From a virus (lineage: Duplodnaviria > Caudoviricetes), in IMG/VR virus record IMGVR_UViG_3300046030_000054, positions 11,952 through 75,951 of that record: DNA of 64,000 bases; one strand, given 5' to 3'. Under the pieces are notes generated by a model. The model saw only the letters and a list, made by a program, of their open reading frames with translations. It ran no database searches and had not been told where the DNA came from. A program made the translations under genes and the position numbers. Of this stretch, positions 1 through 64,000 are shown one piece after another. Each line of letters opens with the position of its first letter. The stretch's first letter is position 1.

Positions 1-376
1 CTTTTTCAAACTCTTCAGTAAATAAGTTGGCTAATAATGCTGGTACTTTACCTCGATACACATCTGGTGAAATTCCATCCTTCTTCAATTTCTTAGCAAT
101 CAAAGTTAACTGATCTGCGCCAATTTTGTTGAAATATTCTTCCAGCGAAGATGTTTCTTTGTTTATTAAGTTCAGCAGTTTTTTAGAAGCAGATCTGGAG
201 ATTCCATCAGTGGCATACGTATTCAATGTTGATGAGGCAGGCATGGGTGAGTATTGGTTATCTGACGCATGCTCGATTATCAAGCTAACTGTTTCTTCTT
301 TTGAAGTATCTGCCGCATCCGGTAAATAAGGATTGACCAAATCTATTAAATAAGTGAAATTAGCTTCTTTTGCCAT
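1..376 (-). CDS. Partial ORF (runs off window), divergent from sigma gene; N-terminal domain resembles that of 39051..40268
   Basis: My translation: MAKEANFTYLIDLVNPYLPDAADTSKEETVSLIIEHASDNQYSPMPASSTLNTYATDGISRSASKKLLNLINK..., open to the window edge. Not in the ORF track. Confidence 0.8.
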   Translation of the reverse strand, partial: MAKEANFTYLIDLVNPYLPDAADTSKEETVSLIIEHASDNQYSPMPASSTLNTYATDGISRSASKKLLNLINKETSSLEEYFNKIGADQLTLIAKKLKKDGISPDVYRGKVPALLANLFTEEFEK

Positions 377-493
377 TTTGCTTCCCAGCTTTTTTGGAGT
401 TTTTCGGAGTTTCATATAAAAACTCGGAGGTTGATTTATGCCCATCTTGTTATTATTCAAATATCAGCTAGAGATTAGTGCTTAACAATAATA

Positions 494-522
494 ATTATAC
501 CAGACTGACACCGCTTTCTCGG
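494..522 (-). promoter_or_regulatory. Putative sigmaA promoter for the leftward gene
   Basis: Minus strand CCGAGA-17-TATAAT with TG extension; B has TTGAGA-17-TATACT at the equivalent place. Confidence 0.5.
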
Positions 523-623
523 ATAATTATTTTTGCATTCGCACATTTTTTTGGCTGATAAGCATGGGATGAGTGATTAACATCCATTACTAGCATGCGC
601 CGAATTGAATAACACTCTGTAAC

Positions 624-745
624 AAAGCCACTAGTAAGGCGCTGTTGCAGTACCCAAGCGATCTCTTCGTTTAGGTCTGTTTAACACACCCTAGTGGCTT
701 TTAATGTGCCTTCGATTCCTTCGCTTGGGAGATCCCAAACGGAGG
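624..745 (+). ncRNA. Putative structured cis-regulatory leader of the sigma gene
   Basis: Helices 624-634/691-701 and 653-661/721-729, with compensatory changes in copy B. Confidence 0.55.
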
Positions 746-754
746 TTTTATTAA

Positions 755-1273
755 ATGAAGACAAATAATAGTGAGTACGAATTAGTCGGTGAACAAAATA
801 ACAAGCTAATCGTCCGTGTAAAGCATATGGGCAACCAAACAGTAGTGATCACTAAAGCTGAAGGCAATGTCATTTTCGACTTTGACCATCAACAATATAA
901 TTCCGATCACCGAAACGAACGTCACCAAGATAAGTTCTTCAAGCAAGATCCATCTGATCCAGATATGAATATGATGGACACCCTGGCGGACCGCGAATCT
1001 ATTGAAGTCACCTCGATTTATGGTGAGGATAGCCTACTCGACAAAATCGTTGAAAAAGAGGGCCGTCAAAGTCGACAAATGTTAGCTGGGCAATTATCGA
1101 CTGCCTTAGCTACCTTAACGAATAAACAAAAATATGCCGTGACTCAGTATTACTATAATGGCGTCAAGAAAAATCAAATTGCCAAGAAGATGGGTATCAG
1201 CAAGGTTATGGCCGGTCGACATGTGAAAGCTGCTATCAAAAAGCTACGCCAATTTTACAACATTGAAGATTAA
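755..1273 (+). CDS. Sigma-70 region 4 (ECF-like) transcription activator
   Basis: C-terminal ALATLTNKQKYAVTQYYYNGVKKNQIAKKMGISKVMAGRHVKAAIKKLR is a sigma region 4 HTH; RBS ggagg. Confidence 0.8.
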   Translation: MKTNNSEYELVGEQNNKLIVRVKHMGNQTVVITKAEGNVIFDFDHQQYNSDHRNERHQDKFFKQDPSDPDMNMMDTLADRESIEVTSIYGEDSLLDKIVEKEGRQSRQMLAGQLSTALATLTNKQKYAVTQYYYNGVKKNQIAKKMGISKVMAGRHVKAAIKKLRQFYNIED

Positions 1274-1296
1274 TTTGAGAAAAGTGGACCACAGTA

Positions 1297-1330
1297 GGTT
1301 CACTTTTTTGCTGTTTCTGGCTAATAGATG
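1297..1330 (+). promoter_or_regulatory. Bipartite motif copy A1 (GGTTCACTTT-N10-CTGGC), overlapping the sigma-gene terminator hairpin
   Basis: One of six copies with identical spacing. Confidence 0.6.
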
Positions 1331-1368
1331 TGAGGAGTAACTCACGAAACCTAACGAAAGGAGACCAG

Positions 1369-1575
1369 ATGATGGCAAATAAGGTATCAATCAAGGTCAC
1401 TAAGCACCCTCACCAAGAAGGTGTTGTCATTATGCGCAACATCACTATCCGGGAACGATTGCTCCGGCTACTGCTTGGCAAGCCGCATCACTTGATGGTG
1501 ATTGCGCCCGGCAAGGATGTTCAGCAGCTACAGATTAATAAGGTAAAGGAGGCTTCACATGAGTACAATGAATGA
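1369..1575 (+). CDS. Small conserved hypothetical protein
   Basis: Conserved in B (41260..41463); RBS aaaggag. Confidence 0.75.
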   Translation: MMANKVSIKVTKHPHQEGVVIMRNITIRERLLRLLLGKPHHLMVIAPGKDVQQLQINKVKEASHEYNE

Positions 1576-1894
1576 TTTGGATCTGCAAATAAAAGAACGC
1601 GAAGAATTCTATCATCGCATGGCTGAAGAGGCGGTGGAAGGTCTTAAAACCATTCAGGCCGTTCGTCAGCAGTTATCCGGCGGCAACAATAATCAAGATG
1701 TTAATGAAAAGCCGAAACGTAATCCGGTTCAAGATAAGGTCACGATCCGTCAACTGCTGGCTAAGAGGTGCCAAGAAGGTTATACCAACCAGGTCAAGGA
1801 CCTCCTTCACAAGTTCGGTGCTGACAAGCTGTCAGATGTCAATTCTAAGGATTACGAGGATCTCTATTACAGCGCAGAGGGGATTGGACAATGA
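1559..1894 (+). CDS. Conserved phage hypothetical protein
   Basis: C-terminal VKDLLHKFGADKLSDV..KDYEDL conserved in B; overlaps flanking genes. Confidence 0.75.
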   Translation: MSTMNDLDLQIKEREEFYHRMAEEAVEGLKTIQAVRQQLSGGNNNQDVNEKPKRNPVQDKVTIRQLLAKRCQEGYTNQVKDLLHKFGADKLSDVNSKDYEDLYYSAEGIGQ

Positions 1895-3030
1895 GTTCAC
1901 CTAAACACCATGCCTTACTATCGGCTTCCAGCGCCAATCGCTGGTTAAGTGCTCCACCGCTGCCACGTTTAGAACAATACTTCCCGCACTCCACTTCAAG
2001 TGCAGCCGCCGAAGGAACTGCTGCCCACGCCTTGGGTGAATACAAGATCCATCGACTGCTCGGTGACCAATTCAAACGTCCTGTTTCTGATTACCAATCG
2101 GATGAAATGGAAAGCCTGACTGACGACTACGCCAGTTATGTCTTGGAGCAATACCAAAAGGCTAAACGGTATGCTAAGGATGCCACCATCAGCGTTGAAC
2201 AGAAGTTGGACTTCTCCAAATATGTCCCAGATGGCTTCGGCACTGGTGACTGTGTGATTGTTTCTGACCACCTGCTCCATATCATCGACTTCAAATATGG
2301 TAAAGGTGTCCGTGTTGAAGCTAAGAATAACCCACAAATGAAGCTTTACGCGATCGGAGCCCTTGAGATGTTCGGCAGCCTTTACAACGTCGATGAAGTC
2401 GAAACAACGATCTTTCAACCCCGCATGGCCAACATCAGTACCTGGACTATTAATGCTAAAGAACTAATGCATTGGGCCAATACCGAATTAAAAGCAAAGG
2501 CCGAACTCGCCTTTACTGGCAAAGGTACTGTCCATTATGGTCCTTGGTGTCAATTTTCCACTTGTAATGCGGTACTGCGAGCACGTTTTGACTATCATCA
2601 CAAGCTCACCCGCTTTCAACTACGGTCACCGAACTTGCTAACAGATAGTGAGGTTACTGAAGTACTAGAGCACATTGATGATCTAAACCGCTGGGCTCAC
2701 GAAGTTAAAGACTATGCTGCCAACTTAGCCATTAACCATGGGAAACAGTGGCCCGGCTACAAAATCGTTGAAGGACGATCTGTTCGTCATTATAAAGATG
2801 AAGCAGCTATAGCAAAAATTGCTGAAGAACACGGCTACCATGATATTTATCAAAAGAAGCTACTGCCAATTACAAAACTAGAAAAACAGCTCGGTAAGAA
2901 GAAATTCACTGAACTGTTTAGTCAAGAAATTGTAAAACCTGCGGGTAAGCCAACCTTGGTGCCAAATTCCGATCAACGTCAGAGTATTAGCAAATCTAAC
3001 CCACAAGATGAATTTAAGGAGGAAAAATAA
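1891..3030 (+). CDS. DUF2800 PD-(D/E)XK (Cas4-like) phage exonuclease
   Basis: HHALLSASSA, AAEGTAAH, FGTGDC..IIDFKYGKG motifs. Confidence 0.85.
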   Translation: MSSPKHHALLSASSANRWLSAPPLPRLEQYFPHSTSSAAAEGTAAHALGEYKIHRLLGDQFKRPVSDYQSDEMESLTDDYASYVLEQYQKAKRYAKDATISVEQKLDFSKYVPDGFGTGDCVIVSDHLLHIIDFKYGKGVRVEAKNNPQMKLYAIGALEMFGSLYNVDEVETTIFQPRMANISTWTINAKELMHWANTELKAKAELAFTGKGTVHYGPWCQFSTCNAVLRARFDYHHKLTRFQLRSPNLLTDSEVTEVLEHIDDLNRWAHEVKDYAANLAINHGKQWPGYKIVEGRSVRHYKDEAAIAKIAEEHGYHDIYQKKLLPITKLEKQLGKKKFTELFSQEIVKPAGKPTLVPNSDQRQSISKSNPQDEFKEEK

Positions 3031-3031
3031 T

Positions 3032-3583
3032 ATGTCACAACAAACTAAGGTCGTTACCGGTATCAACACTCGTCTCTCTTATGCCAACATCTGGGAACCT
3101 AAGTCTATCAATGGTGGTAAGGAAAAGTATTCAGTTAGTCTAATCATCCCCAAGTCCGATCAAAAGACAGTCACTGCCATCGAAAAAGCTATCGATGCTG
3201 CCATTCAGGAAGGAATTGGAAAGTTTGGTGGTAAGAAGCCTAATAAGGCCACTCTCAAGCTACCTCTTCGAGATGGGGATGTGGAGCGTGATGATGCCGC
3301 CTACCAAGATAGTTACTTTATCAATGCTAATTCGATCACGGCACCACAGATTGTGGATAAGCATGTCCAACCAATCCTTGATCGTGATGAAGTTTACAGT
3401 GGCTGCTATGCCCGAGTATCGATTAACTTCTATGCTTTTAACACCAACGGTAACCGTGGAATTGCCTGTGGCCTGGGTAACATCCAAAAGATCCGTGATG
3501 GAGAACCACTAGGTGGACATGCTAGTGCCAGCGATGACTTCACAGCGATTGATGGTAGCAATGACGATGATTTCTTAGCTTAA
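3032..3583 (+). CDS. DUF2815 single-stranded DNA-binding protein
   Basis: RLSYANIWEPK, KYSVSLIIPK, YSGCYARVSINF, GLGNIQK and acidic tail; ATG after aggagg. Confidence 0.85.
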   Translation: MSQQTKVVTGINTRLSYANIWEPKSINGGKEKYSVSLIIPKSDQKTVTAIEKAIDAAIQEGIGKFGGKKPNKATLKLPLRDGDVERDDAAYQDSYFINANSITAPQIVDKHVQPILDRDEVYSGCYARVSINFYAFNTNGNRGIACGLGNIQKIRDGEPLGGHASASDDFTAIDGSNDDDFLA

Positions 3584-3591
3584 ACCAAAAG

Positions 3592-3622
3592 ATGGGCAGT
3601 CGACTTTGACTACCCATTTTTT
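3592..3622 (+). terminator. Intrinsic terminator after SSB
   Basis: atgggcagtc/gactacccat stem plus T-tract; identical in B. Confidence 0.65.
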
Positions 3623-3638
3623 GTAGAAAGGATTTCTA

Positions 3639-5573
3639 ATGAAACAGCTTTCGATTGATATTGAAACTTATTCCAGCACCAACCTAAATCAGACTGGCGT
3701 CTATCGATACGCTGATAGCGATGATTTTGAGCTTTTGCTCTTTGGTTATGCTACCGACTTTGGCCCCGTCAAGGTGGTGGACTTAACCCAGGGTGAAAAG
3801 ATTCCACCACAGATTATTGAAGCCCTAGATAATCCCAACATTATTAAGAGTGCTTTTAATGCTCAATTTGAACGGGTCTGTCTGTCATGCTTTGTTGGTC
3901 ACCGCTTAAAGCCAACTGGTTGGCATTGTTCTCGCGTTTGGTCTGCCACTCTCGGCTTGCCATTATCACTACGAGATGTTGGAAGCGTGTTAGGGTTACC
4001 ACGGCAAAAGATCACTGCTGGTAAAGAGCTTGTGCGCTACTTCTGTACACCTTGCAAACCTACGAAGGCCAATCAAAATCGCACTCGTAACTTCCCCTAC
4101 CATGCTCCTGATAAATGGCAACAGTTTAAGCAATACAATCAGCGTGACGTCGAGGTTGAAATGGAAATCACCCAGAAGCTCGAATGCTTCCCCGTCCCAC
4201 AGAATGAATGGGAAAACTACTGGATGGATCAAGACATTAATGATCGCGGTATCCGGATTGACCAACAACTGGTTAACAATGCGATCAAATGTCAAAACGT
4301 CTTCCATGACCAGTACTTACAGACTGCTAAAGAATTAACAGGTCTAGCAAATCCTAACTCTCCATTACAGCTAAAAGACTGGCTCCAGCAGCAAGGTATT
4401 AAAACTAATTCACTATCCAAAGCATCAGTGGCACAGCTATTACAAACAACTACCGGCACGGTTCATCAAGTATTAGCTCTCCGTCAGTTACTCTCCAAAT
4501 CAAGTGTCAAAAAGTACCAGGCTATGCAGAAAGCTATGTGCCAAGATGGTCGTGTCCATGGTCTTTTACAATTTTATGGTGCAAACCGTACCGGTCGCTG
4601 GGCTGGTCGCCTTGTACAAGTACAAAATCTGCCCCGTAATTCAATGCCAGACCTCGAAGAAGCTCGCGAATTAGTTAAGCAAGGCAACGTACCAGCACTT
4701 GCAATGCTTTATGATTCAGTGCCAGACGTCTTATCACAATTGATTCGCACTGCTTTTATCCCTAGCAAAAATCATCATTTCTACGTGGCTGACTTCTCAG
4801 CGGTTGAAGCACGGGTGATTGCTTGGCTATCTAATGAAAAATGGCGACAAGAATCCTTTGCCAAGAATGAAGATATCTATTGTGCATCCGCGAGTCAGAT
4901 GTTTGGTGTCCCGGTCGTCAAACATGGCATCAATGGTGAACTCCGTCAAAAGGGTAAAATTGCCGAACTCGCCCTGGGCTATGGCGGTTCCATTGGTGCC
5001 CTCAAAGCCATGGGTGCCACTAAGCTTGGCTTAACTGATGATGAATTACCGCCACTGGTTCAAATGTGGCGTATTGCTAGTCCTCACATTGTGCAGTTTT
5101 GGTGGGACGTTGATAAAGCGGCTAAAGCTTGTATTAAAACCCACCTTCCTCAAGAATCTCACGGTATGAAATTCGCCTACCGCAGTGGTTGTATGTTTCT
5201 AAAATTACGTTCTGGTCGATCTCTTTGTTATCCCCAACCTAAGATCGGCATTAACCGCTTTGGTAGTGAGTCCATTACTTTCATGGGCATTAACACCGTC
5301 AAGAAATGGTCACGAATTGAAACCTATGGTGCTAAGTTAGTCGAAAACATCGTCCAGGCCACTAGTCGTGATCTCTTAGCTGAAGCCATGCGCCGTTTAG
5401 AAGCAGCCGGCAACCCGGCCGTAATGCATATTCATGACGAAGCCGTAATTGACGCCCCTTCCAATCGGTCACTTGACACCATGGTTCAGCTCATGACCGA
5501 AGTTCCAGACTGGGCCAATGGCTTAATCCTCAACGCTGCTGGTTTTGTTAGCGACTTTTACAAAAAAGATTAA
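3639..5573 (+). CDS. Phage family A DNA polymerase with 3'-5' exonuclease domain
   Basis: SIDIETYS and AFNAQFER (exo); RTGRWAGR, ADFSAVEAR, KIAELALGYG, MHIHDE (pol). Confidence 0.92.
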   Translation: MKQLSIDIETYSSTNLNQTGVYRYADSDDFELLLFGYATDFGPVKVVDLTQGEKIPPQIIEALDNPNIIKSAFNAQFERVCLSCFVGHRLKPTGWHCSRVWSATLGLPLSLRDVGSVLGLPRQKITAGKELVRYFCTPCKPTKANQNRTRNFPYHAPDKWQQFKQYNQRDVEVEMEITQKLECFPVPQNEWENYWMDQDINDRGIRIDQQLVNNAIKCQNVFHDQYLQTAKELTGLANPNSPLQLKDWLQQQGIKTNSLSKASVAQLLQTTTGTVHQVLALRQLLSKSSVKKYQAMQKAMCQDGRVHGLLQFYGANRTGRWAGRLVQVQNLPRNSMPDLEEARELVKQGNVPALAMLYDSVPDVLSQLIRTAFIPSKNHHFYVADFSAVEARVIAWLSNEKWRQESFAKNEDIYCASASQMFGVPVVKHGINGELRQKGKIAELALGYGGSIGALKAMGATKLGLTDDELPPLVQMWRIASPHIVQFWWDVDKAAKACIKTHLPQESHGMKFAYRSGCMFLKLRSGRSLCYPQPKIGINRFGSESITFMGINTVKKWSRIETYGAKLVENIVQATSRDLLAEAMRRLEAAGNPAVMHIHDEAVIDAPSNRSLDTMVQLMTEVPDWANGLILNAAGFVSDFYKKD

Positions 5574-5580
5574 TTTTAAT

Positions 5581-5625
5581 GGTTTACTTTCTGCCCTCAT
5601 CTGGCTTATTGGTGAGGGCTTTTTT
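5581..5625 (+). promoter_or_regulatory. Bipartite motif copy A2, overlapping polymerase terminator hairpin
   Basis: GGTTTACTTT-N10-CTGGCTTAT; gccctca/tgagggc stem plus T-tract, compensated to gtcctca/tgaggac in B. Confidence 0.6.
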
Positions 5626-5657
5626 AGTTCTCTAATTTAATGAAAGGATCTGAATCT

Positions 5658-6044
5658 ATGTCAGAAGCAACCATAGCAATTACCAAGCTGCGCCAAGATA
5701 AACTGAATCCACACTACCGACCAATGATCTTTGTCATTGCGCCGTTTACAGAAGTAGTAAAGAGCGATGCTAAAAGTACCATGACAGTGCGCTCTTACTG
5801 CCGTTTTATCTATCAACATGGTGGCATCCCCGTTTGTCCACAGCTTTACCTACCTCAATTTATTAACCTGCACCATTCACAGGAATTTCAAGTAGCCACT
5901 TTTATTAACATTGTGCTACTGACTAAATGCGCCGAAGCCTGGTCATTTGGTAAACCGACGCACGATATGTGCTACTTCATCCGCTTTGCCAAACGTAAAA
6001 ATAAAAATATCCGCTACTTTAATAATGAAATGGAGGCCAACTAA
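5658..6044 (+). CDS. DUF4406-like (deoxyribosyltransferase-fold-like) phage protein
   Basis: FVIAPF..YCRFI..GGIPVCPQLYLPQF..LLTKCAEAWSFG pattern. Confidence 0.6.
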   Translation: MSEATIAITKLRQDKLNPHYRPMIFVIAPFTEVVKSDAKSTMTVRSYCRFIYQHGGIPVCPQLYLPQFINLHHSQEFQVATFINIVLLTKCAEAWSFGKPTHDMCYFIRFAKRKNKNIRYFNNEMEAN

Positions 6045-6046
6045 AG

Positions 6047-8302
6047 ATGCATTTTACTTTATCGACGGCAGTTAATTCCGGTCAGGCTAGCAATACGATC
6101 TATCCTCATCAACAAGCTATTACTAATGCACAGGAATTAGAACAAGCTGTCCGCTATGACCATGTCTGCGGTCAATTTCAAAATAACCAACGCACCATTG
6201 CCAACTTCATCAAAGCCGATTGCCTAATTATGGACTGCGATAACGATCATTCTGACGATCCGACTACTTGGATCAAACCTGCAAACATTGCTAACTATTT
6301 CGATGATGTTTCCTACGCCATTACTTTCTCGCGAAACAATATGAAGGCCAAGCACCATAAAACACCCCGGCCTAAGTTTCACGTCTACTTTCCGATTACT
6401 GAGATTACGGATGCTAAAACCTACGCCGAACTAAAACACGAAATTCAAGAATACTTTCCCTATTTTGATGACAATGCGCTTGATGCGGCCCGGTTTGTCT
6501 TTGGTGTGCCTAGTACTAAAGCCATCTGGCATGAAGGATCACAAGCCGTGGACAAATTTATGATGGCCCAGCGTTACTTTGCTCAGCAAAACATCGGATC
6601 AATCCATGAAGGCAAACGTAATGCTACCCTTTCGCATTTTGCCGGTCGCATCATTATGCGTCTTGGCAATACTGCTGAAGCTCGTCAGGCATTTCAGGAA
6701 GAAGCTGCTAAATGTGATCCACCACTAAGCAAGCAGGAATTAAAAAACATCTGGCATAGTGCCACCAAATTTGGTCAACGCATGGCTAATCAAAAAGATT
6801 ATATTCCGCCCGAAAAATACAATCAGCCCAATGATGACTTACAGCCAGCTGACTACTCGGACACTGGGGAATCTTATGTCTTTGTAAACAACTGTAAAGA
6901 GCGGGTCTGCTACACCAATCAATCAGGTTTTATGTGGTTCGACGGTAAGGTCTGGCAAGAATCGGAACCTTTAGCTCTCGGCGAAGTCCAACGTTTTACC
7001 GATAAACAATTAACTGATGCTCAGCTTCGTGTCACTAATAGTTATAAGAAGATTCAGCAAAATGGTGTGACATCCGCTTTGCAAGCAATGGGTAAAACTA
7101 AAGCTAGTCGGACTTTTAACGATGAACAACAGGCAGCGTTCAAGAATTACGAAAATGCTAAAGCTTACGAAGCCTTCATTCTCAAGGAACGCAGCACCCG
7201 TGGTATTAACGGGATCTTAACTAATTCTCGACCAAAGCTCGTCAAAGAGATTAATGATTTTGATGCTGATCCGTTTTTGTTGAACACGCCCAACGGACCT
7301 TTCAATTTAAAGAAAGGGATGCACGGTCAACAGGAAATTCAAGCTGATGAATTAATCACCAAATCCACATCCTGTATTCCTGGTAATCAAGGAGCTTCAC
7401 TCTGGCAAGAAGCACTCACTACTTTCTTCTGTGGTGACCAAGCGTTGATTAATTACGTCCAAGAAATTGTGGGACTGGTGGCGATCGGTCAGGTGTACCT
7501 GGAAGCTCTGATTATTGCTTACGGCAGCGGGAGGAATGGTAAGTCAACCTTCTGGAACACCATCGCTAATGTACTCGGCACTTATACCGGTCACCTCTCA
7601 GCTGATGCCTTGACCACTGGTGTCCGGCGAAACGTCAAACCAGAGATGGCCGAAGTCAAAGGCAAGCGACTAATCATCTCCGCGGAATTGGAAGAAGGTA
7701 AACGCCTGAACACTTCCATCGTCAAGCAACTTTGTTCAACTGATGAAATCTATGCCGAAAAGAAATACATGAAACCTTTCTCCTTTACGCCCAGCCACAC
7801 CATCGTGTTATACACCAATTACCTGCCCCACGTAGGTGGTAATGATGAAGGAATCTGGCGACGGTTAATTGTGATCCCCTTTAAAGCTACGATCGCTAAA
7901 CGCAATGATATTAAGAATTACGCCCAGTACCTAACCGAAAAAGCTGGGCCGGCAGTCTTGCAGTGGATCATTGAAGGCGCACAGCGAACCATTCAGCAAA
8001 ATTACCGATTAACTACTCCGGCGGCAGTCGAAAAAGCGGTCAATGCTTACCATGCTGACAATGATTGGCTCGGACATTTTCTCAACGAAAAATGCGAATT
8101 AAACCCAGAATATGAGCAAAAGTCCGGTGACCTCTATCAAAAGTATCGCGAATACTGCCAAGGCATCGGTGAATATATCCGCAGCACGACTGACTTTTAC
8201 ACCGCCCTCAAAAATGCTGGCTTTCAACGTCAACATAAACAAAACGGTCGTTTCATCGAGGGACTGCGATTAAAAGTTGATGCCGACGAATTCCTCAGTT
8301 GA
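6047..8302 (+). CDS. P4-family primase-helicase (primase, PriCT, D5/SF3 helicase)
   Basis: DCDNDH, KFHVYFP, GKRNATL and Walker A GSGRNGKST. Confidence 0.9.
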   Translation: MHFTLSTAVNSGQASNTIYPHQQAITNAQELEQAVRYDHVCGQFQNNQRTIANFIKADCLIMDCDNDHSDDPTTWIKPANIANYFDDVSYAITFSRNNMKAKHHKTPRPKFHVYFPITEITDAKTYAELKHEIQEYFPYFDDNALDAARFVFGVPSTKAIWHEGSQAVDKFMMAQRYFAQQNIGSIHEGKRNATLSHFAGRIIMRLGNTAEARQAFQEEAAKCDPPLSKQELKNIWHSATKFGQRMANQKDYIPPEKYNQPNDDLQPADYSDTGESYVFVNNCKERVCYTNQSGFMWFDGKVWQESEPLALGEVQRFTDKQLTDAQLRVTNSYKKIQQNGVTSALQAMGKTKASRTFNDEQQAAFKNYENAKAYEAFILKERSTRGINGILTNSRPKLVKEINDFDADPFLLNTPNGPFNLKKGMHGQQEIQADELITKSTSCIPGNQGASLWQEALTTFFCGDQALINYVQEIVGLVAIGQVYLEALIIAYGSGRNGKSTFWNTIANVLGTYTGHLSADALTTGVRRNVKPEMAEVKGKRLIISAELEEGKRLNTSIVKQLCSTDEIYAEKKYMKPFSFTPSHTIVLYTNYLPHVGGNDEGIWRRLIVIPFKATIAKRNDIKNYAQYLTEKAGPAVLQWIIEGAQRTIQQNYRLTTPAAVEKAVNAYHADNDWLGHFLNEKCELNPEYEQKSGDLYQKYREYCQGIGEYIRSTTDFYTALKNAGFQRQHKQNGRFIEGLRLKVDADEFLS

Positions 8303-8470
8303 CTGTCATCGACTGTCACACTTTAAAACTCTAAAAGCTTGATACATCAGTGTTTACCAACCCTAATGACAGTCGTGACACTCTTTTACATTACTTGTAT
8401 ATAGGAATAAAAATAGAAAAAAAGAGTATAGAGAAGAGTAGTAAAACAACTGTCACGACCGTCATTAACC
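8301..8470. repeat. Putative replication origin: direct and inverted TGAC(A/G)GTC-type repeats around an AT-rich core
   Basis: gactgtcatcgactgtcac, tgacagtcgtgaca, actgtcacgaccgtca flanking an A-rich tract; same layout in B at 48175-48345. Confidence 0.55.
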
Positions 8471-8514
8471 CTGACGAATCACCGATATATCAACGTTTAG
8501 GAAGGATTTTACAA

Positions 8515-8796
8515 ATGTTAGAAAAACAAATCGAAACTACTTTTGTCAAAGCTACCCACCAACGCGGAGGTCTTTGCCTAAAGTTCACCTCCCCATCGAT
8601 GGCCGGAGTACCTGATCGATTGGTCCTCCTGCCTGATGGTCACATGGGCTTTGTGGAGATGAAGGCTCCTGGTAAACATCCCCGCCCGTTACAAGTGCAA
8701 AGACTCAACCAGTTAAAACAACTTGGTTACCAGGTTTTTGTTTGCGATCAGTTTGATCAGATTGGAGGAATGCTAGATGCAATACAAACCGCATGA
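8515..8796 (+). CDS. VRR-NUC domain nuclease
   Basis: GVPDRLV..FVEMKAPG..RPLQ; start reset to MLEKQIE by comparison with B. Confidence 0.88.
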   Translation: MLEKQIETTFVKATHQRGGLCLKFTSPSMAGVPDRLVLLPDGHMGFVEMKAPGKHPRPLQVQRLNQLKQLGYQVFVCDQFDQIGGMLDAIQTA

Positions 8797-10132
8797 ATAC
8801 CAACAATACGCAACTCAGTTTATTCTGGATCATCCTGTGGCAGCAATCTTGCTTGATATGGGACTAGGTAAAAGCGTCATTACCCTAACTGCTATTAAAC
8901 AACTTATTCAGCAGGGGAAAGTTCAACGGGTATTAGTTGTCGCTCCACTGCGTGTGGCTAAACAAACCTGGCCAGAAGAAATTGAAAAATGGGACCACTT
9001 AAAAGGCCTTAACTATTCAGTCGTCACTGGTTCTAAGTTTCAAAGGATCAAAGCACTGCAGCAAGATGTCGACATTTATATCATTAATCGGGAAAACTTA
9101 AAATGGCTAATTGAATCCTCTGGTACTTCCTTTGACTACGACATGTTGGTGATCGATGAACTCTCCAGTTTTAAGTCTTACCGCTCGCAACGCTTCAAAG
9201 CCCTCAAACGAGTGCGACCACTGATTAAGCGCGTAGTTGGCTTAACAGGCACACCGTCGTCTAATGGCTTGATGGATTTGTGGGCAGAGTTCCGCGTACT
9301 AGACATGGGCCAACGACTCGGCCGTTTCATCTCATCTTACCGAATGAACTACTTTGACCCTGACAAGCGAAACATGTATCAAGTTTTTACCTACAAACCT
9401 AAGCCCGGTGCTGAACAAAGTATCTACCGCGCCATTGATGATATCACCATTTCTATGAAGTCTAAGGACTACTTGAATCTGCCACCATTAACTATGAACA
9501 CCGTTCCGGTAAAAATGAGTAATAGTGAGCAGGCAATCTATGATGAGCTTAATGCCCAGCTAGTAGTTTCAACCCAGGGTAAACAAATCGATGCCCTCAA
9601 CGCAGCCAGTTTATCGAATAAACTTTGCCAGATGGCAAATGGTTGTGTCTACGACGACCAGCAGCAGATTGTTCAAATTCACCAGCGAAAACTTGATGCC
9701 CTTGAAGATTTGGTTGAAGCTGCTAATGGTAAACCTGTCTTGGTAGCTTACTGGTTCAAACATGATCTAATCCAGATTAAAAGTCGTTTCAAGGTTCGTG
9801 AGATCAAAACACCCCGTGACATTCAGGACTGGAATGCCGGTAAGATTCCTTTAGCTTTGATCCACCCCGCTTCTGCTGGTCATGGTCTTAACCTGCAGGC
9901 TGGTGGTGCCACCTTGATTTGGTATGGATTGACTTGGAGCCTGGAGCTTTACCAGCAAACCAACGCTCGGCTCTGGCGACAAGGACAGCGTCAGCCAGTA
10001 GTTATCCACCACATCATCACCGAAGGAACCATTGACGAAAACATTCTGGCCGCCTTGAAACGTAAAGATAAAACCCAGCTAGCGTTAATCAATGCGGTGA
10101 AAGCCAACCTGAAAGGAAGTGTTGTGGCATGA
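8777..10132 (+). CDS. Phage SNF2-family helicase
   Basis: LDMGLGKS, IDELSSFK, GLTGTP, GHGLNLQ, QTNARLWRQGQ. Confidence 0.9.
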   Translation: MQYKPHEYQQYATQFILDHPVAAILLDMGLGKSVITLTAIKQLIQQGKVQRVLVVAPLRVAKQTWPEEIEKWDHLKGLNYSVVTGSKFQRIKALQQDVDIYIINRENLKWLIESSGTSFDYDMLVIDELSSFKSYRSQRFKALKRVRPLIKRVVGLTGTPSSNGLMDLWAEFRVLDMGQRLGRFISSYRMNYFDPDKRNMYQVFTYKPKPGAEQSIYRAIDDITISMKSKDYLNLPPLTMNTVPVKMSNSEQAIYDELNAQLVVSTQGKQIDALNAASLSNKLCQMANGCVYDDQQQIVQIHQRKLDALEDLVEAANGKPVLVAYWFKHDLIQIKSRFKVREIKTPRDIQDWNAGKIPLALIHPASAGHGLNLQAGGATLIWYGLTWSLELYQQTNARLWRQGQRQPVVIHHIITEGTIDENILAALKRKDKTQLALINAVKANLKGSVVA

Positions 10133-10596
10133 GTATCATGTGGAACTACTTAGACAAACGACGAGCGACCGTCGCAGCCTTGAAAGATTACGATGGTATG
10201 AAGTTCATCATTGACTCTTACCAAGACGAACTGAAACTAGCTAAGGAACAAATGGTTGGTGTCAGTTCGCCTCGCTATGGTTTCTCACCCAGTGGCAGCA
10301 AAAAGGATAACCCGACTGAACATCGCCTGCTGCATGGCATCGATGAGACAACCAAGCTGAATGAACGCTACCAACAAGCCCAACTTTACTTCAAGTGGTT
10401 CGAGCCAGCCTGGCAAGAGTTATCTGAAGACGAGCGCTTTGTTTTAGATGTCTGCTATCGTACTCCAAACCAGTCAATGAACGAGGGACTAACCATCGTG
10501 ATGGACAAGTACTTCATTGCGAAAACCACTGCTTACAATCGAAAGAACAAAGCACTCGATCACCCCACGCTCTTACTTTATGGATCCCATCATTAG
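10129..10596 (+). CDS. ArpU/RinA-like phage late transcriptional regulator
   Basis: Size, position before packaging genes, AWQELSEDERFVL and C-terminal HTH-like segment. Confidence 0.65.
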   Translation: MSIMWNYLDKRRATVAALKDYDGMKFIIDSYQDELKLAKEQMVGVSSPRYGFSPSGSKKDNPTEHRLLHGIDETTKLNERYQQAQLYFKWFEPAWQELSEDERFVLDVCYRTPNQSMNEGLTIVMDKYFIAKTTAYNRKNKALDHPTLLLYGSHH

Positions 10597-10744
10597 AAAG
10601 GTAAAACGCAGAACAAACAATCGGCTTATCTATGTTACGATGGTAGTGTAGAAAATTAGGATAAAGGCATTTGCTTTATAACATTGAAGCCTAGCGGTGC
10701 AAAACTGCTGGGCTTTTCTTATACCCTCAGAAAGGAGGAGTGTC

Positions 10745-11122
10745 ATGCCCTACTCACCCAAGAAACCCTGTCGTTACCCTGGCTGCCCGCGACTAACCCA
10801 CAACACTTATTGTGACGTCCATGCTAAGCAAGTCAGCTCTCACTATAATCGTTACCAACGACCAAAGCGTAGTCGTCCGCGCTATCATCACGGCTGGCCA
10901 AAGATCCGTCAACGCTACTTGCTCCACCATCCCTTCTGTGAGATGTGCCTGAGCCAAGGAAGGTATACCCAAGCCACCGAGGTCCATCACGTTCTGCCTC
11001 TGGAGCATGGTGGCACCAACGAGTTCAAGAACCTGATGGCATTATGTAAGCCATGCCACTCCCGCATCACTGCTCAGATGGATGATCGTTGGCATAAAAA
11101 GCCACGTCGATATCATTACTAA
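10745..11122 (+). CDS. Terminase-associated HNH endonuclease
   Basis: PFCEMC..EVHH..NLMALCKPCHSRIT. Confidence 0.9.
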   Translation: MPYSPKKPCRYPGCPRLTHNTYCDVHAKQVSSHYNRYQRPKRSRPRYHHGWPKIRQRYLLHHPFCEMCLSQGRYTQATEVHHVLPLEHGGTNEFKNLMALCKPCHSRITAQMDDRWHKKPRRYHY

Positions 11123-11230
11123 ACCACGGAGGGGACCATCAAATCCTTAAAAATTTTTCGCGCGGGAGCGGGCCTGGGCCTTCGTGTACAAAAAATCGAA
11201 ATCAAACGGGGTATTAACCCCTGCCGAAAG
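11123..11230. other. Putative cos packaging-site region
   Basis: GC-rich noncoding segment between HNH and TerS, the usual cos position in HNH-terminase phages; near-identical in B. Cut site not determined. Confidence 0.45.
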
Positions 11231-11241
11231 GAGGGAGAGAT

Positions 11242-11784
11242 TTGGCTAAGGATGGTACGAATCGTGGTGGATCGCGGGTCGGCGCTGGGAGAAAATCTAA
11301 ATCACTGCATGACAAGCTCGAAGCTGGCCAAGAAGCAACTGTTATCGATTTGCCTGAACCAGCTAATCTGGAAGGACACGTGATGCCGCCAGTCAAGAAA
11401 TACCTCAAGGCCAAACAGAAGAATGGTTTAGAATTTGACGCCGCTGATATTTTTAAAGAAACCTGGGAATGGTTGGTCGAACGTGGTTGTGAAAAGCTAG
11501 TTAACACTCAGCTGATTGAACAATATGCCGTTAGCGTTAGCCGGTGGATCCAGTGCGAAGAATGTATCTCTAAGTTTGGTTTTCTCGCTCGCCACCCTAC
11601 CACTGGTAATGCAATTGCTTCACCATATGTTTCCATGAGTCGTGACTACATGAAGCAATCGAGCCAATTATGGTTTCAGATTTTTCAAGTGGTTAAAGAA
11701 AACAATGCCACGACTTATCAAGGATCAACACCCCAAGATGATGTCATGGAACGACTCTTAAGAAGTCGGAAAGGAATGAACTAA
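11242..11784 (+). CDS. terS: Terminase small subunit (P27 family)
   Basis: RGGSRVGAGRK N-terminus, HPTTGNAIASPY; TTG start with RBS ggagg. Confidence 0.85.
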   Translation: MAKDGTNRGGSRVGAGRKSKSLHDKLEAGQEATVIDLPEPANLEGHVMPPVKKYLKAKQKNGLEFDAADIFKETWEWLVERGCEKLVNTQLIEQYAVSVSRWIQCEECISKFGFLARHPTTGNAIASPYVSMSRDYMKQSSQLWFQIFQVVKENNATTYQGSTPQDDVMERLLRSRKGMN

Positions 11785-13010
11785 TGAAATTTATCAAGAA
11801 AAAAATTGCTGATCTAATTCCTGCCGATTACAATCCGCGTAAAGATCTCAAGCCTGGCGATCCTGATTACGAAAAGTTAAAACGTTCAATGAAAGAATTC
11901 GGTTATGTCGATCCAATCATCTGGAACCAACAAACTGGTCGCATAGTTGGAGGACACCAGCGGTTAAAGATTCTCCAGGATGAAGGGATCGAAGAAGCTG
12001 AGTGCGTTGTTGTTGACCTTAATGAAGAAAAAGAAAAAGCGTTGAATATTGCGCTCAACAAGATCAGTGGTGATTGGGATAAGGATAAGTTAGCCCTCCT
12101 AATGACTGACTTACAAGCCAGTGATTTAGATGTTTCATTAACGGGATTTGACGAGAATGAGATCTCCGACCTTCTTGGCACGGCTGACGACACGCATGAT
12201 GATGACTTTGACGTTGATAGCGAATTGGATAAACCGACCTTTTCAAAGCCTGGTGACTTATGGCACTTAGGTAAACACACTTTATTATGTGGTGACGCTA
12301 CTAAAACAGAAAGCTACCAGAAATTACTGGGTGATCATAAGGTCAACCTAGTATTAACCGATCCTCCATACAATGTCGATTACTCTAGCAAAGCTGGCAA
12401 GATCAAGAATGATCATCAAGCCGATGACAAGTTCTACCAGTTTCTGCTTGCTGCTTTTCAAAATATGAATCAAGCAATGGCTAACGATGCCAGCATCTAT
12501 GTATTTCACGCCGATACGGAAGGCCTTAACTTCCGCCGTGCTTTCCAAGATGCTGGTTTTTATTTATCCGGTTGCTGTATCTGGAAGAAGCAATCATTAG
12601 TACTTGGTCGCTCTCCCTATCAGTGGCAACATGAACCCGTACTCTATGGATGGAAGAAAGATGGCAAACACGAATGGTACACCGGGCGAAAGGAATCCAC
12701 CATCTGGGAATTTGATCGCCCAAAGCAGAGTAAGGAACACCCAACGATGAAACCAATCCCACTATTAGCCTATCCAATCATGAATTCCACCATGTCCAAC
12801 TGTACCGTTCTCGATCCATTCGGTGGTTCCGGTTCAACTCTGATTGCATGCGAGCAAACTAATCGGATTTGTAACATGATGGAACTCGATCCTAAATATT
12901 GCGATGTGATTGTGCAACGTTATATTGAACAGGTTGGTTCAAGCAAAAACGTTAGTGTGGAAAGAAATGGTAAAACTATTCTTTACAGCAAAGTAAAAAA
13001 GCCGGCTTAA
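11784..13010 (+). CDS. ParB-like domain + N6/N4 DNA methyltransferase
   Basis: ADYNPR and VGGHQR (ParB-like); TDPPY, HPTMKP, DPFGGSGST (MTase). Confidence 0.9.
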   Translation: MKFIKKKIADLIPADYNPRKDLKPGDPDYEKLKRSMKEFGYVDPIIWNQQTGRIVGGHQRLKILQDEGIEEAECVVVDLNEEKEKALNIALNKISGDWDKDKLALLMTDLQASDLDVSLTGFDENEISDLLGTADDTHDDDFDVDSELDKPTFSKPGDLWHLGKHTLLCGDATKTESYQKLLGDHKVNLVLTDPPYNVDYSSKAGKIKNDHQADDKFYQFLLAAFQNMNQAMANDASIYVFHADTEGLNFRRAFQDAGFYLSGCCIWKKQSLVLGRSPYQWQHEPVLYGWKKDGKHEWYTGRKESTIWEFDRPKQSKEHPTMKPIPLLAYPIMNSTMSNCTVLDPFGGSGSTLIACEQTNRICNMMELDPKYCDVIVQRYIEQVGSSKNVSVERNGKTILYSKVKKPA

Positions 13011-13024
13011 ATCGTCGAAGTTCC

Positions 13025-13078
13025 TTGCTATCTGTACCCTTTAGAGTGATGTATACAGTGATCAAACAAGGAGGTACA
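13025..13078 (+). promoter_or_regulatory. Putative internal promoter and RBS for a two-gene moron
   Basis: ttgcta...gtgatgtatac...aaggagg conserved in B (52901-52949); -10 is imperfect. Confidence 0.4.
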
Positions 13079-13082
13079 GAAG

Positions 13083-13703
13083 ATGGAAATTAAATTTAAT
13101 GTACACGGCCAGCAACGAAAAGAATTGGTGACGAAGCTGGCTGACTATACTCATCGAAAGGCCGAATATCAATACACACCTACCTACGCTTATCAGATTG
13201 GCAAGTACACTGTTAACAAAGATGGAGTCCTAACATCCCCGGATGAGATCCCGGCCAATTTACTCGATTATCTTGAACAGCAAGGCTTCCACCCTACTGA
13301 AATAATCAAGTTGAACCTAGCCTACCAGCGAGATAAGTTTACAGATCAGGCTCTTGATAACCTGCGCCACCTAATCTGGGCTAAGGGGCAGTTAATTAAG
13401 GACGCTTGCCAGCTGGAAGCCCTCCCCTTAAACGTCGATGAAAAACAGGTATCCTTCGATTGGTTTAAAGAAGTGAAACTTGACGATGCTTTTGCTTATC
13501 AACAATTTGTCGACAAGCTGGTCCAATATGCCATCAGCCACCAGCGAATCATGTCAGAACCACACGAAGAGAGTAATGAAAAATATGCTTTCCGCTGTTT
13601 CCTGCTACGCCTAGGATTTATCGGTCCCAAGTTTAAAGACCAACGGAAAGTATTGTTACGCAACTTAACTGGATCAGCTGCTTTTAAGAACCAGGGGGAC
13701 TAA
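13083..13703 (+). CDS. Phage 'virulence-related'-type hypothetical protein
   Basis: YQYTPTYAYQIG and NEKYAFRCFLLRLGFIG..RKVLLRNLTGSAAFK. Confidence 0.7.
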   Translation: MEIKFNVHGQQRKELVTKLADYTHRKAEYQYTPTYAYQIGKYTVNKDGVLTSPDEIPANLLDYLEQQGFHPTEIIKLNLAYQRDKFTDQALDNLRHLIWAKGQLIKDACQLEALPLNVDEKQVSFDWFKEVKLDDAFAYQQFVDKLVQYAISHQRIMSEPHEESNEKYAFRCFLLRLGFIGPKFKDQRKVLLRNLTGSAAFKNQGD

Positions 13704-13705
13704 TC

Positions 13706-13912
13706 ATGAATCGAATTAAGGACGAATTAGCTAAACGTAACCGAATCCGCCAGCAGGTCTTAAAAATCCGCAACACTGGTGAAGCCAATATGTTTGATGT
13801 GGAAAATGTCAAAAGACTGGCATACTACTATAACTACCATGACTTAATCGATTACTTGAATACTGACCGCGCCGGATACGTAAATTTGATATTAACTGGC
13901 AAGTTTAATTAA
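13706..13912 (+). CDS. DUF5049-like small protein
   Basis: KIRNTGEANMFD..V..LA..Y..ILTG pattern. Confidence 0.7.
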   Translation: MNRIKDELAKRNRIRQQVLKIRNTGEANMFDVENVKRLAYYYNYHDLIDYLNTDRAGYVNLILTGKFN

Positions 13913-13921
13913 TCATCAATC

Positions 13922-13951
13922 AAGCATTGAGTTAACACTCAGTGCTTTTTT
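13922..13951 (+). terminator. Intrinsic terminator
   Basis: aagcattgag/ctcagtgctt stem plus T-tract. Confidence 0.65.
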
Positions 13952-13979
13952 AGTACAACTGAAAGGATGTGATGCCCTC

Positions 13980-15578
13980 TTGCGAAAACTAAAAGATTAC
14001 AAGCCAACTAGGTTCATGGCCAAGGACTCTACTTATAACAAAGACGCAGCTGATTTTGCAGTTTCATTTATCGAATGCCTATGCCATACCAAGGGAACCT
14101 GGGCGGGTAAGCCTTTTGACCTCATTGACTGGCAGGAAAAAATTATTCGCGACATTTTTGGCATCTTAAAACCTGATGGGTATCGTCAATTCAATACTGC
14201 TTACGTCGAAATTCCAAAAAAGCAAGGCAAATCAGAACTGGCGGCGGCTGTTGCTCTACTGCTTTGCTGCGCTGATGGTGAAGAACGTGCAGAAGTTTAT
14301 GGTTGTGCTGCTGATCGCCAGCAGGCCGCCATTGTTTTTGACGTCGCCGCTGATATGGTGCGGATGAACCCAGCCTTAAAAAAGCGTTGTAAGATCCTCG
14401 CTTCCCAAAAACGGCTGATCTATGAGCCAACTAATAGTTTCTATCAAGTCCTATCTGCTGATGCTTATTCCAAGCACGGTTTCAACGTGTCAGGAGTAAT
14501 TTTTGATGAATTACACACTCAACCCAATCGTAAACTCTACGACGTCATGACTAAGGGTTCCGGCGATGCTCGAACGCAGCCGCTCTACTTTTTAATCACG
14601 ACTGCCGGTAATGATGAACACTCTATCTGTTACCAGGTTCATCAAAAAGCAATCGACATCATGAAGGGCCGTAAACATGACCCCCGTTTTTATCCGGTTA
14701 TTTACGGTGCCGGGCGTGATGAAGATTGGTCGAGTCCTGAAGTTTGGAAGAAAGCTAATCCCTCCCTGGGTATTACCGTCAAGATGGAGAAGGTTAAGGA
14801 TGCTTATAATTCAGCTAAGGAGAATCCGGCTGAAGAGAACACCTTCCGACAACTACGGTTAAATCAGTGGGTGAAGCAAGATGTTCGATGGATGCCGATG
14901 GACAAATGGGATGCTTGTGCCTTTCCTGTTGATCCCGATGAATTACGTGGCCGCGATTGCTATGGTGGCCTTGACCTGTCATCAACTACTGATATTACGG
15001 CTTTTGTACTGGTGTTTCCTCCTAGAGATGATTCAGAAGGTTACACCCTGCTACCTTACTTCTGGATTCCCGAGGATAACGTTGATTTGCGGGTTCGCCG
15101 TGATCATGTCCCCTACGATATTTGGAAGCAGCAGGGATATCTACAAACCACAGAAGGTAATGTCGTCCACTATGGCTTCATAGAACACTTCATTGATGAT
15201 CTCGGAAAGAAATACCATATCAAGGAAATTGCCTTTGACCGTTGGGGTGCAGTCGAAATGGTCCAGAATCTTGAAGGAATGGGCTTCACGGTAGTGCCAT
15301 TTGGCCAAGGGTTCAAAGATATGACTCCACCAACCAAAGAGTTGATGCGCTTAACTTTGGAAAAGAAAATTGCTCACGGTGGACACCCAGTTTTGCGTTG
15401 GATGATGGACAACATCTACATTCGAACTGATCCGGCAGGCAACATCAAACCAGATAAAGCAAAATCAACTGAAAAGATAGATGGCGTTGTCGCTACTATC
15501 ATGGGATTGGATCGCGCCATTCGCAATGAAGACAGTGGTGATTCTGTTTATGATGGTCGAGGTTTATTGATGTTGTAA
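13980..15578 (+). CDS. terL: Terminase large subunit
   Basis: IPKKQGKSE Walker A, IFDELH Walker B, GGLDLS, KIDGVVA. Confidence 0.93.
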   Translation: MRKLKDYKPTRFMAKDSTYNKDAADFAVSFIECLCHTKGTWAGKPFDLIDWQEKIIRDIFGILKPDGYRQFNTAYVEIPKKQGKSELAAAVALLLCCADGEERAEVYGCAADRQQAAIVFDVAADMVRMNPALKKRCKILASQKRLIYEPTNSFYQVLSADAYSKHGFNVSGVIFDELHTQPNRKLYDVMTKGSGDARTQPLYFLITTAGNDEHSICYQVHQKAIDIMKGRKHDPRFYPVIYGAGRDEDWSSPEVWKKANPSLGITVKMEKVKDAYNSAKENPAEENTFRQLRLNQWVKQDVRWMPMDKWDACAFPVDPDELRGRDCYGGLDLSSTTDITAFVLVFPPRDDSEGYTLLPYFWIPEDNVDLRVRRDHVPYDIWKQQGYLQTTEGNVVHYGFIEHFIDDLGKKYHIKEIAFDRWGAVEMVQNLEGMGFTVVPFGQGFKDMTPPTKELMRLTLEKKIAHGGHPVLRWMMDNIYIRTDPAGNIKPDKAKSTEKIDGVVATIMGLDRAIRNEDSGDSVYDGRGLLML

Positions 15579-15606
15579 TTGCGAAGAACTGAAAGGAGTT
15601 GATGCC

Positions 15607-16872
15607 ATGAGTCTATTTAATAAATTGTTCCATACCAATAAAGCTTCACCCAAAAACACCCTATCCAGCACCATGTCATTTTTCTTCGGCAGTTCGATGG
15701 CTGGCCAAAATGTGACCGAACGCACCGCAATGCAGAATACTGCAGTTTATGCTTGTGTTCGAGTCTTGGCTGAAGGATTAGCTGAACTGCCACTCCATAT
15801 TTATCAATATACCAGCGATGGTGGGAAAAAGCGGGCAACTAACCACCCGCTTTATTTTTTGCTTCATGATGCGCCAAATCCAGAAATGACCAGTTTTATC
15901 TTTCGCGAAACCATGATGAACCATTTATTACTGTGGGGTAATGCCTATGCACAAATCATTCGAAACGGTCAAGGCAAGATCACTGGGCTCTATCCTTTGA
16001 TGCCAGATCGAATGGACGTTAACCGTGCTGCTAACGGTGAAATCTACTACACCTATACTCGCAACTATGATGATTACCAGGCAAAGAATAAATCGAAGCA
16101 AGTAATTCTCTTGTCCGATGAAGTCCTTCACATCGCAGGGTTAGGATTTGATGGTTTGATTGGTTACAGTCCTATTGCTATGGCTAAGAATGCTATTGGA
16201 TTATCCATGGCTGCCGAACAATATGGGGCCACCTTTTTCAAAAATGATGCCACACCTGGTGGTGTTCTCGAGCATCCTAATGTAGTCAAAGATCCCGAAC
16301 GGCTCCGGAAAAGTTGGCAATCACAATTTTCGGGATCTAATAATCACAGCATTGCTGTCTTGGAAGAAGGAATGACTTTTCATCAGCTTTCCATTCCACC
16401 CGACCAAGCGCAATTTCTTGATACTCGAAAATTCCAACTCGACGAAATCGCCAGAATTTTTCGTGTACCACCGCATATGGTTGGTGACCTAGATCGTTCG
16501 ACATTCTCAAATATCGAGCAACAATCACTAGAATTTGTAAAGTACACCCTGAACCCTTGGTGCATTCGCTGGGAACAAGCTATGAATCAACAGCTTCTTT
16601 CCGCTGATGATCAACGAAAGTTTTTCGTCAAATTCAATGTTGATGGATTACTACGTGGCGATTACGAAAGCCGAATGAATGGCTATGCTATTGGGCGCCA
16701 AAATGGTTGGCTGTCTGCAAATGACATTCGAGAACTTGAAGATCTAAACCGCATCCCTACTAATGAAGGCGGTGACGAATACTTGGTAAATGGCAATATG
16801 CTGCCACTCAACCAAGCTGGTAACTTCTATAGTTCTCAACCATCTAAAGAAAGTGAGGAACCAAAAGAATGA
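15607..16872 (+). CDS. HK97-family portal protein
   Basis: AVYACVRVLAE, LLWGNAYA, EIARIFRVPP, NGWLSANDIR. Confidence 0.93.
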   Translation: MSLFNKLFHTNKASPKNTLSSTMSFFFGSSMAGQNVTERTAMQNTAVYACVRVLAEGLAELPLHIYQYTSDGGKKRATNHPLYFLLHDAPNPEMTSFIFRETMMNHLLLWGNAYAQIIRNGQGKITGLYPLMPDRMDVNRAANGEIYYTYTRNYDDYQAKNKSKQVILLSDEVLHIAGLGFDGLIGYSPIAMAKNAIGLSMAAEQYGATFFKNDATPGGVLEHPNVVKDPERLRKSWQSQFSGSNNHSIAVLEEGMTFHQLSIPPDQAQFLDTRKFQLDEIARIFRVPPHMVGDLDRSTFSNIEQQSLEFVKYTLNPWCIRWEQAMNQQLLSADDQRKFFVKFNVDGLLRGDYESRMNGYAIGRQNGWLSANDIRELEDLNRIPTNEGGDEYLVNGNMLPLNQAGNFYSSQPSKESEEPKE

Positions 16873-17540
16873 AACGTTTCTGGAACTGGAGTGGCCCTCA
16901 GAATCAACGTGTATTAACTATTAACGGTACAATTGCTGAAGATAGCTGGGTTGATGATGAAGTCACTCCTCAATTATTTCAAGATGAATTAAGTCAAGGG
17001 AAAGGGCCGATCGATCTCTGGTTAAATTCTCCCGGTGGTGACTGTGTCGCTGCCAGTCGCATTTACACGATGCTAATGAATTATCCCGATAACGTGAACG
17101 TCAAAATTGATGGTATTGCTGCTTCGGCAGCATCAGTCATCGCCATGGCAGGCACAAAAGTTTCCATGGTCCCAACCGCGATGATCATGATCCATAATCC
17201 ATTAACCATTGTTGGTGGACAAAAAGAAGATCTTGATCAAGCTGCACAAATGTTAGCTGAAACCAAAGAATCAATTATCAATGCCTATGAACTTAAAACA
17301 AACCTTCCTCGAGAAAAAATTTCATCCATGATGGATGATGAAACCTGGATGAATGTCAATAAAGCGATTGAGTTGGGGTTCGCTGACGATATGCTAGGTC
17401 AAAACAAAGATGTCACGGATTGTTACTCATATTCAGATAAACAATCTGAATTGGTTCTATTGAACAAGCTAAAACCACAAGCAAAATCTAATATCTCTGT
17501 AAAGTCGCTGCAAAAGCGGCTTTCTTTGTTATCACACTAA
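16869..17540 (+). CDS. ClpP-like prohead protease
   Basis: LNSPGGD, GIAASAASVIAMAG, MIHNP. Confidence 0.9.
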   Translation: MKRFWNWSGPQNQRVLTINGTIAEDSWVDDEVTPQLFQDELSQGKGPIDLWLNSPGGDCVAASRIYTMLMNYPDNVNVKIDGIAASAASVIAMAGTKVSMVPTAMIMIHNPLTIVGGQKEDLDQAAQMLAETKESIINAYELKTNLPREKISSMMDDETWMNVNKAIELGFADDMLGQNKDVTDCYSYSDKQSELVLLNKLKPQAKSNISVKSLQKRLSLLSH

Positions 17541-17559
17541 TTTTTAGGAGGACTTATCA

Positions 17560-18738
17560 ATGAGTAAAATTACTGAATTACAAGAAAAGCGTGCCCGTAT
17601 TTGGAAACAAGCAAAGGATTTCCTAGATGCTAAGCAAAAGGAATCAGATGTACTCTCAGCCGAAGACAATGCCCGTTATGAAAAGATGGAGCAAGAAGTT
17701 GTCGACTTAGGTAAGGAAATCAATCGACGGCACAAGCAGGCAGAAATTGAAGTGGCACTGAACCAACCTACCTGTAAGGCCCTTACTAATTCCCCAACTG
17801 CTGATCAGCTACCAAAGAGACAGGATGCTTATGCAAAAGATTTCTGGCAAATGATGCGTGGACATGCCGTCGTGGATGCTCTTAAGGAAGGTGCGGACCC
17901 CGATGGTGGTTTCTTAGTGCCCGACGAATTTGAAAACCAACTTATCCAAAAGTTGCAAGAAGCAAACGTGCTGCGAACGATCAGTCATGTCATCCAAACC
18001 AATAGCGGCGAACACAAAATTACAGTGGTAGCCAGTGAAGGTACTGCAGCCTGGCTCGAAGAAGAAGCGGCCTACACAGAGTCCAACACTCAATTTAGTC
18101 AGGTGTCACTAGGCGCACATAAGTTGGGGACCCTGATCAAAGTATCAGAAGAATTACTAAACGATTCCGCATTTGATTTGATGTCTTATCTCTCCGATGA
18201 ATTTGGACGCCGACTCGGTAATGCTGAAGAACAGGCCTTTTTAACCGGTACCGGTACTGGTCAACCTACTGGTATCCTAACCGACACTAATGGCGCTTCA
18301 GCCGGATCCACAGCTGCCAAGGCCGATGCGTTAACTTTTGATGATTTAATTGACCTTTTCTATTCCTTAAAGGCGCCATATCGTCAAAACGCTGTCTTTT
18401 TGATGAACGATGATACCGTGAAAGCCATCCGCAAAATGAAAGATAAGAACGACCAATACATTTGGCAACCTTCCGTTCAGGTAGGCCAACCAGACCGAAT
18501 TCTTAACTGTCCGGTTTACACTAGTCCATTCATGCCGACATTGGCTGCTGCTAATAAGCCAGTTCTTTTCGGTGACTTTAACTACTACTGGATTGCAGAT
18601 CGAGAAGGACGAACCTTCAAACGTCTGAATGAACTTTATGCCGTAACTGGTCAAGTTGGCTTCTTAGGCTCACAACGAGTTGACGGTAAAGTTATCCTAC
18701 CAGAAGCAATTAAAACCTTGTCCATGGCTGCTAAATAG
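17560..18738 (+). CDS. HK97-type major capsid protein
   Basis: Coiled-coil N-terminal delta domain, DGGFLVPDEF, FGDFNYY. Confidence 0.93.
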   Translation: MSKITELQEKRARIWKQAKDFLDAKQKESDVLSAEDNARYEKMEQEVVDLGKEINRRHKQAEIEVALNQPTCKALTNSPTADQLPKRQDAYAKDFWQMMRGHAVVDALKEGADPDGGFLVPDEFENQLIQKLQEANVLRTISHVIQTNSGEHKITVVASEGTAAWLEEEAAYTESNTQFSQVSLGAHKLGTLIKVSEELLNDSAFDLMSYLSDEFGRRLGNAEEQAFLTGTGTGQPTGILTDTNGASAGSTAAKADALTFDDLIDLFYSLKAPYRQNAVFLMNDDTVKAIRKMKDKNDQYIWQPSVQVGQPDRILNCPVYTSPFMPTLAAANKPVLFGDFNYYWIADREGRTFKRLNELYAVTGQVGFLGSQRVDGKVILPEAIKTLSMAAK

Positions 18739-18754
18739 AAAGGATTGATGAAAT

Positions 18755-19033
18755 GTGGCTGCTATTACTTTGGCCGAAGCAAAAGCCTACCTGAGGGTGG
18801 ATAACACTGTTGAGGATGACCTAATTACGAAGTTAATTGGATCGGCAACAGCTACAGTCGAGAATGTACTTCGTCAACCACTATCCGCATTCGACCCCCT
18901 CCCCGATGATATTCATACCGCAATTCTTTATACCGTGGCTTACCTTTACGAATATCGGGAAACCGCCGATTTTGATGCCATGATCAAATTTCTCCGGGCC
19001 ATCTTGTCTCCTTACCGGAAGGAGGAGTTTTAA
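18755..19033 (+). CDS. Head-tail connector (gp6-like)
   Basis: LAEAKAYLRVD..EDDLI..LI..A; AILYTVAYLYEYRE. Confidence 0.88.
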   Translation: MAAITLAEAKAYLRVDNTVEDDLITKLIGSATATVENVLRQPLSAFDPLPDDIHTAILYTVAYLYEYRETADFDAMIKFLRAILSPYRKEEF

Positions 19034-19416
19034 TGCAACAACAAAACAAACGTGTTAGTAAGATTGTTGATATTGGTGAATTAGACCGGCGCATAACGCT
19101 AATGAAGAAGAAATATGTCGGCGAAAATCCTAATACTGGAATGTCAATGTACAAGGATGTACGTCTGGGTGATGTGTGGGCAAAAGTTTCCGCCCTGCAC
19201 GGACAAGAGTATTACACCGCTGTCACCGTAAAATTGGAAAAGCAATTATCATTCATCATTCGATATCGCGATGATATTGATGAAGAAACCAATATATGGT
19301 TTGAAGGACGTGGCTACAATATTGGCTTCATTGACGATGTTAAATACAACCACGAGTATATGGAGATCAAGGCCGAATATTCGAAAGGAGTTGATAATCC
19401 AAATGAAGACAACTAG
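19033..19416 (+). CDS. Head closure / head-tail adaptor (SPP1 gp16-like)
   Basis: IGELDRRITL, VWAKV, FIIRYR, motifs typical of head-closure proteins. Confidence 0.82.
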   Translation: MQQQNKRVSKIVDIGELDRRITLMKKKYVGENPNTGMSMYKDVRLGDVWAKVSALHGQEYYTAVTVKLEKQLSFIIRYRDDIDEETNIWFEGRGYNIGFIDDVKYNHEYMEIKAEYSKGVDNPNEDN

Positions 19417-19813
19417 TTTAACGGTAATCAATACGTGTTTCGGAGCTATTGGCGCTTTCCTTGGCTGGTTTTTAGGAGGACTCGATGGTTTCCTATATAT
19501 TCTCCTGATTTTTATGGTCGTGGACTATATCACCGGAGTTCTTTGCGCCGTTAGTGAACATAAATTATCCAGTGAGATTGGATTTCGCGGGCTTACCCGC
19601 AAGGTTTTAATTCTATTATTGGTTGGCATTGCTCACTGTCTTGATGTGTATTTACTAAAAAATGGCTCCGCAATTCGCACAGCAACCATTTTCTTCTATA
19701 TCTCTAACGAAGGTATTTCTCTATTAGAAAACACGAGTCGATTAGGATTACCTGTACCCGATAAATTAAAAAATGTTCTTCAACAACTTCATAATAAGGA
19801 TGGTGACAAGTAA
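19403..19813 (+). CDS. Phage holin
   Basis: Three hydrophobic segments; DYITGV, SSEIGFRG, NEGISLLEN; start reset to MKTTSL after aaaggag. Confidence 0.88.
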   Translation: MKTTSLTVINTCFGAIGAFLGWFLGGLDGFLYILLIFMVVDYITGVLCAVSEHKLSSEIGFRGLTRKVLILLLVGIAHCLDVYLLKNGSAIRTATIFFYISNEGISLLENTSRLGLPVPDKLKNVLQQLHNKDGDK

Positions 19814-20691
19814 TGATTCCAGGAATCGATATTTCTGAATGGCAAGGTCACGTTGATTTTAATGCAGTCAAAGCAAGCGGCGTAAAATTCGTCCTAATTA
19901 GAGCTGGCTACGGTCGTTCTGCTAGCCAAGTAGATCATTATTTTGCGGAACACTATGCACAAGCCAAAGCGGCAGGTTTGCAAGTTGGGGCCTACTGGTG
20001 CTCCTATGCAGTTTCACCTGCTGATGCAGCCAACGAAGCTCGGGCTTGCTTAACCGTCCTTGGTAATCGGCACTTTGATTATCCAATCTACTTTGATTTG
20101 GAAGAAAAGTGGCAATTTGCTAACGGACGCAACTTTTGTGATAGCTTAGTAAAAAGCTTCTGTAGCGTTTTGGAACAGAATGGTTGCTATGCGGGTTTAT
20201 ATATTTCTCGTTCACCACTGCAAAATTACATCTCTCCCACTGTTGCTCAGCGTTATGCAATCTGGATAGCCGAATATGGTCCACGTTGTAACTATGGTGG
20301 TAATTACGGAATCTGGCAACATTCCTCTACTGGTTCTGTTCCAGGTGTCAATGGCAACTGTGATCTAGATTATGCCTATATCGATTACGCAGCAGTTATT
20401 AACAAAAAACAGCCAGTTACCAGGAAGAACCCTGATCAGCTGGCTGCAGAAGTATTGAATGGGCAATGGGGTAATGGTGTCGATCGTCAAAAACGTTTAA
20501 CTGCTGCGGGTTACGACTACTCAGTCGTGCAAGAAAAAGTTAATAAATTATTGAATCGTAAGTCAGTCGACCAAATTGCCCGTGAAGTTATCCGTGGTTC
20601 CTGGGGAAATGGTAATGAGCGAATTACCCGTTTGAAACAAGCTGGTTATGATCCAATTCAAATTCAAAAACGTGTCAATCAATTACTCTGA
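19813..20691 (+). CDS. GH25 endolysin with two C-terminal CW_7-like repeats
   Basis: GIDISEWQG, YFDLEE, WQHSS; repeats LAAEVLNGQWGNG and IAREVIRGSWGNG. Confidence 0.9.
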   Translation: MIPGIDISEWQGHVDFNAVKASGVKFVLIRAGYGRSASQVDHYFAEHYAQAKAAGLQVGAYWCSYAVSPADAANEARACLTVLGNRHFDYPIYFDLEEKWQFANGRNFCDSLVKSFCSVLEQNGCYAGLYISRSPLQNYISPTVAQRYAIWIAEYGPRCNYGGNYGIWQHSSTGSVPGVNGNCDLDYAYIDYAAVINKKQPVTRKNPDQLAAEVLNGQWGNGVDRQKRLTAAGYDYSVVQEKVNKLLNRKSVDQIAREVIRGSWGNGNERITRLKQAGYDPIQIQKRVNQLL

Positions 20692-20696
20692 TTTAT

Positions 20697-20725
20697 GCCT
20701 GTGGACTCCGGTCTGCAGGCTTTTT
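20697..20725 (+). terminator. Late-operon terminator
   Basis: gcctgtggac/gtctgcaggc stem plus T-tract. Confidence 0.7.
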
Positions 20726-20877
20726 GTTGTTTCTATGATAAAATGCTATTAGGTCGGACTTGATGGGTCGCTCCCATCATGAAAGACTTAGCAGTTAACG
20801 TGGCTACACACCCCTCAAATAATCTGAACTGTGGAGGTGAGAGTCATGTTATTTAGGAAAGGACTGGAGGAGCAGCA

Positions 20878-20973
20878 ATTAATGCCGCCTTAGTTATCGT
20901 GGCAATCGGCCAGCTAGTCATTGACTGTGCTAAAGCCTACGCGATAATAAAAAAAGCTAACCATAACGGTTAG
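20878..20973 (+). CDS. Putative type I toxin-like hydrophobic peptide (31 codons from ATT; start uncertain)
   Basis: INAALVIVAIGQLVIDCAKAYAIIKKANHNG*; in this span B differs only by synonymous changes and four mostly conservative substitutions. Confidence 0.65.
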   Translation: MNAALVIVAIGQLVIDCAKAYAIIKKANHNG

Positions 20974-21038
20974 CTATCCTTCAGTCACCTGAACTGCGTT
21001 TGAGGGTAACGAGATGCCGCTCGTTGCTCTCTTTTCAT
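20949..21038 (-). ncRNA. Putative antisense antitoxin sRNA (~90 nt)
   Basis: Minus-strand promoter TTGAAA-17-TATCAT (21045-21073); minus-strand terminator agctaacc/ggttagct plus U-tract overlapping the peptide 3' end. Confidence 0.6.
21002..21035 (+). terminator. Terminator of the peptide mRNA
   Basis: 12-bp stem gagggtaacgag/ctcgttgctctc (two G-U pairs valid only on + strand) plus T-tract. Confidence 0.65.
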
Positions 21039-21044
21039 TTACTA

Positions 21045-21073
21045 ATGATATCTGATATATTTTGATTTTTCAA
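21045..21073 (-). promoter_or_regulatory. SigmaA promoter of the antisense RNA
   Basis: TTGAAA-17-TATCAT; hexamers identical in B while the spacer has diverged. Confidence 0.7.
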
Positions 21074-21115
21074 CTTTTAGCTGGCAGTTTTCTGTCAGCT
21101 TTTTTCTTTTACCAT

Positions 21116-21150
21116 GGTTTACTTTTCCGCTTGTTCTGGCTTATCAGTGG
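21116..21150 (+). promoter_or_regulatory. Bipartite motif copy A3 upstream of the recombination operon
   Basis: GGTTTACTTT-N10-CTGGCTTATCAGTGGAGG. Confidence 0.62.
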
Positions 21151-21162
21151 AGGTAATTAAAC

Positions 21163-21402
21163 ATGGTAAAAAAAGTACAACCAGTGACTCATCAACCACT
21201 AATAGCAACAAGTACGAATATTAGTTCAGAGCAATTATTGAACGATTTGCATTATCAACAAGCAAAACAGATCATCCAGACTCTACTTAATAAAGGCCTT
21301 ATTTCGCCCACCGAATTTAAAGACATTGATTCCTTAAATAAACAATCATTTCCACCATTATTAGGGCCCGGAAACGTTGATACATCAAGCCTCCAGAGCT
21401 AA
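21163..21402 (+). CDS. SHOCT-like small protein (possible recombination accessory factor)
   Basis: LLNKGLISPTEFKDID pattern; immediately precedes the recombinases in both elements. Confidence 0.7.
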   Translation: MVKKVQPVTHQPLIATSTNISSEQLLNDLHYQQAKQIIQTLLNKGLISPTEFKDIDSLNKQSFPPLLGPGNVDTSSLQS

Positions 21403-21431
21403 CATACCACACTGACGAAAGGAGGGTTGTC

Positions 21432-23093
21432 ATGTCAACCATTACTAAAATCCAAAGCTACCACCGTAATGTCAAGCAACTCCGTGTAGCAGCTTATTGT
21501 CGAGTTTCGACGGACAATATTGAACAGCTGGAGAGTCTTGAAAATCAACGTGCCCATTATCAAAAGTACATTAACAACCACCCTAATTGGGAGCTGGCTA
21601 AGATCTACTATGATGAAGGAATCTCAGGCACCAAGATGACCAAGCGGAACGCCTTAAAAGAATTACTAACTGATTGTCATAATCACCGGATTGACCTCGT
21701 GGTGACCAAATCAATTAGCCGTTTGTCACGAAATACAACTGATTGTTTGCAGATTGTCCGGGAATTACAGCAATTGAATATTCCAATTATCTTTGAGAAA
21801 GAGCATATCAATACTGGAGCAATGGCCAGTGAGTTATTTCTATCGATTCTTAGCAGTATTGCCCAGGATGAATCCCACTCAACTGCCGGAAATCTACGCT
21901 GGGCAATCAGGAAACGTTTTGCTAGTGGCAAATTCCATGTATCCTCAGCACCCTATGGATATTCAATTGAGGATGGCAACTTAGTTATCAACCATACTGA
22001 AGCAAAGACTGTACGACAAATCTTTCAACGATTTCTAAGTGGAACATCAGCCAGTCGGATTGCTAAAGGATTGAACCATAAACACGTAGCAACAAAGCGT
22101 GGTGGACAATGGCGAAGCAACACCGTGATTAACATTTTACGAAACAGTAATTACACCGGTGATATGCTCTGCCAGAAGACTTATAGTGATGATCAATATC
22201 ACCGTCATTTTAACCAAGGTGAACTCACCCAATACTTAATTGAGGATCATCACCCTAGTTTAGTTAACCACGAAACTTTTAACAGAGTTCAAGTTCTGCT
22301 TAAAGAAGCGGTCCAAAAGTGCCATATTGAAACTGGCAGCCATAAGTACCAACACCACTACTTATTTTCTGGGAAAATCACTTGTGGCAATTGTGGCACT
22401 ATTTTTAAGCGGCAAACACGTCCCAATAAAATTTGCTGGGCTTGTCAAAGACATCTAAGTTCCGCTAAGCAATGTCCTGTTAAAGCAGTAACTGAAGTAA
22501 GCCTAGAAGCAGCTTTCTGCAACATGATGAATAAACTCATTTACAGTAGGAAATTCTTATTACAGCCATTGTTAGCAAATTTACAAGTTCAAGCTAACAG
22601 TGATACCAACGGTCAGCTAAGTTCATTGGTCAATCAGGTTAAGGCAAATGACCGCAAAGCAGAAACGCTAACCGAATTGATGCAATCAGGATTGCTGGAT
22701 AAAGCCATCTATGTAAATCAAACGGCTCAGCTCGAACAGGATACCTACCAATGCCGCGAAAAGATTAAACAGTTTAATAGCAACAATACTGATTCGGCAA
22801 ATAATTTTGAAAACGTGCGAACCCTGCTTCATTGGTGTCAACAAGGTCAAAAACTGTCAGGCTTTAATAAAGCCCCATTTCAGGACTTCGTTCAACAAAT
22901 TGTAGTGAACAGTCCAAAAGAGGCGGTTTTCAAACTGAAATGCGGGTTGAGATTAACTGAGAAGTTAACCAAAGCAGCTTGCCTTGATGAACACTTTTAC
23001 CGTGGGGTAATCCGCCAACGTTTCAGCGAACCAATTCGGCAAGCAGAATACTTGTACAGCATTATCGAAAGTGAAGGTGATTTAATTGGGTAA
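21432..23093 (+). CDS. Large serine recombinase 1
   Basis: AAYCRVST catalytic motif, TKSISRLSRN, recombinase domain, zinc ribbon CGNCG..WAC, coiled coil. Confidence 0.92.
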   Translation: MSTITKIQSYHRNVKQLRVAAYCRVSTDNIEQLESLENQRAHYQKYINNHPNWELAKIYYDEGISGTKMTKRNALKELLTDCHNHRIDLVVTKSISRLSRNTTDCLQIVRELQQLNIPIIFEKEHINTGAMASELFLSILSSIAQDESHSTAGNLRWAIRKRFASGKFHVSSAPYGYSIEDGNLVINHTEAKTVRQIFQRFLSGTSASRIAKGLNHKHVATKRGGQWRSNTVINILRNSNYTGDMLCQKTYSDDQYHRHFNQGELTQYLIEDHHPSLVNHETFNRVQVLLKEAVQKCHIETGSHKYQHHYLFSGKITCGNCGTIFKRQTRPNKICWACQRHLSSAKQCPVKAVTEVSLEAAFCNMMNKLIYSRKFLLQPLLANLQVQANSDTNGQLSSLVNQVKANDRKAETLTELMQSGLLDKAIYVNQTAQLEQDTYQCREKIKQFNSNNTDSANNFENVRTLLHWCQQGQKLSGFNKAPFQDFVQQIVVNSPKEAVFKLKCGLRLTEKLTKAACLDEHFYRGVIRQRFSEPIRQAEYLYSIIESEGDLIG

Positions 23094-24663
23094 AGTACGC
23101 ATTATTCCCGCCCATCAGCAAAAAGGAAACAGTGTCCATCATCCACGTAGTCCACAATCTTTTGGAAAGCTTCGAGTGGCTGCATACTGCCGGGTTTCGA
23201 CCGATTACGATGAGCAGGCCAGTTCTTACGAAACTCAAGTAGATCATTACAAAGAACTAATTCAAAAGGAGCCATCCTGGGAATTTGCAGGTATTTATGC
23301 CGATGATGGGATCTCCGGAACCAATACCAAAAAACGGGAACAATTCAATAAAATGATTGCAGCCTGTAAAGTCGGTAAGATTGACCTGATCGTTACCAAA
23401 TCAATTAGCCGATTTGCCCGGAATACCATCGACTGTTTGAAATATATCCGTGACTTAAAAGCTATCAATGTTGCAATCTTCTTTGAAAAAGAAAATATCA
23501 ACACCATGGATGCCAAAGGTGAAGTTTTGATTACCATCATGGCTTCCCTTGCTCAACAAGAAAGTGAGTCCTTATCGCAAAACGTCAAGATGGGGATTCA
23601 ATATCGTTACCAACAAGGGAAAGTTTTCGTGAACCATAATCACTTTCTGGGTTATACCAAGGATGCTCAAGGTAACTTGGTGATTGAACCAGAAGAAGCA
23701 AAGGTCATTAAGCGTATCTTCTATAGCTACCTAAACGGAATGACGATGAAGCAAATAGCTGATTCTCTTAAAGCAGATGGTATTTTAACTGGTGGCAAAA
23801 CAAAGAATTGGCGTTCTAGCAGCGTGGCCAAAATCCTGAAGAATGAAAAATATATGGGTGATGCTCTATTACAAAAGACTTACACTGTGGACTTTCTGAA
23901 CAAAAAGCGCGTAAAGAACGAAGGAATCATGCCACAGTACTATGTGGAGAACGACCACCCAGCGATTATTCCTAAATCAGTGTTCATGCAAGTCCAGCAA
24001 ATTATCAAACAGCGACGTAACGGAATCACGACTAAGAACGGCAAGCACCGGCGAATTAACGGAAAATACTGCTTTTCTCAAAAAGTATTCTGCGGTAAAT
24101 GCGGTGATATCTTGCAACGGAACATGTGGTATCGACCGGAAAAAGTGGCAGTCTGGCGATGTGCAAGCCGCGTAAGACGCAATAAGACTGGCCGGCGATG
24201 CATGATTCGAAACGTCAAAGAACCATTGCTGAAGGAAACCACCGTTGAAGCATTCAACCAGCTCATTGAAGGGCATGAGCTGGTCAGTAAACAAATCAAA
24301 GCTAACATCATGAAAGTCATTAAAAACTCCAAAGGTCCAACACTTGATCAAATCGACCAACAGCTGGAAGAAGTGCAAATGAAGTTGATTCAAGCTGCCA
24401 ACCAGCATCAAGACTGCGACGCGCTAACCCAGCAAATTATGGACCTTCGCAAACAAAAAGAAAAAGTACAGAGTCGGGAAACTAATCAACAAGCCAAACT
24501 ACACAACCTTGATGAAATCAACAAATTAGTCGAATTGCACAAGTATGGCTTAGTTGACTTTGATGAACAATTGGTTCGTCGCTTGGTAGAAAAAATCACC
24601 ATCTTCCAACGCTACATGGAATTCACGTTCAAAGATGGTGAAGTAATTAGAGTTAATATGTGA
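23086..24663 (+). CDS. Large serine recombinase 2
   Basis: AAYCRVST, TKSISRFARN, NEKYMGDALLQKT, CGKCG..WRC. Confidence 0.92.
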   Translation: MGKVRIIPAHQQKGNSVHHPRSPQSFGKLRVAAYCRVSTDYDEQASSYETQVDHYKELIQKEPSWEFAGIYADDGISGTNTKKREQFNKMIAACKVGKIDLIVTKSISRFARNTIDCLKYIRDLKAINVAIFFEKENINTMDAKGEVLITIMASLAQQESESLSQNVKMGIQYRYQQGKVFVNHNHFLGYTKDAQGNLVIEPEEAKVIKRIFYSYLNGMTMKQIADSLKADGILTGGKTKNWRSSSVAKILKNEKYMGDALLQKTYTVDFLNKKRVKNEGIMPQYYVENDHPAIIPKSVFMQVQQIIKQRRNGITTKNGKHRRINGKYCFSQKVFCGKCGDILQRNMWYRPEKVAVWRCASRVRRNKTGRRCMIRNVKEPLLKETTVEAFNQLIEGHELVSKQIKANIMKVIKNSKGPTLDQIDQQLEEVQMKLIQAANQHQDCDALTQQIMDLRKQKEKVQSRETNQQAKLHNLDEINKLVELHKYGLVDFDEQLVRRLVEKITIFQRYMEFTFKDGEVIRVNM

Positions 24664-24677
24664 AAACTTGGGATATT

Positions 24678-24711
24678 CAGCACTCACTTATTTGAGTTGG
24701 GTGCTGTTTTT
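24678..24711 (+). terminator. Terminator after the recombinases
   Basis: cagcac...gtgctg stem plus T-tract; related hairpin in B. Confidence 0.6.
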
Positions 24712-24825
24712 AGATTGTAGTTTTTTAATTTGGCAGATTGCAAGAAATAACAGCCCCGATGAAAAGAACTAATTTTAATTTTCAAGTACTGGGGTTCTTA
24801 CTTCATAGCAGGCAGTCAAAATTCA

Positions 24826-25371
24826 TTAAACCAGCGTCGCACCCAGTGAATTCTTAAAATGGTCAAGCGCCCACTCCTGACCATGCTTGGTAAAGGTGGC
24901 AACCCCCTTAACCGGAATCGTAATCTGGTAGTTCAAATTATAGGCGGCAATTGCGGTGTGCAGGACACAGATATCGGTGCAAACACCCGTAATCCACAAG
25001 TTATCAATTTTTCGTTCCCGCAGGTAGTTATCAAGATTAGTATTTTGAAATGATGAATAGCGGTTCTTATTAAACTGGTAAACCCGGTCAATGGCCTGAT
25101 GTTGTTCAAACCAGTCATTAACCTTGCCGTATAGCTGTTGACCAGGCGTACCGACCACGTTATGTGGCGGGAAGAGTTTAGCTTCTGGACTAAACCGGTC
25201 CCCACAATGGGCATCAGTCGGGAAAATTACGTAGTCGCCATTTTGGTAAAAACGGTTGGCCAGCTGAACCAAATAATCTTCTAATTCCTGCGCTGGCTTG
25301 CCACAAGTAAGTGCACCATTGTCAGCGACAAAATCGTTTGTATAATCAATAATTAATAATGCTTTAGTCAT
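24826..25371 (-). CDS. pncA: Nicotinamidase (isochorismatase family)
   Basis: LLIIDYTNDF, TDAH, KNRYSSF, GVCTDICV; adjacent to pncB; start reset to MTKALL after aaggag. Confidence 0.88.
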   Translation of the reverse strand: MTKALLIIDYTNDFVADNGALTCGKPAQELEDYLVQLANRFYQNGDYVIFPTDAHCGDRFSPEAKLFPPHNVVGTPGQQLYGKVNDWFEQHQAIDRVYQFNKNRYSSFQNTNLDNYLRERKIDNLWITGVCTDICVLHTAIAAYNLNYQITIPVKGVATFTKHGQEWALDHFKNSLGATLV

Positions 25372-25381
25372 TGCTAACTCC

Positions 25382-26812
25382 TTATTTTTGTGCCTCATCA
25401 ACCAGCTTTTGTTGCAAGTCAGCTAACCGCTTGGTTAAATAAACCGGGAAGCGGTCCGGATTAAGCAACCGCTTAGTAGATGCCGGCAGCTGTGCTAATT
25501 CAGTCTGCGCAAAATGCTGGATGGCAAAAGTGTCGGTTTCAATTGGCGCCGCTTTTTCCAGTGTCAAAACTTGCTTAAGCAGTGGCTTAGCAATGAAGTC
25601 GGTTAGAATTACTTTATTCCGGGTGACGTGAACGTCAGCATTGATTGCCGCAATTTCGGTTCCAATCTGCTCGTCAGCCAGGGCAATTACATCGGCAACA
25701 GCGTGTTGGGGATCATGCTTATCGTAGAGCCGGTAAACCTGCTTATTCCCAGGGAGCGTAATCTTTTCGCGACTATTACTAATCTTGATCTTTGGCACCC
25801 ATTTGCCATCATTTTCTAGTGCCGACATTTTATAAACACCGCTTAATACTGGACTTGATGAACTGGTAATTAGCCGCTCACCGATCCCAAAGTTATCCAG
25901 TGGTGCCCCTTCATCAAGCAATGACTTAACAATGTGGGCATCAAGGGCGTTTGAAGCAGTAATCTTAGCGTTGGTAAAACCAGCTTCGTCCATCATCTTC
26001 CGGGCCTTGGTTGCCAACTGGGCAATATCACCAGAATCGATGCGGATACCAACCGGTTCGTGGCCAGCTGCCCGCAATTCCTTAAAGACTTTAATTGCGT
26101 TCGGTACTCCAGAGTTAACCACATCGTAGGTATCAACTAACAGGGCAGCATTGTCAGGGTAAATTTTGGCCCAGGCACGAAAGGCCGTTAATTCATCAGG
26201 AAAGCTTTCAATCCAGGCGTGGGCCATCGTCCCCACCGCCGGAAGGTTAAACAGCTTGGCAGCTAGCACATTGGAGGTACTACTGCACCCACCAATAATG
26301 GCAGCCCGCGCACCATATATTGCGGCATCAGGCCCCTGCGCCCGTCGTGCACCAAATTCCATTACTGGGCGTCCGCCAGTAACGCTGGTGATCTGCCATG
26401 CCTTCGTTGCAATCAATGATTGGTGGTTAATGATGTTTAAGATCAGGGTTTCAAGAAGTTGGACATCAATTAGTGGGCCACTAATACTAAGGATTGGTTC
26501 CTGTGGGAAGACTGGCGTGCCTTCTGGGATTGCCTGAATTGAGCAGCGGTTGTGAGCTGCCGTCAGGTAAAAGAGAAAGTCGTCACTAAAGTGGTTAAGG
26601 GACCGCAGATAAGCAATGTCATCAGTTGAAAAGTGCCAGTTCTTAACTTCATCAATTACTTGCATCAATCCAGCACTAATCACAAAACTGCCATCATCGG
26701 GCGCCTTACGGTAAAAGACGTCGAAGCGCGCCTGCTTATCGTGGGGAAGTGTTTGATAATAACCGTTGGCCATTGAAAACTCATACATGTCGGTTAATAA
26801 TTCATGCTTCAT
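25382..26812 (-). CDS. pncB: Nicotinate phosphoribosyltransferase
   Basis: LLTDMYEFSM, MEFGARRAQG, GTMAHAWI, LVDTYD, GIRIDSGD, FGIGERL, GVYKM. Confidence 0.93.
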   Translation of the reverse strand: MKHELLTDMYEFSMANGYYQTLPHDKQARFDVFYRKAPDDGSFVISAGLMQVIDEVKNWHFSTDDIAYLRSLNHFSDDFLFYLTAAHNRCSIQAIPEGTPVFPQEPILSISGPLIDVQLLETLILNIINHQSLIATKAWQITSVTGGRPVMEFGARRAQGPDAAIYGARAAIIGGCSSTSNVLAAKLFNLPAVGTMAHAWIESFPDELTAFRAWAKIYPDNAALLVDTYDVVNSGVPNAIKVFKELRAAGHEPVGIRIDSGDIAQLATKARKMMDEAGFTNAKITASNALDAHIVKSLLDEGAPLDNFGIGERLITSSSSPVLSGVYKMSALENDGKWVPKIKISNSREKITLPGNKQVYRLYDKHDPQHAVADVIALADEQIGTEIAAINADVHVTRNKVILTDFIAKPLLKQVLTLEKAAPIETDTFAIQHFAQTELAQLPASTKRLLNPDRFPVYLTKRLADLQQKLVDEAQK

Positions 26813-26833
26813 TATTAAATAACTCCTAACAAA

Positions 26834-26854
26834 TTTAGGTAAAAAATACTTTAA
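26834..26854. promoter_or_regulatory. Putative NrtR operator
   Basis: tttagGTaaaaaatACtttaa fits the GT-N7-AC core of NrtR boxes and lies just upstream of the pncB RBS. Confidence 0.45.
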
Positions 26855-26915
26855 CTACCGCAAAAAATAAAAGTATATTGAACTTTTATTATCACTGATT
26901 GTAGCACTTTTATTT

Positions 26916-27632
26916 TTAGACACAAGGTAGTACCAGTTTAAATAACTTTGGTGGCCGGCCTGACCGCTTTGTTGCGGCGGTACCAACTTCCTTAAACAGT
27001 TTTTGGTGGGTCTTTTTAAAATTAGAATTATCAATTTGATCGACCGTTGTTTGGCGGAAAGTAGCATAAACTTCGCGGGCTTGCCGAAGGGTAAAAGTCG
27101 GTCCTAAGATCTGTAAAATGGTTGGCTGGTAGTCCAGTTTATTTTTAATTCGTACAATGGCCGTATTAATAATTTGGTGGTGGTCAAATGCTAGCGTCGA
27201 CCCTGTAGCCAAACTCAAAACTAAATCACCATTTTGCAAGATAAACTTCCCGTGGTCAAAGTTAAGACTAAACCACACGACTTCGGTTGCTCCGTACCCG
27301 GCCCTCAGTTGCGGCATTGTCGGTAAGAAAGTCATGTAGGCAATCGCCAAGGCCCGCTCACCGCTTACCCGGTCGGGATCGGTGAAGGTTGCCAACTGTT
27401 CGGTAGCACTGTTTGATAGACGAACACCAATTTTATCCTTAATCAGGCGGATACAGGCAGCGTCAGCACTTTCATCCCGCCGCAATAGGGTTTCTGGTAA
27501 AGCCCAGTGGCCCTCAAATGGCGGATAAGCCCGTTTGACCAGCAGGACTTGTGGTAAATGGGTCAGGGAATTAAAACTCCAAATAATATTTGCAATCGTA
27601 ATTAGCGGACGCGCAACAACTTTGTCAGCCAT
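26916..27632 (-). CDS. nrtR: NrtR-family Nudix + winged-helix NAD regulator
   Basis: VLLVKR..PFEGHWALP, EQLATFTDPDR, LAFDHHQI, FTLRQAREVY, DNSNFKK, GRPPKLF; start reset to MADKVV after gaggtg. Confidence 0.88.
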   Translation of the reverse strand: MADKVVARPLITIANIIWSFNSLTHLPQVLLVKRAYPPFEGHWALPETLLRRDESADAACIRLIKDKIGVRLSNSATEQLATFTDPDRVSGERALAIAYMTFLPTMPQLRAGYGATEVVWFSLNFDHGKFILQNGDLVLSLATGSTLAFDHHQIINTAIVRIKNKLDYQPTILQILGPTFTLRQAREVYATFRQTTVDQIDNSNFKKTHQKLFKEVGTAATKRSGRPPKLFKLVLPCV

Positions 27633-27970
27633 CTCTTTCACCTCACAAAATATTATAGCGCCATCAAGAATCACAATAATAAAAAAAGCCAAGGTGGCTT
27701 AGTCTAGTTCTCCAAATTCTCTTCATCCTTACCCATTGACAAAGAGCCCAAATTTTCGATATTTTAACTGAATTAGCATAAATTCAATATTATTTTCGTT
27801 AACTCAATCCTTAGTACCAAACTGACCGATTCATACATACCACAAACGCTACCATATCAAGGCTCACCTCTACTTCCACTATCCTAATTAACACGACCTG
27901 CCAAAATGGAAATTCGTACACACCACTATCAAAATAGGACATTGAACACTCGACCCGCCAGCTCTAAATA

Positions 27971-28018
27971 GAAAAAGTGTACTAATCCCGCTCGTCAAAA
28001 TCAGAATTAGTACACTTT
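27971..28018 (-). terminator. Terminator downstream of the rlmD remnant (possibly bidirectional)
   Basis: 13-bp perfect inverted repeat aaagtgtactaat (27974-86) / attagtacacttt (28006-18). Confidence 0.6.
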
Positions 28019-28056
28019 CAATCAGCTATAAATGCCGTCATACCGGCGTTTATCGG

Positions 28057-28112
28057 CTATTTTTCTGTACGTTCCAGGACAGTAACGCTCTCCACATGCC
28101 ACGAGATCAGTT
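28057..28112 (-). other. att junction containing the 3' end of rlmD/rumA (23S rRNA m5U methyltransferase)
   Basis: 28098-28057 reads HVESVTVLERTEK*. The arms are symmetric about 28097-98: CA|tgtgGAGAgcGTT (minus) and TG|ccacGAGAtcaGTT (plus). Confidence 0.75.
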
Positions 28113-28309
28113 GGTCAATTACACATTCTTAATTAACCGCTACTCTACAAAATTATCTTTGCTTAATCAAAAATATTGTGTTTATTAACTCGCTTTCATA
28201 ATTCCAAATCTTCCCTTACTTTTGAGACGAATAGTAAGTCTCAAGTTATTACCGGTTTGCGGGAACACATAAGTTATAAAAAAGTGATTCAAGATGTTTG
28301 TGGAAAAAG

Positions 28310-28861
28310 CTAATCATTAAAAAACGTTACCAGACTTAATGCTGATCCAATATCCAGGTCAAATGTTTCAGAGTGTGTTGTGCCATCAAAATCCTTTAAA
28401 TCAATTTTTAGCTTAAATGCTGTAGTAGATAGATTAATTTTATCAACGCTATGTCCCTCTACTATTAAACTCTTAATTTTATATGGTAGATTTCTATTTC
28501 TCGTGTTATTTTCACTAACTGCAATAGTAGCCTTATATGATTGACCTGGAGCAATCAATTGATGGTGCATTGCTGAAAATGGATTATTCTTCAATGGTAT
28601 ATATTCACCAGATAAAGACGGGTTCGCTTCAACACTAGTAATATATGTCCCAGTTCCACCAAAATTCTTTATTACTAAATTCCAAAACAAAGATTTCTTT
28701 ATTTGCTGACTCTGTATGTAGGCAATGACATAGGGCTTCCTTGCCTCTTCAAATAATTCTTTAGTTTGTTCCCTATTTTGGTGCGTTTGAAATAGAGCAA
28801 ATCCAGATATAACAAGAGCAATAACGCTTGCTATAGCACTAACAATAGCTGGCCAAGCCAT
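28310..28861 (-). CDS. Hypothetical protein with N-terminal transmembrane helix
   Basis: MAWPAIVSAIASVIALVISGFALFQ..; ATG lies 1 nt after the SNF2 stop. Confidence 0.7.
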   Translation of the reverse strand: MAWPAIVSAIASVIALVISGFALFQTHQNREQTKELFEEARKPYVIAYIQSQQIKKSLFWNLVIKNFGGTGTYITSVEANPSLSGEYIPLKNNPFSAMHHQLIAPGQSYKATIAVSENNTRNRNLPYKIKSLIVEGHSVDKINLSTTAFKLKIDLKDFDGTTHSETFDLDIGSALSLVTFFND

Positions 28862-28862
28862 A

Positions 28863-30755
28863 CTACTTATACCTACCCATGACAATATCCTTAACTTCTT
28901 GTAGATAATCATCAGTATATTCAGGTACAAGCAATTGACCATCAATGGCATCGAGCATAATCTTTTCTTTGTCCTTCAGCTTCTTGTACACTGTACTGTC
29001 AATAAAGCCCATGTGGGCAACATCACCCTTAGTCATCAGATAGTAATACCGAGTATATTGGTTAGCTGGTAATCCCAGACGGTTAATCCGATCACGCGAT
29101 TGAAGCATAAAAGTGAGATTAAAGTTGTATTCAAAGTAAACAGCATCGTGCACCGTCTGATGTAGCGAAATAGATTCACCTAACGTATTAGGGTTAGAAA
29201 CCAATACCCGAGCATCACCAGTACGGAAATTGTTAATCATTCCTTCGCGGTCTTGCTTTGGGGTGGCCCCATAAATCAAGGTAGTTTTAATTCCCATACC
29301 GTTGAGAGTATCAGTGATCTTCTGCATGGTGCCAACAAACATCCCCCAAACAAGGACTTTTTTGCCCTGACTAACTAACTTATCAATTAAGTCAATCCCC
29401 ATCTCAAACTTAGGCGATTTAATCCTTGCTAAATCATACTTCTTGTAAGCCTCACCGCTGCTAACATTCTTTTTTTCAATCTCCGCTGATTGCTTGTCCC
29501 AAATACCAGAATCTCCATCAATTAACCCTAATTCCTTGTAATTGATATTGCTGGCTAACAGAGCTGGATTAGTCGATGCCTGGAGTAGCCTAATAAAGGT
29601 AGCCAACGTCCCATTTTCGGTTTCGTAAATTGCTTGCGACAACATCTGCTGATTCTTTGATGGTTCAACTTCTTTAATAATGTCTGGATCTGGTTTAGGG
29701 ACATGTAGATCTTTCTTGTTGGTCCGCCAAAAAAACGGCGATAATTTCTTATTTACATCTTCTGGATCAATATTGTTCAAAGTTGTTAAATCCCAAGCAA
29801 AGAAGGATGAGTATTCATCAGGGTACATCAGATGTAGGAAGTTATAGATGTCCCTAAAGCCATTCGGAATTGGTGTCCCCGTTAGAACATAGCGGTAGTG
29901 TGGTGTCTGGCTTAAACTCAATGCTGCCTTGGCACGCTGGCCACCGACTCCTTTTACCCGGTGAACTTCGTCAAAGACTAACATAGTTTTGGAATCCAAC
30001 AAGTCATTAATGATGTTCAGCTTACTTTGTAAAGATTCGTAGTTGATGGTGATCACGTCAGCCTGGACCCAGTCGTGCTTAATAGCACCGACATTATTGT
30101 TGTATTTCTTATCCCGCATATTGAGGTAATGCAACTTACGGTTAGGACCAAACACAGCTTCAAATTCTGTCCGCCAAGCAGCAAAAGCGTTCAAAGGTGA
30201 AACAACTAATAGCTTATCCACTTCATTTACTCTGGGGCTAGAAAGATAGGCAAAAGTTCCATACATCATCGCTGTCTTACCAGCACCAGGTACAGAAAAA
30301 TTAGCTGCTCGTTTCATAATGGTCATGAAGAAGCTTGCCTTTTCTTGTTCTGGCTTAAGTGGCCGCGTAATTTCTTGACTAACGATCGCTTTAAAGTTAT
30401 CGAACTCATGTTGCCAACGCGGATCACCATCTTTAATGGTTAAGCCTGCTTGGCTTTGTTCCTTAATATAATACTGACGCTGCTGGACAAACTGATTAAA
30501 CTTATTACTAGTTTGTACTTCAGGCAATCCTTTACGTTGCAAACGTCGATTCAGCTTTTTAACTAGTTCTAGTAATTGAACATAGGTCAAATCTGCTTTG
30601 AAGGTTCGCTGTTCTGGATCGTCAAAGTAGGGAGCGAAGATAGCTAATCCTCGCTGAGCTGTCTTTGACTCCAGCGTATGGTGATTATCATCCAGCAGTT
30701 GAAATAAACCGTCATCATTTTTAATGATGATTGGACTATCTGATTTCGTCTCCAT
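28863..30755 (-). CDS. SNF2-family helicase (defence-associated)
   Basis: NFSVPGAGKT, VFDEVHR, LTGTPIPN, LGESISLH, QSRDRINRLG. Confidence 0.85.
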   Translation of the reverse strand: METKSDSPIIIKNDDGLFQLLDDNHHTLESKTAQRGLAIFAPYFDDPEQRTFKADLTYVQLLELVKKLNRRLQRKGLPEVQTSNKFNQFVQQRQYYIKEQSQAGLTIKDGDPRWQHEFDNFKAIVSQEITRPLKPEQEKASFFMTIMKRAANFSVPGAGKTAMMYGTFAYLSSPRVNEVDKLLVVSPLNAFAAWRTEFEAVFGPNRKLHYLNMRDKKYNNNVGAIKHDWVQADVITINYESLQSKLNIINDLLDSKTMLVFDEVHRVKGVGGQRAKAALSLSQTPHYRYVLTGTPIPNGFRDIYNFLHLMYPDEYSSFFAWDLTTLNNIDPEDVNKKLSPFFWRTNKKDLHVPKPDPDIIKEVEPSKNQQMLSQAIYETENGTLATFIRLLQASTNPALLASNINYKELGLIDGDSGIWDKQSAEIEKKNVSSGEAYKKYDLARIKSPKFEMGIDLIDKLVSQGKKVLVWGMFVGTMQKITDTLNGMGIKTTLIYGATPKQDREGMINNFRTGDARVLVSNPNTLGESISLHQTVHDAVYFEYNFNLTFMLQSRDRINRLGLPANQYTRYYYLMTKGDVAHMGFIDSTVYKKLKDKEKIMLDAIDGQLLVPEYTDDYLQEVKDIVMGRYK

Positions 30756-32028
30756 ACTTACTGAACAACTCCTTACTCAATTGATTTAGATCCCGCATAT
30801 ATTTCTGCAGTTCTTTTAATTGATCTTCACTAACCTCGTTATAACGAAGGCTCCCGATTAGACCACCATCTTCGTTTAAGTCGTGGTAGTACTTCACATT
30901 CTGCTTAATATTACGGATGAATTTATCGACAGACTCACTATTTCGAGCATTCCGCATATAGGTATCAAATGTATCTCCGAAGGCTTCAACCGTATCATTT
31001 TCATCAGTCAAGCTTTGCATTAGATCTGAAGTAGTATGAATTTCATCATCCTGTAGCGATTCTGACAAATCATCAACCATATCTGCTACATCGTCATTAA
31101 AGTCTTCATTGTCAACACTATTAACTACGTTCTTACTGTATTCCCGAATATGGTTACGCGCGGTGTTACCACTAACCCCTACATGAATTTGATACAAAAT
31201 AACTCCAAAATAAGAATTCATAGTTTCATTCTTACGAACCTGTGATTCCGGATCATCACCAAAGTTCTTTGACAAAGATTTTCCCATTTCATAGAAAAGG
31301 GTCCAAACTTTACTTTCCTTGATGATATTGAAGTTATTTTCAGGTGCCCCGATAAATTCTAAGAATTTCTTCATATAGACGGCACCGTCATAATATTTTT
31401 TGACTTCTGTTGGGCGCATATGAGAATCGGCTGCGTAATCAGCCTGGGTCATAATTGGATCATCACCACTGGTAGTTTGGTAAATATCAACAGCTAGATC
31501 AACCGGGTCATAATTTTGCCGTTCCTCAACCCCCATCTGGATGGCCAATTCAAGCTTTTTAATTTTGACACGTTCAGTGGTGTTGTTATATGAGAATGGC
31601 AAAACGACTGCTTCAAAATAAACTGTCTTACCAGTTGATTGATGAATATCACGTAGGGCCGTAAAGCGACGATTACCATCAACAATCCGGCCATCATCAA
31701 GCACGTAGCCATAAACCTGCTGTCCGGATTCGGCAATAGATTTTTTGGTACGCTTAAGCGCTGTCGGATTGTCCTGCTCAATCAGTTTAGCCACAAAGTT
31801 ATTGTATTGCATATCATCCTGATCATTTGCTGGTTGCAGTTCATCTTGATATTGAGAAATACCTGTCGCAATCCGGCCATTTTTATCATTGTAATAAAGG
31901 TATTCCAAGGGAATTTTATAGACATCTAGTGTCTCGGAACTAACTCCGTCAACCTTGATTGGTAGCTTAGGCTTAGCTCCCGTTTTTTCCAATTTTCCTT
32001 CTTTAGCTAATTCAATTAGCGATAACAT
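30736..32028 (-). CDS. ParB/Srx-like N-terminal domain protein
   Basis: IPLEYLYYNDKNGRI and GRIVDGNRRFTAL; long acidic helical C-terminus. Confidence 0.7.
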   Translation of the reverse strand: MLSLIELAKEGKLEKTGAKPKLPIKVDGVSSETLDVYKIPLEYLYYNDKNGRIATGISQYQDELQPANDQDDMQYNNFVAKLIEQDNPTALKRTKKSIAESGQQVYGYVLDDGRIVDGNRRFTALRDIHQSTGKTVYFEAVVLPFSYNNTTERVKIKKLELAIQMGVEERQNYDPVDLAVDIYQTTSGDDPIMTQADYAADSHMRPTEVKKYYDGAVYMKKFLEFIGAPENNFNIIKESKVWTLFYEMGKSLSKNFGDDPESQVRKNETMNSYFGVILYQIHVGVSGNTARNHIREYSKNVVNSVDNEDFNDDVADMVDDLSESLQDDEIHTTSDLMQSLTDENDTVEAFGDTFDTYMRNARNSESVDKFIRNIKQNVKYYHDLNEDGGLIGSLRYNEVSEDQLKELQKYMRDLNQLSKELFSKYGDEIR

Positions 32029-32029
32029 C

Positions 32030-35005
32030 CTAATTCAACTCCCCGTTTTCCAATTTATTAATTAAATCATGCACCTCTTGTTCACTTGTTGCCATCCGGT
32101 AGTAAACACCTGATTCTTTAAGATGATCAAAATATTTCTGCTGAATAATATGAATTTCTTCATCACCCAAGCGCATGTTTTCAGCCTTAGTTTCAATCAC
32201 TAAGTAAATTGGCTTTTTACCATGTTCAATCTTAAAAATGAAGTCTGGTGTAGTTGTTCCATTATCAAAACGTGGAATCTTGATTGCTTTCTTTGGTAAT
32301 TTCCCAAAGACACTAATCTTCGGGCCATACGACCGTTGTAAAATTTTTAATTCTGGATCAGCACTGTCATAACGCAGCGGTGGCCGGTCATACAAGTACT
32401 TTTCATCAGAAGTCGAATCTGACTGGTATACGCCAAGTACGCTAGCCGGAATCGAATCCACAAACTCTTGCTTTTTAGCATTGTAAATCGATGTTGAAGA
32501 TGAAAAGTTCAGTGGTTCATAGCTATAAGAAGTCTTAATTCGTTCATTAAATTGATTGTTAAAAGTGCGAATTAAATTGCCAAGTGTCTTCTCATTGATG
32601 TAGTTAGTATTATTTTTCAAACGCTTAATCGCTTTGATCATCAAATTGTTAAGCAAATTAACCGGTAAATCAGTACCCTTAGCCAAGAGTTTAAGAAATT
32701 TACCATAATTCATGGTTAAGAATTCAGTACTATAATCCGACTGCGTTTCCCGAACGGAAGCCACATTCTCATCAGTTACCACTTCTTGGTGAACCACCTG
32801 CGGCCGTTGCAAAACAAAGATCTTATTATCGCTATCGTTAAAGACGTTCCGGGCAACAGTTTCGGCATCTTGATTAACCGATGGATCAAACTTGATCATT
32901 TGCCGCTTAGCCAATTGCAACCACAAATTCTTCAATTGCTGCCAATTTTGCTTGCGTAGCTTAACATTTGTGCTGTCTTTTGAATTTTTATCTCGAACCT
33001 TATCCTTAGCAACTTTAGTTTCTTGGACTAATTCTGGATAAAGATGACACAACGCATCATAGCCGGTCATCATTTGACCATCTAATTCAACGTTTTCTTT
33101 AAATTTGTTAGAACGAGTAATCACATTATGGGCATCTAAATCATCAAGTAGCTGGTCCTCATCAAACTTAGGATCAGTTTTTTGTTTAGCTTTAACAATC
33201 AGCTTGATCATGTCATCAGTTAATTCTTCTTGGTTCAGTTTTATCGGTGAATCATCATTAATTTCACCTACTAACTTTTGAGCAAAATCTCGTTCATCAT
33301 AACCTATTAAGAAAGATAGACGACTCTGCCACTCATCCTGATTCAAACGGTGACCAGTTTCATCAACTGGAAGCCGTAAACCACGACCAACTTCCTGAAT
33401 CTTACTAATTTCGGAACCGGAAGTACGTAACTTGGCAATTGTGAAAACATTTGGATTATCCCAACCTTCACGCAGCGTCCACTTTGAAAAGAGGAAGCGA
33501 CGAGTTAGCCAGTTACCATCTTTATTCTTAAAGCTGAGCAGTTTTTCCTTATTACTAAGAATATCCTCAACTTCAGCTTGAATATCAGCATCTGAACTGC
33601 CGCGATCTTCACTAAAGTAGCCAGCATATACGTCCTGATGTTCTGACTGCAAGCTCCTTAAAGTAGCTTGTAAGAATGAACAATAATCTTTTTCTCGATC
33701 ATCAATTGCCATCTCATACCGACCAATCAGTCTATTTAATTTTTCAGTTAAAAGTCGTTCAAATTCTTTGGCAAGCCAGCCTTTACTGCTATTTTCCCCT
33801 CGAAAGCTTGAAATACTATCAATGAAAAACAAGGACAAGGTTTTTATTTTAGGCGCATTATCCCCAGAGTTAGGACGTAGAAAATTTTCCTCTTCGGCCT
33901 TAAAGTGGCAGTCCAAGGCTTGCGAAATAATCTCTTTCTGGTAACTTTGCGCGAAAGTGCCCGGGATTAATTTCATGTCTTTAGCCAGCGCTAATCCATT
34001 AGATAACTCACGATCCGTGCCACCGGCATAAGTAATATCTCCTTGAAAGCCTGGATCGACATCTGCAAGGTTTTCACCAACACCTAGAGAATATTCTTTT
34101 TTTCCTTGGGAAAGGATCAATTCTTTAGCTTTAACCTGTTTAACCTTGTACAAGTTGCTTGCTTGCTCTTCTGGCATATCTGGGTAATCGATATCGATTC
34201 CCTTAACTAAACCTTGATTAAAGCTATCGACGGCATCCAAGTTGAACTGAGGTTCACCACGGTAATAATCAATCTTAGTAACCTTGTTTTTGCCACGCCC
34301 ACTTGTTGTTTCCGGGAAAGTAGCTCCAAAACGGACAATTAATTGGGGCTTCATTGCTTTAATATCTTCGTAAAACTTTTTACCCCGTGGGAATCGCTGC
34401 GGCTCGTCAATAATGACTACAGGTCTAGTTGCCGCAATGGCTTTAATTGGTGAAGTTTCGCCACCAAGCAAAGTCTGATCATAATCATCACGGTGCATGG
34501 ACTTAGAATGAAGCATCCCTTGATTAACCAGCAGCACCTCAATTTGATTAGTATTCTGTCTAGTTGACTCCACAAATTCAGATAGCTGTGCCGGGAAGTT
34601 ACGTCGCCCTGAACGTGCACTAAAATCGCCTGCGTTAATGACGTTTAATTGCACCCTGGTATTTTCATAGAATTCACTAAAATGCTGTTTAGCATAATCA
34701 CTGGTAATGAAACTACGAGTACCTTCTTTAATACTTGGACTGGGCACTGCAATGACAAACTTAAAGAGCCCATACTTTTGATGTAATTCATACATCATCC
34801 GGGTATAAACATAGGTCTTCCCTGTACCTGTTTCCATCTTTATGTCAATATTAGCTTTATCGTTGTAGCGGTACTTAATCAGCGGATTGGCATAGATGTA
34901 GTTTGCATTGGGATCATTACTCATCGTATCCATTCCAGGAAAAGATTTATCAATGGCAGCCAGAGCGTCAGTTTGATGCTGTAAAGTTTCTAGTTTAATC
35001 TTCAT
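32030..35005 (-). CDS. res: Type III restriction endonuclease
   Basis: METGTGKT, IIDEPQR, TLREGWDNPN, QEVGRGLRLP; C-terminal PDF..VIETK nuclease. Confidence 0.93.
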   Translation of the reverse strand: MKIKLETLQHQTDALAAIDKSFPGMDTMSNDPNANYIYANPLIKYRYNDKANIDIKMETGTGKTYVYTRMMYELHQKYGLFKFVIAVPSPSIKEGTRSFITSDYAKQHFSEFYENTRVQLNVINAGDFSARSGRRNFPAQLSEFVESTRQNTNQIEVLLVNQGMLHSKSMHRDDYDQTLLGGETSPIKAIAATRPVVIIDEPQRFPRGKKFYEDIKAMKPQLIVRFGATFPETTSGRGKNKVTKIDYYRGEPQFNLDAVDSFNQGLVKGIDIDYPDMPEEQASNLYKVKQVKAKELILSQGKKEYSLGVGENLADVDPGFQGDITYAGGTDRELSNGLALAKDMKLIPGTFAQSYQKEIISQALDCHFKAEEENFLRPNSGDNAPKIKTLSLFFIDSISSFRGENSSKGWLAKEFERLLTEKLNRLIGRYEMAIDDREKDYCSFLQATLRSLQSEHQDVYAGYFSEDRGSSDADIQAEVEDILSNKEKLLSFKNKDGNWLTRRFLFSKWTLREGWDNPNVFTIAKLRTSGSEISKIQEVGRGLRLPVDETGHRLNQDEWQSRLSFLIGYDERDFAQKLVGEINDDSPIKLNQEELTDDMIKLIVKAKQKTDPKFDEDQLLDDLDAHNVITRSNKFKENVELDGQMMTGYDALCHLYPELVQETKVAKDKVRDKNSKDSTNVKLRKQNWQQLKNLWLQLAKRQMIKFDPSVNQDAETVARNVFNDSDNKIFVLQRPQVVHQEVVTDENVASVRETQSDYSTEFLTMNYGKFLKLLAKGTDLPVNLLNNLMIKAIKRLKNNTNYINEKTLGNLIRTFNNQFNERIKTSYSYEPLNFSSSTSIYNAKKQEFVDSIPASVLGVYQSDSTSDEKYLYDRPPLRYDSADPELKILQRSYGPKISVFGKLPKKAIKIPRFDNGTTTPDFIFKIEHGKKPIYLVIETKAENMRLGDEEIHIIQQKYFDHLKESGVYYRMATSEQEVHDLINKLENGELN

Positions 35006-35008
35006 GGC

Positions 35009-36958
35009 TTAGTACCTCTTGATCAAAGTGACTTTACTATCTAACTGCTTCAGACCATTTTCTAGTTCGCGAAGTTCGGCGACGTTAAAGGAATAGCCAA
35101 AGATAACCACACTTTGAACGTTTAACTGATGTGTACCAAGTTGATTTAACAGCTCTCTGGTCTGGTCAGCTCCCCAGCCTTCATTAATCAGATAGAGACG
35201 ATTATTTTCAACTTGATGAGCCATGTAATTGCCAAACTTAAGATCTTGAACGTTAGTATTAAATGAATAACCATCTTTAGCTAACCAAGTAGTTAAAATT
35301 GTTTCTTCACCTGTAGCATCTCCATCAATACCTAAGCTCTTACTAGAAAAGCCATCAACCATATTTGTAAACAGGTTAGTATTGTTAGGATCAAAGTCAT
35401 CAATTTCTTCCAACGTCTGTTTAACAGGCTTAACTACACGATAATGCTTAAAGCTGCCATCAAAATCTTCTGGTAAAGTTAATTCATTATCCTGACGAAT
35501 CTTTTTAGCAGCGCGCCGGATGCGTTCCCGCGAGATCTCGTCAATAGAACGGAAGCCTGCTTCATAGGCGGCTTTACCGCCTTTAGTCGGCACTTCGGAA
35601 CCATCGCTGTTGGTATGGTAAGTTTTTTCGGGCAGTTGCACCATGATGAACTTACGGTGTCCACCATCTTCAGCATTAAGCTGCATGACGGCATCGGCAG
35701 TGGTGGAAGAACCAGCAAAGAAATCAAGGACAAGAGAATCTGCATGACTACTATATTGAATAATCTTTTTAATAAGACTTACAGGTTTGGGACTTGAAAA
35801 GAAATCTCTGCCATCAAAAATTTTATCTCGTAGGTATTTTGTTGCAGCTTGGTTCATAAAAATATTATCAGTAGCAAACAATGAATCAACTTGCTTATGC
35901 GTACTCTTTAACTCACTGGCATATTTTTTTATGAAAAAACCTCTTTGTGATTCAGAATACTGCTTTTTAAATACAAATTTACCGTTTTGAATCCAATTTT
36001 CCATGGTACTTTTTGAAAAAGCCCAATATCGTCCTTTGGGTGGTAAATCTATTAAACCAGTATAGGGATTTTTAATTTCAAAAAATGTACTCTCAGAACC
36101 GCTCCTTGCGCTTGGGTTATCAGTTGACCACGGACCTCTTGGATCATTGTCAGGATTCTTGTAACCTTCAAGACTTTTTTTCTCACCCTTCAATTCCGCA
36201 GATTGTATATTTTGGGCATAGACATATAATGATTCGTGCTGTTGATTGAAACCAGATGAAGAGTCATTTGCAGTTGAACGGGTTTTGCGGATAATTTGAC
36301 CAATAAAATTAGCTTCTCCAAATATTTCATCTAAAAGTTCTTTTAAATTGGTATCTTCATTTTCGTCTATTGATACTAAAAAGATTCCTTTTTTTGAAAG
36401 TAATCTTTTAGCTAAAAATAACCTTGGATACATAAAAGTAAGCCAAGACGAATGGCTAGAGCGCCCTTGAATACTCTTTAATCGAGCGACTTGATCATCA
36501 TCCAAGCCAAACATATCTTTTAGTTTCTCATCACTATATTCAAAAGAATCTGGATAAACAAAGCCATCGCTGCCTGTGTTATACGGCGGATCAATGTAAA
36601 TAACATCAATCTTATTCTGGTAATTGTTCTGAAGATGACGTAAGACTTCTAGGTTATCACCAGTGAAGAATAAATTTTTGCTGTTCTTACCTTCGCCCTT
36701 GTTTTGCTTTTCATCAGGAACAATAACTGTGCTTGGCACTTCACCAGCTTGACGACGTGCGTAATCTTTACCAATGAAGTCAAGCTGATAGCCCTCACTA
36801 AGTTCATTGACGTTCTTTTGTTTCAATTCATTTTTAAATTTTTCTAAATCAAAAGATCCCTCCTTCGTAAAAAATTCTGGTAACTTATCTTTAAGTTCAT
36901 TTAAGAAAGCTGTGTTTGATTGTACAGTTTCATTATATTTTTCGTTATCTGTTTGCAT
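35009..36958 (-). CDS. mod: Type III DNA methyltransferase
   Basis: GDNLEVL, IYIDPPYNTG, LDFFAGSSTTA; start reset to MQTDNE after aggag. Confidence 0.93.
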   Translation of the reverse strand: MQTDNEKYNETVQSNTAFLNELKDKLPEFFTKEGSFDLEKFKNELKQKNVNELSEGYQLDFIGKDYARRQAGEVPSTVIVPDEKQNKGEGKNSKNLFFTGDNLEVLRHLQNNYQNKIDVIYIDPPYNTGSDGFVYPDSFEYSDEKLKDMFGLDDDQVARLKSIQGRSSHSSWLTFMYPRLFLAKRLLSKKGIFLVSIDENEDTNLKELLDEIFGEANFIGQIIRKTRSTANDSSSGFNQQHESLYVYAQNIQSAELKGEKKSLEGYKNPDNDPRGPWSTDNPSARSGSESTFFEIKNPYTGLIDLPPKGRYWAFSKSTMENWIQNGKFVFKKQYSESQRGFFIKKYASELKSTHKQVDSLFATDNIFMNQAATKYLRDKIFDGRDFFSSPKPVSLIKKIIQYSSHADSLVLDFFAGSSTTADAVMQLNAEDGGHRKFIMVQLPEKTYHTNSDGSEVPTKGGKAAYEAGFRSIDEISRERIRRAAKKIRQDNELTLPEDFDGSFKHYRVVKPVKQTLEEIDDFDPNNTNLFTNMVDGFSSKSLGIDGDATGEETILTTWLAKDGYSFNTNVQDLKFGNYMAHQVENNRLYLINEGWGADQTRELLNQLGTHQLNVQSVVIFGYSFNVAELRELENGLKQLDSKVTLIKRY

Positions 36959-36968
36959 CAAATTTCTC

Positions 36969-37214
36969 CTATTCTTCGTTAATTGGTACAGTTTCACAAA
37001 TGTCATTAAGATTGCAGTCTAAGCCAGTGCATATCTTCATTAAAAGATCAGTAGTAACATTAGCATCTTTTCCTAACTTAGCAACGGAAGCAGCGCTAAT
37101 ATCGCATTCAGTTTGCAAATCTTTTTTCTGTAATCCCCGATCAATTAACAATTTCCACAATTTCTTGTAACTAACCTTATATTTAATTTTTAAGTTATTT
37201 GGTTGCTTGCTCAT
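36969..37214 (-). CDS. Xre/Cro-like HTH regulator (possible R-M controller)
   Basis: VSYKKLWKLLIDRGLQKKDL..ISAASVAKLGK..KICTGLDC. Confidence 0.85.
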   Translation of the reverse strand: MSKQPNNLKIKYKVSYKKLWKLLIDRGLQKKDLQTECDISAASVAKLGKDANVTTDLLMKICTGLDCNLNDICETVPINEE

Positions 37215-38850
37215 TCCATGATCTCCCAAACAGTTCTTTACCACCACGTTCAAGTGTCAGAACTGTATTCTCTCTAATAATCTCTTGTGCTTTTTCTGAT
37301 AATACTTCAATACTATCAATCGAAATAAATATCTGCTTAGTTTCTTGAGCATACATTTCAATAATTCTATTTCTACGATCAATCTCAATATTTGAAAATA
37401 GTAGTGAATCATGAACAAAAAATGGTAGATGTGTTAAGTCAAGACAAGCTTGATCGAAAATAATTAATCCCTTGAATGATGTACCTGTACCTTGGTCATT
37501 AATCGTCTCAAAATTGTATCCTGTTGGTTTTAATTCAATTCGTGGAGGTTGAAATGAACTAGATCCGCAGACCTGCACATTTAAACTAGCCATTTTGGTG
37601 TTCAAAGAGTGCTGTACCTCTGCCAATTCAGTATTGATAGTCGCTTTTAAAGCATCTTGCTGATCTTTCTTGTCTTGTTGTAGCTTTTTCTTCTTCTGAT
37701 AATTTTTATTTTCGTCTTCTAATTGCTTCAATTCTGCTTTTTTATCAGCATACTCATTAAGTAAAGCAGTTTGGACATTTGGCCCTTGTTGATTCTTTAT
37801 TTTTTGTGCTTCATTAACTAGTTGAGAAATATGATGACTTAAATCCTCAACATTTTCTTCAATAGTATTTTTCTCTCGTTCAAACTCTAGTTTAAGGAAC
37901 TTAGTAATTTGATGATGGAATTTATCTATTTTTTCAATTCTTTGGATATCTACATCAGGAAAGAATTGCTCTAATTCATGATAATTATTTCGATACCTTT
38001 TAGGTCCGGCTTCTTCATTAGACTTTATGACATTTAATCTACTCAAGTAGATATTCTTCTGTTCCCTAAGTTGGGATAGATCATTTCTTATTTCTCTTAA
38101 ACGTGCTGCTTGCATATCATCTAAGTTTAATGAGCCTTCATTATTTTCAGATTGTAAGTCTGACAGCTTTTGTTTAAGGTGTTCAATTTTGTTTAGATTT
38201 TCGTTAAACCGTCTTTTTGTATCAACTATTGGAACATACCTGTATGTCCCTGCATTTTTAAATGCTGTGTAAGCTTCCTCGGCTTTTTTTGCTGCCTCTT
38301 CTCTATTCTCAATAGGAGAATATTTGTCAAACAACTTCAGTAATCCATAGACCTGCTGTTTAGCCGGCTCTTGATTGCTATTTTGCAAGGGTCTTTTTTC
38401 ATTTGTAGTTTGACGATTATAAACCCTCATAAAACGGCCAACTGCACCTCTAAATGTTAGTCCGGGTAAATCCAAATTATATTGCTCAGACAAAAAATCG
38501 AGATACTCCTCGACAGTTATTTTCTTATTATCTTTAGGGATGAATTTCTCGTTACAAATATAGATGTATTGAAAATCTTCTGTTGACCTTGAAAAATAAT
38601 ACTTTTTATCATTAAACTCAAAAGCGAACTTTATAATATGAGGACCTACATTTTTCTGGACATCAAGGTCCTTTTTCACATAATCAGTTCCACCAAATAC
38701 AAAGTCGATAATCATCAAAAGCGTTGATTTCCCAATTGAATTAGTTCCGCTATGACCACCTAAAATCACATTTAGCCCTTTATTAAAATAAATTGGTCCA
38801 CGTGGGTGCCCATCGACCATAAACTGATCACAACTAATTTGTTTTAACAC
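37195..38850 (-). CDS. DUF2326-type SMC-like ABC ATPase (Lamassu LmuB / ABC-3C ATPase)
   Basis: GTNSIGKST Walker A, central coiled coil, GTGTSFKG..FVHDS C-terminal half. Confidence 0.82.
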   Translation of the reverse strand: MLKQISCDQFMVDGHPRGPIYFNKGLNVILGGHSGTNSIGKSTLLMIIDFVFGGTDYVKKDLDVQKNVGPHIIKFAFEFNDKKYYFSRSTEDFQYIYICNEKFIPKDNKKITVEEYLDFLSEQYNLDLPGLTFRGAVGRFMRVYNRQTTNEKRPLQNSNQEPAKQQVYGLLKLFDKYSPIENREEAAKKAEEAYTAFKNAGTYRYVPIVDTKRRFNENLNKIEHLKQKLSDLQSENNEGSLNLDDMQAARLREIRNDLSQLREQKNIYLSRLNVIKSNEEAGPKRYRNNYHELEQFFPDVDIQRIEKIDKFHHQITKFLKLEFEREKNTIEENVEDLSHHISQLVNEAQKIKNQQGPNVQTALLNEYADKKAELKQLEDENKNYQKKKKLQQDKKDQQDALKATINTELAEVQHSLNTKMASLNVQVCGSSSFQPPRIELKPTGYNFETINDQGTGTSFKGLIIFDQACLDLTHLPFFVHDSLLFSNIEIDRRNRIIEMYAQETKQIFISIDSIEVLSEKAQEIIRENTVLTLERGGKELFGRSWNEQATK

Positions 38851-39061
38851 TGCTTATCACACCTGTTTCTTCATCAATGCAAATCCTGTTTAATATAAAC
38901 AAACAATCCAACGCCTCCACAAACTCACCCACATCATCAAAATATCTTCTTGTTCTCTTATAAAGATCTTGTGGGTTCATAGCTTGTTCGTTTAGTTTTT
39001 TCATTATTTTAGGAAGACTTGCTAATGTACTTTCCTTATAGTCAGTAACTTTACTGGGCAT
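38834..39061 (-). CDS. ABC-3C middle component (LmuC-like)
   Basis: 75 aa, MPSKVTDYKESTL..EFVEALDCLFIL; lies between effector and ATPase with overlapping ends. Confidence 0.72.
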   Translation of the reverse strand: MPSKVTDYKESTLASLPKIMKKLNEQAMNPQDLYKRTRRYFDDVGEFVEALDCLFILNRICIDEETGVISSVKTN

Positions 39062-40268
39062 TTTCAACTTCAAACACCTCACAATTTTGAACGAAAAAAG
39101 CCACTATAATTCTGGAAGCTTCTGAATAATCCTGAGGCAATTGTTCTTTAGCAAGAATCCAATCAGCCAAGTGATTAAATATTTCTTCCTGATCTAGTTG
39201 CTCACGCTTAAATTTAAAATAGGCTAACTTTATGGTGGTAGCTAATTCATCAAAAGAAAAATCTGGACCTTCCAAATTAGAAAATTGATCTTTGATTTTG
39301 TTGTAATAACCCGAAACGTAATAACTAACAGCCCCTTGTAAGGCATAATCATGACTTATCTTTTCTTCTACGGTATGTGCATCATAATCAATAACAGAAT
39401 TCGCTAAGTTTGGTTTAACCTTCTTTAGCCCCTGAATCACTTTAGTCAATTTTGCTTCTAAAGTTAGCTGATTTAGGCCTTGAGCGATTTGTTTTTCATT
39501 AATAACATGTTGTTTTTTCTGAATCAACCGTTGATAATCATTTAAGTTAGGATTATTGAGATAAACATTCGCACAATTTAAACATAATGGGATTTTATTT
39601 TCTAAGGCATCTGAATTTTCAGGTGCCTTTTTTATTTTGGCAAATTTAGCTTTTTCCTTTTCATTTAAGTTGTCAGGAAAGATATGGACAACATCATATC
39701 CTGCTATGGCATTGCTAATACCATTCTTAATCAAGCTCTCTCCACATAAAGGGAATTCTATATCGACATCATGAAGTAAACGCAAGTTATCGATGAAATT
39801 CTGATTTGTTTTGACATCATTAGTTTTTACAGAGGTTTCACCATTTTTGAACTTATTCAAAAAAGCTTTCATTATTTTGAAGCATACTTCACCCAAAGAA
39901 CTTGTAGTTACTTCAAATTGCTCCTCACGCAACTTATTTCGAATGCTTTCTCTTGCTCCTGGGGCTGAAAAATTAATTTCGTCTACAAACTTTTTCCCAT
40001 TACTAATTCTGCTAAGTAACTCTTTTGCATCTTTTTTAGGGATTGGCCTGGAGCCAATACAGTACTTGTTAATGGTGTCGGCTACTCTGCCTGCAAAAGG
40101 ATTCAAGTCCCCACTTTGTGCTTTTTCATCCTCCACATCAGTCTGTGGAGTACGAATGATCAAATCTATTAAATGACAAAAGAATTTAGGACGCCCCTTA
40201 TTATCTTTGCTCTCATCAGGGCTACCTAAATATGTCCATAGCATGTCAAAAAAATCAGAGAATTCCAT
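39051..40268 (-). CDS. ABC-3C/Lamassu effector (LmuA-like): N-terminal helical domain, degenerate HNH-like domain, ABC-3C C-terminal domain
   Basis: FPLCG..VVHIFP..ENKIPLCLNC and C-terminal QEEIFNHL..IIVAFFVQNCEVFE. Start is 40268 or 40331. Confidence 0.72.
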   Translation of the reverse strand: MEFSDFFDMLWTYLGSPDESKDNKGRPKFFCHLIDLIIRTPQTDVEDEKAQSGDLNPFAGRVADTINKYCIGSRPIPKKDAKELLSRISNGKKFVDEINFSAPGARESIRNKLREEQFEVTTSSLGEVCFKIMKAFLNKFKNGETSVKTNDVKTNQNFIDNLRLLHDVDIEFPLCGESLIKNGISNAIAGYDVVHIFPDNLNEKEKAKFAKIKKAPENSDALENKIPLCLNCANVYLNNPNLNDYQRLIQKKQHVINEKQIAQGLNQLTLEAKLTKVIQGLKKVKPNLANSVIDYDAHTVEEKISHDYALQGAVSYYVSGYYNKIKDQFSNLEGPDFSFDELATTIKLAYFKFKREQLDQEEIFNHLADWILAKEQLPQDYSEASRIIVAFFVQNCEVFEVENAQ

Positions 40269-40389
40269 ATCAATCACGCTCAACTTTCGGACAAAAAAGG
40301 GCAGATTTTGTCCCAAACTGTCCGAGTTCATATTTTCTTTTCAAATATACTGATTGTGAATTAAAGATAATAATTCAATTCACAATTTA

Positions 40390-40418
40390 AGTATATCGTT
40401 TACATACACGGTTCTCAA
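40390..40418 (-). promoter_or_regulatory. SigmaA promoter of the defence cluster
   Basis: TTGAGA-17-TATACT on the minus strand. Confidence 0.6.
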
Positions 40419-40519
40419 TATTTAATATGCGAACGCGAATTTTATCTATTGATTCAGCATGCATCGTCAAGCTAACGGTGTTCCAGCATGCTTCTTAATT
40501 GAATACTTTTACTGCAACC

Positions 40520-40632
40520 AGCCACTGGAAGGTTTGCTGCAGTCCCGAAACGAATGAGTTTTGGACTGCTTAGCACACTACCAGTGGCTCTTTTGGTCCT
40601 TTGCCTTCGTTTCGGGAGACCGGAACGGAGGC
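40520..40632 (+). ncRNA. Putative structured leader, copy B
   Basis: Helices 40520-28/40581-89 and 40544-54/40606-16; hairpin 40539-45/40563-69. Confidence 0.55.
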
Positions 40633-40640
40633 TTTTATTA

Positions 40641-41159
40641 ATGAAGAAAAGTAACAGTGAGTACGAATTAATCGGTGAAGAAAATGGAAAGCTAGTCGTT
40701 AGAGTCAAGCACATGGGAAACCAAGTAATCACTATCACCAAGGAACAGGGTAACGTTGCCTTTGACTTTGATCATAAGCAATATAATTCAGATCATCGAA
40801 ACGAACGGCATCAGGATAAATTCTTCGCTAATTCACAGGATGATCCAGCTATTAATGCAATCGACACAATAGCGGATCGTAGTTCCATGGAAATCACATC
40901 TGTTTACAGCAAGGATAACTTATTGGATTCATTAATTGAAAAGGAAGACCAGCGGTACCGCCAGCAATTGATTGTACAATTACCAGCTGCCCTGGCAACT
41001 TTAACTAATAAACAACGAAATGCCGTCCTCGGCTATTACTGCAAGGGACTTAAGAAGAAAGAAATTGCTGAGAAAATGAGTATTAGCCCAACCATGGTGG
41101 GAAGACATGTTAAAGCTGGATTAGTAAAATTGCGTAGTTTTTATAACAAAAAAGAATAA
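40641..41159 (+). CDS. Sigma-70 region 4 activator, copy B
   Basis: Homologue of 755..1273; start reset to MKKSNSE. Confidence 0.8.
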   Translation: MKKSNSEYELIGEENGKLVVRVKHMGNQVITITKEQGNVAFDFDHKQYNSDHRNERHQDKFFANSQDDPAINAIDTIADRSSMEITSVYSKDNLLDSLIEKEDQRYRQQLIVQLPAALATLTNKQRNAVLGYYCKGLKKKEIAEKMSISPTMVGRHVKAGLVKLRSFYNKKE

Positions 41160-41183
41160 TTTTCGTAAAAGTGAGCCAGATAT

Positions 41184-41217
41184 GGTTCACTTTTTTTCTG
41201 CTCCTGGCAAATAGGTG
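41184..41217 (+). promoter_or_regulatory. Bipartite motif copy B1
   Basis: GGTTCACTTT-N10-CTGGCAAAT. Confidence 0.6.
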
Positions 41218-41259
41218 TGAGAAATGGCTCACCTAACTTAATGAAAGGAGCTAGCAAGA

Positions 41260-41463
41260 ATGGCTAACAAAGTATCAATCAGTGTTACCAAGCATCCCCG
41301 CCAAGATGGCGTCGTCAGCATGCGCAACGTCACGATCCGTGAACGACTGCTACGTTTACTGCTCGGTAAACCGCATCACTTGATGGTGATCGCACCTGGC
41401 AAGGATGTTCAACAGTTGCAAATTAACGAAGTTAAGGAGGATTCCTATGAGCGCAATGAATGA
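41260..41463 (+). CDS. Small conserved hypothetical protein
   Basis: Homologue of 1369..1575. Confidence 0.75.
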   Translation: MANKVSISVTKHPRQDGVVSMRNVTIRERLLRLLLGKPHHLMVIAPGKDVQQLQINEVKEDSYERNE

Positions 41464-41764
41464 CCTCGATTTACAACTCAAGGAAGCTGAGAACCAGCTT
41501 GATCAAACCCAGGAAACCATTCGGTCCATTCGCCAATTGTTATCAAGCAACGAAAATGAAGCTTCAAGTGATGATGAGCAACCAAAGCGTGACTCAATTG
41601 AAGACAAAGTAACGGTTCGCAAGATGCTGGCAAAGAAGAGTGCCGAAGGTTATACCGACCAAGTGAAAGAATTGCTTCATAAATTTGGTGCGGAGAAACT
41701 CTCTGATGTGGATCCCAAGGATTACGAGGATCTTTACTACAGTGCGGAGGGATTAGGACAATGA
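41447..41764 (+). CDS. Conserved phage hypothetical protein
   Basis: Homologue of 1559..1894. Confidence 0.75.
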   Translation: MSAMNDLDLQLKEAENQLDQTQETIRSIRQLLSSNENEASSDDEQPKRDSIEDKVTVRKMLAKKSAEGYTDQVKELLHKFGAEKLSDVDPKDYEDLYYSAEGLGQ

Positions 41765-42900
41765 GTTCACCAACCCACCACGCATTATTATCGGCTTCCA
41801 GTGCTCATCGTTGGCTAAGTGCTCCACCACTACCACGACTAGAGCAGTACTTTCCGCACACCACTTCAAACGCTGCCGCTGAAGGAACAGCTGCCCACGC
41901 ACTAGGAGAATATAAGATCCATCGATTGCTCGGTGATAGGTTCAAGCGTCCTACTTCTGATTACCAATCAGATGAGATGGAAGACCTAACCGATGATTAC
42001 GCTAGCTATGTCCTGGGACAATACCACCAAGCTAAGAAGTATGCTTCTGACGCCACCATCAATGTGGAACAGAAACTAGACTTCTCCAAGTACGTTCCAG
42101 AAGGCTTCGGTACCGGCGACTGCGTGATCGTTTCTGATCACCTACTCCACATTATCGACTTCAAGTATGGCAAGGGTGTCCGGGTGGAAGCCAAGAACAA
42201 CCCTCAGATGAAGCTCTATGCCGTTGGAGCATTAGAGATGTTTGGCAGTCTGTACAACATCGATGAAGTTGAAACTACAATCTTTCAACCTCGCATGGCC
42301 AATATCAGTACCTGGACCATTAATGCCCAAAAATTGATGCACTGGGCCAATACCGAACTGAAAGAAAAAGCCGAACTTGCCTTTGCTGGTCAAGGTACCG
42401 TCCATTATGGTCCCTGGTGCCAATTCTCTTCTTGCAATGCTGTACTGCGAGCTCGTTTTGACCATCATCACAAGCTCACCCGCTTCCAGCTACACTCACC
42501 CAACCTGCTCACTGACGCGGAAGTTACCGAAGTACTGGAGCATATCGATGATTTGAATCGCTGGGCTCACGAAGTTAAAGACTATGCTGCTGACCTTGCC
42601 ATTAACCATGGTAAGCAGTGGCCCGGCTACAAGATTGTCGAAGGACGGTCCATCCGCCATTACAAGGATGAAGCTGCCGTAGCAAAAATTGCTGAAGAAC
42701 ATGGCTACCATGATATTTACCAAAAGAAGCTATTACCGATTACAAAACTAGAAAAACAGGTCGGTAAGAAGAAATTCACCGAACTGTTTAGTCAAGAAAT
42801 TGTTAAGCCTGCGGGTAAGCCAACCCTGGTGCCAAATTCAGATCGACGTCAGAGTATTAGCAAATCTAACCCACAAGATGAATTTAAGGAGGAAAAATAA
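41761..42900 (+). CDS. DUF2800 exonuclease
   Basis: Homologue of 1891..3030. Confidence 0.85.
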   Translation: MSSPTHHALLSASSAHRWLSAPPLPRLEQYFPHTTSNAAAEGTAAHALGEYKIHRLLGDRFKRPTSDYQSDEMEDLTDDYASYVLGQYHQAKKYASDATINVEQKLDFSKYVPEGFGTGDCVIVSDHLLHIIDFKYGKGVRVEAKNNPQMKLYAVGALEMFGSLYNIDEVETTIFQPRMANISTWTINAQKLMHWANTELKEKAELAFAGQGTVHYGPWCQFSSCNAVLRARFDHHHKLTRFQLHSPNLLTDAEVTEVLEHIDDLNRWAHEVKDYAADLAINHGKQWPGYKIVEGRSIRHYKDEAAVAKIAEEHGYHDIYQKKLLPITKLEKQVGKKKFTELFSQEIVKPAGKPTLVPNSDRRQSISKSNPQDEFKEEK

Positions 42901-42901
42901 T

Positions 42902-43453
42902 ATGTCACAACAAACTAAGGTCGTTACCGGTATCAACACTCGTCTCTCTTATGCCAACATCTGGGAACCTAAGTCTATCAATGGTGGTAAGGAAAAGTAT
43001 TCAGTTAGTCTAATCATCCCCAAGTCCGATCAAAAGACAGTCACTGCCATCGAAAAAGCTATCGATGCTGCCATTCAGGAAGGAATTGGAAAGTTTGGTG
43101 GTAAGAAGCCTAATAAGGCCACTCTCAAGCTACCTCTTCGAGATGGGGATGTGGAGCGTGATGATGCCGCCTACCAAGATAGTTACTTTATCAATGCTAA
43201 TTCGATCACGGCACCACAGATTGTGGATAAGCATGTCCAACCAATCCTTGATCGTGATGAAGTTTACAGTGGCTGCTATGCCCGAGTATCGATTAACTTC
43301 TATGCTTTTAACACCAACGGTAACCGTGGAATTGCCTGTGGCCTGGGTAACATCCAAAAGATCCGTGATGGAGAACCACTAGGTGGACATGCTAGTGCCA
43401 GCGATGACTTCACAGCGATTGATGGTAGCAATGACGATGATTTCTTAGCTTAA
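42902..43453 (+). CDS. DUF2815 SSB
   Basis: Identical to 3032..3583. Confidence 0.85.
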   Translation: MSQQTKVVTGINTRLSYANIWEPKSINGGKEKYSVSLIIPKSDQKTVTAIEKAIDAAIQEGIGKFGGKKPNKATLKLPLRDGDVERDDAAYQDSYFINANSITAPQIVDKHVQPILDRDEVYSGCYARVSINFYAFNTNGNRGIACGLGNIQKIRDGEPLGGHASASDDFTAIDGSNDDDFLA

Positions 43454-43508
43454 ACCAAAAGATGGGCAGTCGACTTTGACTACCCATTTTTTGTAGAAAG
43501 GATTTCTA

Positions 43509-45443
43509 ATGAAACAGCTTTCGATTGATATTGAAACTTATTCCAGCACCAACCTAAATCAGACTGGCGTCTATCGATACGCTGATAGCGATGATTTTGA
43601 GCTTTTGCTCTTTGGTTATGCTACCGACTTTGGCCCCGTCAAGGTGGTGGACTTAACCCAGGGTGAAAAGATTCCACCACAGATTATTGAAGCCCTAGAT
43701 AATCCCAACATTATTAAGAGTGCTTTTAATGCTCAATTTGAACGGGTCTGTCTGTCACGCTTTGTTGGTCACCGCTTAAAGCCAACTGGTTGGCATTGTT
43801 CTCGCGTTTGGTCTGCCACTCTCGGCTTACCATTATCACTACGAGATGTTGGAAGCGTGTTAGGGTTACCACGGCAAAAGATCACTGCTGGTAAAGAGCT
43901 TGTGCGCTACTTCTGTACACCTTGCAAACCTACGAAGGCCAATCAAAATCGCACTCGTAACTTCCCCTACCATGCTCCTGATAAATGGCAACAGTTTAAG
44001 CAATACAATCAGCGTGACGTCGAGGTTGAAATGGAAATCACCCAGAAGCTCGAATGCTTCCCCGTCCCACAGAATGAATGGGAAAACTACTGGATGGATC
44101 AAGACATTAATGATCGCGGTATCCGGATTGACCAACAACTGGTTAACAATGCGATCAAATGTCAAAACGTCTTCCATGACCAGTACTTACAAACTGCTAA
44201 AGAATTAACAGGTCTAGCAAATCCTAACTCTCCATTACAGCTAAAAGACTGGCTCCAGCAGCAAGGTATTAAAACTAATTCACTATCCAAAGCATCAGTG
44301 GCACAGCTATTACAAACCACTACCGGCACGGTCCATCAAGTTTTAGCTCTCCGCCAGTTGTTATCTAAATCAAGTGTCAAAAAGTATCAGGCTATGCAGA
44401 AAGCTATGTGCCAAGATGGCCGCGTGCATGGTTTACTGCAATTCTATGGTGCTAACCGTACCGGTCGTTGGGCCGGCAGATTAGTACAAGTTCAAAATCT
44501 CCCCCGTAATTCAATGCCCGACTTAGAAGAAGCGCGTGCGCTGGTCAAGCAAGGAAACACAACGGCACTAGCAATGCTTTACGATTCGGTCCCAGAGGTC
44601 TTATCCCAGTTAATCCGGACTGCCTTTATTCCAAGTGAAAGTCATCATTTTTACGTTGCTGACTTTTCAGCTGTAGAAGCGCGGGTCATCGCCTGGCTTT
44701 CTGGTGAACAGTGGCGCCAAAAGGCCTTCGCTAATAACGAGGATATCTACTGTACATCCGCTAGTCAGATGTTTGGTGTTCCAGTCGTGAAATACGGGAT
44801 TAATGGTGAGCTCCGCCAAAAAGGCAAGATTGCTGAATTAGCTCTCGGCTATGGCGGTTCTATTGGAGCACTTAAAGCCATGGGTGCCACCAAACTCGGT
44901 TTAACTGAAGATGAATTACCACCCCTAGTTGAGATGTGGCGGCAGGCTAGCCCTCACATTGTGCAATTTTGGTGGGACGTTGATAAAGCAGCTAAAGAAT
45001 GCATTAAAACCCACCTTCCTCAAGAATCTCACGGTATGAAATTCGCCTACCGCAGTGGTTGTATGTTTCTAAAATTACGTTCTGGTCGATCTCTTTGTTA
45101 TCCCCAACCTAAGATCGGCACCAATCGCTTTGGTTCTGAATCGATTACCTTCATGGGAATCAACACCGTGAAAAAATGGGATCGAATTGAAACCTATGGG
45201 GCCAAGTTGGTAGAAAACATTGTCCAAGCAACTAGTCGTGACCTGCTAGCTGAAGCAATGCGGCGGTTAGAAGCTACTGAGAATACGGTGGTAATGCATA
45301 TTCACGATGAAGCCGTAATTGACGCCCCAACTGGGCGTTCACTCGCTACCATGGTCAAGATTATGACTGAAGTGCCTGATTGGGCAAATGGTCTAATTTT
45401 GAACGCTGCTGGTTTTGTCGGTGATTTTTACAAAAAAGATTAA
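43509..45443 (+). CDS. Family A DNA polymerase
   Basis: Homologue of 3639..5573; motifs intact. Confidence 0.92.
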   Translation: MKQLSIDIETYSSTNLNQTGVYRYADSDDFELLLFGYATDFGPVKVVDLTQGEKIPPQIIEALDNPNIIKSAFNAQFERVCLSRFVGHRLKPTGWHCSRVWSATLGLPLSLRDVGSVLGLPRQKITAGKELVRYFCTPCKPTKANQNRTRNFPYHAPDKWQQFKQYNQRDVEVEMEITQKLECFPVPQNEWENYWMDQDINDRGIRIDQQLVNNAIKCQNVFHDQYLQTAKELTGLANPNSPLQLKDWLQQQGIKTNSLSKASVAQLLQTTTGTVHQVLALRQLLSKSSVKKYQAMQKAMCQDGRVHGLLQFYGANRTGRWAGRLVQVQNLPRNSMPDLEEARALVKQGNTTALAMLYDSVPEVLSQLIRTAFIPSESHHFYVADFSAVEARVIAWLSGEQWRQKAFANNEDIYCTSASQMFGVPVVKYGINGELRQKGKIAELALGYGGSIGALKAMGATKLGLTEDELPPLVEMWRQASPHIVQFWWDVDKAAKECIKTHLPQESHGMKFAYRSGCMFLKLRSGRSLCYPQPKIGTNRFGSESITFMGINTVKKWDRIETYGAKLVENIVQATSRDLLAEAMRRLEATENTVVMHIHDEAVIDAPTGRSLATMVKIMTEVPDWANGLILNAAGFVGDFYKKD

Positions 45444-45450
45444 TCTTCAT

Positions 45451-45495
45451 GGTTTACTTTCAGTCCTCATCTGGCTTATCAGTGAGGACTTTTTT
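45451..45495 (+). promoter_or_regulatory. Bipartite motif copy B2 with terminator hairpin
   Basis: GGTTTACTTT-N10-CTGGCTTAT. Confidence 0.6.
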
Positions 45496-45527
45496 AGTTC
45501 TTAAATTTTATGAAAGGATCTGAATTA

Positions 45528-45923
45528 ATGTCAGAAGTCATTCAAGCCCAAGCGGCAATCGACAAGCTGCGGATTGATAAGTCAAATTCTCACTACCGGC
45601 CCTTTATCTTTGTCATCGCTCCATTTACAGAGGTTGTGAAAAGACAGGATAAAGCAATTCAGGCAGTTCAAAGCTACTGCCGCTTTGTCTACCAAGCAGG
45701 TGGTATTCCAATCTGTCCACAACTTTATCTACCGCAATTCATTAACATGCACCGTTCGCGAGAATTTCAAATCGCTGCTTTTATTAATATCGTGCTGCTC
45801 ACCAAATGCTCTGAAGCCTGGTCATTCGGTCAACCAACTCATGACATGCGATATTTCTGCCGTTTAGCTAAACGCAAGGGCAAAAAGGTTCGTTACTTTA
45901 ATTTGAAAATGGAGGTTCATTAA
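45528..45923 (+). CDS. DUF4406-like protein
   Basis: Diverged homologue of 5658..6044. Confidence 0.6.
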   Translation: MSEVIQAQAAIDKLRIDKSNSHYRPFIFVIAPFTEVVKRQDKAIQAVQSYCRFVYQAGGIPICPQLYLPQFINMHRSREFQIAAFINIVLLTKCSEAWSFGQPTHDMRYFCRLAKRKGKKVRYFNLKMEVH

Positions 45924-45924
45924 G

Positions 45925-48174
45925 ATGCACTTTACCTTATCCACTGCCCTGGTAACTGGTCAGGCTAGCAACACTAGCTATCCTCAACAGATCATCATTA
46001 CCAACCAAGATGAATTGCTCAAAGCAGTTAGCCACGACCATGTCTGTGGAATTTTCAAATCTAACCAACGAAATATTGGGAACTTTATCAGTGCGGACTG
46101 TCTAGTCATGGATTGCGATAATGATCACTCCGAAGATCCGTCAGCCTGGATTCATCCGAGTGATCTGCCAAATTATTTCGATAGCGTGGCATATGCGATC
46201 ACTTTATCTCGCAACAATATGAAAGCCAAGCATGGTAAAAAACCACGACCGAAGTTTCATATCTACTTTCCTATTAAACCAATTAAAAATGCGAAAACCT
46301 ATGCTGAATTAAAGCACGAAATTCAAGCTTACTTTCCTTATTTTGATGACAACGCCTTGGATACAGCCCGCTTCGTGTTTGGTGTTGCTACCACTAAAGT
46401 TATCTGGCATGAAGGCAGCCAAACGATCGACCAATTCATGATGGCCCAGCGCTTCTTTGACCAGCAAAAAATTGGTGGCATCCCCGAAGGAAAACGCAAT
46501 GCCACCCTTTCTCACTTTGCTGGCCGTTTAGTAATGCGCTTAGGTGATACCGCTGAAGCTCGTCAGGCATTTCAGGAGGAAGCCGCTAAGTGCAATCCAC
46601 CACTAAGCAAGCAGGAGTTAAAAAACATCTGGCACAGTGCCATTAAATTCGGGCAGCGAATGGCTAGTCAAAAAGGCTATATTCCGCCTGAAGAATACAA
46701 TCAGCCCAATGACGATCTACAACCGGATGATTACTCGGATACTGGTGAATCTTATGTCTTTGTCAACAACTGCAAAGAGCGGGTTTGCTATACCAACCAA
46801 TCAGGTTTTATGTGGTTCGATGGGAAGGTTTGGCAGGAATCGGAACCTTTAGCTCTCGGTGAAGTCCAGCGCTTTACCGATAAACAATTAGCCGATGCCC
46901 GACTTCGAGTCACTCAAAGTTACCAAGCAATTCAGAACAATGGTGTGGCACAGGGCTTACAAGCTATGGGTAAAACCAAGGCCCGGCGCACCTTTAGTGA
47001 TGAGCAATTAAAAGCCTTAAACGAATTTGAAGCAGCCAAAGAATATGAAGCCTTTGTATTAAAGGAACGCAGCACGCATGGCATTAGCGGAGTGTTAGTC
47101 AATGCTCGGCCCAAGATCAATAAGAAAATCAGTGAGTTTGATGCCGATCCATTTTTGTTAAACACCCCCGCTGGTCCTTATAACCTGCAAAAAGGGATGC
47201 ATGGCCAACAAGACATCAAGGCCAGTGAATTAATTACTAAGTCCACCTCTTGCATCCCCGGAGACAAAGGTAAGGAGCTCTGGCAGGAAGCGTTGAACAC
47301 GTTCTTTTGTAATGATCAAGAGTTAATCAATTATGTTCAAGAAATTGTGGGACTTGTTGCTATCGGTCAAGTTTATTTGGAAGCCTTAATTATCGCCTAT
47401 GGGGATGGACGCAACGGAAAATCGACCTTCTGGAATACGATTGCCAATGTGCTCGGCACTTATACTGGCCACCTATCTGCTGATGCTTTGACTACTGGTG
47501 TGCGGCGCAATGTCAAACCGGAAATGGCCGAGGTTAAAGGCAAGCGACTGATCATCTCCGCGGAATTGGAAGAAGGTAAACGCCTGAACACTTCGATTAT
47601 TAAGCAACTCTGTTCAACCGATGAAATCTATGCCGAAAAGAAATACATGAAGCCGTTCTCGTTTACTCCGAGCCATACGATGGTTCTTTATACTAACTAC
47701 CTGCCCCATGTCGGTGGCAACGATGAAGGTATCTGGCGCCGCCTAATCGTGATCCCCTTTAAGGCCAAGATTACTAAACGACAAGATATTAAAAACTATA
47801 CCCAGCACTTAACCGAAAATGCTGGTCCGGCTGTTTTGCAGTGGATTATCGAGGGCGCCCAGCGGATCATTCAGCAAAATTACCAGTTAAGCACTCCGCC
47901 TGCGGTAGTGAAAGCGGTGGAAGCCTACCAAGCTGATAATGATTGGCTCGGTCATTTTCTCAACGAAAAATGCGAATTAAACCCAGAATATGAGCAAAAG
48001 TCCGGTGACCTCTATCAAAAGTACCGGGAATACTGCCAGGGTATCGGTGAATATATCCGCAGTACTTCAGACTTTTACACGGCGCTACAGAATGCTGGCT
48101 TTCAGCGTCAAAGAAAGCACAGTGGACGTTTCGTGAAGGGGTTACGACTAAAGACTAAGGAATTTCTTAATTGA
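45925..48174 (+). CDS. P4-family primase-helicase
   Basis: Homologue of 6047..8302; Walker A GDGRNGKST. Confidence 0.9.
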   Translation: MHFTLSTALVTGQASNTSYPQQIIITNQDELLKAVSHDHVCGIFKSNQRNIGNFISADCLVMDCDNDHSEDPSAWIHPSDLPNYFDSVAYAITLSRNNMKAKHGKKPRPKFHIYFPIKPIKNAKTYAELKHEIQAYFPYFDDNALDTARFVFGVATTKVIWHEGSQTIDQFMMAQRFFDQQKIGGIPEGKRNATLSHFAGRLVMRLGDTAEARQAFQEEAAKCNPPLSKQELKNIWHSAIKFGQRMASQKGYIPPEEYNQPNDDLQPDDYSDTGESYVFVNNCKERVCYTNQSGFMWFDGKVWQESEPLALGEVQRFTDKQLADARLRVTQSYQAIQNNGVAQGLQAMGKTKARRTFSDEQLKALNEFEAAKEYEAFVLKERSTHGISGVLVNARPKINKKISEFDADPFLLNTPAGPYNLQKGMHGQQDIKASELITKSTSCIPGDKGKELWQEALNTFFCNDQELINYVQEIVGLVAIGQVYLEALIIAYGDGRNGKSTFWNTIANVLGTYTGHLSADALTTGVRRNVKPEMAEVKGKRLIISAELEEGKRLNTSIIKQLCSTDEIYAEKKYMKPFSFTPSHTMVLYTNYLPHVGGNDEGIWRRLIVIPFKAKITKRQDIKNYTQHLTENAGPAVLQWIIEGAQRIIQQNYQLSTPPAVVKAVEAYQADNDWLGHFLNEKCELNPEYEQKSGDLYQKYREYCQGIGEYIRSTSDFYTALQNAGFQRQRKHSGRFVKGLRLKTKEFLN

Positions 48175-48345
48175 GAGTGTCACCGACCGTCACTTTCAAT
48201 TAACGAGAAAGCGTGTTCCATTAACATTCATCTGTAATGGTGACAGTCGTGACAGTCTATTTCTTTACTTGTATATAGGAATAAAAAATAGAAAAAAAGA
48301 GTATAGAAAAGAGTAGTAAATCGACTGACATGACCGTCACAAACT
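48175..48345. repeat. Putative replication origin, copy B
   Basis: tgtcaccgaccgtcac, tgacagtcgtgacagtc, gactgacatgaccgtcac around an A-rich tract. Confidence 0.55.
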
Positions 48346-48390
48346 CTCTTAATACCTTGATGAATCAACACATAGAAAGGATTATCGAAA

Positions 48391-48672
48391 ATGCTAGAAA
48401 AACGAATCGAAACAGCTTTTGTGAAAGCTACTCAAAGTCGCGGCGGTTTATGCCTGAAGTTCGTTTCGCCATCAATGGCTGGAGTTCCCGATCGAATTGT
48501 CCTTTTACCTGATGGTCATCTGGGCTTCGTGGAAATGAAAGCTCCCGGCAAGCATCCCCGCCCGCTGCAGGTACAAAGACTAATGCAATTAAAACAACTT
48601 GGTTTCCAAGTCTTTGTTTGCGATCAGCTTGATCAGATTGGAGGAATGCTTGATGCAATACAAACCGCATGA
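48391..48672 (+). CDS. VRR-NUC nuclease
   Basis: Homologue of 8515..8796. Confidence 0.88.
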   Translation: MLEKRIETAFVKATQSRGGLCLKFVSPSMAGVPDRIVLLPDGHLGFVEMKAPGKHPRPLQVQRLMQLKQLGFQVFVCDQLDQIGGMLDAIQTA

Positions 48673-50008
48673 ATATCAACAATATGCAACTCGGTTTATT
48701 TTGGACCATCCCGTAGCAGCCATCTTGCTTGATATGGGCCTTGGCAAAAGTGTCATTACCCTCACGGCTATTAAGCAGCTCATTCAGGAAGGCAAGGTTC
48801 ACCGGGTCCTAGTTGTGGCGCCGCTAAGAGTTGCTAAACAAACCTGGTCAGATGAAATAGAGAAGTGGGACCACTTGAAAAGCCTGACTTATTCAGTCGT
48901 AACAGGTCCCAAAATACAACGCATTAAAGCTCTGCAACAAGACGTTGACATTTACATTATCAATCGGGAAAACCTAAAGTGGCTGATTGAATTCTCTGGT
49001 ATAAACTTTGATTATGACATGCTGGTAATTGATGAATTGTCGAGTTTCAAGTCCTATCGATCCCAACGCTTCAAGGCACTGAAACGAGTCCGTCCCCTGA
49101 TTAAACGTGTGGTTGGCCTAACCGGCACGCCATCTTCTAATGGGCTAATGGATTTGTGGGCAGAATTCCGGGTGCTGGACATGGGCAAAAGACTTGGCCG
49201 CTTCATCTCATACTACCGGACTAATTACTTTGATCCTGACAAGCGCAATATGTATCAAGTCTTCACTTACAAGCCAAAGCCGGGTGCTGAGCAAAGTATT
49301 TACCGGGCCATTGATGACATCACCATCTCCATGAAGTCTCAGGATTACTTGGATCTTCCACCGCTAACCATGAACAAAGTGCCGGTCAAGATGAGCAATA
49401 GCGAACAAGCAATCTATGATGAACTCAAGACTCAGCTGGTGGTTTCGACCCACGGCAAACAGATCGATGCGCTGAACGCGGCTAGTCTGTCTAACAAACT
49501 TTGTCAGATGGCCAATGGCTGTGTTTACGATGATCAGCAGCAGGTTGTTCAAATCCACCAGCGTAAACTCGATGCCCTGGAAGATTTAGTCGAAGCTGCC
49601 AACGGCAAGCCAGTACTCGTTGCCTACTGGTTCAAGCATGACTTAGTGCAGATCAAGCAACGTTTTAATATGCGTGAAATTAAAGACACTCAAGACATTA
49701 AAGATTGGAATGCCGGTAAGATTCCGCTCGCACTAATTCATCCTGCCTCTGCGGGTCACGGACTTAATCTGCAAGCTGGAGGTGCTACTTTGATCTGGTA
49801 TGGACTGACCTGGAGCTTGGAGCTTTACCAGCAAACCAACGCTCGGCTCTGGCGACAAGGACAACGTCAGCCAGTAGTTATCCACCACATCATCACCGAA
49901 GGAACCATTGACGAAAACATTCTGGCCGCCTTGAAACGTAAAGATAAAACCCAGCTAGCGTTAATCAATGCGGTGAAAGCCAACCTGAAAGGAAGTGTTG
50001 TGGCATGA
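48653..50008 (+). CDS. Phage SNF2 helicase
   Basis: Homologue of 8777..10132; start MQYKP. Confidence 0.9.
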   Translation: MQYKPHEYQQYATRFILDHPVAAILLDMGLGKSVITLTAIKQLIQEGKVHRVLVVAPLRVAKQTWSDEIEKWDHLKSLTYSVVTGPKIQRIKALQQDVDIYIINRENLKWLIEFSGINFDYDMLVIDELSSFKSYRSQRFKALKRVRPLIKRVVGLTGTPSSNGLMDLWAEFRVLDMGKRLGRFISYYRTNYFDPDKRNMYQVFTYKPKPGAEQSIYRAIDDITISMKSQDYLDLPPLTMNKVPVKMSNSEQAIYDELKTQLVVSTHGKQIDALNAASLSNKLCQMANGCVYDDQQQVVQIHQRKLDALEDLVEAANGKPVLVAYWFKHDLVQIKQRFNMREIKDTQDIKDWNAGKIPLALIHPASAGHGLNLQAGGATLIWYGLTWSLELYQQTNARLWRQGQRQPVVIHHIITEGTIDENILAALKRKDKTQLALINAVKANLKGSVVA

Positions 50009-50472
50009 GTATCATGTGGAACTACTTAGACAAACGACGAGCGACCGTCGCAGCCTTGAAAGATTACGATGGTATGAAGTTCATCATTGACTCTTACCAA
50101 GACGAACTGAAACTAGCTAAGGAACAAATGGTTGGTGTCAGTTCGCCTCGCTATGGTTTCTCACCCAGTGGCAGCAAAAAGGATAACCCGACTGAACATC
50201 GCCTGCTGCATGGCATCGACCAGACAACCAAACTGAATGAACGTTACCAACAAGCCCAGCTTTACTTCAAATGGTTCGAGCCAGCCTGGCAAGAACTATC
50301 TGACGACGAGCGGTTTGTTTTAGACGTTTGCTACCGCACTCCAAACCAGTCAATGAACGAGGGACTAACTATCATGATGGACAAGTATTTCATTGCGAAA
50401 ACCACTGCTTATAATCGAAAGAACAAAGCACTCGACCACCTTACCCTTTTGCTTTATGGATCCCACCATTAG
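50005..50472 (+). CDS. ArpU/RinA-like late regulator
   Basis: Homologue of 10129..10596. Confidence 0.65.
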   Translation: MSIMWNYLDKRRATVAALKDYDGMKFIIDSYQDELKLAKEQMVGVSSPRYGFSPSGSKKDNPTEHRLLHGIDQTTKLNERYQQAQLYFKWFEPAWQELSDDERFVLDVCYRTPNQSMNEGLTIMMDKYFIAKTTAYNRKNKALDHLTLLLYGSHH

Positions 50473-50619
50473 AAAGGTAAAACGCAGAACAAACAATCAA
50501 CTTATCCATGTTACGATGATAGTGTAGAAAATTAAGATAAGGCATTTGCTTTATAACACTGAAGCCTGGCAGCTTAGAACTGCTGGGCTTTTCTTATAAC
50601 CTCAGAAAGGAGGAGTGTC

Positions 50620-50997
50620 ATGCCCTACTCACCCAAGAAACCATGTCGTTACCCTGGCTGCCCACGATTAACACACAATATGTATTGTGACCAACACGAA
50701 AAGATAGTCTCTTCTTATTACAATCGCCACCAACGACCAAAGCGCAGTCGTCCTCGTTATCATCGTGGCTGGCCTAGGATCAGACAAAGATACTTACTCC
50801 ACCATCCCTTCTGTGAGATGTGCCTGAGCCAAGGAAGGTATACCCAAGCCACCGAGGTCCATCACGTTCTGCCTCTGGAACACGGCGGCACCAACGAGTT
50901 CAAGAACCTGATGGCATTATGTAAGCCATGCCACTCCCGCATCACCGCCCAGATGGATGATCGCTGGCATAAAAAGCCACGTCGATATCATTACTAA
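50620..50997 (+). CDS. HNH endonuclease
   Basis: Homologue of 10745..11122. Confidence 0.9.
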   Translation: MPYSPKKPCRYPGCPRLTHNMYCDQHEKIVSSYYNRHQRPKRSRPRYHRGWPRIRQRYLLHHPFCEMCLSQGRYTQATEVHHVLPLEHGGTNEFKNLMALCKPCHSRITAQMDDRWHKKPRRYHY

Positions 50998-51105
50998 ACC
51001 ACGGAGGGGGCCATCAAATCCTTAAAAATTTTTCGCGCGGGAGCGGGCCTGGGCCTTCGTGTACAAAAAATCGAAATCAAACAGGGTATTAACCCCTGCC
51101 GGAAG
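50998..51105. other. Putative cos region, copy B
   Basis: Near-identical to 11123-11230. Confidence 0.45.
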
Positions 51106-51116
51106 GAGGGAGAGAG

Positions 51117-51659
51117 TTGGCTAAAGATGGTACAAATCGTGGTGGCGCTCGGGTTGGGGCTGGCAGAAAATCTAAATCACTTCACGATAAGCTCGAAGCT
51201 GGCCAAGAAGCAACCGTCATCGATTTGCCAGAACCAGCTAATCTGGAAGGTCACGTGATGCCGCCAGTCAAGAAGTACCTCAAGGCCAAACAGAAGAATG
51301 GTTTAGAATTTGACGCCGCTGATATTTTCAAAGAAACCTGGGAATGGTTGGTCGAGCGTGGTTGTGAAAAACTAGTTAACACTCAATTGATTGAACAATA
51401 TGCCGTTAGCGTCAGCCGGTGGATTCAGTGTGAAGAATGTATCTCTAAGTTTGGTTTCCTCGCTCGCCACCCTACGACTGGTAACGCAATTGCTTCACCA
51501 TATGTTTCCATGAGCCGCGACTATATGAAACAGTCCAGCCAATTATGGTTTCAAATTTTTCAAGTGGTTAAGGAAAATAACGCCACAACTTATCAAGGAT
51601 CAACACCACAAGATGATGTCATGGAACGGCTCTTAAGAAGCCGGAAAGGAATGAACTAA
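51117..51659 (+). CDS. terS: Terminase small subunit
   Basis: Homologue of 11242..11784. Confidence 0.85.
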   Translation: MAKDGTNRGGARVGAGRKSKSLHDKLEAGQEATVIDLPEPANLEGHVMPPVKKYLKAKQKNGLEFDAADIFKETWEWLVERGCEKLVNTQLIEQYAVSVSRWIQCEECISKFGFLARHPTTGNAIASPYVSMSRDYMKQSSQLWFQIFQVVKENNATTYQGSTPQDDVMERLLRSRKGMN

Positions 51660-52885
51660 TGAAATTTGTTAAAAAGAAAATTACCGATTTAATCCCTGCC
51701 GATTACAATCCACGGAAAGATCTCAAACCCGGCGATCCTGATTATGAAAAACTAAAACGCTCGATGCATGAATTTGGCTATGTCGATCCAATCATTTGGA
51801 ACCAACAAACCGGTCATGTAGTTGGTGGGCACCAGCGCTTAAAAATTCTCCAGGATGAAGGCATCAAAGAAGCAGAGTGCGTGGTCGTTAATCTGAATGA
51901 GGACAAAGAAAAGGCCCTTAACGTAGCTTTAAACAAAATTAGTGGTGACTGGGATAAGGACAAGTTAGCTTTACTGATGACTGATCTGCAGGCCAGCGAC
52001 CTTGATGTTTCATTAACCGGTTTTGACGAAAATGAGATCTCTGACTTACTCGGCACCGCTGATAATACTCATGATGATGACTTTGACGTTGATAGCGAAT
52101 TAAATAAACCGACCTTTTCTAAGACAGGCGACATCTGGCACTTGGGGCGACATACCCTACTATGTGGTGATGCCACGAGAAAGGAAAGCTATCAAAGATT
52201 ACTTGGTGATCATCAGGTCAACCTAGTGCTCACCGATCCACCATACAATGTTGATTACTCCAGCAAGGCTGGCAAGATCAAGAATGATCATCAAACTGAC
52301 GACAAGTTCTACCAGTTTCTACTCGCTGCTTTTCAAAACACGAATCAAGCCATGGCTAATGACGCCAGCATCTATGTTTTCCATGCCGACACGGAAGGCC
52401 TTAACTTCCGCCGTGCTTTCCAAGATGCTGGCTTTTATTTATCTGGTTGCTGTATCTGGAAAAAACAATCATTAGTGCTTGGTCGCTCACCCTACCAGTG
52501 GCAGCATGAACCAGTTCTATATGGTTGGAAGAAAGATGGTAAACACGAATGGTACACCGGACGAAAGGAATCTACCATCTGGGAATTTGATCGTCCAAAG
52601 CAAAGTAAGGAACACCCAACGATGAAACCAATCCCATTACTAGCCTATCCGATCATGAACTCTACTATGTCGAACTGCACGGTTCTTGATCCATTCGGCG
52701 GTTCTGGTTCGACTCTGATTGCTTGTGAACAGACTAATCGGATCTGCTACATGATGGAGCTGGATCCTAAATATTGCGATGTCATCGTCAACCGCTATAT
52801 TGAACAAGTCGATTCGGATCAGAAAGTCAGTGTGGAAAGGGATGGAAAATCGATTCCTTACAGTAAGGTTAAAAAGTCGGCCTAA
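51659..52885 (+). CDS. ParB-like + DNA methyltransferase
   Basis: Homologue of 11784..13010. Confidence 0.9.
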   Translation: MKFVKKKITDLIPADYNPRKDLKPGDPDYEKLKRSMHEFGYVDPIIWNQQTGHVVGGHQRLKILQDEGIKEAECVVVNLNEDKEKALNVALNKISGDWDKDKLALLMTDLQASDLDVSLTGFDENEISDLLGTADNTHDDDFDVDSELNKPTFSKTGDIWHLGRHTLLCGDATRKESYQRLLGDHQVNLVLTDPPYNVDYSSKAGKIKNDHQTDDKFYQFLLAAFQNTNQAMANDASIYVFHADTEGLNFRRAFQDAGFYLSGCCIWKKQSLVLGRSPYQWQHEPVLYGWKKDGKHEWYTGRKESTIWEFDRPKQSKEHPTMKPIPLLAYPIMNSTMSNCTVLDPFGGSGSTLIACEQTNRICYMMELDPKYCDVIVNRYIEQVDSDQKVSVERDGKSIPYSKVKKSA

Positions 52886-52957
52886 AGTACTGAAAAGCCT
52901 TGCTATCTGTGCCTTTTAGAGTGATGTATACAGTGATCAAACAAGGAGGTATTGAAT

Positions 52958-53578
52958 ATGAAAATTAATTTTAATGTTCATGGCCAACAGCGCAAAAAGT
53001 TAGTCGAACAGATTGCTGAATACACTCAGCAAAAGGCAGAGTACCAGTACACACCAACTTATGCATACCAGATTGGCAAATACACCATCAGCAAGGATGG
53101 CAATCTTCTATCCCCGGATGAGATTCCTGCTGGATTAGTAACACATCTTAAGCAACAGGGATTCACACCCAGCGAGACGGTCAAGTTGAACATAACATAT
53201 CGCCGCAATGAGCTTACTGACCAAGATCTAGATAACCTACGCCATTTAATCTGGGCCAAAAGCCAGTTAATCAAAGACGCTTTTGACATTGAATCATTGC
53301 ATTTAAGCATTGACGACCAACAAGTCTCATTTAACTGGTTTGACCAAGTCGATGCCTATGATGCTCTGGCCTATCAACAATTCATCGACAAACTAGTGCA
53401 ATATGCTCAAAATCATCAGCGGATTATGTCCCAGCCACGGGAAGAAAGCAATGAAAAATATGCCTTTCGTTGTCTTTTGCTCCGGCTGGGATTTATTGGC
53501 CCAAGGTATAAGAAGCAACGGAAGGTGTTACTTAAAAATTTAACCGGGTCCGCCGCATTCAAAAGTCAGGAGGCTTAA
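52958..53578 (+). CDS. 'Virulence-related'-type hypothetical protein
   Basis: Homologue of 13083..13703. Confidence 0.7.
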   Translation: MKINFNVHGQQRKKLVEQIAEYTQQKAEYQYTPTYAYQIGKYTISKDGNLLSPDEIPAGLVTHLKQQGFTPSETVKLNITYRRNELTDQDLDNLRHLIWAKSQLIKDAFDIESLHLSIDDQQVSFNWFDQVDAYDALAYQQFIDKLVQYAQNHQRIMSQPREESNEKYAFRCLLLRLGFIGPRYKKQRKVLLKNLTGSAAFKSQEA

Positions 53579-53580
53579 CT

Positions 53581-53787
53581 ATGAACCGTATCAAAGATGA
53601 ATTGGCCAAGCGTAATCGAATCTACCGACAAGTGCTTAAAATCCGCAACACTGGTGAAGCAAATATGTTTGATGTGGAAAATGTCAAAAGACTGGCATAC
53701 TACTATAACTGCCATGACTTAATCGATTACTTGAATACTGACCGCGCCGGATACGTAAATTTGATATTAACTGGCAAATTTAATTAA
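53581..53787 (+). CDS. DUF5049-like protein
   Basis: Homologue of 13706..13912. Confidence 0.7.
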   Translation: MNRIKDELAKRNRIYRQVLKIRNTGEANMFDVENVKRLAYYYNCHDLIDYLNTDRAGYVNLILTGKFN

Positions 53788-53854
53788 TCATCAATCAAGC
53801 ATTGAGTTAACACTCAGTGCTTTTTTAGTACAACTGAAAGGATGTGATGCCCTC

Positions 53855-55453
53855 TTGCGAAAAATAAAAGATTACAAGCCAACTAGGTTCATGGCCAAGG
53901 ACTCTACTTATAACAAAGACGCAGCTGATTTTGCAGTTTCATTTATCGAATGCCTATGCCATACCAAAGGGACCTGGGCAGGAAAACCGTTTGATTTAAT
54001 TGATTGGCAAGAGAAAATAATTCGTGATATCTTTGGCATTCTTAAGCCTGATGGCTACCGTCAATTCAACACTGCTTATGTTGAAATTCCCAAGAAGCAA
54101 GGAAAGTCAGAACTAGCCGCTGCCGTTGCCCTCCTACTTTGTTGTGCTGATGGAGAAGAGCGGGCGGAAGTTTATGGCTGCGCGGCTGATCGTCAACAGG
54201 CCGCCATTGTTTTTGACGTGGCTGCCGATATGGTACGGATGAATCCTGCCTTGAAGAAGCGGTGCAAGATCTTAGCTTCTCAGAAGCGCTTGATCTATGA
54301 ACCAACTAATAGTTTCTACCAAGTCTTGTCCGCCGACGCCTACTCCAAGCATGGCTTTAATGTTTCTGGCGTTATTTTTGATGAATTGCATACTCAGCCT
54401 AACCGTAAACTTTATGACGTTATGACTAAGGGCTCTGGGGACGCTCGTACTCAACCGCTCTACTTTTTGATCACGACGGCTGGTAACGATGAAAATTCAA
54501 TCTGTTATCAGGTCCACCAAAAAGCCATTGACATCATGAAGGGACGTAAACATGACCCTCGCTTCTACCCAGTCATTTACGGTGCCGGACGTGACGAAGA
54601 TTGGTCAAGTCCCGAAGTTTGGAAAAAAGCTAACCCTTCTCTGGGTATCACGGTCAAAATGGAGAAGGTTACGGATGCCTATAATTCAGCTAAGGAAAAC
54701 CCAGCTGAAGAAAATACCTTCCGACAACTACGGTTAAATCAGTGGGTAAAACAAGATGTTCGATGGATGCCGATGGACAAATGGGATGCTTGTGCATTTC
54801 CTGTTGATCCCGATGAGTTACGTGGTCACGATTGTTACGGTGGTCTTGACCTGTCATCAACTACTGATATCACAGCATTCGTTTTGGTCTTTCCACCGCG
54901 TGATGATTCCGAAGGTTACACCCTGCTCCCCTACTTCTGGATTCCTGAAGATAATGTCGACCTGCGGGTACGCCGTGACCATGTTCCCTATGATATCTGG
55001 AAACAGCAGGGATATTTACAAACCACAGAAGGTAATGTCGTCCACTATGGCTTCATAGAACACTTCATTGATGATCTCGGAAAGAAATACCATATCAAGG
55101 AAATTGCCTTTGACCGTTGGGGTGCAGTCGAAATGGTCCAGAATCTTGAAGGAATGGGCTTCACGGTAGTGCCATTTGGCCAAGGGTTCAAAGATATGAC
55201 TCCACCAACCAAAGAGTTGATGCGCTTAACTTTGGAAAAGAAAATTGCTCACGGTGGACACCCAGTTTTGCGTTGGATGATGGACAACATCTACATTCGA
55301 ACTGATCCGGCAGGCAACATCAAACCAGATAAAGCAAAATCAACTGAAAAGATAGATGGCGTTGTCGCTACTATCATGGGATTGGATCGCGCCATTCGCA
55401 ATGAAGACAGTGGTGACTCTGTTTATGATGGTCGAGGTCTATTAATGTTGTAA
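53855..55453 (+). CDS. terL: Terminase large subunit
   Basis: Homologue of 13980..15578. Confidence 0.93.
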   Translation: MRKIKDYKPTRFMAKDSTYNKDAADFAVSFIECLCHTKGTWAGKPFDLIDWQEKIIRDIFGILKPDGYRQFNTAYVEIPKKQGKSELAAAVALLLCCADGEERAEVYGCAADRQQAAIVFDVAADMVRMNPALKKRCKILASQKRLIYEPTNSFYQVLSADAYSKHGFNVSGVIFDELHTQPNRKLYDVMTKGSGDARTQPLYFLITTAGNDENSICYQVHQKAIDIMKGRKHDPRFYPVIYGAGRDEDWSSPEVWKKANPSLGITVKMEKVTDAYNSAKENPAEENTFRQLRLNQWVKQDVRWMPMDKWDACAFPVDPDELRGHDCYGGLDLSSTTDITAFVLVFPPRDDSEGYTLLPYFWIPEDNVDLRVRRDHVPYDIWKQQGYLQTTEGNVVHYGFIEHFIDDLGKKYHIKEIAFDRWGAVEMVQNLEGMGFTVVPFGQGFKDMTPPTKELMRLTLEKKIAHGGHPVLRWMMDNIYIRTDPAGNIKPDKAKSTEKIDGVVATIMGLDRAIRNEDSGDSVYDGRGLLML

Positions 55454-55481
55454 TTACGAAAAACTTAAAGGAGTTGATGCC

Positions 55482-56756
55482 ATGAGTCTATTTAATAAAT
55501 TGTTCCATACCAATAAAGCTTCACCCAAAAACACCCTATCCAGCACCATGTCATTTTTCTTCGGCAGTTCGATGGCTGGCCAAAATGTGACCGAACGCAC
55601 TGCAATGCAGAATACAGCGGTTTATGCTTGTGTGCGGGTCTTAGCGGAAGGATTAGCTGAACTACCACTCCATATTTATCAATACACCAGCGATGGTGGC
55701 AAACAGCGGGCAATTAACCACCCGCTTTATTTTTTGCTTCATGATGCGCCAAATCCAGAAATGACCAGTTTTATCTTTCGTGAAACCATGATGAACCATT
55801 TATTGCTGTGGGGTAACGCCTATGCACAAATCATTCGCAATGGTCAAGGCCAAATTACAGGGCTTTATCCGTTAATGCCAGACCGGATGGACGTCAATCG
55901 GGCCGCTAACGGTGAAATCTACTACACCTATAATCGCAACTACGATGATTACCAAGCAAAGAACAAATCAAAACAAGTTATTCTCTTATCCGATGAAGTT
56001 CTCCATATCGCAGGACTAGGCTTTGATGGTTTGATTGGCTACAGTCCCATTGCTATGGCTAAGAATGCGATTGGATTATCCATGGCTGCCGAACAATATG
56101 GAGCCACTTTCTTCAAAAATGATGCCACGCCTGGTGGTGTTCTCGAGCACCCTAATGTAGTCAAAGACCCTGAACGGCTTCGGAAAAGTTGGCAGTCACA
56201 ATTTTCGGGATCTAATAATCACAGCATTGCTGTCTTGGAAGAAGGAATGACTTTTCACCAGCTTTCCATTCCACCTGACCAAGCACAGTTTCTAGATACG
56301 CGAAAATTTCAACTAGATGAGATTGCACGGATCTTTCGTGTACCACCACACATGGTTGGTGACCTGGATCGTTCCACCTTCTCAAACATTGAACAGCAGT
56401 CGCTCGAATTTGTGAAGTACACCTTGAACCCTTGGTGTGTCCGTTGGGAACAAGCGATGAACCAGCAATTACTTTCACCTGACGACCAGCAGAAATACTT
56501 CATCAAATTCAACGTTGATGGCTTGCTGCGCGGTGATTACGAAAGCCGCATGAATGGTTACGCAATTGGCCGACAAAACGGCTGGCTATCAGCTAATGAT
56601 ATTCGTGAACTGGAGGACCTCAACCGCATCCCAGCAAACGAAGGTGGTGATCAATACTTGGTTAACGGTAATATGCTACCACTCAGTCAAGCTGGTAACT
56701 TCTATCAAAAGCAATCTGCAAATAAGAACACAGAAAGTGAGGATGATCAATCTTGA
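55482..56756 (+). CDS. HK97-family portal
   Basis: Homologue of 15607..16872. Confidence 0.93.
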   Translation: MSLFNKLFHTNKASPKNTLSSTMSFFFGSSMAGQNVTERTAMQNTAVYACVRVLAEGLAELPLHIYQYTSDGGKQRAINHPLYFLLHDAPNPEMTSFIFRETMMNHLLLWGNAYAQIIRNGQGQITGLYPLMPDRMDVNRAANGEIYYTYNRNYDDYQAKNKSKQVILLSDEVLHIAGLGFDGLIGYSPIAMAKNAIGLSMAAEQYGATFFKNDATPGGVLEHPNVVKDPERLRKSWQSQFSGSNNHSIAVLEEGMTFHQLSIPPDQAQFLDTRKFQLDEIARIFRVPPHMVGDLDRSTFSNIEQQSLEFVKYTLNPWCVRWEQAMNQQLLSPDDQQKYFIKFNVDGLLRGDYESRMNGYAIGRQNGWLSANDIRELEDLNRIPANEGGDQYLVNGNMLPLSQAGNFYQKQSANKNTESEDDQS

Positions 56757-57424
56757 AACGCTTCTGGAACTGGAATCAAGATGGCGATCAGCGTCAGCTA
56801 GCTATTTCTGGGGTAATTGCTCCCGATAGCTGGATTCATGACGATGTTTCGCCACAAGTATTCCAAGATGAACTTAATGAAAGCCAAGGACCAATCGATC
56901 TCTGGCTTAACTCACCCGGTGGCGACTGCACCGCTGCCAGTCAAATCTACACGATGTTGATGAATTATCCAAATGACGTCAACGTCAAAATCTCAGGAAT
57001 TGCGGCTTCGGCAGCTTCAGTCATTGCCATGGCAGGGACGACCGTTTCGATGGCTCCTTCTGCTATGCTGATGATCCACAATCCCTTAACCATTGTTGGT
57101 GGCCAAGAAAAGGATCTCGATCACGCAGCTCAAATGCTAGTGGAAACTAAAGAAGCCATTATCAATGCTTACGAACTGAAAACAAACCTACCCCGCGAGA
57201 AGATTTCAGCCATGATGGATGACGAAACCTGGATGAACGTTAACAAGGCCATCGAGTTAGGCTTTGCTGATGATATGCTAGGTCAAAATAAAGATATCAC
57301 AGATTGTTATTCCTATTCGGATAAGCAATCGGATCTCGTTGTCCTCAATAAACTCAAACGAACAAGCCAAAATACTATCTCTGTAAAGTCGCTACAAAAG
57401 CGGCTTTCTTTGTTATCACACTAA
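56753..57424 (+). CDS. ClpP-like prohead protease
   Basis: Homologue of 16869..17540. Confidence 0.9.
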   Translation: MKRFWNWNQDGDQRQLAISGVIAPDSWIHDDVSPQVFQDELNESQGPIDLWLNSPGGDCTAASQIYTMLMNYPNDVNVKISGIAASAASVIAMAGTTVSMAPSAMLMIHNPLTIVGGQEKDLDHAAQMLVETKEAIINAYELKTNLPREKISAMMDDETWMNVNKAIELGFADDMLGQNKDITDCYSYSDKQSDLVVLNKLKRTSQNTISVKSLQKRLSLLSH

Positions 57425-57445
57425 ATTTCAAGGAGGATTTTCTCT

Positions 57446-58624
57446 ATGACTAAGATTACCGAATTACAAGAAAAACGTGCCCGTATTTGGAAACAAGCTA
57501 AGGATTTTCTCGATGAAAAGCAAAAGCAATCTGATGTACTATCAGCTGAAGATAATGCCAAGTATGAAAAGATGGAACAAGACGTGGTTAATCTCGGGAA
57601 GGAAATCGATCGGCTCCATAAGCAAGCCAAAATTGAAGCAGAACTCAATCAGCCCACTACCACAGCCCTTACTCATACCCCAGCTGCTGGAGAAGTACCT
57701 GACAAACAAACCGGATATGCAAAGGATTTCTGGCAAATGATGCGTGGACACGGCGCAGCTGATGCCTTAAAGGAAGGTGCTGATCCGGATGGTGGCTTTC
57801 TGGTCCCGGACGAATTTGAAAATCAGCTGATTCAAAAATTGCAAGAAGCCAACGTGATGCGCACCATCAGTCACGTCATTCAAACTAATAGCGGTGAACA
57901 CAAAATTCCTGTAGTTGCTAGCGAAGGAACTGCAGCTTGGCTGGATGAAGAAGCCGCCTACACGGAATCCAACACCCAATTCAGTCAAGTATCACTTTCT
58001 GCTCACAAGTTAGGAACCTTAATCAAAGTGTCCGAAGAATTACTCAACGACTCGGCCTTTGATTTAATGTCCTACCTTTCAGGTGAATTTGGTCGCCGGT
58101 TAGGTAATGCCGAAGAACAAGCTTTTCTAACGGGCACTGGCACTAACCAGCCAACTGGGATTCTGACTGATACCAATGGTGCTTCCGCTGGTTCCACCGC
58201 TGCTAAAGCAGACACTCTTACCTTTGATGATTTAATTGACCTCTTCTACTCCCTGAAAGCACCATACCGGCAAAATGCAGTTTTCTTAATGAACGATGAC
58301 ACCGTCAAAGCTATTCGGAAGTTGAAAGATAAGAACGACCAATACATCTGGCAACCATCGGTTCAAGCCGGTCAACCTGACCGGATTTTAAACTGCCCGG
58401 TTTATACCAGTCCATACATGCCAACTCTCGCAGCTGGTAATAAGCCGCTGCTCTTTGGTGACTTCAATTATTACTGGATTGCGGATCGACAGGGACGAAC
58501 CTTCAAACGTCTGAATGAGTTATACGCCGTAACTGGTCAAGTTGGCTTCTTAGGCTCTGAACGAACAGATGCCAAAGTCATTCTCCCTGAAGCAATCAAG
58601 ACGCTCGCAATGGCCGCCAAGTAG
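57446..58624 (+). CDS. Major capsid protein
   Basis: Homologue of 17560..18738. Confidence 0.93.
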   Translation: MTKITELQEKRARIWKQAKDFLDEKQKQSDVLSAEDNAKYEKMEQDVVNLGKEIDRLHKQAKIEAELNQPTTTALTHTPAAGEVPDKQTGYAKDFWQMMRGHGAADALKEGADPDGGFLVPDEFENQLIQKLQEANVMRTISHVIQTNSGEHKIPVVASEGTAAWLDEEAAYTESNTQFSQVSLSAHKLGTLIKVSEELLNDSAFDLMSYLSGEFGRRLGNAEEQAFLTGTGTNQPTGILTDTNGASAGSTAAKADTLTFDDLIDLFYSLKAPYRQNAVFLMNDDTVKAIRKLKDKNDQYIWQPSVQAGQPDRILNCPVYTSPYMPTLAAGNKPLLFGDFNYYWIADRQGRTFKRLNELYAVTGQVGFLGSERTDAKVILPEAIKTLAMAAK

Positions 58625-58640
58625 AAAGGATTGATGAAAT

Positions 58641-58919
58641 GTGGCTGCTATTACTTTGGCCGAAGCAAAAGCCTACCTGAGGGTGGACAACACTGTTGAA
58701 GATGACCTCATCACAAAGTTGATTGGATCGGCAACAGCTACGGTCGAGAATGTGCTTCGCCAACCACTATCAGCGTTTGATCCCCTCCCTGATGATATTC
58801 ATACCGCCATTCTCTATACAGTGGCTTACCTTTATGAATATCGGGAAACAGCTGATTTTGATGCCATGATTAAATTTCTTCGGGCCATCTTGTCCCCTTA
58901 CCGGAAGGAGGAATTTTAA
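58641..58919 (+). CDS. Head-tail connector
   Basis: Protein identical to 18755..19033 despite synonymous changes. Confidence 0.88.
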   Translation: MAAITLAEAKAYLRVDNTVEDDLITKLIGSATATVENVLRQPLSAFDPLPDDIHTAILYTVAYLYEYRETADFDAMIKFLRAILSPYRKEEF

Positions 58920-59302
58920 TGCAACAGCAAAACGAACGTATCAGTAAGATTGCTGATATTGGTGAGCTAGATCGCCGCATTACGCTGACGAAAAAGAAAT
59001 ATGTCGGCGAAAATCCTAATACTGGAATGTCGATGTACAAGGATGTTCGCTTAGGCGATGTGTGGGCAAAAGTTTCTGCTCTGCATGGTCAAGAATATTA
59101 CACGGCGGTATCCGTTAAATTGGAAAAGCAATTGTCCTTTATTATCCGATACCGTGACGACGTTGACGAAGAAACTAACATCTGGTTTGAAGGCCGTGGC
59201 TATAACATTGGTTTTATCGATGACGTCAAATACAACCATGAGTATCTGGAAATTAAGGCCGAGTATTCGAGAGGAGTTGATAATCCAGATGAAGACAACT
59301 AG
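58919..59302 (+). CDS. Head closure protein
   Basis: Homologue of 19033..19416. Confidence 0.82.
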   Translation: MQQQNERISKIADIGELDRRITLTKKKYVGENPNTGMSMYKDVRLGDVWAKVSALHGQEYYTAVSVKLEKQLSFIIRYRDDVDEETNIWFEGRGYNIGFIDDVKYNHEYLEIKAEYSRGVDNPDEDN

Positions 59303-59699
59303 TTTAACCATCATCAATACTTGTTTTGGTGCTGTTGGTGCATTTCTTGGCTGGTTTTTAGGCGGCCTGGATGGCTTTTTGTATGTTCTACTCATTTTCA
59401 TGGTGGCGGACTATATTACCGGTGTGCTCTGCGCAATTAATGAACATAAACTCTCCAGTGAGATCGGTTTTCGCGGGCTTACTCGCAAAGTGCTAATTCT
59501 ACTGTTGGTTGGCATTGCACACTGCCTTGATATTTACCTATTAAAGAATGGTTCAGCAATCCGTACCGCTACTATTTTCTTCTATATCTCTAATGAAGGT
59601 ATTTCTCTATTAGAAAATATAAGCCGTCTGGGGCTACCCGTACCTGATAAATTGAAAAGTGTTCTCCAACAATTGCACGATAAGGACGATAATAACTAA
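59289..59699 (+). CDS. Holin
   Basis: Homologue of 19403..19813. Confidence 0.88.
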   Translation: MKTTSLTIINTCFGAVGAFLGWFLGGLDGFLYVLLIFMVADYITGVLCAINEHKLSSEIGFRGLTRKVLILLLVGIAHCLDIYLLKNGSAIRTATIFFYISNEGISLLENISRLGLPVPDKLKSVLQQLHDKDDNN

Positions 59700-59705
59700 C
59701 TTTTA

Positions 59706-59733
59706 CCTGTGGACTGCGGTCTGCAGGCTTTTT
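59706..59733 (+). terminator. Late-operon terminator, directly after the holin
   Basis: Same hairpin that follows the endolysin in A. Confidence 0.7.
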
Positions 59734-59888
59734 GTTGTTTCTATGGTAAAATATCATCAGGTCTGAAATGGTGGGTCGCTCCCAACATGGAAGGCTTAGT
59801 GATAAGGACATGGTCGCATCACCCTTCAACTATTCCTGATAACGCGAGGTGATGACTATGTTAATTTGGAAAGAATCGAGGACTCGGC

Positions 59889-59984
59889 ATTACTGCCGCC
59901 ATAGTTATCGTGGCAGTCGGCCAGTTGATCATTGACTGCGCCAAAGCCTACGCGATAATAAAAAAAGCCAACCATAACGGTTAG
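59889..59984 (+). CDS. Putative type I toxin-like peptide, copy B
   Basis: ITAAIVIVAVGQLIIDCAKAYAIIKKANHNG*. Confidence 0.65.
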   Translation: MTAAIVIVAVGQLIIDCAKAYAIIKKANHNG

Positions 59985-60050
59985 CTTCATCCTCGATCAT
60001 TCCTGATCACGCTTGAGGGTAACGAGATGCAGCTCGTTGCTCTCTTTTCT
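59960..60050 (-). ncRNA. Putative antisense antitoxin sRNA, copy B
   Basis: Promoter TTGAAA-17-TATCAT at 60057-60085; terminator stem preserved via a G-U pair. Confidence 0.6.
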
Positions 60051-60128
60051 TTTATTATGATAGCTGATCTATCCTGTTTTTTCAACTTTTTAGCTGGCAG
60101 TTTTCTGTCAGCTTTTTTCTTTTACCAT

Positions 60129-60165
60129 GGTTTACTTTTCGACCTCCGCTGGCTTATCAGTGGAG
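60129..60165 (+). promoter_or_regulatory. Bipartite motif copy B3
   Basis: GGTTTACTTT-N10-CTGGCTTATCAGTGGAGG. Confidence 0.62.
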
Positions 60166-60174
60166 GTAATTAAG

Positions 60175-60414
60175 ATGACCAAACAAGTTAAAGAAGTAAC
60201 TCATCAACCACTGACGTCGATCAATACAACAATTTCGCAAAAGCAATTGCTAAATGACTTACATTATCGACAATCCAAACAGATCATCCAACATTTGCTG
60301 GATCAAGGGTTGATTTCGGCTGATCAATTTCAAAAGATTGACCAATTAAACAAGCAGTCCTTTCCACCACTATATAGTCCTGAATGTGTTGCTACATCAA
60401 CGATCCAGAGCTAA
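60175..60414 (+). CDS. SHOCT-like protein
   Basis: Homologue of 21163..21402. Confidence 0.7.
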   Translation: MTKQVKEVTHQPLTSINTTISQKQLLNDLHYRQSKQIIQHLLDQGLISADQFQKIDQLNKQSFPPLYSPECVATSTIQS

Positions 60415-60443
60415 CATACCACACTGACGAAAGGAGGTTTGCC

Positions 60444-62105
60444 ATGTCGACCATTACTAAAATTCAAGGTTATCACAATGATGTCAAGCAACTACGTGTG
60501 GCAGCCTACTGCCGGGTTTCTACTGACAATGTCGAACAGTTGGAAAGTCTGCAAAATCAGCGTGAGCATTATCAGGAGTACATTAGTCACCATCCCAATT
60601 GGCAACTTGCCAAAATCTACTATGATGAAGGCATTTCTGGCACTAAATTAACGAAACGGAATGCTTTAAAAGAATTACTGGGTGATTGTCGCAATCACCG
60701 GATTGACCTGATAGTAACCAAATCCATCAGTCGCTTATCACGAAATACGACTGATTGTTTACAAATTGTCCGTGAATTGCAACAGCTGAACATTCCGATC
60801 ATTTTTGAAAAGGAACATCTTAATACTGGTGCAATGGCGAGTGAACTATTCTTGTCCATTCTCAGTAGTATCGCTCAGGATGAATCGCGCTCCACAGCTG
60901 GCAACTTACGCTGGGCAATTCGGCAGCGCTTTGCCAGTGGTGAATTTAGAGTATCTTCTGCACCTTACGGTTATAAGCTTCGAGATGGCAACTTATTAAT
61001 CTATCCAGCAGAAGCACGGACCGTGAAACATATTTTCCATAAATTTCTGACTGGCACTTCTGCCACGCAAATTGCTAAAGAGCTAAATGGACATCAAGTT
61101 GCTACCCAACGTGGCGGTCACTGGCGCAGTAATACGGTCCTTAACATTCTACGAAACATCAACTACACCGGTGACATGCTGTGCCAGAAAACTTATCGTG
61201 ATGATCAATATCATCGCCATTTCAACCATGGTGAACTAGCCCAATACCTAATTGAAAACCATCATCCAAGTTTGATCAGTCACCAAGCCTTCGATCAAGC
61301 TCAGAAAATAATTAAGGAAAATGCGCAAAAGCGCCACATTGAAGTCGGTACTCACAAGTATCAGCAACATTATCCTTTCTCAGGAAAAATCATCTGTGGA
61401 TATTGCAGTACCACCTTTAAGCGACAAACCAGACCTAATAAAATCTGTTGGGCATGTCAAAAGCACTTAAAGTCTGCAAAGCAATGCCCGATTAAAGCAA
61501 TTAGTGAAGAAAGTTTGGAAGCCGCCTTCTGCAGCATGATGAATAAGTTAATCTTCAGCCAGAAGTTCCTACTGCAACCATTTCTTGAAGAACTACAAAA
61601 TCAAGCTAATAGCAATTCCAATGGTGAATTAGGAAAATTGGCTGAGCAAATCAAAGCTAACGACCATAAGGCCGAAACGCTAACCCGATTGATGCAAACT
61701 GGGCTGCTCGACAAGGCCATTTATGTTAACCAAACGGCCAAACTAGAACAAGACGCTTATCAATGCCGACAAAAGATCAAACTACTGAATAGTCAAAATA
61801 CTAATTCAGCCAACGATTTTGAAGAAGTCAGGTCTTTACTGCGTTGGTGCCAGAAAGGGCAAACGCTAACCAGCTTTAATCCCAACTTATTTCAAACTTT
61901 TGCACAGCAAATCATTGTCAACGATCCGACTGAAGTGATCTTTAAACTCAAATGTGCCTTGGAATTAACTGAAAAACTAACCAAGAAAGCCGCAGTCTAT
62001 CAACAATTCTACCGTGGCATCATTAAGCAACGGTTCAATGAACCAATCAAGCAAGCCGAATATTTGTACAGCATTATCGAAAGTGAAGGTGATTTAATTG
62101 GGTAA
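60444..62105 (+). CDS. Large serine recombinase 1
   Basis: Homologue of 21432..23093; start MSTITK after aaggagg. Confidence 0.92.
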   Translation: MSTITKIQGYHNDVKQLRVAAYCRVSTDNVEQLESLQNQREHYQEYISHHPNWQLAKIYYDEGISGTKLTKRNALKELLGDCRNHRIDLIVTKSISRLSRNTTDCLQIVRELQQLNIPIIFEKEHLNTGAMASELFLSILSSIAQDESRSTAGNLRWAIRQRFASGEFRVSSAPYGYKLRDGNLLIYPAEARTVKHIFHKFLTGTSATQIAKELNGHQVATQRGGHWRSNTVLNILRNINYTGDMLCQKTYRDDQYHRHFNHGELAQYLIENHHPSLISHQAFDQAQKIIKENAQKRHIEVGTHKYQQHYPFSGKIICGYCSTTFKRQTRPNKICWACQKHLKSAKQCPIKAISEESLEAAFCSMMNKLIFSQKFLLQPFLEELQNQANSNSNGELGKLAEQIKANDHKAETLTRLMQTGLLDKAIYVNQTAKLEQDAYQCRQKIKLLNSQNTNSANDFEEVRSLLRWCQKGQTLTSFNPNLFQTFAQQIIVNDPTEVIFKLKCALELTEKLTKKAAVYQQFYRGIIKQRFNEPIKQAEYLYSIIESEGDLIG

Positions 62106-63675
62106 AGTACACATTATCCCAGCCCACCAGCAAAAAGGAAATACTATTCATCAGCGGCGTAGTCAACATCCATTTGACCAACTCCGAGTGGCCGCTTATT
62201 GCCGGGTTTCGACCGACTATGATGAGCAAGCTAGCTCCTACGAAACTCAGGTAGCTCACTACAAAGAGCTAATTCAAAAGAAACCAACCTGGGAATTTGC
62301 AGGTATCTATGCTGATGATGGAATCTCCGGAACCAACACCAAGAAACGGGAACAATTCAATAAAATGATTGCGGCCTGTAAAGCCGGTAAAATTGACTTA
62401 ATTGTCACCAAGTCAATTAGCCGATTTGCTCGAAATACTATTGATTGCCTGAAGTATATCCGGGACTTAAAAGCTATCAATGTGGCGATCTTCTTTGAAA
62501 AGGAAAACATCAACACCATGGACGCCAAGGGTGAAGTTCTGATTACCATCATGGCTTCCCTTGCTCAACAAGAAAGTGAGTCCTTATCACAAAACGTCAA
62601 GATGGGGATTCAGTACCGCTATCAGCAAGGAAAAGTATTCGTGAATCATAATCACTTCCTGGGCTATACCAAGGATGCTCAAGGTAACTTGGTAATTGAA
62701 CCGGAAGAAGCCAAGGTTATTAAACGGATCTTCTATAGCTACTTAAATGGAATGAGCATGAAGCAAATCGCTGATTCACTCAAAGCTGATGGTATTCTGA
62801 CTGGTGGCAAAACAAAAAATTGGCGCTCTAGCAGCGTGGCTAAAATCCTAAAAAATGAAAAATACATTGGTGATGCCCTTTTACAGAAGACTTACACCGT
62901 TGATTTTCTTAATAAAAAACGAGTGAAGAATGAAGGCATCATGCCACAATACTACGTGGAGAATGATCACCCGGCGATTATTCCCAAGTCTGTTTTCATG
63001 CAAGTACAGCAGATCATCAAACAGCGCCGAAATGGTATCACTACTAAGAACGGTAAGCATAGGCGCCTTAACGGTAAATATTGCTTCTCTCAAAAAATAT
63101 TTTGTGGTAAGTGCGGTGATATCATGCAGCGAAACATGTGGTATCGACCAGAGAAAGTAGCAGTCTGGCGCTGCGCCATTCGGATAAGGAGAAGTAAAAC
63201 TGGTCGCCGCTGCATGATTCGAAACGTTAAAGAACCCCTTCTAAAAGAAGCTACTATTGAGGCTTTTAACCAGCTCATTGAAGGGCATGAGTTAGCCAAC
63301 AAACAAATCAAAGCCAACATCATGAAGGTCATCGAGAACTCCAAAGGACCAACACTCGATCAAATCAACCAACAGTTGGAAGAGGTACAGATGAAGCTCA
63401 TCCAGGCTGCCAACCAGCATCAAGACTGCGACGCACTAACCCAGCAAATCATGGACCTGCGGAAGCAAAAAGAAAAAGTCCAAAGTCGTGAAACTGATCA
63501 ACAAGCCAAACTACACAGCCTTGATGAAATTAACAAATTAGTCGAATTGCACAAGTATGGCTTAGTTGACTTTGATGAACAATTGGTTCGTCGCTTGGTA
63601 GAAAAAATCACCATCTTCCAACGCTACATGGAGTTCACGTTCAAAGATGGTGAAGTTATCAGAGTAAATAAATGA
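62098..63675 (+). CDS. Large serine recombinase 2
   Basis: Homologue of 23086..24663. Confidence 0.92.
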   Translation: MGKVHIIPAHQQKGNTIHQRRSQHPFDQLRVAAYCRVSTDYDEQASSYETQVAHYKELIQKKPTWEFAGIYADDGISGTNTKKREQFNKMIAACKAGKIDLIVTKSISRFARNTIDCLKYIRDLKAINVAIFFEKENINTMDAKGEVLITIMASLAQQESESLSQNVKMGIQYRYQQGKVFVNHNHFLGYTKDAQGNLVIEPEEAKVIKRIFYSYLNGMSMKQIADSLKADGILTGGKTKNWRSSSVAKILKNEKYIGDALLQKTYTVDFLNKKRVKNEGIMPQYYVENDHPAIIPKSVFMQVQQIIKQRRNGITTKNGKHRRLNGKYCFSQKIFCGKCGDIMQRNMWYRPEKVAVWRCAIRIRRSKTGRRCMIRNVKEPLLKEATIEAFNQLIEGHELANKQIKANIMKVIENSKGPTLDQINQQLEEVQMKLIQAANQHQDCDALTQQIMDLRKQKEKVQSRETDQQAKLHSLDEINKLVELHKYGLVDFDEQLVRRLVEKITIFQRYMEFTFKDGEVIRVNK

Positions 63676-63698
63676 ATTTTAGGATGTTTGGTACTCAG

Positions 63699-64000
63699 CT
63701 ATTTTGGCTGGGTGCTGTTTTTAGATTGTAGTTTTTTAATTTTGGCAGATTGAATTAAATTATCTTGAATCAGTCGCCAAGTGTTTCTGGAAATTAGTGT
63801 GCGCGTAACCATGAACGCATCAGCTAATTCACTAGCAGTGGCTTGTCCGTGTTGTTCCAGATAGATTAATTTTCCCACTCACGCATTGAGAAACCAGTTG
63901 TGGTCAGCCCTTGCATTAACATCTGGTATGCTTGTTTCTGAATAGCCTGTAGGGTTGCTAAGCTCTCAAACAGGATCTTAGTTTGCCGATGATTTAGCAT
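63699..64000 (-). pseudogene. Frameshifted, 3'-truncated MarR-family regulator
   Basis: MLNHRQTKILFESLATLQAIQKQAYQML..FSMREWE, a frameshift near 63870, then IYLEQHGQATASELADAFMVTRTLISRNTWRLIQDNLIQS running into element sequence. Confidence 0.65.

Follow-up and report, generated by a model that had tools for sequence, protein, structure and literature searches.

Phage-derived integrative elements of lactobacilli that keep intact head genes and lack a tail module

The window analysed here, which is the whole stretch of 64,000 nucleotides taken from a Caudoviricetes record (IMG/VR IMGVR_UViG_3300046030_000054, positions 11,952 to 75,951), contains two diverged copies, A and B, of a phage-like gene set. 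The following features were found in and around copy A, where genes were called by Pfam and PHROGs profile matches:

755..1273, + strand: sigma-70 region-4 protein, opening the long rightward operon in copy A (Pfam Sigma70_r4_2)
1891..10132, + strand: replication module, with genes for a DUF2800 nuclease, an Enc34-type ssDNA-binding protein, family A DNA polymerase, DUF7768, a D5-type primase-helicase, VRR-NUC and an SNF2 helicase (Pfam)
10697..11122, + strand: HNH endonuclease of the packaging module (Pfam HNH)
11123..11241, no strand: conserved non-coding stretch 5' of terS, candidate cos (packaging) site
11242..11784, + strand: terS, small terminase (Pfam Terminase_4, phrog_83)
11784..13010, + strand: ParB-N-terminal / N6_N4 DNA methyltransferase (Pfam)
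13083..13703, + strand: amidoligase-like fragment, 206 aa (phrog_2443 and phrog_8677, given jointly for 13083..13912)
13706..13912, + strand: small conserved ORF, 68 aa, DUF5049-type (same joint PHROGs match)
13980..15578, + strand: terL, large terminase (Pfam TerL_ATPase and TerL_nuclease)
15607..16872, + strand: portal protein (Pfam Phage_portal, E 3.5e-129)
16869..17540, + strand: ClpP-type prohead protease (Pfam CLP_protease)
17560..18738, + strand: HK97-type major capsid protein (Pfam Phage_capsid, E 1.2e-89)
18755..19033, + strand: Ad1 head-tail adaptor, gp6-like (Pfam Phage_connect_1, phrog_40)
19033..19416, + strand: Hc1 head closure, the last head-side neck protein (Pfam Phage_HCP, phrog_25)
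19403..19813, + strand: holin (Pfam Phage_holin_4_1, E 4.5e-45)
19813..20691, + strand: endolysin, GH25 muramidase with CW_7 repeats, in copy A only (Pfam)
21163..24663, + strand: SHOCT-domain protein and two large serine recombinases (Pfam)
27749..28098, - strand: right end of element 1, replacement rlmD 3' end (ends HVESVTVLERTEK*)

The gene order of the replication module matches that of the Heliusvirales phage NatCom_11578. The HNH gene and the stretch before terS belong to the packaging module and lie outside the interval described by an earlier, sequence-only reading of this DNA; three further genes (the methylase, the amidoligase-like fragment and the small ORF) separate terS from terL. 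The stretch at 11123..11241 is 97% identical between copies A and B and among several species, against only ~84% for the core, and its own 57-nt core holds 88-89% identity even where the capsids of the elements are only 73-75% identical. From its position between HNH and terS we infer that it is a candidate cos site.

The corresponding part of copy B reads as follows:

51117..59302, + strand: head and packaging genes terS, methylase, terL, portal, protease, capsid, Ad1 and Hc1, all intact
59289..59699, + strand: holin, overlapping Hc1, with no endolysin after it (Pfam)
60175..63675, + strand: SHOCT protein and two serine recombinases (Pfam)

The gene set and order are those of copy A, with an HNH gene ahead of terS here too, and every gene is intact; the missing endolysin is a clean 885-bp difference (A 19813-20698 vs B 59699-59706). 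The Ad1 protein is 100% identical between the copies, with 0 non-synonymous and 24 synonymous differences, just as the sequence-only reading had reported for its connector. That reading also had the holin directly after the closure gene with an overlapping start, which the sequence bears out in both copies; in copy A the first in-frame ATG of the holin is at 19403, giving a 14-nt overlap with Hc1, whose stop is at 19414-19416. Its claim of a complete head-and-lysis module stands for the head part in both copies and fails for the lysis part in copy B, which has a holin and no endolysin, so that lysis is complete only in copy A. A holin was found in every element and an endolysin in about half, being present in 21 IMG/VR relatives and absent from 21.

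Element 1 meets element 2, right end to left end, at the crossover ACATG|CCACGAG at ~28094-28098, and identical junctions flank single elements in the intact rlmD of L. timonensis, L. coleohominis and L. antri. Sizes between att junctions are 37,580, about 37,800, 37,934, 38,167 and 39,635 bp, in keeping with the predicted scale of ~40 kb; the predicted own polymerase is present, and primase and recombinases are likewise encoded. This size range is narrow though the cargo is unrelated between elements. The left arm of element 1 holds defence-type genes only, and all elements have a large cargo of defence or counter-defence genes that varies from one to the next. The core of the element is 86% identical between L. 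timonensis and L. coleohominis, whereas rlmD and its flanks are only 68-70% identical, and elements from different species and genera show 84-93% identity with mosaic segments. The elements are therefore far more alike than their hosts, which indicates that they are still moving between genera. Plasmid relatives were searched for and none were found. Both copies are members of a widespread family of ~38-40 kb phage-derived mobile elements in lactobacilli.

No tail genes or remnants were found in the 39,635-bp element, and tblastn of 16 tail proteins from two tailed relatives against the whole 75.9-kb record gave zero matches, confirming for both copies what had been read from the sequence. A hidden tail gene among the unknown ORFs was considered and rejected: the unknown ORFs of the core are small, with matches to non-structural PHROGs, and cargo ORFs are defence-type and differ between elements. 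Tail genes were equally absent from the 17 Lactobacillaceae loci in species genomes (0/17), from the evaluable IMG/VR relatives (0/45) and from 6 further loci (L. gasseri, L. delbrueckii, Ligilactobacillus agilis and L. animalis types), making ~68 tail-less close relatives in total. All close relatives that could be judged thus lack tails and have the same Hc1-holin junction, which could be aligned across the full set of 19 sequences (17 loci and the two copies in the window). Among more distant relatives, which are Ca. Heliusvirales-type prophages, 37 of 41 have a full siphovirus tail at this very position. NatCom_11578 shows the same gene order plus a tail module of 11-12 kb; in the Zhenhengia prophage L043, Ne1, tail terminator, major tail and tape measure are followed by a holin 55% identical to that of the element, and another tailed relative (G256) has a holin 62% identical, SHOCT and both recombinases. 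Streptococcus relatives of the phi1207.3/phi-m46.1 type do carry tails, as had been stated beforehand. Streptococcus 'Javan' records of 33-38 kb were rejected as tail-less relatives, since Javan499 has a full tail and represents a partial prophage call. The tree groups the tail-less elements in a single clade (SH-aLRT 100), which branches within tailed prophages of the Heliusvirales type. Tailed close relatives with recent deletion scars, which could have refuted the idea of a stable tail-less element, were not seen; there is one old common junction, and it marks where the tail module was lost.

The head genes are under strong purifying selection. Between copies A and B their dN/dS is 0.005-0.11 at a dS of 0.46-2.7, where synonymous sites are near-saturated (terS 0.005, terL 0.008, HK97 capsid 0.026 at dS 2.7), so the relaxed selection that would have spoken against such an element is not seen. 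Across the clade, pS for head genes is 0.6-0.9 against a pN of 0-0.2. Ad1 and Hc1 are among the best-conserved proteins in the comparison of A and B, and Hc1 is duplicated in one branch of the clade.

Because the tail genes were lost and the head genes were nonetheless kept working, the elements most likely spread by borrowing the tails of other phages, an inference for which there is no direct evidence in the form of particle, packaging, transfer or virome data. We consider it probable, with substantial doubt remaining, that they form an old, still mobile clade of integrative elements of Heliusvirales-type descent, whose tail was lost in one deletion and whose heads have since been tailed by co-resident or co-infecting phages. 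The ancestor would have been a temperate phage of the Ca. Heliusvirales type that still had its tail, and a single ancient deletion, falling exactly on the border between the head and tail assembly pathways, presumably removed the tail module from Ne1, the neck protein on the tail side, through the last tail gene. In the life cycle that we propose, the two large serine recombinases would excise the element from the rlmD 3' end and re-insert it there (the junctions are observed, the activity is inferred), and the polymerase, primase-helicase and ssDNA-binding protein, for which the genes are present, would replicate it. HNH, TerS and TerL are predicted to cut at the conserved pre-terS site and fill HK97-type heads built from the element's own portal, protease and capsid protein; for this step genes and selection are in evidence, and activity is again inferred. 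The role of adaptor and closure proteins is established for SPP1- and HK97-type necks, and by inference from these Ad1 and Hc1 would close the filled head, leaving it ready for tail docking. The holin might then open the cell, aided by an endolysin of the element or, where that gene is missing (about half of the elements), by a lysin from a helper or the host. Finally, the tail-less heads may gain infectivity through free siphovirus tails of a co-resident or co-infecting phage, a step that rests on analogy with capsid-forming PICIs (cf-PICIs), for which it has been demonstrated by experiment. Whether the element is an obligate tail parasite in the full sense, namely a full-sized, self-replicating, self-packaging and self-lysing Heliusvirales descendant minus its tail, with the freed space given to defence and counter-defence cargo and with passage among at least four Lactobacillaceae genera via any compatible tails, is a question on which we see the chances as even.

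Possible sources of tails were sought in the host genomes. In two of the six examined (L. timonensis and L. pontis) no tail genes at all could be recognised, with no match to tape measure (PF10145, phrog_58), Dit, Tal or Ne1, and in these hosts tails would need an outside source. Other siphovirus prophages with type-1 necks occur in three of the five host genomes examined first and in genome G135; such co-resident prophages, where present, are complete phages, each with a portal and capsid of its own, and the resident L. antri prophage encodes Ne1, the tail-to-head joining protein. No pairwise similarity was detected between the Ad1 and Hc1 of the elements and those of co-resident prophages, which neither supports nor excludes compatibility, and no helper phage was identified. 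The missing helper, the lack of Ad1/Hc1 similarity and the two tail-free host genomes all count against the proposed life cycle, as do the absence of an endolysin from about half of the elements and a damaged head gene in 6 of 48.

The missing helper and the two tail-free host genomes, together with the large and variable cargo of every element, leave room for a benefit that does not run through tails: heads may be made and filled and then serve some other form of DNA delivery or protection, or be selected mainly for interfering with infecting phages by soaking up tails or packaging machinery while guarding the defence island. We think this unlikely. The element clearly moves between genera, and we know of no tail-independent entry route for HK97-type heads. 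Moreover, a plug would not obviously need either the conservation of the docking proteins Ad1 and Hc1 or the duplication of Hc1.

A defective, cryptic prophage lineage, with its tail deleted, its other genes in decay and its wide range due to recent spread before the loss or to passive transfer by other means, could accommodate the broken head genes of those 6 elements, a capsid fragment with two stops in one species genome and the endolysin gone from half of the family. However, the six head genes are all intact in 42 of 48 elements, so that the intactness claimed by the sequence-only reading mostly holds. The deletion junction is common to the whole clade, including members at 73-79% capsid identity; since the loss, synonymous sites have become saturated with the head proteins nearly unchanged, the candidate cos site has been conserved, and the elements remain much more alike than their hosts. 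Decay is already disfavoured by the selection data and we rate it as very improbable. The earlier preference for a stable tail-less element over a decayed prophage is instead supported by the common old junction, the purifying selection and the intact head genes. That the element is half of a split phage, with a dedicated tail-only cassette elsewhere in the genome completing an ordinary phage, might be suggested by the siphovirus prophages with type-1 necks in several hosts, but these are complete rather than tail-only and a partner locus is rejected on the strength of the two host genomes without recognisable tail genes, leaving this reading scarcely credible.

Whether phages can give rise to satellites is an open question, and in this family the parent lineage, the one deletion and the clade's long persistence afterwards are all legible in the sequence. 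If the tail-borrowing reading is true, an identifiable phage lineage would here have turned directly into a satellite-like element through one deletion, and the case would be a clear one; should the elements work in the way proposed, tail theft would extend beyond small PICI-type islands to elements of phage size. Carriers are common among lactobacilli of food, probiotics and the gut (L. gasseri, L. delbrueckii, L. fermentum, Limosilactobacillus and Ligilactobacillus species), and the 12-15 kb of anti-phage and anti-defence genes carried between genera bears on phage resistance in starters and probiotics. Many carriers are culturable type strains, so the proposal is directly testable; intact elements are present in L. 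frumenti DSM 13145, L. panis DSM 6035, L. antri DSM 16041 and L. timonensis Marseille-P3825.

In a limited literature search we found no description of tail-less Heliusvirales or of large capsid-forming satellites in Lactobacillaceae. Ca. Heliusvirales are temperate siphoviruses, for example NatCom_11578 (PV036426.1) and the Streptococcus phi1207.3 / phi-m46.1 group (PMC11283538). The element shares with them the gene order from polymerase through recombinases, TerL (57-81% identical), portal (54-66%) and capsid (47-59%), the holin family after the structural genes and the serine recombinase pair, and one relative from Streptococcus suis takes its name from the rum (rumA/rlmD) locus into which it is inserted. 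Those phages are 47-64 kb long, however, with a tail module of 11-12 kb (Ne1, tail terminator, major tail, tape measure, Dit, Tal and others) between Hc1 and holin, none of which is present in the Lactobacillaceae clade. Homologous TerL, portal and capsid and the synteny of replication and head genes thus meet the description of the group, and the requirement for complete virion genes with a siphovirus tail is failed. The elements also fail the criterion for defective prophages (relaxed selection and pseudogenes in structural genes) and that for gene transfer agents, a fixed, vertically inherited operon without replication or integration genes, since they have their own replication genes, recombinases and a candidate cos site and are closer to each other than their hosts are.

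The cf-PICIs, with EcCIEDL933 as prototype (10.1101/2022.09.08.507074, 10.1101/2025.02.11.637232, PMC10085698), release tail-less, DNA-filled capsids able to bind tails from various phages, and which tails are compatible depends on the adaptor and connector proteins of the cf-PICI (10.1101/2025.02.11.637232). Both kinds encode HNH, TerS, TerL, portal, protease, capsid, head-tail adaptor and connector without tail genes, and in both near-identical copies occur across different species or genera. In contrast to cf-PICIs, with a median of 14 kb, small capsids, a tyrosine integrase, an AlpA-type regulator, a Pri-Rep replicon and no holin, the element is 38-40 kb long, encodes a sigma factor of its own along with a D5 primase and a family A polymerase, always has a holin but not always an endolysin, and bears two large serine recombinases at its right end; it is also still fully syntenic with a phage order that can be identified. 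In SatelliteFinder a holin is a forbidden component, and elements over 30 kb were discarded (PMC10085698); current satellite finders therefore exclude such elements by design. The cf-PICIs are the closest known kind, and their criteria of an own packaging and capsid set and no tail genes are met, but the element falls outside their definition by its holin, its size and its lack of the PICI-type left module (tyrosine integrase, AlpA/MerR-type regulator and Pri-Rep replicon).

The IMG/VR provirus record is 75.9 kb long, and the window, which covers its final 64 kb, holds two diverged copies of one element, A and B, that are 83.5% identical across 19 kb and 79% identical at the recombinase end. 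Their contents are as follows.

Window 626-24748: core of copy A
Window 40520-63760: core of copy B
Left arm of element 1: DUF2513, GmrSD, ResIII helicase, Eco57I-type methylase, HamA/HamB-like proteins
Copy A, first part: sigma factor, DUF2800 nuclease, Enc34-type ssDNA-binding protein, family A polymerase, DUF7768
Copy A, after DUF7768: D5 primase-helicase, VRR-NUC, SNF2 helicase, HNH
Copy A, after HNH: terS, ParB-methylase, amidoligase-like fragment, small ORF, terL
Copy A, after terL: portal, ClpP-type protease, HK97 capsid, head-tail adaptor (Ad1), head closure (Hc1)
Copy A, after Hc1: holin, GH25/CW_7 endolysin, SHOCT protein, two large serine recombinases
Between the copies: pncA, pncB, NrtR; then the element 2 cargo of SNF2, type III restriction-modification and ABC-3C components

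The first in-frame ATG of the holin gene lies at 19403, 14 nt ahead of the Hc1 stop. Copy B has the gene set of copy A minus the endolysin, a clean 885-bp difference (A 19813-20698 versus B 59699-59706). The sequence-only reading had proposed a complete head-and-lysis module without tail genes in both copies; the head genes and holin are indeed present in each, but lysis is incomplete in copy B. Tail genes are absent as claimed: 16 tail proteins from two tailed relatives gave zero tblastn matches in the whole 75.9-kb record, an absence that is real and far beyond chance, and the PHROG matches of core ORFs of unknown function were non-structural. Over a tract of ~1.3 kb (window 2976-4300 versus 42846-44170), spanning the DUF2800 end, the ssDNA-binding gene and the polymerase start, the two copies are essentially 100% identical against a background of 70-90%, with a longest identical run of 912 nt, a pattern suggesting that the stacked copies recently underwent gene conversion.

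The closest phage matches of the element are genomes of Ca. Heliusvirales, a group of tailed temperate siphoviruses; capsid identity to these does not exceed 59%. One of them, NatCom_11578, shares the element's gene order from the polymerase to the two recombinases and carries in addition, after Hc1 and before holin/endolysin, a tail module of 11-12 kb. A Zhenhengia prophage (L043), whose holin is 55% identical to that of the element, has Ad1 and Hc1 followed by Ne1/tail completion, tail terminator, major tail, tape measure and more tail proteins, and then the holin. Another tailed relative, in a genome of a Lactobacillaceae sample (G256), encodes SHOCT and both recombinases along with a holin of 62% identity, and the expectation that Streptococcus relatives carry tails was borne out for the phi1207.3 type. 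In necks of the SPP1 and HK97 types, Ad1 and Hc1 complete the head, while Ne1 and Tc are parts of the tail. The position of the tail module in tailed relatives thus implies that the loss began precisely at the first tail-side neck protein and ended with the last tail gene.

Is the element a decayed prophage, or has taillessness been maintained? In all 17 Lactobacillaceae loci from species genomes (capsid identity 79-99%; among them Limosilactobacillus frumenti, antri, panis, pontis, coleohominis, timonensis, galli, pulli and albertensis, and Lactiplantibacillus garii), the holin directly follows Hc1 with zero tail matches. All 45 evaluable close relatives in IMG/VR likewise lack a tail. Matches in the protein database (capsid identity 73-86%) add L. 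oris, Lactobacillus gasseri, L. delbrueckii, L. fermentum and Ligilactobacillus animalis, ruminis and agilis to the clade; the six loci examined among these are all tail-less and adjoin rlmD. Throughout the clade the Hc1-holin junction can be aligned. More distant relatives with at least 3 kb downstream have tail genes in 37 of 41 cases, beginning 0.6-1.4 kb past the capsid. In a midpoint-rooted tree of terL, portal and capsid, 16 tail-less rows form a single clade (SH-aLRT 100) nested among tailed Clostridia prophages.

The head genes are under strong constraint, dN/dS between A and B being 0.005 for terS, 0.008 for terL, 0.036 for portal, 0.113 for protease, 0.026 for capsid (dS 2.7), 0 for Ad1 (24 synonymous changes) and 0.020 for Hc1, with 0.028 for the holin. 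Against other clade members pS is 0.6-0.9, near saturation, and pN only 0-0.2. Of 48 elements with the six head genes together on a single contig, 42 have every one of them intact. Two of the checks proposed by the sequence-only reading, dN/dS and a survey of homologues, thus both came out in favour of a stable tail-less lifestyle, which, as an inference from comparative and selection evidence, is well supported over decay.

Some relatives differ in other ways. In two Defluviitaleaceae MAGs (L057, L059) a serine recombinase comes immediately after terL, portal, protease and capsid; adaptor, head closure, tail and lysis genes are all missing, and these relatives may be further reduced. Two Lachnospiraceae loci (L060, L065) encode, ahead of opposite-strand genes, an adaptor, a head closure protein and a few small neck/tail-like ORFs; tail queries found no match there, and either their tail module is truncated or their tail is of another type. 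In L. coleohominis 101-4-CHN (L009) the portal gene of an otherwise intact element has an internal stop, making this strain poorly suited to induction tests.

In L. timonensis, L. coleohominis and L. antri an intact rlmD, the 23S rRNA uracil methyltransferase gene, carries one element within its 3' end, with junctions ACATG|CCACGAG on the left and ACATG|CGTCGTC on the right; the rlmD tail is replaced by one from the right end of the element. The same left-type junction also occurs at record position 410 and window position 28094, so that the two elements lie stacked head to tail, with a length of 39,635 bp for element 1. Others measure 37,934, 37,580 and 38,167 bp, and ~37.8 kb in G135, a narrow range despite differing cargo. 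Small cargo varies in the slot between the recombinases and rlmD (L199:16563-17153; L198:17528-18385; L201:18091-18852; window 24826-27692): an Apyc1-like metallo-beta-lactamase-fold protein (a weak anti-Pycsar hint from Pfam), Mrr, a PLD-family nuclease or an NrtR-pncB-pncA NAD salvage set. Some elements have toxin-antitoxin genes within the packaging operon (L202:7216-7724; L199:3887-4162), either a DUF6290/ParE pair that separates terL from portal or, downstream of terS, a Phd/YefM-type gene. The GC-rich, non-coding 119-nt HNH-terS spacer (window 11123-11241) is 97% identical between A and B, above neighbouring coding DNA, and its 57-nt core retains 88-89% identity in the L. delbrueckii and L. 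agilis types; on sequence alone, this would fit a conserved packaging site, a candidate cos site.

The elements are mobile across genera. Between L. timonensis and L. coleohominis the core is 86% identical versus 68-70% for rlmD and flanks, and across species and genera elements are 84-93% identical and mosaic; the L. frumenti portal, for example, is almost identical to that of copy A, while synonymous sites in the L. frumenti terL have reached saturation. The most likely route of transfer is tail borrowing, although this remains an inference. Four of six host genomes examined contain one to three siphovirus prophages each, of the same neck type as the element; the other two (L. timonensis, L. 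pontis) gave no other adaptor, head-closure, tape-measure, Dit, Tal or Ne1 match. Element Ad1 and Hc1 showed no pairwise similarity to their resident-prophage counterparts, and no helper phage could be named from these six genomes. Among IMG/VR relatives (L111-L156), 21 have the endolysin and 21 lack it, with the holin always kept; lysin-less elements may depend on the lysin of a helper or host. An L. delbrueckii-type locus (L198:11498-12306) has two tandem Hc1 paralogues, 63% identical and differing mostly at residues 20-50, where its close relative L201 has one; that the duplication widens the range of dockable tails is speculation.

Our literature search found no description of such tail-less elements. 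In the virion sense, the element is not a member of the tailed Heliusvirales. Functionally, the closest known kind is the capsid-forming PICI (cf-PICI), which has its own heads and packaging and no tail; its tail-less filled capsids dock the tails of several phages, with compatibility determined by adaptor and connector (10.1101/2025.02.11.637232). However, cf-PICIs are defined by the lack of a holin, small size and a tyrosine-integrase/AlpA/Pri-Rep module (PMC10085698); the element fails all three, and a finder using those rules would reject it.

Follow-up and report, generated by a model that had tools for sequence, protein, structure and literature searches.

A previously unnamed Lactobacillaceae family of probable type I toxin-antitoxin modules, with a leader ORF and covarying repeats

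A locus of about 340 nt that occurs twice in the window analysed here is probably a type I toxin-antitoxin module belonging to a previously unnamed Lactobacillaceae family. The window is a stretch of 64,000 nucleotides from an IMG/VR provirus record, and it holds two related, paralogous phage-like elements of about 24 kb each (75–88% identity). Copy A of the module lies at 20736–21073 in the first of these elements and copy B, the same module, at 59744–60085 in the second. In both elements the module occupies the same slot, with lysis genes on one side and a SHOCT_2 gene plus two large serine recombinases on the other; the adjoining lysis genes are a holin in A and B and, additionally in A, a GH25/CW_7 lysin. 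The locus is real, conserved and unannotated, and it represents a new family of a known system type with an unusual mix of control features. A preliminary description of this DNA had read the locus as type I toxin-antitoxin-like, and this reading is supported both by the anatomy of the locus and by comparison with its relatives. The same description had called the repeats element-specific. The module itself is not confined to these elements and turns out to be a Lactobacillaceae-wide family that is found on chromosomes and plasmids as well.

Two predicted convergent transcripts and their repeats

On the + strand, an extended −10 element can be read in the sequence at 20736–20744 in A (TGATAAAAT) and at 59744–59752 in B (TGGTAAAAT). 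The A element is without a good −35, and because of this poor −35 it is absent from the list of our consensus scanner. The extended −10 is kept as TATG[A/G/C]TAAAAT in 13 related elements. Transcription of the A copy would start near 20751 and end at an intrinsic terminator detected by the scanner on the + strand (12-bp stem plus T-run, 21002–21041, with the stem at 21002–21031), giving a predicted toxin mRNA of about 290 nt (291 nt, 20751–21041, + strand, with ends set from promoter and terminator). The + strand terminator of B, likewise followed by a T-run, is at 60015–60044. With these predicted ends, the A mRNA has a minimum free energy (MFE) of −113.4 kcal/mol, compared to −78.0 ± 4.9 kcal/mol for shuffles (z = −7.27). 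Both the extended −10 and the + strand terminator had been pointed out before, and reading of the sequence together with the scanner locates them at just these positions in A and B.

A convergent promoter, TTGAAA-17-TATCAT, is present on the − strand at 21045–21073 in A (running from 21073 to 21045; 10 of 12 matches) and at 60085–60057 in B. From it, a predicted antisense (antitoxin) RNA of about 90 nt would extend over 20948–21038 in A (− strand, predicted ends), terminating at a hairpin followed by U7 (20975–20955, − strand). The antisense terminator of B lies at 59988–59964 (− strand), and in both copies it overlaps the last toxin codons. The convergent promoter, the ~90-nt RNA and the hairpin over the 3′ end of the ORF, all part of the preliminary description, are thus present in A and in B. 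Of the 28 related loci scanned, 25 likewise have a minus-strand promoter (8–11 of 12 matches), located at +89 to +98 nt relative to the toxin stop. The A antisense RNA is composed of a 5′ hairpin, a single-stranded linker and the terminator hairpin, and its predicted fold has an energy of −26.4 kcal/mol (z = −2.4). The 5′ hairpin is the complement of the toxin mRNA terminator, and the linker in A carries an anti-SD (CCCUC) together with the complement of the second copy of a direct repeat (20989–20996). When the two hairpins were aligned for 25 relatives, compensatory changes were seen in 10 of 18 pairs.

The same alignment bears on the strand that each hairpin serves. In the hairpin over the toxin stop, read on the minus strand, 12 cells have G-U as against 2 with A-C, and since G-U is tolerated on the minus strand we assign this hairpin as the antisense terminator. 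Its T-run is on the minus strand only, with a separate + strand terminator 30 nt further on. The promoter-proximal hairpin, also read on the minus strand, has A-C in 19 cells (equivalent to G-U on the + strand) as against G-U in 5; because of this asymmetry and the + strand T-run, we take it to be the toxin mRNA terminator, selected on the + strand. With two one-way terminators, the toxin mRNA and the antisense RNA are predicted to overlap by about 90 nt. The antisense gene takes in the entire 3′ UTR and reaches 26 nt into the end of the toxin gene, over its stop, seven complete codons and part of another, and the predicted base-pairing potential between the two RNAs comprises the perfect 3′ overlap plus an imperfect site at the 5′ end of the mRNA.

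Direct repeats of 8–14 nt lie 5′ of a first Shine–Dalgarno sequence (SD1) and recur 5′ of the + strand terminator, with 25 distinct versions across loci. The A repeat is ctgaactg, with copy 1 at 20824–20831 (+ strand), directly 5′ of SD1 and in the loop of the SD1 hairpin, and copy 2 at 20989–20996, inside the antisense gene. The B repeat is attcctgat[a/c]acgc, with copy 1 at 59832–59845 (+ strand) and copy 2 at 59999–60012, again inside the antisense gene. Taken alone the repeat of copy A proves nothing, because one 8-mer repeat per 340 nt is close to chance (expected ~0.9). That both repeat copies had changed together between A and B was already noted in the preliminary description, and this joint change is borne out across 25 distinct loci: the mean local score is 7.9 for cognate repeats compared to 4.8 for repeats from other loci, with 0 of 20000 permutations reaching the observed value. 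The similarity extends through SD1 towards the first AUG (AUG1), so that the antisense RNA should be able to cover the repeat, SD1 and part of the spacer.

Repeat copy 1 is the predicted target of the antisense RNA. Modelled pairing of the antisense RNA to the 5′ end of the mRNA gives energies of −34.2 kcal/mol (A/A) and −40.8 kcal/mol (B/B), and of −27.6 and −22.4 kcal/mol for the two crosses. The cross-duplexes are weaker yet not negligible, which supports a partial, not a complete, discrimination between neighbouring elements. The variable repeat offers 25 natural specificity variants for testing antitoxin cross-talk between elements that sit side by side, such as A and B.

Toxin frame, leader frame and two putatively masked ribosome binding sites

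The predicted toxin ORF starts with ATT and has 31 codons plus TAG on the + strand (20878–20973 in A, codons 20878–20970; 59889–59984 in B, codons 59889–59981). Its product has a single hydrophobic helix followed by a basic tail, which in A ends in KKANHNG. The mean Kyte–Doolittle hydropathy of residues 1–24 is 1.85–2.0 in A and B and 1.5–2.1 across relatives, and in size and hydropathy the 31-codon peptide falls within the range used for type I toxins (<60 aa, hydrophobic, membrane-type). A hydrophobic-then-basic ORF of 31 codons had been described here before, and the changes between A and B are either synonymous, as reported then (CTA/TTG, TGT/TGC, GCT/GCC), or conservative (I/V, L/I). The frame itself stands; what went unmentioned is that a canonical start codon is absent and that the ORF begins with ATT. 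Neither in A nor in B is there an ATG, GTG or TTG at the start of this frame, and because A and B differ by a 1-nt indel between the leader ATG and the toxin ATT, the conserved peptide frame cannot reach further upstream. For the 24 members free of gaps, the toxin frame has a pN/pS of 0.44, compared to 1.16 and 0.96 for the other two frames, and third-position entropy is 1.30 compared to 0.73 and 0.56 at positions 1 and 2. By these measures of sequence change the toxin frame is under purifying selection.

We infer that the toxin starts at the ATT behind a second Shine–Dalgarno sequence (SD2), which is GGAGGAG in A (20866–20872, + strand, 7 nt before the ATT) and GAGGA in B (59878–59882, + strand). 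Initiation at AUU is rare and weak. Within the family the homologous position is ATT, ATC, TTG, CTG, GTG or ATG, each with an SD-like sequence before it, and in the family proteins predicted by gene callers (P0002, P0004, P0007 and P0009) Met is exactly at the proposed start position. A GTG at codon 8 was considered as the toxin start and rejected, as it is without an SD. At the other end of the peptide the family has a C-terminal signature, A-x-AYAI(I/T)KKAN(H/R), that is co-encoded with the antisense terminator, the KK codons corresponding to its U-run and the ANH codons to its stem. These C-terminal codons scarcely vary because the same letters form the antisense terminator on the other strand.

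Upstream of the toxin frame is a leader ORF. In A it begins with an ATG 6 nt after SD1 (GGAGGTG, 20833–20839) and has 15 codons in total plus TAG (20846–20893, + strand); in B it has 25 codons (ATG at the start of 59858–59935, + strand) behind an SD1 at 59846–59851 (+ strand). In A the leader runs past SD2 and the start of the toxin as far as a stop codon whose first letter is 13 nt after the ATT. Relative to the leader ATG, the toxin frame is −1 in A and +1 in B, and among 31 distinct loci there are about 28 whose leader and toxin use different frames. Between start 1 and SD2 the leader frame is free of stop codons in all 30 of 30 loci; shuffles predict 16.7, and the counts for the two alternative frames are 10 and 14. 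The distance between leader stop and toxin start is 1–13 nt in many members. A toxin ATG start is overlapped by the leader stop (ATGA) in L017_2492; L019 shows this overlap too, with an in-frame ATG that lies slightly inside the toxin frame, and the leader of L040 ends 4 nt past a toxin GTG. A simple termination-reinitiation scheme does not fit every member, because the leader of B stops 44 nt past the toxin start. Three in-frame relatives have an ATG or TTG in the toxin frame, giving 41–42 residues (L014, L030), and keep SD2. SprG1 of S. aureus has two in-frame starts and gives two peptides (PMC10579593), and the same may hold for L014 and L030, where leader and toxin share a frame.

Both ribosome binding sites are predicted to be masked in the mRNA. 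SD1 and AUG1 of A are hidden in a 5′ stem-loop (20796–20851, + strand; MFE fold and covariance model), in which the anti-SD CACCCCTC (20809–20816; RNA CACCCCUC) pairs with the GGAGGTG at 20833–20839, the AUG is paired to the upstream, CAUGG-like arm of the outer stem, and the loop contains the first repeat copy. This hairpin is the MFE fold in nearly all of 25 relatives. Its covariance model, R1, matched 37 copies; 82.6% of cells are paired compared to 34–50% when the partners are slid, and compensatory changes are found in 8 of 11 outer pairs. None of the three pairs that cover the AUG is compensatory, the AUG letters being essentially fixed and their partners variable, as would be expected if the AUG is also a start codon. 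These results required the covariance-model alignment, since unguided MAFFT alignment with RNAalifold recovered four SD/anti-SD pairs only from the 5′ region.

The predicted partner of SD2 lies in the 3′ UTR, just after the antisense terminator. In A this anti-SD2 (TCCTTCAGTC, 20977–20986, + strand) pairs with GACTGGAGGA (20862–20871), covering SD2, and the pairing is part of the MFE fold of the mRNA; the anti-SD2 of B is at 59990–59997 (+ strand). RNAduplex gives −17.4 kcal/mol for the A pair and −17.3 kcal/mol for the B pair (ATCGAGGA with TCCTCGAT), with differing letters. The SD2 pairing letters are GACUGGAGGA with UCCUUCAGUC in A and AUCGAGGA with UCCUCGAU in B, and other letters again are used in L028 and L030. 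Over 28 loci the mean energy is −13.8 kcal/mol for cognate and −10.0 kcal/mol for non-cognate combinations, and 0 of 20000 permutations reach the observed value. Three independent sequence signals argue that SD2 is a working, regulated ribosome binding site and that the leader is translated; the same three signals argue against reading the locus as a frameshifted relic.

Distribution of the family and relation to known systems

Relatives were searched for with a degenerate codon pattern and with a 31-position peptide profile. The codon pattern identified 8 IMG/VR contigs with the module in the same slot and also 10 genomes of Limosilactobacillus, Lactobacillus and Ligilactobacillus. The peptide profile had matches in 60 of 401 Lactobacillaceae genomes (~15%), often with several or tandem copies. 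Family members are located on chromosomes, where the flanks are ordinary housekeeping genes, on plasmids and on phage-like elements; unannotated copies are present on L. salivarius megaplasmids and L. amylovorus plasmids. The 31-codon frame is again intact in the eight related IMG/VR contigs, as it is in elements from several species. Some relatives have clearly decayed (a 27-nt deletion in L012, a truncation in L020 and a frameshift in L018), and neutral decay therefore does occur in the family.

The family is found in about one in seven of the sampled Lactobacillaceae genomes, in their plasmids and in tail-less phage-derived elements, yet it is nearly invisible to annotation. A word-indexed protein search returned one match, 'hypothetical', among 5.8 billion proteins, and an HMM search returned 38 protein clusters among 1.84 billion representatives. 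The source names checked, those of ten of the 38 clusters and of the word-search protein, were all unnamed or 'hypothetical'. Searches of Pfam (at E ≤ 1), NCBIfam and PHROGs with the peptide and the leader gave no match, as did blastn and tblastn against phage records, and the ESM Atlas contained unnamed clusters only, below 0.9. In Rfam, searched at gathering and at E ≤ 10, no family reached threshold; the best was frnS (33 bits compared to a 60-bit threshold), which we take as a chance likeness of two terminators. The author of the preliminary description did not recognise the peptide family, and rightly so, for it is named in no library and fails the Fst signature. We found no description of the family in the literature searched, including the Fst and T1TAdb papers, though an earlier description elsewhere is possible. 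The module is a candidate for the maintenance of 40-kb elements and of L. salivarius and L. amylovorus plasmids in their hosts, and in this capacity would help where elements are to be removed from, or stabilised in, food and probiotic strains.

The locus had been likened to the par/Fst systems, represented by par (Fst/RNA I-RNA II) of the Enterococcus faecalis plasmid pAD1 and its Gram-positive relatives, including Lpt of L. rhamnosus (PMC7472228). In these systems promoters are convergent, direct repeats make the small RNA complementary to the toxin initiation region, and a 5′ stem-loop sequesters the SD; the repeats vary between loci, which is thought to give specificity, and the loci occur on plasmids, phage-like elements and chromosomes of Firmicutes (PMC7472228). 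The present family has in common with them the convergent promoters, direct repeats that covary (25 distinct loci), repeat-based complementarity, occurrence on both mobile elements and chromosomes, and a 5′ stem-loop on an SD, which here is the leader SD1 and not the toxin's own SD. Unlike par, it has no single shared bidirectional terminator and instead two one-way terminators, with a ~90-nt overlap that includes the toxin 3′ codons; its predicted antisense target is the ribosome binding site of the leader ORF and not that of the toxin; and its toxin has a non-AUG start behind a second SD. The peptides differ as well. With respect to the Fst/Ldr signature (PXXXG(C), conserved Trp, PF13955), the present peptides have no Pro or PXXXG, PF13955 gives no match, and Trp is found in a minority of members only (AYWIIKK in L033 and L037). 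Alignment of the family to 12 true Lactobacillaceae Fst peptides with hhalign gave a probability of 0.4%. True Fst loci are present in 25 of 151 Lactobacillaceae genomes, one of which also carries the present family, and they differ from it in appearance. Membership of the Fst family was rejected given the failed signature and the lack of profile similarity. The likeness to par/Fst therefore holds for the convergent RNAs and the repeats, but does not extend to a shared bidirectional terminator or to an Fst peptide.

In the Gram-negative hok/mok/sok system of plasmid R1, the antisense RNA covers the initiation site of a leader frame that itself overlaps the start of the toxin. Long-range pairing between its 5′ and 3′ ends keeps the full-length hok mRNA inactive, and the gene for Sok is at the 5′ rather than the 3′ end. 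As in hok/mok/sok (and with the leaders of Ldr/Rdl), the present leader ORF overlaps the toxin start and has an SD complementary to the antisense RNA, and as in hok a lock involving the 3′ end is predicted for the mRNA. Unlike hok, it is the internal SD2 that the 3′ UTR pairs with, the antisense gene is at the 3′ end, and the peptide is not Hok-type (no Pfam match); coupling to the leader is here a prediction. The module would be a compact Gram-positive example of a leader-gated, non-AUG toxin, a design so far tied to hok/mok in enterobacteria. The leader ORFs of Hok and Ldr, and the organisation of type I families, have been described (PMC8594479).

The module is also like txpA/ratA, bsrG/SR4, bsrE/SR5 and yonT/SR6 of Bacillus subtilis, and like SprG1/SprF1, in that its convergent RNAs overlap at their 3′ ends and include the end of the ORF, and it has a prophage or prophage-like setting in common with the txpA/ratA-type loci. 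Those loci, unlike the present one, are without a 5′ direct-repeat target, a leader ORF or a non-AUG internal start. In bsrG/SR4 the antisense RNA SR4 both promotes decay and alters structure at the ribosome binding site (PMC3834814). Searches of Pfam, NCBIfam and PHROGs gave no match to TxpA, BsrG, BsrE or YonT, and no Rfam antitoxin was found at threshold.

Alternative readings and a proposed mode of control

We consider it unlikely that the peptide is a non-toxic small membrane protein under antisense control, for example a holin/lysin modulator or a membrane stress peptide. In the window the module lies directly behind lysis genes, its weak start codon would keep normal levels of the peptide low, and many type I 'toxins' are harmful on overexpression only (PMC7472228). 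However, most relatives are found beside housekeeping genes, on plasmids, or in tandem arrays without lysis genes, and a double translation lock combined with an antisense RNA is the pattern of peptides that must not be made. A role tied to the lysis genes was rejected, the context of the relatives speaking against it. The out-of-frame ATG in A and B, displaced in opposite directions, could also mean that the two copies are decaying relics, with a toxin that once started at the SD1-ATG and is now frameshifted and with RNA features that are left as terminators of the lysis and recombinase operons. Relatives that have decayed do exist, as do the three with an ATG or TTG in frame and 41–42 residues (among them L014 and L030). 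We regard this as improbable, as most loci (~28 of 31 distinct ones) have leader and toxin in different frames and the toxin frame is intact, hydrophobic and under purifying selection. SD2, a start-like codon and a covarying anti-SD2 are conserved, SD2 even in the in-frame members; the leader is open across SD2 in all 30 loci, and the 31-codon frame is intact in the eight IMG/VR contigs and in the elements of several species.

Programmed ribosomal frameshifting from the SD1-AUG into the toxin frame, with the internal SD-like sequence acting as a stimulator as in prfB or dnaX, would account for the SD-like GGAGG in the leader just before the frame change. It could also make use of an AAA-G codon in B that might slip +1 into the toxin frame, and the leader N-terminal residues are loosely alike between the in-frame L030 and the out-of-frame L028. 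The shift needed would, however, be −1 in some loci and +1 in others, even between A and B, and no shared slippery site was seen (L017 examined), whereas the ATGA overlaps in L017_2492 and L019 and the leader stop 4 nt past the GTG in L040 are a classic coupling layout. Frameshifting was rejected on its inconsistent direction and the absent slippery site, and we hold it to be very improbable. Finally, the locus might contain no functional peptide or sRNA and consist of just a pair of terminators between two operons, with hexamers that resemble promoters by chance. Such matches arise easily in AT-rich intergenic DNA, and over the A region the consensus scanner reported 4 compared to 1.5 expected. 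Against this, 60 of 401 genomes share the composite architecture in surroundings that are unrelated, and it shows compensatory pairs, covarying repeats and a coding pattern of substitution; this reading is already contradicted by the comparative data and its likelihood appears negligible.

For the toxin-antitoxin reading, which we favour, the following mode of control can be proposed. The full-length mRNA would be translationally silent, both ribosome binding sites being sequestered. Synthesis of the toxin would need translation of the leader, leading either to unfolding of SD2 or to re-initiation at SD2/AUU, in a manner resembling mok-hok coupling. Pairing with the repeat and SD1 would let the antisense RNA prevent initiation on the leader, the role that RNA II has in par, and the perfect 3′ duplex would target the message for decay by RNase III, as happens in txpA/ratA and bsrG/SR4. 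Upon loss of the element or depletion of a labile antisense RNA, the peptide would be made and the membrane damaged, and this damage would result in stabilisation of the element or in an aborted infection. A more specific version, to which we give slightly less than an even chance, is a Gram-positive two-step lock. Here the antisense RNA and the 5′ hairpin would control a translated leader (a mok analogue), leader ribosomes would open the 3′-UTR-masked SD2 for an AUU, UUG or CUG toxin start, and the C-terminal motif would be dictated by the antisense terminator. If this is true, the logic of par, hok and txpA is combined in one 340-nt module that gene callers systematically miss.

The toxin mRNA apparently continues as far as the second terminator and so contains a perfect 3′ complement of the antisense RNA. 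This complement should out-compete the imperfect 5′ site, whose repeat may then be relevant only to a processed mRNA or to the binding of a second antisense molecule. We note that binding of the antisense RNA at the 3′ UTR would also free SD2 and, taken alone, looks activating. This tension would be resolved if the mRNA is trimmed to the stop-codon hairpin or if two antisense molecules are bound.

Plasmid-borne copies and coexistence with Fst

By following copies of the module outside elements A and B, we find it complete on plasmids, namely on plasmid p2 of L. amylovorus GRL1118 (locus L071, 1380-1640) and on the L. salivarius megaplasmids (matches H1-H6 and H10). No annotated feature overlaps any of these plasmid-borne copies. 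Their repeat pair, of which one copy lies 5' of SD1 in the toxin mRNA and the other inside the antisense gene, differs by a 1-nt indel between the two copies (CCTGATGTTACG vs CCTGAGTTACG).

One genome of the Lactobacillaceae (G134) carries an exact copy of toxin A together with two canonical loci for Fst (PF13955), the toxin family of par systems, and thus the toxin family of the module and Fst coexist in one cell.

Tandem, extended and decayed relatives

Lactobacillus corticis carries a B-like and an A-like module, both complete, in head-to-tail arrangement (L013, 6830-7460). About 20 nt downstream of the first module's antisense promoter comes the toxin promoter of the second. The repeat pairs here match over 6-8 nt, which is poorer than at single-copy loci. 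Some chromosomes carry tandem arrays of 2-5 module copies (loci L028 and L030; genome G011, C1:2255173-2256166). Type I loci such as ldr and ibs are also known to form tandem arrays. At L030 and at a further related locus, L014, the first start codon and the toxin share one reading frame, and judging from this frame both a 41-42-residue and a ~31-residue form of the toxin might therefore be made.

Four relatives are decayed, each in a different way: a 27-nt in-frame deletion removed the helix (L012:2170-2256), the ORF is truncated (L020:4287-4328), a frameshift lies within an A-run (L018:3-143) or the N-terminus is lost (L044). RNA elements are still discernible in L012 and L020, the two of the four that were inspected for them.

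Additional signals of the module in A and B

Inside the toxin ORF of both copies we find a promoter-like TTGACT-16-GATAAT on the plus strand (10/12 matches; 20921-20948 in A and 59932-59959 in B). It is built from the conserved IDCAKAYAII codons, and may be either a by-product of these or the driver of a short sense RNA starting at the hairpin.

Directly past the antisense promoter lies a second plus-strand terminator, AGCTGGCAG..CTGTCAGCT plus a T-run (21079-21100 in A, 60092-60113 in B), which is limited to element-borne copies of the module and absent from its chromosomal relatives. The ~60 nt that follow hardly differ between A and B and lead to a small SHOCT_2-domain gene and then two adjacent large serine recombinase genes, which lie 3' of the module in each element (window 21163-24660 in A and 60176-63675 in B).
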